Below are positions 1 through 31,155 of a DNA stretch of 31,155 nucleotides, one piece after another. The translations under genes were made by a program, and so were the position numbers. The stretch's first letter is position 1; the number at the start of each line of letters is the position of its first letter. The notes under the pieces were generated by a model. That model had not been told where the DNA came from and searched no databases. It worked only from the letters and a program-made list of their open reading frames with translations. Location: assembly GCA_030587475.2 (NCBI GenBank), contig JAUQYZ020000031.1, forward strand, positions 1-31,155, given 5' to 3'. This stretch comes from Candidatus Sigynarchaeum calidifontis. GTDB taxonomy: Archaea; Asgardarchaeota; Lokiarchaeia; Sigyniarchaeales; Sigyniarchaeaceae.

Positions 1-1
1 A

Positions 2-883
2 CGCAGCGTTTTCGAGTTTTTCGCACGATTCCACGAATTTCTTTATCGCTTCAAGATTTTGATTGGCGTGGTAGATGTCATCGTTGAAAAATGCATCGAT
101 GCTTGTTTTGAAAATTCGTATTGCCGTTTTTCCCGCGTTCGTGATAATGTCGAGGATCCCGCGATCAATTTCCTTTGGAATCAAGGCAAGGTTGTTCCGC
201 GCGATGCGCACCGCATGGTCACCAAGGCTTTCAATGATGCGCGTTATGATGGTAAAGTTTGCATCCTGCTTCTCGCCTTCTTGTACTTGTTCGGAGAGAA
301 GCAAGTCGCGCTGGAGTATATTATGCTGGCGCAAGATCAGCCAGTGGATGCGATTTACCTCCGCATCGCGGGTGATAACTTCCCTGGATAGCCGTTCGTC
401 CTTTTTTTCGATTGCTTGGAAGATGTCTTCGAGCTGGGTAATCACGAGATTTCCCAAGCGCTCGATCCAGTCGTTGAAACGCGTCTCGGAAGGATTCAAG
501 AGATCCTTGATGGATAGGCTTTCATGTGTCTCCTCCATTATCTCGAGTCCGATAGCATCGCGGATGAACTTTCTCGCTGTTTCCTTGATATCTGGCGATA
601 TACGTTCTTTCGAGGTGATATAGATAATGTTATAACCCATGATGTATGCTCCGACGAGCAACCGATAAAAAAAGTCCATGTTTACGATGTTGTCGACCTT
701 GATCTCTTTCTCTTTCTTTCTATGTCCCTTCTCGAGGTACGGAACGACGAGGAGCGTGCCATCTTTCCGTGATATCAAGCCGACCTTCGATTGCTCCTTT
801 AAATTGTTACCAGTGACCCAATCCTTTGGCAAGCTGACGATGAACGATGAGCCCCCCGTCTTCTGGATTTTTCGGATCTCCAT
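2..883 (-). CDS. phoU: Archaeal phosphate uptake regulator PhoU (N-terminal AbrB/SpoVT domain + PhoU domain), 3' end runs off window
   Basis: Manual minus-strand translation (absent from ORF track because it has no stop in the window): MEIRKIQKTGGSSFIVSLPKDW...RLLVGAYIMGY...IGLEIMEE...RDAEVNRIHWLILRQ...RIIESLGDHAVRIA. Alternative in-frame ATG at 895. Confidence 0.9.
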   Translation of the reverse strand, partial: MEIRKIQKTGGSSFIVSLPKDWVTGNNLKEQSKVGLISRKDGTLLVVPYLEKGHRKKEKEIKVDNIVNMDFFYRLLVGAYIMGYNIIYITSKERISPDIKETARKFIRDAIGLEIMEETHESLSIKDLLNPSETRFNDWIERLGNLVITQLEDIFQAIEKKDERLSREVITRDAEVNRIHWLILRQHNILQRDLLLSEQVQEGEKQDANFTIITRIIESLGDHAVRIARNNLALIPKEIDRGILDIITNAGKTAIRIFKTSIDAFFNDDIYHANQNLEAIKKFVESCEKLENAA

Positions 884-1074
884 AGATACGGGCATGAGAA
901 AGCGAAAATAAATGATCTCGCCATAACCAACATAGCCGTATATAGATTATGGAAATAATTTTAGCGCCCATGGATCCATTCGATCGCATCCCCGGGCTGA
1001 ATGCCAACCTTTATGTGGTTCCAGCAATGGGATCCGATCAACAATCGTATGCCATATGGTTCCTGGTTATAACC

Positions 1075-1797
1075 ATGCTCAAGGATCCAGCAGTGTTCGT
1101 GTTCGACGTGGACGGGTGCCTCTTGGACTCGATCAACTATTTCGCGTCCTTCGTGCCTTCTGTCTATGAGAAGTTCGGCATAAAACCCAGTCCAGAGACC
1201 ATCGCGAAGCTGCGGTCGGATATCCTCGGGCTGTTGTCGGGAAAATCGTCGCGCATCTTGATCGCGAGGCTCATCCTCCATGGTGCCAAGTCGATGGGCC
1301 TCAACGCCATGCAGCGGCTGCGGTTCCTCGTGTACCTGCAGCGGATCTACAAGCAGAACATCACGGGGGTCGGGTACATCCCCGGGGCGCTGGAGACCAT
1401 CAAGGGATTGAAAGCGGCGGGATACAAGGTCGCCTTGTTCACGACGGGGTCGAAGAAAGACTTCAAGATCAAGTTCCGGGACAAGCAAGATCTCGTGCAG
1501 CTGCTCGACGATTACGTGACACGCGACGACGTCAAGCAAATGAAGCCGAGCCCAGAGGGCTTGCTGCTCATCAAGCGACGCCTTGGCATCGTTAACCCGC
1601 GACGCATGGTCATGGTCGGCGACATGCACCACGACATCGAGGCCGGCATCGCTGCCGGCGCGATCACGATCGGCGTGAAGACCGGCGTGTGCACGGACGC
1701 TGAACTGAAAGCCGCGGGTGCATCGCTCGTGCTCGATTCCGTGCAAGATATACTACCCAATCTCGCCCAAATCGAGGCCCTAATGGAACGCTCGTGA
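1075..1797 (+). CDS. HAD-superfamily hydrolase (phosphoglycolate phosphatase-like)
   Basis: Motifs FDVDGCLLDS (I), FTTG (II), KPSP (III), GDMHHD (IV). Start set at ATG 1075 rather than 949. Confidence 0.9.
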   Translation: MLKDPAVFVFDVDGCLLDSINYFASFVPSVYEKFGIKPSPETIAKLRSDILGLLSGKSSRILIARLILHGAKSMGLNAMQRLRFLVYLQRIYKQNITGVGYIPGALETIKGLKAAGYKVALFTTGSKKDFKIKFRDKQDLVQLLDDYVTRDDVKQMKPSPEGLLLIKRRLGIVNPRRMVMVGDMHHDIEAGIAAGAITIGVKTGVCTDAELKAAGASLVLDSVQDILPNLAQIEALMERS

Positions 1798-1864
1798 GAT
1801 ATTCGGCCCAACGGGATGAGGGCTAAAAAGGCATTCAAAAGGGGATTCGATATACCACCCTCAA

Positions 1865-3172
1865 TTATTTTTTCAGCTGCTTGATCTCGGCGATCTGGCC
1901 GTACTTTAGCATGGCATCCACGGCCGCCCGGACGTTCTTGACGGGACAATCCAGCAAGTCATGCGTGAAGCCGGGCACGTAACACGCGTCTTCGGGACTG
2001 AAGACCGCGTCCTTGATGGTTTGTTTCACGTGATCGACGATTTCGTCCGTCGTTTTTGCGAAACTCACGATATTGCTCGCGTCGACGGCGCCGATTAGTA
2101 TGATCTTGTTGCCGAATTTCTCCCGGATGCGTGCCGGCTCGTTGAGCGCAGCGCGCTCGATGGTCTGCCACGCGTCGATGCCCGCCTCGATCCAGTTCGG
2201 GACGAGGCTCTCGCCAAACCCGCAGCTGTGGATGATCACGTGGCCGCCGTGTTTATGCACGAGATCGCATACTTCCTTGTAGAGCGGTACCCAGAATTCC
2301 TTGTGATACGCGGGATCGACGAGGGAGCGACCCTTCTGCCCGCTGTCATCCCAGAACCAGATGAAATCGATCTGCGCGCCGACCTCCTCCGCGAGCTCGT
2401 ACTGCAAAGTGATGTTCTTTTTCACGACCTCCTTGACCTGGCTAAGCCACGTCCGCAGCTTGCCCGGGTACTTGCGGCACATGATCGCGAAGGCCGGCGT
2501 GCCACTCCCCATCCCTTCCCACGTCCCCTCGAACAAGCCGCCGGCGCTGCACATGAGCGCGAAATCCGAGAACCCTTGATCGGAGAAGTCGTTCCAGTGT
2601 TCCTCGTACCATTTCAACTCGCGCTGGAACTGCTTGCGCGCCTCCTCGGGCGGGGCGAACTTGTCGTCCCACGGCTCGCCGTGCTCGGCGTAGAACGCGT
2701 CCCGTACTTCCCACGGCGCGAGGACGGTGCCGTCGTCCTTTACCTGGCGGTTGAAGTAGCCGTTCACGTACCAGCCGTAGTCCTGGCCGTGCATTTGGGT
2801 CCCATGCTCGCTGATCCCCCCCAACCAGCCGATTGTCATGCCAAGCCGCTCCCCCACGACGTTCACGTGGCGTTTCCATTCGGGATGATCCTTGGGCAGC
2901 GGGACGCTGGGGTACCCGCTTGGCCAACCGATGGAAATGTTGTGCCACTCGCTGTTGATCCATTTCTGCATCGTCTTGTCTCCAAAATAAGTGATGCGCA
3001 CGTACTCGTCGGGGAGATCCTCGGTCGCGATGGTTTTTTCCCATTCCTGGAAGAACAAGCCCTGGCTAGGCGTCCCGAGCGAGAGCATCGGGAGCCGGTC
3101 AAGGCCGCCCGTGTCGTGCTCGAACACTGCCTTGAACCGCTCTCTTGCCGTGAATTTTTTTGCCATGGGCAT
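1865..3172 (-). CDS. Uroporphyrinogen decarboxylase (URO-D)/MtaA-CmuA methyltransferase family protein
   Basis: WDDSGQK...P..HKEFWVPLYKE...IIHSCG...GIDAWQTIE...LIGAVD...GFTHDL. Start at 3172 or 3166. Confidence 0.85.
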   Translation of the reverse strand: MPMAKKFTARERFKAVFEHDTGGLDRLPMLSLGTPSQGLFFQEWEKTIATEDLPDEYVRITYFGDKTMQKWINSEWHNISIGWPSGYPSVPLPKDHPEWKRHVNVVGERLGMTIGWLGGISEHGTQMHGQDYGWYVNGYFNRQVKDDGTVLAPWEVRDAFYAEHGEPWDDKFAPPEEARKQFQRELKWYEEHWNDFSDQGFSDFALMCSAGGLFEGTWEGMGSGTPAFAIMCRKYPGKLRTWLSQVKEVVKKNITLQYELAEEVGAQIDFIWFWDDSGQKGRSLVDPAYHKEFWVPLYKEVCDLVHKHGGHVIIHSCGFGESLVPNWIEAGIDAWQTIERAALNEPARIREKFGNKIILIGAVDASNIVSFAKTTDEIVDHVKQTIKDAVFSPEDACYVPGFTHDLLDCPVKNVRAAVDAMLKYGQIAEIKQLKK

Positions 3173-3315
3173 CCCGTCGGATCCTCGATTAAAGAATACT
3201 TAGTGCGATTTTTGGCTATCCCGCGATGCCAATGATCGGCCCTCCGCACCTTATTACCCCGTCGCTTCCAGGTCATCTTATCTACTCGCATTTGCTCCAA
3301 CGAAGGTGGAACGCC

Positions 3316-3816
3316 GTGAACGTATGGATCGTCTACGATTCGAAATACGGGAATAACAAGCAAATCGCCGAGGCTCTCGCGGGCCTCTTCAAGGAAGGGA
3401 ACGAAGTGCACGTGCACCATGCCAAGGACGTGTCGCCGAAGGAAGCTGCCGAATCCAAGCCCGACATCTTGCTCTTCGGTGGTCCTCCGCGTGCAGGGAT
3501 GATCTCGTTTACCATCAAAGGATGGGCGCGCAAGTTCGCCAGCGCCCTCAAGTCGAAAGGGTTGCAGCTCAAGAAAGCAGCCGTCTGGGGCACCCATGCC
3601 GTCAACAACGAGGAAACACCGCCCAAGTTCGCCTGGCCCAGCATCGAGCCAAAGTGGAAGGCGTTGTTGGCCGAGATGCCCGCAGCGAAATCGATGCCTG
3701 GCGTTCTGGGTATCAACATCATGGACAAGGAAGGTGGAGGGGGACTAGGCGGGATCCTGGAGGCGGGCTGGAAGGATCTCGTCGCCTCTTTTGCCGAAGG
3801 CGTGAAGACCTTGTAA
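3316..3816 (+). CDS. Flavodoxin family protein
   Basis: IVYDSKYGNNKQIAE FMN-phosphate loop, LLFGGP, AVWGT. GTG start preceded by AAGGTGG. Confidence 0.85.
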   Translation: MNVWIVYDSKYGNNKQIAEALAGLFKEGNEVHVHHAKDVSPKEAAESKPDILLFGGPPRAGMISFTIKGWARKFASALKSKGLQLKKAAVWGTHAVNNEETPPKFAWPSIEPKWKALLAEMPAAKSMPGVLGINIMDKEGGGGLGGILEAGWKDLVASFAEGVKTL

Positions 3817-4021
3817 GTCCCGCCGCGCCGGTTCTGCTACATTCTTTCTTCTCTCATTTCAAGCAATATTAAGGCTACACAGCGTCGTTCACCCATCGAT
3901 CGACACGATCTTGTTGGAAAAGCCGGCCGGCATCCCGCACGGGAATACATTGGGGACCATGCTCGCGGCCAGGAGCAAGTGCGCCTCGAGCTTCAAGGGC
4001 TCCAATCCTCAGGCTTGGCTC

Positions 4022-4843
4022 TTACATCTTCCGGATCAAGCCATCGAGCACGCTGTCTGGCAAGTGGGTCATGAGATATCCCATGAGCCGCGACTTGTTG
4101 ACCGGGTACCGTGCCTTCGGTTTCTGCACGTGGAGCGCGGCGACGACCTTGTCGGCGACTTGCCTGGGTTCGAGCCCCTTTTCGATCGCCTTCTTGATGC
4201 CGTACTCGACGACGCGCACCGCCCGTTCGCGGAAAAATGGACTAACCGATGGACCAATCTCGGCGATCATTCCCTTTGCCTTGTCCCAGAGCGGCGTCTT
4301 CACGTCGCCTGGCTCGATGATGGAGACGTGCATCCCGAGCGGGTCGAGTTCCCGGCGCAGCGCGTCGGCGTATCCTTCAATCGCTCGCTTGGTCATGCTA
4401 TAAGGCCCGACGAAGGGCGCGGTGAAATGCCCGCTAATGGATCCCATTATCACGATTCGTCCTTTGGTCTCGAGTAACAAGGGAAAGAACGCCTTCGTGA
4501 CACGGAACACGCCAAAGACGTTCACGTCGAACTGTTTTTGCAAGACCTCGTCCCGCAACTCGACCAGCGGGCCCCCGAGAGCGATGCCCGCGTTGTTGAC
4601 GAGGCCATCCAGCTGCCACCCGCTCTGGCGGACGGTCTCGACGGCTTTATCGATGTCGGATTGCTTCGTGATATCCATGACGACGGTCTTAACGCCGTCA
4701 CGTCCTTCCAGATCCTTGAGCGCGTTTGCATTCATGTCGCACGCGATGACACGGTCACCACGTTCCAGGAGCACGTCCACGATGCACCGGCCGATACCGG
4801 ATGCCGCGCCCGTCACGAGCACTGTCTTCGGTTTCACGACCAT
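4022..4843 (-). CDS. Short-chain dehydrogenase/reductase (SDR)
   Basis: TGAASGIG, NNAG, catalytic S...YSMTK, IEPG. Real start at ATG 4843; the upstream part of the 429-aa ORF overlaps the next gene. Confidence 0.92.
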   Translation of the reverse strand: MVVKPKTVLVTGAASGIGRCIVDVLLERGDRVIACDMNANALKDLEGRDGVKTVVMDITKQSDIDKAVETVRQSGWQLDGLVNNAGIALGGPLVELRDEVLQKQFDVNVFGVFRVTKAFFPLLLETKGRIVIMGSISGHFTAPFVGPYSMTKRAIEGYADALRRELDPLGMHVSIIEPGDVKTPLWDKAKGMIAEIGPSVSPFFRERAVRVVEYGIKKAIEKGLEPRQVADKVVAALHVQKPKARYPVNKSRLMGYLMTHLPDSVLDGLIRKM

Positions 4844-4902
4844 CCTACATCCGAGATATTTTCGAGTTTGCATCGAGGTTGGTTCATGGCCTTTAATACG
4901 TT

Positions 4903-5682
4903 TCACCGCTCGTGGCTTTCTTGGGCGATGAATGCCGCCCCCAGTGCCCCGATGATCTGGGGATCCACGGGCAAGGTGGTGAACTTGATGCCCAGGATGC
5001 GCTCCAGGTTCTGCACGACGCTCTTGTTTTTTGCCACGCCCCCGGTCACGGCCATCTTCTCGCGCAGCACCAATTTCCTGGCCAGCGTCGCCGTCCGCTC
5101 GGCCATGGCGCTGTTGATACCGGCGGCGATGTCTTCCTTTTTTGACTTCTGGCTGATGAGTTGCAAGACCTCCGCTTGGGCATAGATGCTGCAAATGGAC
5201 GTCAGCTGGATAGGCGTGCGAGCTTTCAGCGAGATGGTGCCGAGCTCGTCCAGCGTGAGGCCCAGGAGGTCGGCCATGAGCTCGAGATAGCGCCCGGTCC
5301 CGGCCGCGCATTTCTCGTTCATTATGAAATCCTTGAGGTTTCCCGTGTCATCGAGCGTGATGACCTTGCAGTCCTGCCCGCCCACGTCGATGATGGTGCG
5401 GATCGCGCGATCGCACGAGTAAGCCCCTTTGCCGTGGCAAGAGATCTCGCTGAGGGTCTTGTTGGCAAATGGTATCTTTTCCCGCCCGTACCCCGTGCCC
5501 ACGCAAAATGCGATGTCGCCCGGCGTGAGATTGATCTGCGCCAGTGCTTGTCGATACACTTCCTCGGATGTCTGGACCGGGTTTCGCTTCACGTGCACGA
5601 CCTTGCTCGAAAGTATTCGCCCGTCCTCGATGATGACCGCCTTGCCCGTGAGAGACCCGATGTCGATGCCCGCGTACTTCAT
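4903..5682 (-). CDS. ATP-dependent CoA-enzyme activase, BadF/BcrA/BzdQ/HgdC family
   Basis: GIDIGSLTGK, GTGYGR, EISCHGKGA, IDVGGQDCK, MNEKCAAGTGRYLE, SICSIYA, TGGVAKN. Confidence 0.92.
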   Translation of the reverse strand: MKYAGIDIGSLTGKAVIIEDGRILSSKVVHVKRNPVQTSEEVYRQALAQINLTPGDIAFCVGTGYGREKIPFANKTLSEISCHGKGAYSCDRAIRTIIDVGGQDCKVITLDDTGNLKDFIMNEKCAAGTGRYLELMADLLGLTLDELGTISLKARTPIQLTSICSIYAQAEVLQLISQKSKKEDIAAGINSAMAERTATLARKLVLREKMAVTGGVAKNKSVVQNLERILGIKFTTLPVDPQIIGALGAAFIAQESHER

Positions 5683-5689
5683 GCCTTGC

Positions 5690-6466
5690 TCACGCCCCTT
5701 CCAGCGCGATCGTGGCCGCCCCGAACGCGCTCACGAACTGTGGATCCAGCGGGCACGCGGCCATCTTCATGCCAAGGTGTTCTTCTAAGGCCTGGATCAC
5801 CTTCACGTTCTTGCCGACCCCGCCCGTGATGACGACGTCCCGTTCCACGCCTACCTTCGCCATGAGGGGGATCAAGCGCCCTACCACCGAGATGCAAGCA
5901 CCCGCCGCTATGTCCGGTATGGGCACGCCCTCGTTCATCAAGTAGATGACTTCGGATTCCGCGAAGATGCTACATTGCGATGTCACGGGCACCGGGTTCT
6001 TGGCCGAGAGCGCAACGGCTCCGATCTCGTCGATCGACAAGTCCAAGGACTTGCAGACGAGCTCCAGGAACATGCCTGCTCCAGCAGCGCACTTGTCGTT
6101 GGTTTGATAATCCACGATGCGCCCGCGGGCATCCATGCGGATGACCTTGTTCGTGAAGCTGCCCGTATCGATGGCTGTTCTCGTGGACGGCGCGAGGGCG
6201 AATGCCCCGGCCCCGAGGCACTTCAAGTCGGATTCGCGCCGGTCTTTTCCAGACACATGCGCGCAGTTCCGTCCCGTGAGGAGAATGCGCGTGATGGCTT
6301 TCCGCTTTGCCTTTAAAACCTTCAACACCCCGTCCAGGCAAGCATCGACGGCACCATCGGGATTGCCGCCGACCGGCTGCATGCTGGTCGCGAGGACGTT
6401 CCTGGAGTCGTCGATGACTAATGCCTTGCACGTGGTCGATCCGACGTCGATCCCGCAATAAAGCAT
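5690..6466 (-). CDS. Second, divergent activase subunit (BcrD/BzdP-like)
   Basis: GIDVGSTTCK, NDKCAAGAGMFLE, SQCSIFAESEV, TGGVGKN, but degenerate LTGRN and IDTGSFTNK. GGGAGG upstream of ATG 6466. Confidence 0.88.
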   Translation of the reverse strand: MLYCGIDVGSTTCKALVIDDSRNVLATSMQPVGGNPDGAVDACLDGVLKVLKAKRKAITRILLTGRNCAHVSGKDRRESDLKCLGAGAFALAPSTRTAIDTGSFTNKVIRMDARGRIVDYQTNDKCAAGAGMFLELVCKSLDLSIDEIGAVALSAKNPVPVTSQCSIFAESEVIYLMNEGVPIPDIAAGACISVVGRLIPLMAKVGVERDVVITGGVGKNVKVIQALEEHLGMKMAACPLDPQFVSAFGAATIALEGA

Positions 6467-6488
6467 GGTTCTAGCCTCCCTCAAGGCT

Positions 6489-7796
6489 CTACAAGAGAGT
6501 CTTCGAAAACTCTTCGATTTTTTTCTTGATGGTCTCCGCCGGAGTCATCCGCTTGTCACCGATATCGAGCTCGATCGTGAGCATCGGGATTCCCACCTCG
6601 TCACGAAGAACCTCACGAATCATCTGCACCACGCCAACGGATTGCTTGCAACCGATGTGAACGGAGAATATCGCGCAGTCCGCCTTGAATTTCTTTGCAA
6701 GAAACACGGAATCCTCGAGAAAAAAGTCCACGAATCCCTCGCTCTGTCGCGTCATGGGATATTCCATGGACTGGCGAGCGAGCCCGTCGAACATCTCGTC
6801 CACGCTTGCCGTCGGGGGAATAGGATCGAAGAAGAAATAATTGAACAAGTCACTCACGTTGACCATGCCGATCTCGCGGTCCATCCACTCGCAGAGACCC
6901 ACGTCGAAGAAAACACTCATGTACGGGAAGAAGGCCCGTATTTTTTCCTCAACACCAGGGGGTCCCACGTGCTTTTTCACCCGCTCCTTGGCCACGTCGC
7001 GGACATCGCGATAGAAATTTTCCTTTTCTGGGCGGCCCGCGAAGAAATTCTGGGCACACGAACCGAGAGGGTTGAGCATTGACTCGGTGGGGCATGGAAC
7101 GGCCGCCCGGAGGTCGTTGACCTCGGCAAGGTACTCGATGGCCTTGGAGCTGTGGCCAATCGCCTTGCGCATTCCCTCGAAATTCGGTTCCTGGCCGATG
7201 ATGCTGCCCACTTTCTTTACCATGTTTTTTAACTCGGTCGCGAAATAGCTGTATCCCCGCTTGTCGTGGTAAGTCGGCATGTCCGCGACGGCGGTGGGCA
7301 CCTTCTTGACCTCGGAGAAGAAGGAATAGCTGGCCATCGTGTTGTCGCATGGGGCCGTGGGAACCGCGATGGCATCCACGTCGAAAAAATCGTCCTTGAG
7401 TGCCATCCCGATGACCCCCTTCTGGGCCGAGCACGTGTGGTACGGGTGTCCAAAGGAATTGGCGAGGTCATAAAAAGGTTCTGCGCCTTCAGTAAAAAGA
7501 GCCGATGGGAGGTACGAGATGGCCTCGAAACACAGCGGGGCGCAATCGAACGCGAAGAACAGCTCCGAGGGGAACGCGAAGTGGGTTCCGATGAGCGGCA
7601 GCCCCTTGCGTGTCTTGGCCATTATGTCCTCCAAGGACGACTTGAGAGCCTTCAAGAACGATCGGAACATGGGCATCTCGTGCTTGGGGATGGCCCCGTC
7701 AACGAGTTCCCACGTGTTCGTCACGCCCTCGTGTAGGATCTCGATGGGCTTGATCGGCTTCGGCGCGCGTGGCGCTCTCGTCGTGGTCTCTTGCAC
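6489..7796 (-). CDS. 2-hydroxyacyl-CoA dehydratase / benzoyl-CoA reductase subunit (HgdA/BcrB/BzdO-like)
   Basis: TCSAQKG, PTAPCDN, DMP, HIGCKQ, GIPMLTIELDIGD. Confidence 0.88.
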   Translation of the reverse strand: MQETTTRAPRAPKPIKPIEILHEGVTNTWELVDGAIPKHEMPMFRSFLKALKSSLEDIMAKTRKGLPLIGTHFAFPSELFFAFDCAPLCFEAISYLPSALFTEGAEPFYDLANSFGHPYHTCSAQKGVIGMALKDDFFDVDAIAVPTAPCDNTMASYSFFSEVKKVPTAVADMPTYHDKRGYSYFATELKNMVKKVGSIIGQEPNFEGMRKAIGHSSKAIEYLAEVNDLRAAVPCPTESMLNPLGSCAQNFFAGRPEKENFYRDVRDVAKERVKKHVGPPGVEEKIRAFFPYMSVFFDVGLCEWMDREIGMVNVSDLFNYFFFDPIPPTASVDEMFDGLARQSMEYPMTRQSEGFVDFFLEDSVFLAKKFKADCAIFSVHIGCKQSVGVVQMIREVLRDEVGIPMLTIELDIGDKRMTPAETIKKKIEEFSKTLL

Positions 7797-7802
7797 GCGT
7801 CA

Positions 7803-8936
7803 TCATCCTATTTTTTCCAGGAATGCTTCCACCCGGGTCTTGAACCGTCCCGTGTCGCCGAGGGAATACTCGCGGTCGAGGCTCAAGACGGGCACGCCTG
7901 CGTCCTCAAGGACGTGCTGGAGCATCATGTTCGAGCACCCGTGGAGATCGCAAAATTCCATCCTCTCGAATATCACGCCGTCCACGCGCGCATCGCGGAC
8001 TTGATCTTGGATGTAATTCAACCGCCCGGCGTGCCCACCCATTATCCTTGGGCACAAGCTCCGCTCGTAGCACAAGTTCACCAGTTCCTCCAAAGGATCG
8101 GCCGATGAATCCCCCTTCCTATTGCCCGTGTCCGCGTTCCAGAACGACCGGGTACCGAGGCACAGCGAGTCGGCCACGACGACGGCTCCCGCGTGCTCGA
8201 GGATCCCGATGAAGTCCGGGTTGTCGACAAAGCTTCCCGCGACCATTAGGCGCGCCCGGGCGTTCTTGATCGGTGGCCGGGCTTCGATGGCGGTCACGAG
8301 CTTGGCCAGCTGCTCGTTGGCATACTCCTTGCGCACGGAACTGTTCGCAACTGCGATCTTGATGAATTCCGTCCCGCTGATCCCGGGCTCGTCCCGCTGG
8401 CGAATTTCGTGGATTTTTTTCATCAATCGGGCATTCTCGCGGTACACGGCGATGCTATCCTTTAACCCTGCTGTCGTGATAGAAACCTTGTATGCCTTCG
8501 AGATGTGCTCGACGAACCGCTCGATCTCGCCCCTCGCCCACGCGCGCCCCTCCTCGGAGAACACGTGGGGGAAGGATAAGAAAAACCGCGGCTCGAAGGC
8601 AAGCTTCTTGCCGAAGATATCGTACATGCGGCGGATGTGATCGCAAGTGTTGCCCACGACCAAGCCGTCGAGGAAATCATAACGTCCCCCCATGGCCAGG
8701 TTGAGGACAGACCGGACGAACGTGCAGTTGAAGCGGGACAGGATGGCATCGGATAGCGTGTAGTCCTGGTTGGTCGTGCCGCGCATGCGGAAGGGGAGCA
8801 TCCCTGCCGCGTGGATGACCTGCTCGGGCATGTCCATGCAAAAAAACCCTACGACCTTGCCACCCTTTGCTTTCCACTCGGCAACGTGGGCATTCTTGAG
8901 GTCCTTCGCGAACTCGATGAATTCAGCATTCAGCAT
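7803..8936 (-). CDS. 2-hydroxyacyl-CoA dehydratase / benzoyl-CoA reductase subunit (HgdB/BcrC/BzdN-like)
   Basis: WKAKGGKVVGFFC...PEQVIHAAGMLP, NCTFVRS, NTCDHIRR, DSLCLGTR, FCDLHG, TRVEAFLE. Confidence 0.9.
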   Translation of the reverse strand: MLNAEFIEFAKDLKNAHVAEWKAKGGKVVGFFCMDMPEQVIHAAGMLPFRMRGTTNQDYTLSDAILSRFNCTFVRSVLNLAMGGRYDFLDGLVVGNTCDHIRRMYDIFGKKLAFEPRFFLSFPHVFSEEGRAWARGEIERFVEHISKAYKVSITTAGLKDSIAVYRENARLMKKIHEIRQRDEPGISGTEFIKIAVANSSVRKEYANEQLAKLVTAIEARPPIKNARARLMVAGSFVDNPDFIGILEHAGAVVVADSLCLGTRSFWNADTGNRKGDSSADPLEELVNLCYERSLCPRIMGGHAGRLNYIQDQVRDARVDGVIFERMEFCDLHGCSNMMLQHVLEDAGVPVLSLDREYSLGDTGRFKTRVEAFLEKIG

Positions 8937-8946
8937 GATTTGCCCC

Positions 8947-9408
8947 TCATCCTCCTGACCCCGACCGCAGCCGCTTTTCTTCCGCGTACATGGGATGGGC
9001 ACCGACCATCAATGCCATGATGATCTTCAAGGCGGTGGCCATCGATCCTTTCAACTTCACTTTTCCGGTCAGCACGTATTTGAACACTAGCTTACAAAGG
9101 CCTGACACATTAGCTTTCGTCCGGATCACGTCGACGATGAGGGGCACGATGGCATCTCGCGGGACGTTAAACACGATTTGAGCTGCCGCATGGTCAGACT
9201 TGTTCATGAATGGAAGGATGTGGCAGTTCGAGACCTTCCAGGTGACGGCTCGATCCCCGAGAGACGGGAACACGGCCAACACTTCAGCGCCGTCGATCTT
9301 GGCGAGAGCTTGCATTTGTTGTTTCTGTCCAAAGATATCCGTCAAGAGCTGGAACAGCCGGCCGAGGCTCGACACCCTTGCCTCGTCGCGAAGGTCTTGG
9401 TCATTCAA
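8947..9408 (-). CDS. SCP2 (sterol carrier protein 2)-like lipid/acyl-CoA-binding protein
   Basis: C-terminal LTGKVKLKGSMATALKI matches the SCP2 signature. Start uncertain: TTG 9408 (fits a TATA-like element at ~9432-9439) or ATG 9495. Confidence 0.6.
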   Translation of the reverse strand: MNDQDLRDEARVSSLGRLFQLLTDIFGQKQQMQALAKIDGAEVLAVFPSLGDRAVTWKVSNCHILPFMNKSDHAAAQIVFNVPRDAIVPLIVDVIRTKANVSGLCKLVFKYVLTGKVKLKGSMATALKIIMALMVGAHPMYAEEKRLRSGSGG

Positions 9409-9427
9409 CGTGGTTTTGAATTGGACC

Positions 9428-9502
9428 TTCAATATATATGAAAATTCACTTTCGACACCCCCCTTTATTAACCTCTCGTTGAACAATGTTGTCATATGAC
9501 AA
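9428..9502. promoter_or_regulatory. Divergent promoter region with two TATA-like boxes and a perfect 14-bp palindrome TTGTCATATGACAA (9489-9502)
   Basis: TATATATT on - strand (~9432-9439). TTTATTAA on + strand (9464-9471), ~25 nt before ATG 9496. The palindrome overlaps that ATG. Confidence 0.55.
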
Positions 9503-9906
9503 GAATAAACGAGCCCCCGGACATCCTCGGCCTCGGTATCCGGAACCTTCTCAGCTACCGCGAGGATCGCGGGGCGTTGGAACCCCTCGTTGCCAACTGG
9601 GAAAAGACCGTCGTGATCGAGCTCGTCGACATGTACGCCGTTTCGATGCACTTTCATAAAAAAGACGTGCAAATCGAGCCTGGCATTCCGGCGAAATTTG
9701 ACATTATGATTTCGATGTCACTTGAAACGCTCATCGCCCTCGCAAACGGCAAGACCGGTCCCGTGCGCGCGTTCTTGCAAGGGCGATTGAAGGTGAAAAA
9801 ACTGTGGCGCGTGGGGACATTGCTCAAGTTCATGAAGATCATCATCCCGGCGCTGAAAATCGCCGGGGAGCGTGGAGCGCATCATGGAAAAACGCACCGA
9901 TCGTGA
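9496..9906 (+). CDS. SCP2 sterol-binding domain protein
   Basis: DIMISMSLETLIALANGKTGPVRAFLQGRLKVK, a typical SCP2 C-terminal half. Confidence 0.8.
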   Translation: MTRINEPPDILGLGIRNLLSYREDRGALEPLVANWEKTVVIELVDMYAVSMHFHKKDVQIEPGIPAKFDIMISMSLETLIALANGKTGPVRAFLQGRLKVKKLWRVGTLLKFMKIIIPALKIAGERGAHHGKTHRS

Positions 9907-11341
9907 GAGATCCGGGATCAAGGAGCGCCTCGTTACCATCTTCGGCCCGGAGAACGTTTCCGATAAAGTGCACGACCTGTTTCCCTACTCGTACGACGCG
10001 ACGGAATGCGAGCCTCACATGCCCGATTTCGTGGTTCTGCCAAAGAACGTTGACCAGGTCGTGGCGGTCGTCAAGCTGGCAAGTGAAACCGGGGTGCCTC
10101 TCGTTCCCTACATCTCCGGCAACAACATCGGCGGGTTGACCATCCCGGAGCGGGGCGGGATCATCGTCGACTTCTCCAAGCGCATGAACAGGATCCTCCA
10201 CGTCCACGAGTCGCACATGTATGCGATCTTGGAACCCGGGGTTACTTTCGGGCAGTTGAAAAGTTATCTCGACGATCACCACCCGGGCTTGCGGTATTCT
10301 TACCCCTTCGCACCGCCATTCAGTGGTGTCGTCGGGAACGCGCTTCTCTCGGGAATGAACAACATGTCTTGCGCGCATGGGTCGATGGGCGACTGGATCA
10401 ATGGGGTCGAGGTGGTCCTCCACGACGGGACGGTCGCACGCGTCGGGTCGTGTTTTCTCAGCAAGGATTTCCGCGTGGATAACTGGTATTCACGCTACCC
10501 CATGCCAGATATGCTGGGTCTGTTCGTGAATTGGCAGGGCATGACGGGCATCGTGACCAAGTGCGCCGTCCAGCTGTGGCCGCGGCGGCCCATCGAAACA
10601 GCATATCTCGGTATCGCCTACGGGCACGAGACCACGGCGGAATTCATGCGCGAGCTAGCGCGAACCGAAGTGATCGATGATATATCGGCGGTCTCCGTGG
10701 AGGTGGCGAAGATGTCGCTCGGCATCCCCACGCCGATCAAGACTCCCGAGGAGCCCGATTTCGCCCTCCTCATCCCCGTGTCGGCACTGACACGGAAACA
10801 CCTGGAAGCGAAGTACGAGATCATGCAAGACGTCCTCGCAAAAGTGAAACAAAAGCACGGTAACAAGGTCTTCCTCACGGGCTTCGATACTTTCGCCTCA
10901 CTGGTGGGCGAGGGAACCAGGGTCTTTTACGACTTGCCGGGCGTGATCACTCCACTCGTGGAATATTCTGGCTTGACGTGGTTCGGATCATACGCGCCGC
11001 CGGAGCATTTAGGGGTGCTTTTCGAGAAAGCAACCGCTATATTCCACAAGTACAATTTCCCGGCATTTGTATATTCCAAGATCATGAAGTCGGGGCATTA
11101 TGGCATATTCCGTCCCATCATCCGCTACAAGAAAGACTCCGAGGAGGACCGCGCGAGGAAGGCGATGGAGGAATTCTTCGACCTCGGCGTGAGCTATGGA
11201 TGCATCCCGTACAAGACCCCCGTGTGGATGTGCAACAAGCTCAAGGAACACATCGACCCGAACTGGCTCGCGATGTTCAAGAAGGTCAAGGGGTTCATGG
11301 ACCCGAAAGGCATTTTCAACCCGGGGAGGTGGGGGATCTAG
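9884..11341 (+). CDS. FAD-linked oxidoreductase, VAO/PCMH/GlcD superfamily
   Basis: PDFVVLP...VPLVP..SGNN.GG, YAILEPGVTFGQL, GVEVVLHDG, GMTGIVTK, DPKGIFNPG. Confidence 0.9.
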   Translation: MEKRTDRERSGIKERLVTIFGPENVSDKVHDLFPYSYDATECEPHMPDFVVLPKNVDQVVAVVKLASETGVPLVPYISGNNIGGLTIPERGGIIVDFSKRMNRILHVHESHMYAILEPGVTFGQLKSYLDDHHPGLRYSYPFAPPFSGVVGNALLSGMNNMSCAHGSMGDWINGVEVVLHDGTVARVGSCFLSKDFRVDNWYSRYPMPDMLGLFVNWQGMTGIVTKCAVQLWPRRPIETAYLGIAYGHETTAEFMRELARTEVIDDISAVSVEVAKMSLGIPTPIKTPEEPDFALLIPVSALTRKHLEAKYEIMQDVLAKVKQKHGNKVFLTGFDTFASLVGEGTRVFYDLPGVITPLVEYSGLTWFGSYAPPEHLGVLFEKATAIFHKYNFPAFVYSKIMKSGHYGIFRPIIRYKKDSEEDRARKAMEEFFDLGVSYGCIPYKTPVWMCNKLKEHIDPNWLAMFKKVKGFMDPKGIFNPGRWGI

Positions 11342-12532
11342 ATGGAGCTCGCCGATATCTCGCGGCTATCCAAGCCGTCCCAAGATTCCTTGAAGGTGGT
11401 CCTGGACCGGTGCATCCGCTGCAACACTTGCAAGTATGCATACAAGAATTTCACCCCAAGCTGCCCGTCCGGCGAATATTTCAAGTTCGAGTCCTACTGG
11501 GCATCGGGGCGCATCCGCATCGCCCGCGGCTTGCTCACGCGCCGGCTCGAGTGGACAGAAGACATCTTGCACCCGATCTTTGCTTGCACGACGTGTGGCG
11601 GTTGCAAAGACAGCTGCCAGGCACCCCACCAGGATCAAATCGTTGATATCATCGAGTCGCTGCGGGAGTTCGCGGTCAAGTCCGTTGGCGCGCCCGCGAA
11701 GCAAGCAAAACTTGCACCCGCCGTCGCCAAGCACTTCAATCCCTACGGCGAACCCCATTCGGACAATGCCGAGATCCGGGTCAAGTACAACTTGCGCCCG
11801 GAGGCAAGCGTGGTCTATTTCATCGGCTGCACGTCCAACTACCGCCAGCGGCAGCTGCGCGATGCAACGCTGTCGGTTCTCAAGAAGCTGGGGATCGATT
11901 TCACGGTCGTGGACGAGCGGTGCTGCGGGTCGCCGTTGCTGAGAACGGGGCAGATCGACCTCGTGCCCGACCTCATGCGACACAATGCCGAAGCCATGGC
12001 CGCGACGGGGGCCAAAACAATCATCACATCATGCTCGGGATGCTATCGCACGATGAAAAAGGACTTTGCCAAGTTCGGCGTGGACTTGCACGTGGATATC
12101 CTCCATTCCTCCGAATTCATCAATCAAAAACTGACGCCGGCGGTTTTAAAAACCATCCGGGAGAAAGCGGCAAAAAATAGCCTGCAGAAAACCGTGACCT
12201 ATCACGATCCATGTCACCTCGGGCATCACATGGGATTATTCGAAGCGCCGAGGGAATTGCTCCAAAAAATTCCCGGCATCACACTCGTCGAGATGCCACG
12301 CAACCGTACATCATCATGGTGCTGCGGGGCTGGCGGCGGTGTCAAGATCGGGTATCCGGAGTGGGCAGTGCAGATCGCCGGCGAGCGCGTGGCGGAAGCC
12401 CGCCAGACCGGGGCCGGTACCCTCGTTTCCACGTGCCCCTTCTGCAAGACCAACTTGTCAGACGCGAACGCAAAGGCTGGTACCGCTCTCGACGTCGTTG
12501 ACCTGGTCGAGCTGCTCGACCGCGTGCTCTGA
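11342..12532 (+). CDS. HdrD/GlcF-like Fe-S oxidoreductase (ferredoxin domain + two CCG domains)
   Basis: CIRCNTC...CP, CTTCGGCKDSC, FIGC, RCCGSP, SCSGC, YHDPCHL, WCCGAGGG, CPFC. Starts immediately after the previous stop. Confidence 0.9.
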   Translation: MELADISRLSKPSQDSLKVVLDRCIRCNTCKYAYKNFTPSCPSGEYFKFESYWASGRIRIARGLLTRRLEWTEDILHPIFACTTCGGCKDSCQAPHQDQIVDIIESLREFAVKSVGAPAKQAKLAPAVAKHFNPYGEPHSDNAEIRVKYNLRPEASVVYFIGCTSNYRQRQLRDATLSVLKKLGIDFTVVDERCCGSPLLRTGQIDLVPDLMRHNAEAMAATGAKTIITSCSGCYRTMKKDFAKFGVDLHVDILHSSEFINQKLTPAVLKTIREKAAKNSLQKTVTYHDPCHLGHHMGLFEAPRELLQKIPGITLVEMPRNRTSSWCCGAGGGVKIGYPEWAVQIAGERVAEARQTGAGTLVSTCPFCKTNLSDANAKAGTALDVVDLVELLDRVL

Positions 12533-12534
12533 AC

Positions 12535-12554
12535 GGGAGATATCTCCCTTTTTT
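12535..12554 (+). terminator. Hairpin plus U-tract (GGGAG-ATAT-CTCCC-TTTTTT)
   Basis: Perfect 14-bp palindrome 2 nt after the stop at 12532, followed by T6. Confidence 0.55.
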
Positions 12555-12571
12555 CGTAGCTTGTACCAGGG

Positions 12572-13339
12572 ATGACCGCGCGCATGGAAGATTTCCGGCG
12601 ACTCGTCGAACAAGCGAAATTGGAGAGCAAGGAATATTCTATATGGCAAGTGGCCTCTGAGATGACAGAAAATAGAACTAGTTTGCCGATGCGGGTAGGC
12701 CAAGGGGCTTGGAGCGGCGTGCTCCTGGAGGACGATGTCCGGATCCATTTCGGGGATTACGCAACGCCGTCGACTGCCTTGCTCCTCGTGGCACCGGGCG
12801 CGGCGGCGCTGCACGATGGTCGCATCACGCTGGTCGGGCCAGACATCCCCAGATTGACGGAAGGCGTGGTGCCTTTTGCACTCGTCATCGTGGCGTGGGG
12901 CGCCGATCTGACGCCTGATCGCGTCAAGGAACTGCGCCGGGGCCTCCAGGTGACCGACCAGATCGAAGGGTTCGCGCAGTGTTCCATCCTCCGGGAGATC
13001 AGGTTTACATTGAGCAAGGCTCTGTTCAATAAAGGAGTATCATTCCGCCACCTCGGCCACGCGTTCATCCATCTCTTCAAGGAACAATTCGCCCGGTTCC
13101 TTCAGGCAGTGGAGGTGGTGTTCCTCACCACCAGCCCGACCACGATCAACGCCCTGAAAAAAATCACCCAAACGATTAGATCTGACATGGCCGCGACCTT
13201 GCGGGCAAAGGTAGCACAGAAAGTCAAGTCCCGTGAGGATTGCGAGTTCGAGTGGGAATGCACGGATTGCGAGTACCAGCGCATCTGCGAGGAGCTGCGG
13301 GACATCATCCGATTGAGAAAGGATTTAACCGCGAACTAG
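12572..13339 (+). CDS. Truncated acetyl-CoA synthase beta (CdhC/AcsB) domain homologue with Cys-rich C-terminus
   Basis: DGRITLVGPDI...PFALV...IEGF...LSKALFNKGVSFRHLG...AVEVVFLT resemble the non-catalytic CdhC domain. No A-cluster domain. Tail CEFEWECTDCEYQRIC. Confidence 0.65.
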   Translation: MTARMEDFRRLVEQAKLESKEYSIWQVASEMTENRTSLPMRVGQGAWSGVLLEDDVRIHFGDYATPSTALLLVAPGAAALHDGRITLVGPDIPRLTEGVVPFALVIVAWGADLTPDRVKELRRGLQVTDQIEGFAQCSILREIRFTLSKALFNKGVSFRHLGHAFIHLFKEQFARFLQAVEVVFLTTSPTTINALKKITQTIRSDMAATLRAKVAQKVKSREDCEFEWECTDCEYQRICEELRDIIRLRKDLTAN

Positions 13340-13353
13340 AACGTGACAATGAC

Positions 13354-14157
13354 ATGGCCGACATGGTGCATGCCCAGCACGACAGCCCACGAAAGTTCCG
13401 GGTCTTCGCCATCACCGGCAAGGGGGGCGTGGGAAAGACGACGTTCGCGTTCCTTTTCGCCCGCGCCTTGATCGCTCGTGGAAGGCACCCGCTGCTCATC
13501 GATGCAGATCCTGCACTCAGCCACCTGGCACGCGCCCTTGGAATCACGCCGGAACACACGATAGAGAGCATCCGGGCCGAGTTGATCGGTGTTGCAGCGC
13601 GCGGGAACGCGGATGAGAAGGCGGTGACCGCCCGCGAGATCGGATCGATCGTCGCCCGGAGTGTCGTGAAAGGCGCCGATTACGATCTCCTGGTCATGGG
13701 CCAGCCGGCCAGCGCGGGATGTTTTTGCCCCAGTAACACGCTCTTGCGTTCCGTCATCAGGGAACTGGCGGGGCAATACGATTCTGTCATCATCGATTGC
13801 GAGGCGGGGCTGGAACAGATCCACCGGCAAGTCATCGGGACGGTCGAATTTATCATCATCGTGACAGACCCATCCGCTCGTAGTTTCGCCACTGCCGAGG
13901 CGATCCTTGCATCAGCCCGGCGCTTCACCCAGTACAAGCGAGCCGGGCTCGTGGTGAACAAGGTGATTCAAGGCGCGGCGGTAAAAATACCGGCTTGGGT
14001 GGAAAAGCATGGCGTTATCATCCTTGGCGAGCTGCCAGATGTGCCGGCGCTGCGAGAGCATGAATCGCTGGACTCATGCTTGACCGAGGGATTTCAATTG
14101 CCCGTGTTAGAACCCGCCGTGGCATCAATTGCCGAGAAGATCGATGGCGGGACCTAG
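13354..14157 (+). CDS. cooC: CooC/AcsF-type nickel-insertion ATPase
   Basis: GKGGVGKTT, IDADP, GCFCP, DCEAGLEQ, VVNKV. Confidence 0.85.
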   Translation: MADMVHAQHDSPRKFRVFAITGKGGVGKTTFAFLFARALIARGRHPLLIDADPALSHLARALGITPEHTIESIRAELIGVAARGNADEKAVTAREIGSIVARSVVKGADYDLLVMGQPASAGCFCPSNTLLRSVIRELAGQYDSVIIDCEAGLEQIHRQVIGTVEFIIIVTDPSARSFATAEAILASARRFTQYKRAGLVVNKVIQGAAVKIPAWVEKHGVIILGELPDVPALREHESLDSCLTEGFQLPVLEPAVASIAEKIDGGT

Positions 14158-14183
14158 AACGAGCGTTTTAATTTTTTCGGTCT

Positions 14184-14849
14184 TTAACCGGTTAATGATT
14201 GGATGATCCGCTCGATTTCCCGTTCATGCACGTCCCATGGATTGAAGCCAAAGAGCTGGACGCTGATCTTCCTTCTTTCCAGCAATTTCACTAGTTCCGA
14301 GATGAAGATGCCCCTCCCCGGCACGAGGAGAGCTGGAACGATCACCCGCATCTTGTCGAATCTGGGTGCTTCCCAGTCCGCCAAAGAAACGCCACGGTCT
14401 TTCGATGCTGGCACCGCCGAGAGCAAGTCGAGCGTTCGGGTCACGCCGCACGTCGGGCTGTCGTCCGTCGCGATGATACCCAGAACAGCGTACCCCGATC
14501 TCTGCCAATCGTCGATCTCGCGGACGATCGCTTTCGCGCGAGCGCGGCAGGCGCCCTTGTACCGTGCCAGCCAGGCCTTCCCGATCAATTTCACGACAGG
14601 AACCCTTCCCTTGTTGTAGAGCAGCGAGAGGAACTTGAACACAGACCTTCTCGAGACCCCGCCCCAGGCCAGAGATTCCATGCATGGCAGTTGTTCTATC
14701 CCGATCCCGCGCTCGTTCAAGGCGTCGACCAGCGCCGAGATTGCCCCGCTCGCCACTGCGATGCCAGGGAATCGCCTGTTCTGGTTCAGCAGGCAGCTCG
14801 ACATGTAAACCAGGCGCTTGCCCCGCTTGTCCCGCGACGTGTCGGTCAT
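14184..14849 (-). CDS. DUF523/TudS (2-thiouracil desulfidase)-related Fe-S protein
   Basis: SSCLLNQN, QLPCME, DSPTCG: the three conserved Cys motifs of the family. Confidence 0.75.
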   Translation of the reverse strand: MTDTSRDKRGKRLVYMSSCLLNQNRRFPGIAVASGAISALVDALNERGIGIEQLPCMESLAWGGVSRRSVFKFLSLLYNKGRVPVVKLIGKAWLARYKGACRARAKAIVREIDDWQRSGYAVLGIIATDDSPTCGVTRTLDLLSAVPASKDRGVSLADWEAPRFDKMRVIVPALLVPGRGIFISELVKLLERRKISVQLFGFNPWDVHEREIERIIQSLTG

Positions 14850-14935
14850 GGCGTTTCGCTACAGACTCAATCGGAGTAGTCGCTTTAATAGTTCCCCTTT
14901 GTCACGGGATGATGACGGTCGGAAGAAGTCGCTTT

Positions 14936-15151
14936 TTACTCGAATTGGTCCAGGAACTCATCGACATGGTCCAATTTTCTTGAGATCTCCTTTGATTCCG
15001 CAACCAGTTCCTTGATCAAATCACGGTTCCTGTCTTTCGACGCGACAACCAGCTTCTCGGATAAATTGCGCTGTTTTTGGAGCAAGTACGTGTAATAATC
15101 CCAGGCTTCATTCTCGCCCAGTTCAAGTTTCTTTTGATGTGCAATGGTCAT
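14936..15151 (-). CDS. Small helical hypothetical protein (71 aa)
   Basis: ATG overlaps the upstream TGA (ATGA). GAGGCGG upstream. Coiled-coil-like composition. Confidence 0.6.
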   Translation of the reverse strand: MTIAHQKKLELGENEAWDYYTYLLQKQRNLSEKLVVASKDRNRDLIKELVAESKEISRKLDHVDEFLDQFE

Positions 15152-15360
15152 TGTTTAAGCCCGCCTCTACGATTTTTTTGTAGTTCTTGCTCCATTTCCT
15201 CTATCTGACGCTCGAAATTTTGAATCTCCTTGACCCAGTGTTCGATCACGTCCCACCGGGGATTCTCTTTGCTTGCTTCTTCGGCCACTTTCTCTAGATG
15301 CTCGTCGCGCCTATTCCTCAAGCTAGCAATTTGCTTCCGAAGCTGCTTGTTTCGTGTCAT
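15148..15360 (-). CDS. Small helical-hairpin hypothetical protein (70 aa)
   Basis: MTRNKQLRKQIASLRNRRDEHLEK...HWVKEIQNFERQI. TATA-like TTTTATAG ~23 nt upstream of ATG 15360. Confidence 0.65.
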   Translation of the reverse strand: MTRNKQLRKQIASLRNRRDEHLEKVAEEASKENPRWDVIEHWVKEIQNFERQIEEMEQELQKNRRGGLKQ

Positions 15361-15513
15361 TACATCCAAAGATTACTATAAAACTATATTTCCTGTCTAG
15401 AAATCGATGCAGATGGTCGCGAAGAATGATTTACTCTTACAGCCACGATGAGCAGTCTAGATAGGTCGATATCGAATTAACGTTTCATAATGACAGGATG
15501 ATGATCCGTGGTG

Positions 15514-15987
15514 TCACGGGATGATGACCGTCGGGTCTTCCTTGATGCGATCGAGCACCATCTGCGTCTTGACCTCCTCCACGCCGGGCAAGTTGCGCAG
15601 GCGCTCGATGAGCGCCATGGCATGCTCGTGACCCAGGCACTTGGCCATGACGAAGACGGGATAATCGCCGGTCGTGATGTAGGCGAACTTTATCTCGGGC
15701 ATATTGTTGATCTGTTCCTTGATCCCGGCGAGGGATAGCGTGGAGTTGAGGCGCAGCGACGCGAGCAGTGCTTCTCGATAGCCCATCTTGCTGCAATCGA
15801 GCAATGCATGGTAACCACGGACGAACGACTTGTTGAGCTTGTCCAATCTTGCACGCACTGCTGTTTGGGACAACCCCGTTATTTCAGATAACGCTGCGAT
15901 GGTGATCTTCGCGTCCTTCTGGATTTCGGTCAAGATCGTCTTGTCCTTGTCATCCAGTTCCTCGTAAGAGCAGTTGTTCTTGTCCAT
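15514..15987 (-). CDS. Lrp/AsnC family transcriptional regulator
   Basis: LDDKDKTILTEIQKDAK...GLSQTAVRARL HTH and TTGDYP RAM domain. Divergent from the tusA-hdr cluster. Confidence 0.92.
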   Translation of the reverse strand: MDKNNCSYEELDDKDKTILTEIQKDAKITIAALSEITGLSQTAVRARLDKLNKSFVRGYHALLDCSKMGYREALLASLRLNSTLSLAGIKEQINNMPEIKFAYITTGDYPVFVMAKCLGHEHAMALIERLRNLPGVEEVKTQMVLDRIKEDPTVIIP

Positions 15988-16089
15988 CGTTCCTCATCCA
16001 TGTTTCAAGGTCAATAGAGCCTTCATCAGAGCTAGCGAAAATCACCACGGATCGGCGCTTGAATAGCGCATATGAATATCAGCGTGGAA

Positions 16090-16160
16090 AGGTTTATATA
16101 GTTTGCGCTAAGAAATGACCTGGTTTTAGTGGATTAACCACCACATTTAAATACTGGTCT
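16090..16160. promoter_or_regulatory. Divergent lrp/tusA promoter region with a candidate operator
   Basis: TTTATATA 16093-16100 (TATATAAA on - strand), TTTAAATA 16146-16153, inverted repeat TGGTT-N10-AACCA 16121-16140 between them. Confidence 0.5.
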
Positions 16161-16220
16161 CGCGACTTTAACTATGGAACCTCTATGAAATGGCGAAAAA
16201 ACCGAAGAAAATGACCCATC

Positions 16221-16448
16221 ATGGCGGATTTGAAACTCGACACGCTTGGGAAGAAATGTCCCATGCCCGTCCTATTGGCGAAGAAAGAAATGACGAAAAT
16301 GGCAGCTGGCGACGTGTTGACCGTCACGGCTGACGATGCAGGGGCGCTGAAGGATATTCCAGCCCTCGTGAACAAATCACCTGGCTTTGCAATCTCGGAA
16401 TCGAAGCAAGAAGGCAATATCATCACGATCAAGATCAAGAAGGCTTGA
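16221..16448 (+). CDS. tusA: Sulfur carrier TusA/SirA family
   Basis: LDTLGKKCPMP (CPxP) and VTADD...DIP. Confidence 0.93.
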   Translation: MADLKLDTLGKKCPMPVLLAKKEMTKMAAGDVLTVTADDAGALKDIPALVNKSPGFAISESKQEGNIITIKIKKA

Positions 16449-16467
16449 AATTCGCGGGGGATATCAC

Positions 16468-16836
16468 ATGGCAAAGTTCACGTTCGTGGTCTGCACGGAG
16501 CCGTACAAGTACCAGGGCATCGAGTCGATGCTCAACCTGGCCGAGGCCGTGTTGAAAAAAGGCCACGAGATCGGCATGATCTTCCTGTATGGCAGCGGCG
16601 TGATGAACATGAAAAAAGACATCAGCACGGGCAGCGACACGAGGAACATCCCCGAGCGCCTCCAAGCCCTCGTGACGGCGAATAAGATCAAGCTCGTCGG
16701 TTGCACGACGTGGATCGGCTTGTGCGGGCTCGAGCAACGTGATTTCATCGATGGTGGCGCCGAGGAGGGGCTCGGTGACCTGGCGACGGCGGCTCGGGCA
16801 TCGGACAAGGTCGTGTTCTTCGGAGGCGGGAACTGA
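16468..16836 (+). CDS. dsrE: DsrE/TusD family sulfur relay protein
   Basis: EPY, KGHEI..IFLYGSGV, active-site region LVGCTTWIGLCGL, GLGDL...SDKVVFF. Confidence 0.88.
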   Translation: MAKFTFVVCTEPYKYQGIESMLNLAEAVLKKGHEIGMIFLYGSGVMNMKKDISTGSDTRNIPERLQALVTANKIKLVGCTTWIGLCGLEQRDFIDGGAEEGLGDLATAARASDKVVFFGGGN

Positions 16837-16848
16837 GGTGGCGTGAAC

Positions 16849-17217
16849 ATGGTCGAATCGATCATCATCCTCTCGGATCGCAGCCCAGTGGGCTCCAACT
16901 CGGCAGTCGAGGCGATCCGCATGGGTGCGGGATTAACCGCGCTCGGCGACACGATACCGACGAAGGTCGTCCTCTCCGGGGATGCGGTGCTCTTGATGGC
17001 TAAAGACGCGGATCCTACCGCCGTGAAACAAGACACGATCAATAGCGTCATGGAAATGGCCGATCTCAGCGACCTGGAGATCTACGTCGTGAAGGAGGCG
17101 CTTGGGGACGCGGGCTTGCAGCAAGACGACCTGCGCTCCTACGCGAAGCTCAAGATCGTGAGCCAGGCCGAGCTCTCGTCGATGGTCGCTGGCGCGGCCA
17201 CGACGTTCCGGTTGTGA
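16849..17217 (+). CDS. dsrF: DsrF/TusC family sulfur relay protein
   Basis: SPVGSNSAVEAIR, GDAV, IYVVKEAL...GL. GAGGTG 8 nt upstream of the ATG. Confidence 0.85.
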   Translation: MVESIIILSDRSPVGSNSAVEAIRMGAGLTALGDTIPTKVVLSGDAVLLMAKDADPTAVKQDTINSVMEMADLSDLEIYVVKEALGDAGLQQDDLRSYAKLKIVSQAELSSMVAGAATTFRL

Positions 17218-17222
17218 GGCGA

Positions 17223-17576
17223 ATGCACGTGGCGACGACGAAAAAACACGACATCGTGTACCTGGTCGGGCACAGTGCCCGGCAAGAATGCCAGCTAGAA
17301 AATATCATTCCGATCGTAGACTCGCAGTATGAATCCGGCAAGGATGTAGGTATCGTGCTAATGCAAGATGGCGTGATCGGCACGTCGAAGCGCGGCACCG
17401 TGCCAGACACGTTCAACTATTTCACCGAGATGGACATCCCGGTGCATGTTCTCGCGCCGGACTTGAAAGCCCGGGGTATCAACCCTGGCCAGTTGATCGA
17501 CAAGGTCGACGTGATCACGTACGAGGATCTCGTCGACATCCTGGTCGAATCGAGCAAGATCGTATCAATATTGTAA
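17223..17576 (+). CDS. dsrH: DsrH/TusB family sulfur relay protein
   Basis: VLMQDGV, VLAPDLKARGI, ITYEDLVDI. Start at 17223 or GTG 17229. Confidence 0.88.
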   Translation: MHVATTKKHDIVYLVGHSARQECQLENIIPIVDSQYESGKDVGIVLMQDGVIGTSKRGTVPDTFNYFTEMDIPVHVLAPDLKARGINPGQLIDKVDVITYEDLVDILVESSKIVSIL

Positions 17577-17627
17577 TCAGAATCAGGACTAGTGATATAA
17601 AGACAGCAAACAACCGAGTGAAAAACC

Positions 17628-18071
17628 ATGGCAGTGAAAAAACTGAACTTCATCATCGCCAACAACGACTTCGAGACGTTCAACAAGATGCTCATCCTCG
17701 GCACGACCGCCGCGGCCATGGACATCGAGGTGAACTTTTTCTTCACGTTCTGGGGGTTGTACTTGATCAAGAAAGGGTACAAGCCGAAGGTGAGCGGGAT
17801 GGGCAGCTTGATGGCAGGCATGGCCACATCCATGTTCACCAAGCTTATGAAGGAGTCGGGCATCGAGGATCCCATCAAGATGCTCAAGGAGGCGCACGAC
17901 AGCGGCAAGCTCAAGCTTTACCCGTGCTCCATGACCCTGGACATGCTCGCCAAGGCACCCATGAGCTACAAGTTGAAGAAAGAGCAGCTGCTCGATTTCG
18001 TCGAGGCACCTGTTGGCGCGGCCTCGTTCCTGGAAATGTGCGACGGGGCTGATAGCATCATCCACATGTGA
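17628..18071 (+). CDS. DsrE2-type (DrsE_2) sulfurtransferase
   Basis: TTAAAMD.EV.FFFTFWGL, YPCSMTLDM, VGAASFLE. Confidence 0.88.
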   Translation: MAVKKLNFIIANNDFETFNKMLILGTTAAAMDIEVNFFFTFWGLYLIKKGYKPKVSGMGSLMAGMATSMFTKLMKESGIEDPIKMLKEAHDSGKLKLYPCSMTLDMLAKAPMSYKLKKEQLLDFVEAPVGAASFLEMCDGADSIIHM

Positions 18072-18074
18072 GTT

Positions 18075-18102
18075 TGGGGTAACGTTTTTCCCCATTTTTA
18101 TT
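18075..18102 (+). terminator. Intra-operon hairpin plus U-rich tract
   Basis: TGGGG(18075-79)...CCCCA(18090-94) followed by TTTTTATT, between the sulfur-carrier genes and hdrC. Confidence 0.4.
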
Positions 18103-18194
18103 CCATTATCTCGATCATCCAAGTTCCCCGAATATCACGATCAACAACAATTAACGGCGCATGTCATCGTGCGCGAATCCCGGGTAGAAATGAC

Positions 18195-18785
18195 ATGAGT
18201 GAAACCGTCCCAGTAAAAAAACAATTCAAGACCGATGCAGAATACGACGAGAATTTCTTCAAGGACATCGAGAGGCGATCCAACATCTGGTCTTGCATCC
18301 AATGCGGCACGTGCACCGCGTCGTGCGAGTCTGGCAGGTGGACTGCACTCAAGACGCGCAATATCATCCGGAAAGTCGTGCTCGGAGACCTTTCCGTTCT
18401 CGATGACCCCGACATCTGGCTCTGCACGACATGTTACAACTGCTTGGAACGATGTCCAAGAGATGTGCGACCGACCGACGTGATCATCGAGCTGCGAAAC
18501 ATGGCCGCCAAGCGCGGCAACATGCATCCCGCGCACAAGAAGACGGTCGGTTTCTTGAAGGAAACAGGCCACGCGGTGCCTATTAACGATCAAGTCCGGA
18601 AACAACGGAAGGACCTCGGGCTCGACGAGCTGCCCCCGACGCTTTTCAAATTCAAAATGAATGGTGATGACAAGGTGCTCAAGAATATTCACGCCAAGCT
18701 CTTCAACGTCGCCAACATCGAGAAGGCATCAGGGCTTGCAAAACTTGAAGGCAAGTCAAAGGATAAAAAGTCGGAGGAAAAATGA
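18195..18785 (+). CDS. hdrC: Heterodisulfide reductase subunit C
   Basis: CIQCGTCTASCESG...IWLCTTCYNCLERCPR.V.PTDVII.LRN...ETGHAVP, methanogen type. Confidence 0.95.
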   Translation: MSETVPVKKQFKTDAEYDENFFKDIERRSNIWSCIQCGTCTASCESGRWTALKTRNIIRKVVLGDLSVLDDPDIWLCTTCYNCLERCPRDVRPTDVIIELRNMAAKRGNMHPAHKKTVGFLKETGHAVPINDQVRKQRKDLGLDELPPTLFKFKMNGDDKVLKNIHAKLFNVANIEKASGLAKLEGKSKDKKSEEK

Positions 18786-18786
18786 A

Positions 18787-19686
18787 ATGGTGAAGGAAAA
18801 AACGTTTGCATTCTTCCTTGGATGCATCGCGCCCAACCGGTACCCGCAGCTCGAGAAGGCAACGAAGTTTGTAATGGAAAAAATCGGGTATACCTTGCTC
18901 GATATGGAACAAGCAAGCTGCTGTCCTGCCCCGGGGGTTTTCAAATCATTCGACAAGTACGACTGGATGGTCGCGGCGGCACGCAATATCGTGATCGCTG
19001 AACGTCTGGATGCCAATCTCGTTACAATATGTAACGGCTGCTTCGGAACGCTACAAGAAGTTAACAAGCATCTAAAAGAGGATCCAAAAGCCAAGGAATA
19101 CGTGAATGCGCGCCTCAAGGAGATCGGTGATTACGAGTTCAAGGGCACGATCATGGTTCGTCATGCCGCCGAGGTACTCGCCTATGAGATAGGCCCAGAG
19201 GGCGTCGCCCCGTTCATTACCCGCAAGCTCAACGCCCGTGCAGTTATCCATTATGGATGTCACTTCTTGAAACCCACTCGCATCAGGGGGTTGGACAGTG
19301 CCGAGAAGCCGACCATGCTCGAGAACTTCGCAACCATTCTTGGTATCGAGTCGCTCGAATTCGAGAACAAGTACACGTGCTGCGGGGCTGGGGGCGGTAT
19401 CAAGGCGGCCCACGCGGTTCCGTCGATGAAAATTTTCGGGGAGAAGATGAAGGATATCGACAAGGTCAAGCCTGATTTCATCCTCGATATCTGTCCCTTC
19501 TGCCACTTGCAGTTCGAGACGGGCCAGGATTATCTAAATAAAAATGAAGAATGCAATTACGATTATCCCGTGCTTCACCTGTCCCAGGTCGTCGCCTGGT
19601 GCATGGGCATGGATCAAAAGTTCGTCGGGCTCCAGTACCAGCAGATGGGTCGCAATTATATCTTCCCCGAAAAGGAGGTCGCTTGA
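18787..19686 (+). CDS. hdrB: Heterodisulfide reductase subunit B
   Basis: [51 protein letters not shown]: all non-cubane cluster ligand motifs present. Confidence 0.96.
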
Positions 19687-19690
19687 TACA

Positions 19691-21709
19691 ATGCCGGAAC
19701 ATGTGAAAAAAGAGAAGGATGTTACTGCCAAGCCCGTGACTGAGCCTAAAATCGGGGTTTTCGTCTGCGAGTGTGGCGGGAACATCTCCGGCAAGGTGCG
19801 GGTGCAAGACGTAGCGGCCTTCGCAAAAACCCTCCCCAACGTCGAGGTGGCCGAATATAACTTCTCCATGTGCAGCTCCGTCGGGGTTGATATGATCAAG
19901 AAAGCCATCGAAGAAAAAGGGATAGACCGTACCGTGGTTTGTTCGTGTTCCAAGGCCCAGCACGGACCGACGTTTGCAAGAGCCATCGAGGAAGGTGGCC
20001 TTAACAAGCACATGCACGAGCAAGTGAACATCCGCGAGTGGGACTCGTGGGTAACGAAAGGTAAGGACGAGGCGACCGAGAAAGCAAAAAAAGCCCTCGA
20101 AGCGGGCGTGAACCGTTCCCGGAAGCTCGAGCCCGTCGAGACCCGGCAGATCCCCGTCACGAAAGCGGCTTTAGTCATAGGCGGGGGTATCGCGGGCTGC
20201 CGTGCAGCCATGGACCTGGCAAACCTGGGCGTTCCCGTGTATCTGGTCGAGCAATCTCCAACCATTGGTGGACACATGGCCCAGTTATTCAAGACATTTC
20301 CCACGAACGAGTGCCCTCAATGCAGTATCTCCCCTCTTACAAACGGGGTGGCCAATAACAAGAATATCACGCTCTTCACGAATGCATCAATCAAGAAAGT
20401 CGAAGGTTCCATCGGCAAGTTCGGTGTCGACATCGAGATAAAGCCACGGTACGTGGAATCGAATTGCACGAGCTGTGGCAAGTGTAGTGATGCCTGCCCG
20501 GTCGAGGTGCCTTCGGAATGGGACAGCGGTATGACGTACCGCAAGGCCATCTATAAACCCTTCCCGCAAGCAATTCCCGCGACATTCATTCGCGACAAGA
20601 ACGCGTGTATCGAGTGCAACACGTGCGTGAACGTGTGTCCCGTCGATGCTGTCAATTTCAAGCAAAAAAAGCAAGAGGTGCAAGTCGAGGTTGGTACCAT
20701 CGTCGTTGCCGTTGGTTATGACGAGTACGATCCAACTGAAATCGAAGCGTATCATCATGGCGACAAGGGATACGAGGACGTGATCACGCAGCTCAAGCTC
20801 GAGCGCATGATGACCCCTGTTTCCATCACGGGTGGCGAAATCTTGCGCCCGAGCGATGGCCGCGTGCCGAAGAAGCTCGTCATGATTCAATGCGTCGGCA
20901 GCCGGAACGAACAGGTCGGTAACAAGTATTGCACGGGCGTGTGTTGCATGTTCGCGCTAAAAAATGCCCAGATTATCAAGGAAAAGCATCCCGAAATGGA
21001 CATCACGATCTGTTACATCGACATCCGTACGCCGGGGCTCCAATACGAGGAATTTTACAAGCGTGCCCAGACTCTCGGCGTTCGGTTCATCCGCGGCCGC
21101 CCGTCCGAGATCGCTCGTGACCCCGCTAGCGGGCAACTACACGTTATTGTCGAGGACACGCTCTCCATGACTCCCCTCGCGTTGCAAGCAGATATGGTCG
21201 TCCTTTCGGCCGCCATGGTTCCCCCGAAAAGTATCGGAACACTTGGGTCAAGCTTGCACGTGCTACGCAGTGCCGAGGGATTCATCAAGGAGTATCACAT
21301 CAAGATGAACCCGACATCATCGAGCAAGGGCGGCATCTTTATCGCAGGTGCTATTCAAGGTCCAAAAGATATCACGCAATCGGTTGCCCAGGCTGGAAGT
21401 GCAGCGGCTCTCGCCGCAGCACCGCTGGTCAAGGGATATATCGAGAAGGACATGCTAGTTCCCGTTATCGACGAGCAATTATGCGTTCGATGCAATGCGT
21501 GCGTGGCCGTGTGCCCTGTCTCGGCACTGGAACGGGCAGAGGATGGTAGGATCAAGGTCAACGACGTGGCATGCCGGTCTTGTGGCTTGTGCATGCCCGC
21601 GTGTCCAACGACGGCCATTCAGCTCAGGAACTTCCGCGACGACCAGATCCACGACGAGATCATTGCCCTTGCCGATAATCCAAAGGAAGGAGGTCATGTA
21701 CATGGTTGA
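19691..21709 (+). CDS. hdrA: Heterodisulfide reductase subunit A (672 aa)
   Basis: [37 protein letters not shown], inserted 2[4Fe-4S] ferredoxin, [25 protein letters not shown]-terminal ferredoxin. GGAGGT upstream. Confidence 0.96.
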
Positions 21710-22154
21710 ATCCAAAACCCGTGGTTGCAGCGTGCCAGCCGATCGTCATCAGCACAACATCGTCGTCTTCGCGTGCAACGAGTGCGGTCAAGGTGCATTC
21801 AACACGGCCGGCGTCGCCCGCATGGCTTACGACGCTTCGGTCACGATCGTCCCTGTCCAGTGTTCGGGCATGATCTCGCCAACCATGATCATGGACGCGC
21901 TGGCAGCGGGTGCTGACGCCGTCGGTTGCATTGGTTGTTGCTTCGGTGCGTGCCATTTCGTCAACGGGAATTTCCTCAACATGCACCGGGTCAAGCTCAT
22001 GAAAAAGCTATTTCTCGAAATGGGCTACAGCGACCAGTTCATCAATCATTACACCGCACGAGCGGCCGAAGGTGAAACCGCGGTTGGCGATGTCGAGGAC
22101 ATCCTCGAGCGCCTCGAGAAGGCGGAGAAACAAGGAGGGACGTTCAAACAATGA
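21702..22154 (+). CDS. mvhD: MvhD/FlpD [2Fe-2S] adaptor subunit
   Basis: FACNEC, VQCSG, GADAV...[23 protein letters not shown] 7 nt upstream; overlaps the hdrA stop. Confidence 0.92.
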
Positions 22155-23386
22155 AGATCGGCATCTTCCAGTTCAACGGCTGCGACAAGTGCTTCGCCGA
22201 GTCGTTGCTCCTCGGTGGTGGACACGAGGTCGAGAGGGTAACGAAACCTGCATCATGGCAAGGTGGCAAATTGGACGTGGCCGTGATCACGGGCTACTTG
22301 CTCCCGAAGGACAAGCCTGCCCTCGAAAAGATCGCGAACATCGCTGCAAAGATCGTTGCATTCGGCAGCTGTACCACGACTGGTGGTGTATTTGGTCTCG
22401 CATACCAGCGTGGAAACGATATACACCCGCTATCCACGATCATCTCCAAGGAAGTGCTCAACGTCGATGGCTGCCTCGGGGAAGTCGAGGAACTCGAGGC
22501 GGCATTGTGGGGGAAGGTTCCCGACGGGAAGACCAAGCTCTGCGATGCTTGCCCGCGCCATTCTACTTGCCAATACCTCGACGATGTGGTGCGTCAGCTG
22601 GAGATTGAGGACGGAGACGATGTCTGCTTCAATAATAAGGGTTTTCTCTGCAGCGGCTACGTGGCCCGATCTTGCAAGGAGTTTTGCGTGGGATCAGGCA
22701 CGCCATGCCGTGGGTGCAAACCATCAATCAAGGATTCGTCGTTCCGCATGCTCGGCATGTTCGCGACCCTCATGGCAAACGTGGAAGTTGCGACCGAAGC
22801 AACGGGCAAGGGTGGTACCGACAAGCTCGCTGACGAGCCGGATGCAGTCACGCGCAGCGTGCCGGACGTTTCCGGCAGCTTCTTCCGGTTCACGCTCCCG
22901 GCGAGTCGCTTGCCCCTCGGCAAGTCATCTTCGACCGGGGACGTTCTCTCCGACGTGTTCGTCGGCCGACCCCTGGAGGAACTCCCCCTCATAGCGGGTT
23001 TGCTCGGTGGCATGAAATCCATCTCGTTCGTGCTGGACGTGGTGGAAGCATACGAGAATGGCACCGGCATGGTGGTGTCGGAGAAGACCATGACATTACG
23101 CAAGGAGCTGCGGGCGCTGGAAAAAGGATTGCAAGAAGCGATCGCCAAGGGCGACAAAAATGGATATAAAACCGCAACGGTGGCTATCCGGAAGATCGCG
23201 GGTAACATGAACCTATCGAACGTGTTCTTCGGCGGGTTCAAGGTGCCGGTCCAGGGCCATGATGATATCAACGCCTACAAGTCCCACGTCTTCGAAATAA
23301 AGGCCGGAAAATATGCCAGCGGCTCGGTTGCGTACGAGATCGATTCGAGCGGCATGGTCACAGCGTTCACTCGCAAGGAGGCATGA
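22151..23386 (+). CDS. mvhG: MvhG-like hydrogenase small subunit fused to a Cys-less remnant of a [NiFe] large subunit
   Basis: GCDKC, FGSC...GG, DGC, CDACP, VCF...LCSG, SCKEFC, PCRGC, DVSGSFFRFTLP, followed by a ~150-aa MvhA-like extension. ATGA overlap with mvhD. Confidence 0.8.
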   Translation: MKIGIFQFNGCDKCFAESLLLGGGHEVERVTKPASWQGGKLDVAVITGYLLPKDKPALEKIANIAAKIVAFGSCTTTGGVFGLAYQRGNDIHPLSTIISKEVLNVDGCLGEVEELEAALWGKVPDGKTKLCDACPRHSTCQYLDDVVRQLEIEDGDDVCFNNKGFLCSGYVARSCKEFCVGSGTPCRGCKPSIKDSSFRMLGMFATLMANVEVATEATGKGGTDKLADEPDAVTRSVPDVSGSFFRFTLPASRLPLGKSSSTGDVLSDVFVGRPLEELPLIAGLLGGMKSISFVLDVVEAYENGTGMVVSEKTMTLRKELRALEKGLQEAIAKGDKNGYKTATVAIRKIAGNMNLSNVFFGGFKVPVQGHDDINAYKSHVFEIKAGKYASGSVAYEIDSSGMVTAFTRKEA

Positions 23387-23393
23387 TCAAGTC

Positions 23394-24887
23394 ATGAGCT
23401 TTGAATTACTCAAGAACGAAGTGATCGACATCGGGCTTTGCCAGGGTTGCGCTAAGTGCGCCGGAACATGCAAGCACATCGAAATGGTCGATTTAAAACC
23501 CCATCTTAAGGACAAATGCATCCTCGAGGAAAAAGGTATCGATTGCGGGTTGTGTTATAGAACGTGCCCGCAAGTCATCCAGAAGCCATTCACAGAAATC
23601 AAGAAAGAACCACTCGAGGTCTTCTCGCTGCGAGCCAAGGACATGGCCGCGGGAAGCAAGGCTGGCGGGGCCGTGACGGCCCTAGCGAAAATGATGCTCG
23701 GCGACGGCGATGTCTCGCACATGATCTTGGTTCGTGATGGCGATGGGAAGCCCGTCACCGACGTGATTACCGATCCAGGCAAGATCAGCACCTATGCCGG
23801 GGTCACGCTCGGGCGGTCGGGGATCCTCGAGAAGCTCATCAAGACTCTTGGCGAGGAAAACAAGGGTGTCGGCATCGTCGCCGTGCCATGCGAGATCCGC
23901 GGCACGGAAGAGGTCGAGAGGCGAATGGGTGTTGAGATTGCCAAGATCGCCTTGTTCTGCAACTCGCAGATGCGGTCGGACAGGACAGATCTCGGCGAAA
24001 CGGTATCCCCGTGCGCGACGAATTGCCCCGCGGGCGTGAATGCAAGAGATTACACGGCCCTCATCCGCAGCGGCCGGTTCCAGGAGGCCATCGATCTCAT
24101 CCGGGAGGATAACCCGCTCCCCAGCGTTTGTGGTCGCATATGCACCCACGAATGCGAGCATGGCTGCACGCTAATGGGTGCCACGACCCCGATAGCCGTG
24201 CGCGAGCTCAAAAAATTCGTATCGGAATGGGAGATGAAAAATGCACGCAAGATCGACGAGCTGAAGGCGAGACCCCGGCCAAGCGGTAAAAAAGTGGCCG
24301 TCATCGGCGGTGGCCCGGCGGGCCTCACGTGCGCGTATTACCTCGCGCGCCTTGGTTATCGCCCTACGATCTTCGAGAAAACGGCCAAGCTCGGCGGCAT
24401 GTTGAAGGCTGGCGTGCCGTCGTTCCGGCTGCCCGACGAGGTCCTGGATTACGATGTCGACACTATCAAAGCTCTCGGCGTGGACGTGAAGCTCGAGACC
24501 CCGATAGGCAAGGATCTCACTTTCGATGCCTTAAAGGCGCAAGGATTTGAAGCATTTTTCATCGGCATCGGCCAATGGCAGCCCCGGACGCTCAAGACCC
24601 CCGGCGAGGATCTTCCCGGTGTCTACACGGCCATCGACTTCTTGCTCAACCGCAAGTACCGGTACTGGGAAAAGAAGGACGAGTTCAAGGACAAGACCCT
24701 GTACATACTTGGCGGTGGTCCCGTTGGTGTTGACGTTGCCCAGACTGCTTTGCGTCTTGGTGCCAAGAAAGTGTACCTGGCCGAGATCCGCACGGAAAAC
24801 GAGCTCAAGATCGTCGTCGACGATATCCCGGAGAACGAGCTGAAGTACATGGAATATTTATACTCGACCAACACGGTCAAGTTCTAA
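23394..24887 (+). CDS. N-terminal part of an FrhB/FdhB-GltD(NfnB-like) chimeric flavoprotein, ending at a premature in-frame TAA
   Basis: EVIDIGLCQGCAKC, CGLCYRTCP, GGAVTAL, VPCE, ALFC (FrhB), then PCATNCPAG, NPLPSVCGRIC..ECE..C, GGGPAG, GGML..GVP.FRLP, GGGPVGVD (GltD). Confidence 0.85.
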   Translation: MSFELLKNEVIDIGLCQGCAKCAGTCKHIEMVDLKPHLKDKCILEEKGIDCGLCYRTCPQVIQKPFTEIKKEPLEVFSLRAKDMAAGSKAGGAVTALAKMMLGDGDVSHMILVRDGDGKPVTDVITDPGKISTYAGVTLGRSGILEKLIKTLGEENKGVGIVAVPCEIRGTEEVERRMGVEIAKIALFCNSQMRSDRTDLGETVSPCATNCPAGVNARDYTALIRSGRFQEAIDLIREDNPLPSVCGRICTHECEHGCTLMGATTPIAVRELKKFVSEWEMKNARKIDELKARPRPSGKKVAVIGGGPAGLTCAYYLARLGYRPTIFEKTAKLGGMLKAGVPSFRLPDEVLDYDVDTIKALGVDVKLETPIGKDLTFDALKAQGFEAFFIGIGQWQPRTLKTPGEDLPGVYTAIDFLLNRKYRYWEKKDEFKDKTLYILGGGPVGVDVAQTALRLGAKKVYLAEIRTENELKIVVDDIPENELKYMEYLYSTNTVKF

Positions 24888-25844
24888 AAAAACGCCGATG
24901 ATACCCTCAAAGTTGTTATCCACAACGTTGGCTCTAAACCTCCATATCAGAAGATCGATGGAACGGATCGCGAGATCGTGGTCGACGCGGCGGTCATTGC
25001 CATCGGCCAGGCAACGGATTGGGCGGAGATCGACGCGGCCACCGGCGGCCAGATCAAGAAGGATCGCGGCAAGGTGGTCATCGACGAGCTCACGTTTGAG
25101 ACTAGCATGCCTGGCGTGTTTGCAGGCGGCGACATCGTCGTGCGCGGCAAGGCCGTCGCGATCGCGGCGGTCGCCCACGGGCGCGAGGCAGCGGTGTCCA
25201 TCGACAGGTACTTGCGGGGCGTGGATCTCCGCGAGGGGCGGCTCAAGAAGGACCGGAGTTTTTTCACCAAGCCGTTGATGCCCCCGAAACGTTATTCCGT
25301 CAAGGTTGACACGATGAAGGGGCAGACCGAAGATCTCTACCTGGACTGGAATGAAATCGACGGGTTGTTCACTGCAGAAGCGGCAATTGGTGAAGCCAAG
25401 CGTTGTTTGGCCTGCAACAACTTTTGCTCCCATTGCCAAGATTATTCGGGGGTCCTTGCTGATATCAGTGCAGGCGAGGTCGGATCGGATCCTGGTTACA
25501 CGACGGTGCTGGTTTGGACCGAGAAAGGTCGAAAACTCGTGCGCAAGGCATTGGATAGAGGATTGTTCGACCAAGGTAAGATCAACATGGACGCGGTGAA
25601 CGCGCACATCGTTCGGAAGTCCACGAGGGAGATGTGGAGTTACGAGAAACCCTTGCGCCAGAAGGTGCGCGAGTTTGTCGTCGACAAGGGCCCTGCAACC
25701 GTGAGCATGATTAGCGCCGCCATTGGTGCCAAACCCATCGACGTTCGTTACGAGGTATTGAGGTTGGTACAGGAACGCCAGCTCTCGATGAAACTGATCG
25801 AGGGCAAAGCCGAGCCAGAGTTTGATATTTATTGCGAAGAATGA
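24888..25844 (+). CDS. In-frame continuation of the same gene: GltD C-terminus, FrhB C-terminus and probable winged-helix tail
   Basis: Same frame as the previous ORF directly after the TAA: KNADD...IDGTDREIVVDAAVIAIGQ, TSMPGVFAGGD, EAKRCLAC, CSHCQDYSGVLADISAGEVGS.PGYTTVLVWTEKG. Confidence 0.85.
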   Translation, partial: KNADDTLKVVIHNVGSKPPYQKIDGTDREIVVDAAVIAIGQATDWAEIDAATGGQIKKDRGKVVIDELTFETSMPGVFAGGDIVVRGKAVAIAAVAHGREAAVSIDRYLRGVDLREGRLKKDRSFFTKPLMPPKRYSVKVDTMKGQTEDLYLDWNEIDGLFTAEAAIGEAKRCLACNNFCSHCQDYSGVLADISAGEVGSDPGYTTVLVWTEKGRKLVRKALDRGLFDQGKINMDAVNAHIVRKSTREMWSYEKPLRQKVREFVVDKGPATVSMISAAIGAKPIDVRYEVLRLVQERQLSMKLIEGKAEPEFDIYCEE

Positions 25845-25897
25845 AACACTATTGGTGTTGGAAAGGCAATATGGAAAAAAAGCAGGAGGAAACAAGG

Positions 25898-26134
25898 ATG
25901 AACTACGATGCAGAATTGGATTGCCGCGGGTTAGTGTGTCCCGTCCCCGCGCTGAAGACGAAAAAGGAATTGGCCAAGATGGCACCGGGCAAGGTGCTCC
26001 GGGTCGTAACAGATTACAAGCCCGCTAGTGAATCCGTTCCACGCGATCTGGCCAAGACTCCCAACAAATTGCTTGGCATAGAGTACAACGAAGACGACGG
26101 TGTCTGGTATATCTTCTTCCAGGCTGTCAAATGA
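25898..26134 (+). CDS. tusA: Second TusA/SirA family sulfur carrier
   Basis: LDCRGLVCPVP. GGAGG 8 nt upstream of ATG 25898. Confidence 0.92.
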   Translation: MNYDAELDCRGLVCPVPALKTKKELAKMAPGKVLRVVTDYKPASESVPRDLAKTPNKLLGIEYNEDDGVWYIFFQAVK

Positions 26135-26137
26135 TCC

Positions 26138-26164
26138 TTAATTTTTTTTCAAGTTTTTTTCTTT
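26138..26164 (+). terminator. Archaeal oligo-T terminator closing the tusA-hdr cluster
   Basis: Two long T runs immediately after the tusA stop. Confidence 0.65.
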
Positions 26165-26404
26165 GCTGGTTTCAGCGTTACTATCGACGTGATTGATAAC
26201 CCCCAGAATTCTCTTATAAGTTCAAATCAAAGAGCTGGTAGACAACCTAGTCGAGACATACCAAAGATGAGAAATTCTGAACCGCCTGGGCAATTAAGGC
26301 CCGAGATAATCGATTTGTTGAGAACGTGCACGAAAAAGTCCAAACGTGCATCTTTTTGGTTCGCGTGCATGAATCGAGATAAAAACGTCAACATAAAGGT
26401 GCTC

Positions 26405-27373
26405 ATGGCGAAAATCCAGAAGGAAATAAGCAAGCCGTTCAAAGAACGCATCCAGATGGGCTATGTCGAGCGAAGAACGGAACTCACCCCTGCCGAGCTA
26501 TCCTATGCCGTGCGGCTCTTCCGCGTGCAGTTCAATTCAATGATTAACAACTTATTGAAGAGCGTATCTATTCCAAGCGGATTCTCGTGGAAAAAGGTCG
26601 ATGCAAACGGGGTTTCCGCGGAATATCAAGAACCACGCGATGTTGATGGAAACAGGACGATCCTCTATATCCATGGTGGAGCTTTTTTTGTTGGTTCCGC
26701 GGCGGTTTATCGAAAATGTACCGCGGCAATGGCTGAACAATTCCACGCCCGCGTGTTAAGTATCGACTACCGTCTCGCGCCCGAGCATGCTTTTCCGGCA
26801 GCTCTAGATGATTGCATCATGGCTTACAAGTGGCTCCTTTCAAAAAACATCCGCCCCGAGGATATCATCATCGCCGGGGACTCTGCTGGTGGTACGCTGT
26901 GTCTCTCGACTCTGTTAAAGCTGAAGCAAGACGGCCTTCCAGAACCGAGGGCAGCCATCTGCTTTTCCCCTGCAACCGACTTCACCTACTCGGGCGCTTC
27001 ATGGACAAGCAATGCAAAAACAGATCCCATCATCCGGTTCATACCTTCATCATGTTATATCATATCTGTCATGTACGCGGGTAATGCGGAACCAACGAAC
27101 CCGCTGGTCTCCCCCCTCTTTGGGAATTACCGGGGGTTGCCTCCGATATTGATACAAGTCTCGAAAAATGAGATGCTTTATTCCGATGCAACTAGAGTGG
27201 CTGAGAAAGCTAAAAAAGATGGTGTAAACGTGACATTACAAGAATGGGAGGGCATGATTCACGTTTTCCAGTGCTTTGGAATCGGAACGAATTGGCCCGA
27301 GGTCTTTGATGCTTTGAGTAAGGTGAAGACGTTTATCGATGAGGTCTTTCAGGGCGAGCCCCCTCAAACTTGA
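26405..27373 (+). CDS. Alpha/beta hydrolase, HSL-family esterase
   Basis: HGGAF, DYRLAPEH.FPA, GDSAGG, E..YSD, GMIHVFQ. Start uncertain (26369 or 26405). Confidence 0.9.
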   Translation: MAKIQKEISKPFKERIQMGYVERRTELTPAELSYAVRLFRVQFNSMINNLLKSVSIPSGFSWKKVDANGVSAEYQEPRDVDGNRTILYIHGGAFFVGSAAVYRKCTAAMAEQFHARVLSIDYRLAPEHAFPAALDDCIMAYKWLLSKNIRPEDIIIAGDSAGGTLCLSTLLKLKQDGLPEPRAAICFSPATDFTYSGASWTSNAKTDPIIRFIPSSCYIISVMYAGNAEPTNPLVSPLFGNYRGLPPILIQVSKNEMLYSDATRVAEKAKKDGVNVTLQEWEGMIHVFQCFGIGTNWPEVFDALSKVKTFIDEVFQGEPPQT

Positions 27374-27401
27374 TCAGCAGCGCCTCATCTCCATTTCAAT
27401 A

Positions 27402-27872
27402 ATGGAACCTTTTCAGGATCAACCTAGCAGGAAGAATGCTTCAATGAATGTCCACAATCCCGCCGCTGGTTTACTAGGGCATTTTACAGAAATCAATCGG
27501 TATTGCGATTTATGCAGCATTGATCTGGAGGATGCAATACGGATGGCTCAAGAGCTAGATCGCATCCGGTCCACGTCTCTAAAGAACGAGAAAGCCATCG
27601 ATGCTTGGTGGCGAGAATTTTGTGGCACCCTCGCCAGCTTGCACGACCTTTACCTTGCTTTAATGCACCCGTCACCCGAAAATGAGCCAGCGAGAGACCA
27701 GGCACGGGACCTGGTAAAAAATGGCACCCGCCAGGGCAGCGAGTTATTCCAACCGCTAGCACCATTCATTTGCCAGCTCAACGCGGAGGATTTCCAAATC
27801 GTATCCGGGATTGCCACGGATTTATTCGATTCGATCATCTTGAAACTCTATTCTTTGTTAGGAAATGCTTGA
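27402..27872 (+). CDS. Hypothetical helical protein
   Basis: The only long ORF filling the gap; no recognised motif; start uncertain. Confidence 0.4.
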   Translation: MEPFQDQPSRKNASMNVHNPAAGLLGHFTEINRYCDLCSIDLEDAIRMAQELDRIRSTSLKNEKAIDAWWREFCGTLASLHDLYLALMHPSPENEPARDQARDLVKNGTRQGSELFQPLAPFICQLNAEDFQIVSGIATDLFDSIILKLYSLLGNA

Positions 27873-27987
27873 CTGGCTCTTATGATGGCTTCGAAATTCA
27901 ATGCAGTGAGATGAAGAAAAAAGGAACAATAGCCGACAAAGAGACTGACCTTTTCGTCAAGTTCAGGCAATTAAAAAATACATCTAT

Positions 27988-28146
27988 TTAGTCCAGAGCA
28001 AAGTCCGAGTAAAAATCAGCATTTTGATCGAATTCTTTCTTGCACATGTCCGAGCAGAAGTAGAAATCTCTTATTTTGTACCTCGTCCGACGGAATTCCT
28101 TCTCCGTGTCGATGGTCTTGTAGCATACAGGGTCGATTTCAGTCAT
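27988..28146 (-). CDS. YHS/TRASH metal-binding domain protein (52 aa)
   Basis: Manual translation MTEIDPVCYKTIDTEKEFRRTRYKIRDFYFCSDMCKKEFDQNADFYSDFALD with DPVC...Y....FYFCS..C...F..N. GGAGG upstream. Not in the ORF track. Confidence 0.85.
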   Translation of the reverse strand: MTEIDPVCYKTIDTEKEFRRTRYKIRDFYFCSDMCKKEFDQNADFYSDFALD

Positions 28147-28298
28147 TATCTTTCGATCCTCCGGTTTTATGAATTAAGCATTCGGGATATTTTTCCTAAT
28201 GACCATATTAATCCATTTGTCCTCCAATATATGCACAACCCTGGCTGTTTCGTTTATAACGAGAAAGAAATGGTATTATTAACCAGATTGTTATGTAG

Positions 28299-28320
28299 AA
28301 AAAGAAAAATTTTGCAAAAT
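28299..28320 (-). terminator. Palindrome ATTTTGCAAAAT followed by a T-tract after the MFS gene
   Basis: 12-bp palindrome at 28309-28320, then TTTTCTTTTT on the - strand. Confidence 0.5.
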
Positions 28321-28323
28321 GTC

Positions 28324-29718
28324 TTAATCATCTGCTTGTTCATAAATGCGTTTCAATGCTTCGATCTCCTCCTTGGACATCTTCACCTCGCCACGCTTGA
28401 CCCGCGTCATGAAGACGAACGCCAGCGCGAGGAAACCAAAGGCATACGGGAAAAGCAGGATATATCGAAGTTGACCCATGATCTCGTAGAAAATGGAGAA
28501 GAAGAGGCCCGCCACGACGGGGCTGATGATTGCCGACGCTGCGGAAAATAAATAATAGATGCCGGTATATGCCCCGATCCGGCCATCCGGCGCGAGCTGC
28601 CAGACGACCGTGATGCTGTTGATGTTGATCATGCTCCAGGCTATGCCGTAGATAATAATTATGCTTGCCAAGACAGTGAAGTTCGTGATGAAGATCAAGG
28701 CAAATATCGACGAGAGAATGATGATCAAGCCAATCTTGATGGTCTTGCGCCTGCCGATCTTCTCGGAAATGATGCCCGCCGGGATCGCGAATGCAATGAA
28801 TGCGACTGGCACGAGCAGCAGCAATAAACTGGCTTGTCCCGCCTTGATCCCGAGAACGTTGACGGCATATAATGAAAAGAAAGTCTCCACGGCGTTGGTC
28901 GCCATGAACCAGCTGAAAATCGCGAGCAGCATGAACAGCGCCGACTTTTCTTTTTCGCGGAAGAGCAAGACCGTGTTGCTTGTCGAGATTCGTTCCATCA
29001 GTCCTTGTTTCTCCTTTTTCTCTCCCCGTTCGATGTCTTCCGCGCGGTATTTCTTGATTTCCGTCCTGTCGGAGGCAAAATCCGGTCCGTATTTCGCCGA
29101 GAGCTCGGCCGTGATCTTTTGCTCGTTGACCGTGAGCACGACCACGATGAGGCACGCGAGCATGATGATGCCCGACACTGAAAAGGCGGTCGCTCCGGAA
29201 GGGTCATCGTCGAGCAAGAACGCGCCGATTAAATACGAGCTGATCGTCCCGACACCGCCCATCAAGTTGATGATGGCATTCCCCTTTGCCCGCACCTCGC
29301 TCGGCGTGAGATCGGGCATCAAAGCGACGACGGGTGCCCTGTAAAAGGCCATGGCTATGTTGAAGCACATGATAAGGATGATGAGGATAGCTAGATTTGG
29401 TGCATGTGGCATGAGGACGAACGATAAGACAGCACTCGGGATGCCGATCATGAGGTACGGGATACGTTTTCCAAATTTCGTTTTCGTTTTGTCCGACAAT
29501 GCCCCGAAATACGGTTGTAACAAGATGGCCGTTATGTTGTCGAGCACCATGATGACGCCGATGAAAAAATCCGCCCACGAGATGGCTGGCAAGAAATACG
29601 ACAGGATAAGCGGCATCTTCACGTTGTACAAGCTCCATGCGGCAGTGGTAAGAAAGCCAAAGCCGATCAAGAAGGTCCGGCCGTAGTTTAGCTTGACCCT
29701 TTCTACTTGCTGCGTCAT
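28324..29718 (-). CDS. MFS transporter, maltose/sucrose (MalT/SLC45-like GPH) type
   Basis: TFLIGFGF, LDNI....QP.FG.LSDKTKTKFGKRIPY, MAFYRAPVVALMPD..P...R.KGN.IINLMGG, G.YTG.YY; ~12 hydrophobic segments. Confidence 0.92.
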   Translation of the reverse strand: MTQQVERVKLNYGRTFLIGFGFLTTAAWSLYNVKMPLILSYFLPAISWADFFIGVIMVLDNITAILLQPYFGALSDKTKTKFGKRIPYLMIGIPSAVLSFVLMPHAPNLAILIILIMCFNIAMAFYRAPVVALMPDLTPSEVRAKGNAIINLMGGVGTISSYLIGAFLLDDDPSGATAFSVSGIIMLACLIVVVLTVNEQKITAELSAKYGPDFASDRTEIKKYRAEDIERGEKKEKQGLMERISTSNTVLLFREKEKSALFMLLAIFSWFMATNAVETFFSLYAVNVLGIKAGQASLLLLLVPVAFIAFAIPAGIISEKIGRRKTIKIGLIIILSSIFALIFITNFTVLASIIIIYGIAWSMININSITVVWQLAPDGRIGAYTGIYYLFSAASAIISPVVAGLFFSIFYEIMGQLRYILLFPYAFGFLALAFVFMTRVKRGEVKMSKEEIEALKRIYEQADD

Positions 29719-30212
29719 CACGCCTTCTCCTCCACCTTGCGATTTGCTATCAACAAGTACACGCACGTGGCACCGATTACCGAGGCAGCGATTGCCACGG
29801 CGATGGAAAGGATGAGCCCGCTGGTTCTCATGAACGTGTACTTCGCATAGAAGTCGATCTTGTTCCCCGTGTATCCAGCAGTCGCGTTAATCGTGATATT
29901 CAGAATCCAAGCAAATGGACGCGATCGCTCGTATGAATAGGTGGTAACATTCACGAGATCCAAATCAAAGAGCGGTGTCATGCCATCTGCCGCGATTTCG
30001 GTGAAATTTACATTTACCGTCGCGTTTTTTGCTTCAAAAAAGAACGAGATCCGCTCGTTAGCACCAAGTTCGAACGAATATTTGATCGGGTCATTGCCAA
30101 CCCCTTTCGCCTTCGGGATATCGAACACGAATCCCGCGACATTCGTGAACGTGAACGTTAACAGCATCGTGCACAAGAACGCCGTGATGGTTGCGATTTT
30201 GAATGGTCTCAT
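29718..30212 (-). CDS. Signal-peptide-bearing, C-terminally membrane-anchored beta-rich protein
   Basis: Hydrophobic N-terminus, five N-X-T sequons, C-terminal TM helix and short charged tail. TGATG overlap with the MFS gene. Confidence 0.75.
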   Translation of the reverse strand: MRPFKIATITAFLCTMLLTFTFTNVAGFVFDIPKAKGVGNDPIKYSFELGANERISFFFEAKNATVNVNFTEIAADGMTPLFDLDLVNVTTYSYERSRPFAWILNITINATAGYTGNKIDFYAKYTFMRTSGLILSIAVAIAASVIGATCVYLLIANRKVEEKA

Positions 30213-30303
30213 GGGTTTATTCCTCGCGAGTTAGCGACTTCCAAAAAATAAGTCTTCCATCGTATGATACCTCGCATCGATATTTCAAAATATCCTCAGT
30301 CGC

Positions 30304-31155
30304 TCATAACATGCCATGCTGCTTTACCGCCGTGATCATCGCTTGGACGTTTTCCAGCTTGGCCGAACCAGGAAGTATATCATTCGTGCCGAATATATAG
30401 CGTATGTCTTGTCTTTTACAACTGCTGACGATTTCCCTTGCCCTTTTCTCGACTTGCACAGGCGTGCTCTGGGAGAGCATCGACACGACGTCGAAATTGC
30501 CAATCGCACAAACCTCTTGCCCCCATGTCACGATGAATTCCTCGAGATACGGCGGTTCTGGATCCGTGATATGGATGGCATCGAATCCCGCGGCGACGAG
30601 CGTGTCCATGACGTTCAACACGTGGCCGGTTGTCCGGAAAAATGCTTTCCCGCCAGCGGAATGGATCTTGTCGACGAGCTGCTTGTATAACGGGCGAAGG
30701 TGCTTGAAGACGAGATCCGGCGTGATGCGGGGACGGCTTCCGACGGTAATCTCGTCAGCTACGAGAATGAAAGCGACCCTCGCCTCGAGCAGCGCGTTCA
30801 CGTCACTGTTCACCACGTCATATATTTTCTGAAGATGAAAATCTACGGTTTCTGGGTTGTCGTGGAGCAACGTCGCCATGTTTTCAACACCGATCGCCTC
30901 CTCGAGGATGGAATAGATGCCGTCGCAAGCCTTGAAAACCGGACAAATAGCATGCTTGTCGACCGCTTCGAGCGTTTCCTTGTAAACCTGCTCGTGCCAG
31001 CCAATCTTGACTTCGCGGGGTTTAACGTGATCCCAGCTCGCGAGCTGCTCTTTCGTGCGCAAAAAAGGACCTTGATACGAGAAACGTTCAACGCCTCCGG
31101 AGATATGCCGCTTGAACACTCCTCCATACATGTCGACGAGCAAGTCGTTGTCATC
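30304..31155 (-). CDS. URO-D/methyltransferase family protein, 5' end outside window
   Basis: VDMYG, GVEN....LHDNPE, ADEI......ITP......L.P.YK.LVD.IH, GFDAIH, IGNFD, AKLENVQAM. Frame is open to the window edge. Confidence 0.8.
   Translation of the reverse strand, partial: DDNDLLVDMYGGVFKRHISGGVERFSYQGPFLRTKEQLASWDHVKPREVKIGWHEQVYKETLEAVDKHAICPVFKACDGIYSILEEAIGVENMATLLHDNPETVDFHLQKIYDVVNSDVNALLEARVAFILVADEITVGSRPRITPDLVFKHLRPLYKQLVDKIHSAGGKAFFRTTGHVLNVMDTLVAAGFDAIHITDPEPPYLEEFIVTWGQEVCAIGNFDVVSMLSQSTPVQVEKRAREIVSSCKRQDIRYIFGTNDILPGSAKLENVQAMITAVKQHGML

Follow-up and report, generated by a model that had tools for sequence, protein, structure and literature searches.

A hydrogenase-less, flavoprotein-fed HdrABC-MvhD cluster encoded with sulfur carriers in Asgard archaea, and carrier-bound sulfur as its candidate substrate

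A conserved cluster of sulfur-carrier and hdr genes

What does a methanogen-type HdrABC reduce in an archaeon in which no CoM-S-S-CoB system is found? The question is raised by a gene cluster of Candidatus Sigynarchaeum calidifontis, whose genome is a Lokiarchaeales MAG of 4.99 Mb; the window analyzed is a 31,155-nucleotide stretch of contig JAUQYZ020000031.1. Genome-level searches of this 89% complete MAG, covering the genes that the sequence-only reading of the window had proposed to look for, found no McrA or ComA, hence no CoM-S-S-CoB system, and no DsrAB or other NIR_SIR/sulfite reductase. DsrC/TusE was not found either, which leaves DsrEFH without its usual partner.

The cluster (16221-26134) consists of twelve genes on one strand: tusA-dsrE-dsrF-dsrH-dsrE2-hdrC-hdrB-hdrA-mvhD-mvhG*-frhB::gltD-tusA. 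The sequence-only reading had counted eleven, a miscount of its own gene list; Pfam bears out every gene that it named, and the divergent Lrp gene, the oligo-T end and the two flanking tusA genes are all present. Gene starts were refined by GGAGG-like sites upstream, and the features are as follows:

15514..15987, minus strand: Lrp/AsnC-family regulator, divergent from the cluster; Pfam HTH_AsnC-type and AsnC_trans_reg
15988..16220, no strand: divergent intergenic region; candidate promoter, read from sequence, with a TATA-like, A/T-rich box near 16093 and another near 16146
16221..16448, plus strand: tusA1, 75 aa; lone Cys in a GKKCPMP (CPxP) motif; Pfam TusA, 1.8e-18
16468..16836, plus strand: dsrE (TusD-like), 122 aa, refined start; active-site Cys in a VGCTTW motif; Pfam DsrE
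16849..17217, plus strand: dsrF (TusC-like); Pfam DsrE family
17223..17576, plus strand: dsrH (TusB-like); Pfam DsrH, 3.6e-12; family without a conserved Cys
17628..18071, plus strand: dsrE2-like gene (Pfam DrsE_2, 1.7e-19; COG2210); Cys in a YPC(S/Q)MT motif
18072..18194, no strand: 123-nt gap between dsrE2 and hdrC with two T5 runs; possible border between transcription units
18195..18785, plus strand: hdrC; two [4Fe-4S] motifs; Pfam Fer4 families
18787..19686, plus strand: hdrB; 10 Cys in two CCG motifs, to bind two non-cubane clusters; two Pfam CCG domains
19691..21709, plus strand: hdrA, full length, 672 aa; FAD domain plus ferredoxin domains at the N-terminus, in an insertion and at the C-terminus; Cys form without Sec
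21696..22154, plus strand: mvhD, [2Fe-2S] adaptor, overlapping hdrA by 14 nt; Pfam FlpD, 1.4e-30; Cys conserved
22151..23386, plus strand: mvhG*, 411 aa, overlapping mvhD by 4 nt; Oxidored_q6 protein (Pfam)
23394..25844, plus strand: frhB::gltD; ferredoxin and FrhB_N, GltD/NfnB-like insert, FrhB_C and winged-helix tail; in-frame TAA at 24885-24887
25898..26134, plus strand: tusA2, 78 aa; CPVP motif and an extra Cys 5 residues upstream; Pfam TusA, 1.6e-20
26142..26167, plus strand: T8 and T7 runs 3' of tusA2; archaeal-type terminator candidate

With the refined starts, the intergenic gaps from tusA1 to tusA2 are 19, 12, 5, 51, 123, 1, 4, -14, -4, 7 and 53 nt. The arrangement is far beyond chance, since the same order recurs, as far as each contig extends, in every one of 68 Promethearchaeota loci, including those of the cultured Promethearchaeum syntrophicum MK-D1 and of Ca. 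Lokiarchaeum ossiferum; it is also identical in 12 relatives compared. A rearranged variant with a plain FrhB and the carriers downstream is found in a second Asgard family, and on two metagenome contigs tusA and dsrEFH likewise lie downstream of a plain frhB. The concern that the linkage might not be conserved is clearly dispelled by these loci. Its function is accessory, since it does not occur in about half of the main-family genomes or in the three closest relatives sampled.

The lrp gene keeps its divergent position in most relatives and lies between dsrE2 and hdrC in the MK-D1 clade, including L. ossiferum. Together with the two T5 runs in the gap there, this suggests that the carrier genes may form a transcription unit separate from the hdr genes, an organization that appears as likely as a single operon. 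The published supplement on MK-D1 includes the cluster genes, assigns them no function, and gives expression values for them in its table (Imachi et al. 2020).

A methanogen-type core with a rebuilt input arm

Judged by alignment, HdrABC is of the methanogen type with every cluster cysteine present. HdrB matches 5ODC_B over its full length (E 3.9e-87) and HdrA matches 9SFI_A and 5ODC_A (E ~1e-194), in both cases with the cysteines conserved, whereas the sHdrA structure 6TJR matches HdrA residues 286-562 only; the earlier assignment to the methanogen type, not to sHdr, is thereby upheld. All eight cysteines of HdrC are kept in 52 of 52 relatives. Among the carriers, the relevant cysteine is likewise kept wherever aligned in TusA1 (Cys13, 41/41 relatives), DsrE (active site, 42/42) and the DsrE2-like protein (Cys100, 49/49).

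The input arm consists of MvhG* and FrhB::GltD. Residues 1-260 of MvhG*, a narrow family, correspond to a complete MvhG-type small subunit with 13 conserved cysteines (compared with 9SW2_E and 5ODC_E), and residues from about 261 to 411 to what is left of the N-terminus of a [NiFe] large subunit, without any Cys (6QGT_A, E 8e-5, residues 46-107). RICGLC of the same genome's MvhA aligns with LLGGMK of the remnant, a weak match at 39% probability. By these alignments, MvhG* is an entire MvhG joined to a nickel-less vestige of the large subunit of the hydrogenase. MvhA itself is absent from the cluster, in line with the earlier reading. In frhB::gltD, Pfam finds FrhB_N, Fer4_20 and Pyr_redox_2, then the TAA, then the remaining Pyr_redox_2 and FrhB_C; the insert is a GltD/NfnB-like FAD/NAD(P)H module with two [4Fe-4S] clusters. 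The wiring proposed earlier, FrhB::GltD to MvhG* to MvhD to HdrA, is consistent with homology to the solved MvhAGD-HdrABC and to NfnB/GltD.

Comparison with known systems

As in MvhAGD-HdrABC of hydrogenotrophic methanogens (5ODC, 9SW2, 9SFI), HdrA, HdrB, HdrC and MvhD match at full length with all ligands, and MvhG* aligns across the whole of MvhG, so that the expected path runs from the small subunit through MvhD to HdrA. The Asgard cluster differs in having a short nickel-less stub on MvhG instead of the catalytic MvhA, a flavoprotein input and co-encoded sulfur carriers, in a genome whose search yielded neither CoM/CoB nor Mcr genes. With the sHdr-LbpA systems of Hyphomicrobium, Acidithiobacillus and Sulfolobales (PMC11094781, PMC6067878) it shares a CCG-type Hdr coupled to TusA and DsrE-family transferases and the concept of carrier-delivered sulfur (TusA, DsrE3 and rhodanese in sHdr). 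Unlike them, it has a long, bifurcating-type HdrA, one HdrBC pair rather than two, an MvhD, and no LbpA in the cluster (three GcvH-like genes sit on other contigs), and its host is an anaerobic fermenter.

An input without H2 is also found in FlxABCD-HdrABC of Desulfovibrio and in the F420H2-dependent HdrA2B2C2 and FrhBG-HdrA2B2C2 of Methanosarcinales and Methermicoccus, all named in PMC8630106; there HdrABC receives electrons from NAD(P)H or F420H2 by way of FrhB-type or flavoprotein modules and an MvhD-like adaptor. In the Asgard cluster, however, the FrhB carries a GltD/NfnB insert and feeds a hydrogenase-derived MvhG-MvhA-stub wire, and sulfur carriers are co-encoded, as they are not in those systems, where the substrate is CoM-S-S-CoB or thought to be DsrC. 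The TusA to DsrEFH relay, with its DsrE active-site Cys, is shared with DsrMK(JOP)-DsrC, TusA-DsrEFH-DsrC and E. coli TusBCD-TusE, and a CCG-domain protein (DsrK) reduces protein-bound sulfur species in the Dsr systems, as HdrB might here; the Asgard genome differs in the missing DsrC/TusE and DsrAB, in a DsrH without the conserved Cys, and in a reductase that is a soluble HdrABC, not the membrane DsrMK.

Of particular relevance is a preprint on an Asgard archaeon from a modern analog of ancient microbial mats (bioRxiv 10.1101/2025.07.22.663070), which, in its accessible part, has Hdr reducing TusA/DsrE-bound persulfides. The present genome resembles the one described there in having Sat without a NIR_SIR match. 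In the same part, the preprint takes H2 and a group 3c hydrogenase to be the donor and assigns the reaction to assimilation; neither a hydrogenase-less module of MvhG* and FrhB::GltD nor the conservation of such a module is mentioned. The statement in the sequence-only reading that this was not a described system must therefore be withdrawn, for the genes are in the MK-D1 supplement and the persulfide idea is in the preprint.

Proposed function and alternatives

As a whole, the earlier interpretation is partly supported. The reading we prefer, to which we give about an even chance, is that a hydrogenase-less, flavoprotein-fed HdrABC-MvhD acts on bonds carried by the co-encoded sulfur carriers. 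The complex would be a cytoplasmic methanogen-type HdrABC-MvhD with a rebuilt hydrogenase arm, in which MvhG is kept and fused to the MvhA stub. Its electrons would enter through an FrhB flavoprotein, which has the inserted NAD(P)H module in Lokiarchaeales. Electrons would pass from NAD(P)H (or F420H2) through FrhB::GltD, the three clusters of MvhG* and the [2Fe-2S] cluster of MvhD to the FAD of HdrA, and from there to HdrC/HdrB and, probably, to ferredoxin; variants with a plain FrhB, lacking GltD, speak against taking NAD(P)H as the sole candidate donor. The substrate of HdrB would be an S-S bond on one of the two TusA proteins, DsrEFH or DsrE2 (a cysteine persulfide, polysulfide, thiosulfonate, or a carrier disulfide arising after sulfide release), and its cleavage would free sulfide and restore the carrier thiols. 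Such a reaction could serve as a fermentation electron sink, in sulfane-sulfur detoxification or in reductive sulfur assimilation. Carrier-bound sulfur is thus a testable candidate for the Hdr's substrate, unproven and already floated. In DsrMK-DsrC and sHdr-LbpA, the sulfur on which CCG-domain proteins act is protein-bound and comes from TusA/DsrE carriers (PMC11094781). The linkage, kept even after rearrangement, speaks for this reading, as do the intact ligands and close homologies, the failure to find a CoM-S-S-CoB system or a DsrC/TusE acceptor, and the expression values in MK-D1. Of 79 MvhG*-positive genomes, 71 have a DsrE homologue as well, against 52 of 321 MvhG*-negative ones, though genomes that are related do not count independently.

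Energetics, estimated from standard potentials, make bifurcation with persulfide as acceptor marginal: NAD(P)H-driven bifurcation to ferredoxin would need an acceptor near -140 mV, and the potentials of the S0/sulfide and polysulfide couples are about -270 mV. MK-D1 used neither sulfate nor thiosulfate as an electron acceptor, and the acceptors listed for it do not include S0. By the same estimate, the opposite direction, from ferredoxin (~-450 mV) and sulfide/persulfide (~-270 mV) to NAD(P)+ (-320 mV), would be slightly exergonic and its reverse not. HdrB would then oxidize sulfide or carrier thiols, loading persulfide on TusA/DsrE for the biosynthesis of Fe-S clusters, thiolated cofactors and thiolated tRNA, and the electrons released would join those of reduced ferredoxin in a confurcation to NAD(P)+. 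The presumed habitat, sulfidic sediment, the classically biosynthetic or trafficking role of TusA and DsrEFH/TusBCD, and the reversibility in principle of Hdr and Nfn-type modules, by homology, favor this scheme. We nevertheless consider it improbable: no thiolation enzyme (MnmA, ThiI or MoaD type) is found in the cluster or beside it, absence from about half of related genomes is odd for a biosynthetic need, and MK-D1 has elsewhere a cysteine desulfurase with TusA/DsrE neighbors of its own, so that the need for another source of persulfide is not evident.

Somewhat less improbable, though still unlikely, is that the carriers are neighbors and not substrates, serving general sulfur trafficking or complex maturation while Hdr reduces another small-molecule or protein disulfide, as assumed for other Asgard Hdr paralogues. 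CCG-domain proteins number about 18 in the genome, where several Hdr sets also stand apart from any carriers (as in the MK-D1 table), a terminator or promoter may lie between dsrE2 and hdrC, and HdrB is close, over its full length, to small-molecule-reducing (CoM-S-S-CoB) enzymes, which also weighs against the carrier-sulfur reading. So do the possible separate transcription of the carrier genes and the occurrence of DsrE homologues in many genomes without an MvhG*-type Hdr. On the other hand, tusA2 sits inside the hdr unit, directly 3' of the flavoprotein gene, in every locus, and tusA and dsrE(FH) stay attached in the distant variants despite their moved position, a linkage that would be difficult to account for if they had no function in common. 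Selenium in place of sulfur, with the carriers moving perselenide or selenotrisulfide and Hdr reducing it to selenide for selenophosphate synthetase, is very improbable. SepSecS occurs in the present genome, in nearly the whole order and in all but two MvhG* genomes, but Sec use is near-universal in these lineages, whereas only about half of the genomes have the cluster; beyond phylogeny, the co-occurrence is therefore no evidence. Moreover, no selD, YedE or Sec-machinery gene lies in the cluster, and HdrA is the Cys form. In Methanococcus maripaludis, selenium depletion raises TusA/TusD transcripts and lowers an HdrBC/DsrE-like operon (PMC11097638), which counts for selenium.

The in-frame stop codon of the present copy

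The TAA in frhB::gltD, which had been treated as a trait of the system, is confined to the present genome: all 55 full-length orthologues are single open frames of ~820 aa, with Thr or Ser at this position. It is either a nonsense mutation or an assembly error. As it lies in the input flavoprotein gene, the present copy of the complex may be impaired. A real mutation in a decaying cluster, left without a working input module, is quite possible, at slightly less than even chance. The stop falls within a conserved domain, with the next in-frame start 30 codons 3' of it; DsrF has Thr in place of the Cys found in 42 of 43 relatives; the cluster is wholly absent from the three closest genomes sampled; and hdrA or mvhG* is broken in a few relatives. 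All remaining genes are intact, however, with every cluster ligand present, and a single-base MAG consensus error beside the A7 run is equally possible. The present copy also differs in TusA2, whose second Cys is 4 residues upstream of the motif in 52 of 61 relatives and 5 residues upstream here.

Organization of the gene cluster

The row of same-strand genes is confirmed by ORF listing and Pfam scans, and contains twelve genes rather than the eleven counted in the sequence-only reading. Their order is tusA (TusA1), dsrE, dsrF, dsrH, a gene for a DrsE_2/COG2210 protein (dsrE2), hdrC, hdrB, hdrA, mvhD, MvhG*, the frhB::gltD frame and a second tusA (TusA2). In the Pfam scans, MvhG* (411 aa) has the N-terminal domain of [NiFe] small subunits, and the long frame before the last tusA contains FrhB_N, GltD-type Fer4_20/Pyr_redox_2 and FrhB_C. 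The positions referred to below are:

16221-26134 (+): the twelve-gene cluster
24885-24887 (+): in-frame TAA within frhB::gltD
25527-25844 (+): winged-helix tail of FrhB::GltD

With gene starts adjusted to N-terminal conservation and GGAGG-like sites, the successive gaps are 19, 12, 5, 51, 123, 1, 4, -14, -4, 7 and 53 nt. Runs of T8 and T7 lie 3' of the last gene, in agreement with the oligo-T stretch reported there, and the divergent Lrp regulator was recovered by Pfam as an upstream AsnC/Lrp gene. The carrier genes and the hdr genes may form two transcription units, since the 123-nt gap 5' of hdrC contains two T5 runs and the lrp gene sits in this dsrE2-hdrC gap in the clade of Promethearchaeum syntrophicum MK-D1 and Ca. 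Lokiarchaeum ossiferum. Promoter and terminator scans of the window remained at chance level, the models being bacterial and irrelevant for an archaeal host.

A methanogen-type Hdr core with a nickel-free input

HdrB matches the solved methanogen enzyme (5ODC_B) over its full length (E 3.9e-87) and keeps two CCG motifs with all ten cysteines, the ligands for two non-cubane [4Fe-4S] clusters. HdrA (672 aa) is full-length and methanogen-type, as proposed: it matches 9SFI_A and 5ODC_A at about E 1e-194 and contains the FAD, the N-terminal cluster, and the inserted and C-terminal ferredoxin domains that mark the full-length form (about 650 aa). The short sHdrA (6TJR) matches HdrA residues 286-562 only. 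The HdrC ligands and the MvhD [2Fe-2S] ligands are intact, and the cluster has a single hdrCB pair.

The suggested absence of a hydrogenase from the input arm is borne out, in that Pfam detects no [NiFe] large-subunit gene with Ni-binding CxxC motifs in the cluster. Compared with MvhADG (group 3c), the cluster has the small subunit MvhG but not the large subunit; two complete [NiFe] large subunits are encoded on other contigs of the genome. Residues 1-260 of MvhG* align with complete MvhG of the Mvh-Hdr complex, C-terminal tail included, and this part has 13 conserved cysteines, in keeping with an MvhG carrying three Fe-S clusters. The extension that follows (about 150 aa) is Cys-free. As a profile it aligns with several [NiFe] large subunits at residues about 43-107, most significantly with 6QGT_A (E 8e-5). 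In a weak hhalign match (39% probability) between the extension and the genome's own MvhA, the RICGLC nickel motif falls opposite LLGGMK. The extension thus appears to be a large-subunit remnant, and the cluster would be an example of a hydrogenase turned into a nickel-free, flavoprotein-fed electron wire. The MvhG* family is narrow: a search of 1.84 billion representatives yields about 20 clusters at E < 1e-30. A low-quality AlphaFold model (pLDDT 54), built for MvhG* from 9 sequences, was set aside.

In FrhB::GltD, a GltD/NfnB-type module is inserted between FrhB_N and FrhB_C, which are both present; F420 binding, a feature of the FrhB family, is putative here. The inserted module combines two [4Fe-4S] motifs with FAD and NAD(P)H Rossmann folds, in a chain that is broken by the TAA in this genome, and it matches NfnA/NfnI-type chains and GltD best. 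The winged-helix tail is kept in all variants. A penultimate or near-terminal cysteine occurs in the tail of 52 of the 57 Lokiarchaeales orthologues; it was rejected as a defining feature, being missing in the MK-D1 clade and in the variants of a second Asgard family. The tail was also considered as a DsrC/TusE-like arm, but Foldseek finds only generic ArsR/MarR/Z-alpha winged helices. In one closed genome (locus L099, G011:C1 about 3.068-3.070 Mb) the flavoprotein has shrunk to 149 aa, and all that is left of it is the ferredoxin part of the N-terminus together with the winged-helix tail, so that it seems to be the tail that remains with MvhG*.

Sulfur carriers and relation to known systems

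Both TusA1 and TusA2 have the CPxP active-site motif. A second cysteine lies 4-5 residues upstream in TusA2 of most Lokiarchaeales; as a universal dithiol it was rejected, since most second-family variants lack it. DsrE, DsrF and DsrH are encoded by three consecutive paralogous genes (Pfam DsrE, DsrE, DsrH). The active-site cysteine of DsrE (Cys78 equivalent) is present in 42 of 42 relatives, DsrE2 has one invariant cysteine, and the alignment of relatives contains no conserved cysteine in DsrH. DsrF has a threonine here at a position that is cysteine in 42 of 43 relatives.

The cluster therefore shares with DsrEFH/TusBCD the gene triplet and the DsrE cysteine, but not a conserved DsrH cysteine or a DsrC/TusE acceptor. 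It resembles sHdr-LbpA in co-encoding TusA and DsrE-family sulfur transferases, and differs from it in having none of that system's other features, namely a short sHdrA, two HdrB/HdrC pairs and an adjacent lbpA. The reported absence of lbpA stands for the window, which contains no GCV_H gene, but three GcvH-like genes are found elsewhere in the genome, on other contigs. The cluster is akin to the alternative-input Hdr complexes and to the carrier-coupled Hdr-like systems, as a variant of both.

Conservation and distribution

In the search with the MvhG* protein, all relatives belong to Promethearchaeota/Lokiarchaeia, and include MK-D1 and Ca. Lokiarchaeum ossiferum. The linkage proposed for the cluster is conserved: the gene order is kept in 68 of 68 loci of species-representative genomes, within reach of each contig, and is complete in 12 relatives from two other families (amino-acid identity 26-73%, DsrH lowest). 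More distant MvhG* homologues occur in a rearranged version, hdrCBA-mvhD-mvhG*-frhB (without GltD)-tusA-dsrEFH, which was found on two metagenome contigs and in the second family. The carriers are still linked there, and thus the TusA/DsrE linkage outlasts a change of both gene order and input module. Nothing else argues as strongly that carriers and Hdr are functionally connected.

MvhG* occurs in 79 of 400 sampled genomes of the phylum, 71 of them in the taxonomic order of the window's genome and 7 in the second family. It is absent from the three closest relatives sampled, and the cluster is therefore accessory and patchy in distribution. Its GC content equals that of the host genome, and so gives no sign of recent transfer from low-GC relatives. 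In family f16 only one genome is MvhG*-positive. Its cluster lies on a contig of 10 kb (G113:C137, locus L100) that shares 50-70% identity with the Lokiarchaeales counterparts, and the family is otherwise without the cluster and without SepSecS; a mis-binned contig or lateral transfer is likely. In three relatives (L036, L056 and L086) a deletion or frameshift, rather than a TGA, interrupts hdrA or mvhG*; the cause is MAG error or else sporadic decay of the cluster. Selenocysteine as the cause of the split HdrA matches in L036 and L056 was ruled out, the splits being deletions or frameshifts.

Additional copies of these genes were observed. In MK-D1 (L015/L025, NZ_CP042905 about 652-656 kb) a further hdrC-hdrB-hdrA set, which has diverged to 38-46% identity, stands head-to-head with tusA1, so that two Hdr operons flank the carrier genes there. 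A second dsrEFH triplet (32-47% identity) lies on the opposite strand a few kb away in several relatives (L017 16401-17501, L018 4637-5720, L058, L062 and L063), and many genomes have two DsrE copies.

Proposed function and alternatives

To our knowledge, the substrate of HdrABC in organisms without coenzymes M and B is a long-standing open question, and one that touches Asgard metabolic models and hydrogen/sulfur syntrophy at the origin of eukaryotes. The genome of the window is a MAG of 4.99 Mb in 269 contigs (89% complete, GC 54%), and a search of all of it gave no match to McrA or ComA. HdrB, HdrA and MvhD have the features of methanogen HdrABC-MvhD, but CoM-S-S-CoB, which presupposes an organism with CoM/CoB and Mcr, is an unlikely substrate because McrA and ComA were not found in this 89%-complete genome. 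The same whole-genome search returned no match to the DsrC family or to an NIR_SIR-type sulfite reductase.

The cluster supplies a concrete candidate, carrier-bound sulfur. The best-supported reading is that a hydrogenase-derived, flavoprotein-fed HdrABC splits an S-S bond that the carriers offer to it. Electrons would come from NAD(P)H in the Lokiarchaeales; with a plain FrhB the donor may be F420H2 or a different one. Cleavage on the carriers would be coupled to ferredoxin, possibly by flavin-based electron bifurcation. The sequence-only reading is thus partly supported, in that its parts, ligands and linkage stand, whereas substrate, direction, donor and coupling to ferredoxin we infer. Its broadest form, that in Asgard archaea carrier-bound persulfides on TusA/DsrE serve a bifurcating HdrABC as its physiological 'heterodisulfide', is a tentative proposal to which we give well under an even chance. 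If it is true, the archaea closest to eukaryotes would have an H2-independent, energy-coupled outlet for fermentation electrons, with zero-valent sulfur as the sink, and a methanogen-type Hdr would for the first time have a defined substrate class other than CoM/CoB, the carrier persulfides. The presence of the cluster in the cultured strains MK-D1 and L. ossiferum makes this testable there.

As estimated from standard potentials, NAD(P)H-driven bifurcation to ferredoxin needs an acceptor clearly above the S0/sulfide couple. The true substrate may therefore be a higher-potential carrier disulfide, or there may be no bifurcation, or the complex may run in reverse, in which case it would serve in sulfide activation. 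The carriers may also be neighbours without a substrate relation to Hdr. A DsrE homologue is found in 71 of 79 MvhG*-positive versus 52 of 321 MvhG*-negative genomes, a comparison in which related genomes are not independent, and DsrE thus also occurs in genomes without this Hdr; against mere neighbourhood stands the linkage retained through rearrangement. Alternatively, the carriers may traffic selenium. SepSecS is encoded in the genome, but selenocysteine use is near-universal in these lineages and not separable from phylogeny. ATP sulfurylase is also encoded (C125), as are about 18 CCG-domain proteins.

A further alternative is that the cluster is decaying in this genome. The in-frame TAA (context TTC TAA AAA AAC) is peculiar to this genome: all 55 full-length relatives are uninterrupted at this column (threonine in 48, serine in 7), with open frames of about 818-839 aa, contig permitting, in the genomes searched. 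The next in-frame start is 30 codons 3' of the stop, and a search for contigs encoding the truncated product found no record. Selenocysteine or stop-codon recoding is rejected because relatives have Thr or Ser at the site and known Asgard recoding, in the available text of two articles, concerns TGA and TAG, not TAA (PMC9723677, PMC11227280). On this comparison, the TAA is to be read as a lesion of this genome or an assembly error, and does not belong to the system as such. The window's copy is possibly damaged, and the gain from the window alone is modest.

Earlier reports and neighbouring genes

Our literature searches found no paper describing the hydrogenase-less module or the conserved cluster. 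The sequence-only reading did not recognise the architecture as a described system, but its genes are visible in published genomes, and the idea of an Hdr that reduces TusA/DsrE-bound persulfides is partly present in the available text of a preprint, which hypothesises reductive sulfur assimilation on the grounds that a sulfite reductase is missing from its searches (bioRxiv 10.1101/2025.07.22.663070). The MK-D1 genes (DSAG12_01139-01151) are listed singly in a supplement, where the Hdr part is filed under 'Heterodisulfide reductase complexes' with expression values and no function (Imachi et al. 2020). Sulfate, thiosulfate and nitrate did not serve MK-D1 as electron acceptors; the acceptors listed as tried do not include S0.

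Elsewhere in the genome, a YedE/YeeE-like transporter fragment adjoins another tusA (G000:C29:33210-33876 (-)), a TsuA/TsuB-like thiosulfate-uptake pair. Other genes in the window are:

9872-12532 (+): GlcD-like FAD oxidase (FAD_binding_4 and FAD-oxidase_C) and, directly after it, an Fe-S protein of 396 aa that has two CCG domains
12572-14157 (+): short 255-aa CdhC-like (acetyl-CoA synthase beta) fragment, then a CooC/MinD-type ATPase
6489-9002 (-): two 2-hydroxyglutaryl-CoA dehydratase D-component genes (HGD-D) side by side

The first of these looks like a lactate/glycolate-oxidase-type pair, and its Fe-S protein is the window's second CCG enzyme, with no relation to the Hdr cluster. The CdhC match covers the first 155 profile positions only. 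The HGD-D pair is consistent with an amino-acid-fermenting lifestyle.

Follow-up and report, generated by a model that had tools for sequence, protein, structure and literature searches.

Asgard Mvh/Hdr-type operons are usually read as H2-dependent or Flx-like, and these readings feed syntrophy models of the origin of eukaryotes. The locus described here raises the question of what supplies electrons to an Hdr operon that has no hydrogenase catalytic gene. The window, by which we mean the whole stretch of 31,155 nucleotides analysed from Candidatus Sigynarchaeum calidifontis, contains an operon in the order dsrE-dsrF-dsrH-dsrE2-hdrC-hdrB-hdrA-mvhD-mvhG-like, followed by an frhB::nfnB-like gene, which is always the last:

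16387..18071, + strand: dsrE, dsrF, dsrH, and dsrE2-like genes, sulfur relay (Pfam)
18195..22154, + strand: hdrC, hdrB, hdrA, and mvhD (Pfam Fer4, CCG, HdrA-type FAD plus Fer4, and FlpD, respectively; synteny in L001-L016)
22151..23386, + strand: MvhG-like Fe-S subunit of 411 residues, directly upstream of the last gene (Pfam Oxidored_q6 alone; synteny)
23394..25844, + strand: frhB::nfnB-like gene, 816 codons plus a TGA stop, with an in-frame TAA at codon 498
24885..24887, + strand: the in-frame TAA of codon 498, within the NAD-binding domain

The ORFs from hdrC to mvhD overlap as listed, with true starts lying somewhat later than the ORF starts. Neither a [NiFe] large-subunit gene nor an NfnA-like partner (Pfam) was found in the operon, and the FlxA, FlxB, and FlxC genes are not present here. 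Judged by its Pfam match to Oxidored_q6, the MvhG-like protein is a putative cofactor-less relic subunit. The ten-gene operon was conserved in L001-L016, with the dsrE/dsrF/dsrH/dsrE2 order kept in every Asgard locus reaching that far, and the frhB::nfnB-like gene was almost confined to one Asgard order. Loci that seemed to hold bacterial full-length members of the family were rejected: the hosts in L020, L021, L023, L034, L036, and L059 were HdrA, and L073 was of the Stn/Bfu type (Fer2_4, module, and molybdopterin domain) with an adjoining NuoF-like gene.

The start of the last gene was well defined, with M1-S2-F3 invariant in 42 homologs and an AGGAGG sequence upstream, but its frame is interrupted at codon 498. 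The earlier note on this DNA had only hinted at a stop by speaking of a "repaired protein", and the interruption is indeed there, with the same TAA in the window and in the genome assembly. The copy in this assembly is either a one-base mis-call or newly broken. In the latter case the gene would be a fresh pseudogene and the input subunit of the operon would be absent from the organism. TAA does function as a real stop within this operon, where it ends dsrH, a finding that led us to reject recoding of codon 498, of which there was also no sign. However, an otherwise identical 816-residue protein with E498 (P0002) is on record from two contigs, no further change has accumulated in the gene, and at least 62 other full-length orthologs listed are uninterrupted. 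At the site G/T precedes seven consecutive A, a context prone to base-calling error. A pseudogene is a possibility to which we give some weight, but one that we doubt.

The encoded protein has a nested architecture, in which a permuted NfnB/GltD-like Fe-S/FAD/NAD module of 488 residues lies between two parts of an FrhB domain:

23394..23591, + strand: N-terminal ferredoxin domain with two [4Fe-4S] clusters, residues 1-66 (Cys 16, 19, 22, 26, 42, 51, 54, and 58)
23592..23960, + strand: FrhB part 1, residues 67-189 (Pfam PF04422, Fsr and 8rja_E alignments, VIA-align to 9r51_B)
23961..25424, + strand: inserted circularly permuted NfnB/GltD-like module, residues 190-677 (Pfam, PDB sequence matches, VIA-align)
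24711..24791, + strand: dinucleotide site of the second Rossmann fold, GGGPVG...KVYLAEIR, residues 440-466
25341..25424, + strand: displaced GltD "N-terminal" segment ...EAKRCLAC, residues 650-677, now the C-terminal end of the module
25425..25628, + strand: FrhB part 2, residues 678-745, with C678, C681, and ADISAGEVGS (Pfam PF04432; 3zfs_C, 6qii_B, and 8rja_E)
25629..25841, + strand: C-terminal winged-helix domain, residues 746-816 (AF2 model, Foldseek, weak Pfam HTH)

The nesting of the module within FrhB is what the earlier note had proposed, and every motif it listed was found in frame (23394-25841). On the FrhB side these were GGAVTAL (residues 91-97), VPCE (164-167), ALFC (186-189), CSHCQD (678-683), ADISAGEVGS (689-698), and TEKG (709-712), and within the module PCATNCP (206-212), CGRIC (246-250), GGGPAG (305-310), FAGGD (576-580), and EAKRCLAC (667-674). 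The FrhB CxxC motif begins three residues after the displaced GltD segment.

Both flanks of the module matched FrhB profiles, as had been predicted. Pfam FrhB_FdhB_N (PF04422) was found at residues 80-137 with an E value of 1e-7 and a score of 32.3 bits against a cut-off of 22 (47 bits on the homolog P0123), and FrhB_FdhB_C (PF04432) at residues 663-728, covering only profile positions 83-146 of 150. The module matched Fer4_20 (PF14691) at residues 205-283 (E 3e-20) over profile positions 30-111 only, the start of this profile (positions 5-33) being found instead at residues 651-678, and Pyr_redox_2 (PF07992) at residues 299-467 and 517-595 (E 6e-15). Sequence matches in the PDB gave the same division, with Fsr (7np8_A) matching residues 4-174 (E 2e-16), FrhB (3zfs_C, residues 192-244) matching residues 678-730 (E 7e-8), and NfnB (4ylf_B) matching residues 198-609 (E 7e-67). 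Together, the PDB and Pfam matches are far beyond chance. Across the whole protein 20 cluster cysteines were invariant in the 42 homologs, including all eight of the ferredoxin domain. The tail, modelled alone with AF2, gave a pLDDT of 84 and resembled Z-alpha, MarR, and ArsR winged helices in Foldseek (TM about 0.7), with weak Pfam HTH matches. We considered whether it might be a fused DsrC/TusE-like substrate arm and rejected this, as it is a generic winged helix with no DsrC match, and a cysteine close to the C-terminus, penultimate in most cases, occurred in only 27 of the 42 homologs.

We then asked what remains of the FrhB domain around the insertion. The cluster ligands C166, C189, C678, and C681 were invariant in 42/42 homologs and aligned with the LFC and CxxC cysteines of FrhB, so that all four have been kept, as claimed earlier. 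The AF2 model of the whole protein was of moderate confidence (pLDDT 74), with low values in the cluster-binding loops, and in it the two FrhB halves are predicted to come together again as one FrhB domain, the outcome that an AlphaFold check had been proposed to look for. Model residues 67..756 mapped onto residues 1..278 of FrhB 9r51_B, both parts superposing as a single body (VIA-align Z 21.6, rmsd 3.4 Å, 225/282 residues aligned). Other matches of the predicted model to the FrhB fold were 8riu_E (Z 20.4), 8rja_K (Z 20.3), and 8rvu_E (Z 20.2), followed by HCAR 5dqr_A (Z 17.9) and Fsr 7np8_A (Z 17.8). Foldseek with the whole model listed NfnB-type matches only, and the FrhB fold emerged only with VIA-align.

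By alignment and in the model, the native segment between LFC and CxxC has been replaced, as the earlier note had proposed. The only portion that the model lacks is a lid of roughly 57 residues (FrhB 135-191), and the corresponding positions of PF04432, about 40-82, were without a match. The canonical FrhB paralogs of the same genome keep this lid (PF04432 positions 2-149). In FrhB the domain formed by residues 128-188 makes the F420 access channel (PMC3930138), and its replacement fits a change of electron donor from F420 to a pyridine nucleotide.

The flavin loops of the FrhB part (SKAGG 88-92, AGVTLGRSG 135-143, and IALFC 185-189) bear on whether the donor was exchanged or merely added to. 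These motifs had been described as degenerate, and they are altered, with KAGG, GVTL, and ALFC in the protein from the window, but they are not degenerate in the family, in which GG, G-x-x-Y-G-R-S-G, and LFC show little or no variation and the consensus is (A/S)(S/N)GG and GV(V/T)YGRSG. Conservation in the three loops was 0.81-0.87 versus 0.70 for the whole FrhB N-domain, with G91, G92, G136, G140, and R141 invariant and S142 present in 40/42 homologs, so a flavin may still bind there. The cofactor swap inferred in the earlier note fits the loss of the F420-channel segment, but "swap" could be "addition". At its fullest this would mean a junction of two flavins, in which the FrhB half keeps FAD, and perhaps F420, beneath the module, and either links NADH with F420 or provides a second gating or bifurcating flavin. 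Real decay looks different in C259, a lid-less paralog in the same genome that has lost the flavin motifs altogether, and the organism encodes CofE, CofH, and CofD of F420 biosynthesis. However, the F420-channel domain is gone, other residues stand in for Q and D in QDGG and for S and K in GSKY across the family, and the potentials of NADH and F420 are nearly equal, so that linking them within an Hdr complex would gain little. We therefore regard such a junction as unlikely, and think it similarly improbable that the FrhB half keeps a flavin of its own, which would make a subunit with two flavins and five [4Fe-4S] clusters.

The inserted module itself contains two [4Fe-4S] cluster sites (Cys 207, 211, 246, 250, 254, 258, 671, and 674, together with K273) and two Rossmann folds, one for FAD and one for NAD. 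Its circular permutation, suspected from the sequence alone, was borne out by alignment of residues 650-687 with residues 25-63 of canonical GltD (7mfm_I). The canonical NfnB/GltD order, with EAxRCLxC at the N-terminus, was not seen; the segment instead follows the FAD domain, at residues 650-677. The same permuted order, with RCLxC after the FAD domain, is found in the NfnB-like domains of StnC (8OH5) and the Bfu-type NfnA (9N5U/9N5V and 9BOV), which were the best matches to the module (E 1e-85, Z about 32). The module was colinear with residues 98-577 of 9bov_A and 97-567 of 8oh5_C, and residues 596-684 in particular were colinear with residues 487-577 of the C. saccharolyticus NfnA (9bov_A). 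For the module within the AF2 model, VIA-align gave Z scores of 32.5 for 9n5v_A, 32.1 for 8oh5_C, and 27.3 for 4ylf_B.

K273 is invariant and aligns with K170 of StnC, which ligates the cluster adjacent to a non-bifurcating FAD (PMC10482914), whereas the bifurcating NfnB has Glu at this position. The module, having Lys as its proximal-cluster ligand, appears to be of the non-bifurcating StnC/Bfu-NfnA kind, in which it serves as an electron port within a larger Fe-S scaffold. Their scaffolds differ, the host of the StnC and Bfu-NfnA modules being a HydA/NuoG-like subunit of a NuoEF-type bifurcating enzyme and the host here being FrhB. Homology with NfnB/NfnL, together with the conserved R345, which matches R201 of NfnL, could also be taken to mean that the module acts in the manner of NfnAB, with its FAD bifurcating electrons from NADPH and the FrhB part forming one of the two exits. 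The Lys ligand, the lack of an NfnA-like partner in the operon, the best matches being to proteins of which StnC has a module flavin that does not bifurcate (PMC10482914), the absence of an NADPH-type YRR motif, and the presence in HdrA of a bifurcating flavin all weigh against this, and we consider it very improbable.

As for the nucleotide used, AEIR in place of YRR had been offered as a hint of NADH, and the evidence proved stronger than stated. Position 464 was D/E and position 465 Ile in 42/42 homologs, versus YRR at that site in all five NADPH-using references (the T. maritima, P. furiosus, T. sibiricus, and C. saccharolyticus enzymes, and Xfn). The StnC and Bfu-NfnA modules likewise have YRR and use NADPH, in contrast to the site here, which looks NADH-specific, and the acidic residue 464 points to NADH. 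Members of the window's own clade have E-I-R at this motif, with an Arg that could permit NADPH to be used to some extent.

Based on these data, we propose, with a probability of roughly 60%, that the gene product serves a soluble HdrABC-MvhD complex as its subunit for electron input and is fed by NADH through a non-bifurcating module that replaces the lid, so that an Hdr operon without a hydrogenase catalytic gene is probably driven by NADH. In this proposal NADH would reduce the FAD of the module, and single electrons would pass through its two [4Fe-4S] clusters to the FrhB cluster (C166, C189, C678, and C681), then through both ferredoxin-domain clusters at the N-terminus, and from there by way of the MvhG-like subunit and the [2Fe-2S] cluster of MvhD to the bifurcating FAD of HdrA. 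HdrA would then reduce ferredoxin and HdrBC a disulfide or persulfide, with the substrate of HdrBC probably delivered by the co-encoded DsrEFH/DsrE2. Which compounds donate and accept the electrons, which way these flow, and whether the FrhB flavin has been retained are points on which we infer. The combination of an NADH-type port with the lack of a hydrogenase catalytic gene suggests NADH-driven ferredoxin reduction coupled to disulfide or persulfide reduction.

A precedent for such an arm is the ElpABC-HdrABC complex of Methanothermobacter marburgensis (8RVU; PMC12350162), which shows that HdrA can receive electrons from a member of the FrhB family together with a catalytically dead partner and an MvhD homolog. 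As with ElpB, and with FdhB of Fdh-Hdr-Fmd, the protein described here is an FrhB-family Fe-S flavoprotein encoded with an MvhD homolog and HdrABC, would form a donor arm to the HdrA flavin, and has a partner that is a catalytically dead relic subunit (here putative). The ElpB fold superposed on our model with a Z of 20.2 and an rmsd of 2.3 Å (VIA-align). Unlike the present protein, ElpB and FdhB still have the lid, and the FrhB FAD is where they oxidise F420H2, while here a 488-residue NAD(H) flavoenzyme module stands in the place of the lid, and the putative relic partner has its origin in a hydrogenase small subunit rather than in FdhA. The N-terminal half of Fsr has the same combination of a two-cluster ferredoxin domain and an FrhB fold. 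The four cluster cysteines and, in the flavin loops, the elements GG and Y..S are common to canonical FrhB, Fsr, and FpoF, from which the present protein differs in its missing lid, its altered QDGG and GSKY motifs, and its lack of a catalytic partner (FrhA, sulfite reductase). In proposed function only, it can be compared with FlxABCD-HdrABC of Desulfovibrio, in which HdrABC is likewise proposed to run on NADH, with FlxD as an MvhD-like connector, and which has been invoked for Asgard archaea (PMC7015854), but the input proteins are presumably unrelated.

Insertion of a similar permuted module into HdrA had been noted earlier for HdrL, and the parallel holds both for HdrL of Desulfobacterium autotrophicum (PMC2702500) and for HdrA9-11 of ANME-1 (PMC9012536), in which the same module sits in an Hdr-system subunit and has been read as an entry for NAD(P)H. 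In those proteins the host is HdrA itself (ferredoxin domain), whereas here it is the FrhB subunit of the donor arm. In the bacterial and Thermoplasmatota loci examined the module was flanked by HdrA segments, and the hosts encountered included HdrA, MvhD, a ferredoxin, and proteins resembling HdrD and HydA. Among the best 150 cluster representatives, FrhB was the host only in this family, in its two full-length clusters and its fragments, and we found no description of an FrhB host for the permuted module in the literature, our search of which reached few subscription journals. In a FastTree phylogeny with SH-like supports, the modules inserted in FrhB formed a single clade apart from those hosted by HdrA, and the insertion into FrhB has a single origin. 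The protein is a clear natural example of a portable, circularly permuted flavoenzyme cassette spliced between cluster ligands in what would be a change of electron donor, and the cassette here replaces exactly the F420-channel flap. The labels given to the protein in public databases, "FAD-dependent oxidoreductase", "glutamate synthase beta subunit-like", and "F420 formate dehydrogenase family", would each mislead metabolic reconstructions.

The gene is a single 816-codon reading frame (window 23394-25844, + strand) with an ATG start preceded by AGGAGG, 8 bases past the stop of the upstream gene, and each of the motifs that the earlier note had listed for it was found in place. The Pfam matches of the protein form a nested domain map:

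Residues 80-137, + strand: FrhB_FdhB_N (Pfam)
Residues 205-283, + strand: Fer4_20, from profile position 30 onward only (Pfam)
Residues 299-467 and 517-595, + strand: Pyr_redox_2 (Pfam)
Residues 651-678, + strand: Fer4_20, profile 5-33, the initial part that the match above lacks (Pfam)
Residues 663-728, + strand: FrhB_FdhB_C, profile positions 83-146 only (Pfam)

The frame is broken once, by a TAA at 24885-24887 (codon 498) that is the same in the genome assembly and the window, while an 816-residue database protein identical elsewhere has Glu498 (GAA). A run of seven A directly follows the altered base, the operon uses TAA as a working stop, and among the full-length copies found when 400 genomes from the phylum were scanned only that of the window's genome has an internal stop. 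The TAA is either an assembly error or a very recent nonsense allele.

In searches of the sequence against solved structures, F420-dependent sulfite reductase matched residues 4-174 with its N-terminal, FrhB-like half (7np8_A, E 2e-16), residues 6-72 additionally matched the ferredoxin domain at the C-terminus of FrhG, and residues 678-730 matched FrhB residues 192-244 (3zfs_C, E 7e-8). NfnB of Thermotoga maritima (4ylf_B) matched residues 198-609 with E 7e-67, and Bfu-type NfnA (9n5u_A, E 1e-85; 9bov_A) and StnC (8oh5_C) gave the top matches overall through their NfnB-like domains. Because residues 650-687 (containing EAKRCLACNNFC) align to residues 25-63 of the canonical glutamate synthase small subunit 7mfm_I, and residues 487-577 of Caldicellulosiruptor NfnA are colinear with residues 596-684, the opening segment of a free-standing GltD or NfnB closes the module here, and these alignments show that the module is circularly permuted. 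The permutation splits the first cluster motif between its second and third cysteines, and therefore the two ends of the module meet at a cluster, as is required of an insertable cassette. Both junctions are tight, with FrhB C189 lying 17 residues before module C207 at the front and module C674 three residues before FrhB C678 at the rear.

When both FrhB parts were aligned with the genome's six other FrhB paralogs, the missing segment was exactly the 55-60 residues from LFC to CxxC, which make up the lid that in FrhB forms the F420 access channel (PMC3930138). An AlphaFold2 model built from the 42 homologs (mean pLDDT 74, cluster loops low) was compared by VIA-align with approximately 48,000 solved chains. 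The model aligned to the FrhB chain 9r51_B with Z 21.6 and an rmsd of 3.4 Å over 225 of 282 residues (model 67..756 to chain 1..278), to the FrhB-family chains 8riu_E (Z 20.4), 8rja_K (Z 20.3), and 8rvu_E (ElpB in Elp-Hdr, Z 20.2), and to HCAR (Z 17.9) and Fsr (Z 17.8), and its module aligned to 9n5v_A (Z 32.5, model 190..679), StnC (Z 32.1), and NfnB (Z 27.3). The two FrhB parts are thereby predicted to refold as one FrhB domain from which about 57 residues are absent.

In FrhB, loops 23-30 (QDGG), 71-77, and 131-138 surround the FAD, and the LFC loop contributes Cys134 as a ligand of the cluster (PMC3930138). The window protein has KAGG for QDGG and GVTL for GSKY, and the earlier note had called these flavin motifs degenerate, but at the family level the loops are not decayed, the conservation of all three being 0.81-0.87 versus 0.70 for the whole FrhB N-domain. 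Among the 42 homologs no variation occurs at G91, G92, G136, G140, R141, L187, F188, or C189, and S142 and Y139 are kept in 40 and 37, respectively. A picture of true flavin-loop loss is given by a 304-residue lid-less paralog in the same genome (G000:C259; L088:877-1788, + strand), in which the QDGG, GSKY, and GSVGS motifs are all lost and Pfam finds no PF04432 positions 40-92; what remains of FrhB there may be purely an Fe-S protein. Because the loops are conserved across the family, in contrast to that paralog, flavin may still bind in the FrhB half. The same genome also encodes a 940-residue fusion of FrhB with DUF362 (G000:C108; L085:946-3465) and a 605-residue fusion of FrhB with a DHODB-type Fe-S domain (G000:C75; L086:949-2763).

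The 42 homologs share twenty invariant cysteines, of which eight lie in the ferredoxin domain, four belong to the FrhB cluster (166, 189, 678, and 681), and eight lie in the module (207, 211, 246, 250, 254, 258, 671, and 674), enough for five [4Fe-4S] clusters. The invariant Lys273 aligns with K170, the atypical ligand at the FAD-proximal cluster of StnC, whose flavin has been shown not to bifurcate, whereas bifurcating NfnB has Glu at this position (PMC10482914). A further cysteine at position 204 (window 24003-24005), three residues before C207 and resembling StnC C100, occurs in 35 of the 42; the window's clade has Val204, and therefore this additional residue is either dispensable or specific to certain lineages.

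The FAD Rossmann motif and Glu328 are canonical. Where YRR follows strand β2 of the second Rossmann fold in each of the five NADPH-using references, the window protein has A-E-I-R; position 464 is Asp or Glu in 42/42 homologs and Ile465 is invariant. An acidic residue placed 19 residues beyond the final position of the glycine motif classically marks NAD(H) use. Glu286 of Bfu-NfnB has been interpreted by the same logic (PMC12018979). Since YRR is found in most modules of other hosts, including the closest, that of the HdrD-like Asgard protein P0126, the acidic change at 464 is specific to the FrhB-hosted clade.

A word-indexed search returned more than 120 full-length relatives (806-825 residues, 52-90% identity), every named one of which is labelled Asgard. 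In the exhaustive 50%-identity cluster library the chimera architecture occupies just two full-length clusters and some fragments, with hundreds of clusters holding the same permuted module in other hosts. The scan of 400 genomes found a full-length copy in at least 63, of which only one falls outside two families of the order to which the window belongs. In the ESM Atlas two Asgard clusters join FrhB to Pyr_redox_2; because one representative has 911 residues, a longer variant may exist, and the automatic name on both clusters, 'formate dehydrogenase (coenzyme F420) family protein', is probably misleading.

Pfam scans placed the module of other hosts inside HdrA, an MvhD domain, a ferredoxin, or Stn/Bfu-type subunits. 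In an HdrD-like host of ~920 residues, which many of the same Asgard genomes encode (e.g. G217:C29:36675-38156) and which carries the NADPH-type YRR, it is flanked by a two-cluster ferredoxin domain resembling HdrC and a CCG domain resembling HdrB. In P0133, a 1172-residue protein that also includes HdrA as a fusion, it follows FlpD (MvhD) positions 1-83, and therefore MvhD too appears to be a host for the cassette. A FastTree phylogeny of 143 module sequences recovered a single clade of FrhB-hosted modules (support 100) with P0126 as sister (support 100) and the HdrA and Bfu/Stn hosts apart. This topology is consistent with one insertion event in the Asgard archaea, the midpoint root giving no direction of transfer between hosts.

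Insertion of the module as such is already known, from HdrL (PMC2702500) and HdrA9-11 of ANME-1 (PMC9012536), where the host is HdrA rather than FrhB, and the same module, termed an 'inserted' domain, has been described and solved in StnC and Bfu-NfnA (PMC12018979). For the FrhB host and the lid replacement we found no description in the open literature searched.

The chimera gene is the tenth and last of ten, following dsrE, dsrF, dsrH, a dsrE2-like gene, hdrC, hdrB, hdrA, mvhD, and a gene for a 411-residue protein matched only by Oxidored_q6 (hydrogenase small subunit). None of the ten encodes a [NiFe] large subunit. In 16 Asgard loci, drawn from one-genome-per-species contigs, the gene order is conserved as far as the contigs reach. 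Two related loci have, some kb past the operon, a second dsrE-dsrF-dsrH set on the opposite (-) strand (L006:14383-15466, L009:16091-17191). Because the genome encodes CofE, CofH (over its cut-off), and CofD as well as five canonical FrhB paralogs, F420 is probably available in the organism, which makes the chimera a specialised paralog rather than a reaction to F420 loss.

Among solved structures, the closest counterpart to the arrangement as a whole is ElpABC-HdrABC, in which the donor arm consists of a truncated, cofactor-less FdhA relic, the FrhB-family subunit ElpB, and the MvhD homolog ElpC, and in which F420H2 reduces the FAD of ElpB and clusters carry the electrons to the bifurcating FAD of HdrA (PMC12350162). 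The architecture and the conserved residues are read from the sequences; donor, direction, and acceptor we infer by this analogy: NADH would reduce the module FAD, and electrons would pass to the module's two clusters, the FrhB cluster, the two clusters of the ferredoxin domain, and through the MvhG-like 411-residue subunit and MvhD to HdrA, which would reduce ferredoxin, with HdrBC reducing a disulfide or persulfide from DsrE-family proteins. Flow in the reverse, confurcating direction is equally possible. With NADH as donor, the proposed entry through the inserted module differs from that of ElpB, which oxidises F420H2; an Hdr driven by NADH (Flx-Hdr) has been proposed before for Asgard archaea (PMC7015854).

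The final ~70 residues of the protein (window 25629-25841) are confidently predicted to form a winged helix (pLDDT 84) and are not DsrC-like, with docking, regulation, or nucleic-acid binding as possible roles. A cysteine near the C-terminus is present in 27 of the 42 homologs and is penultimate in most of those.
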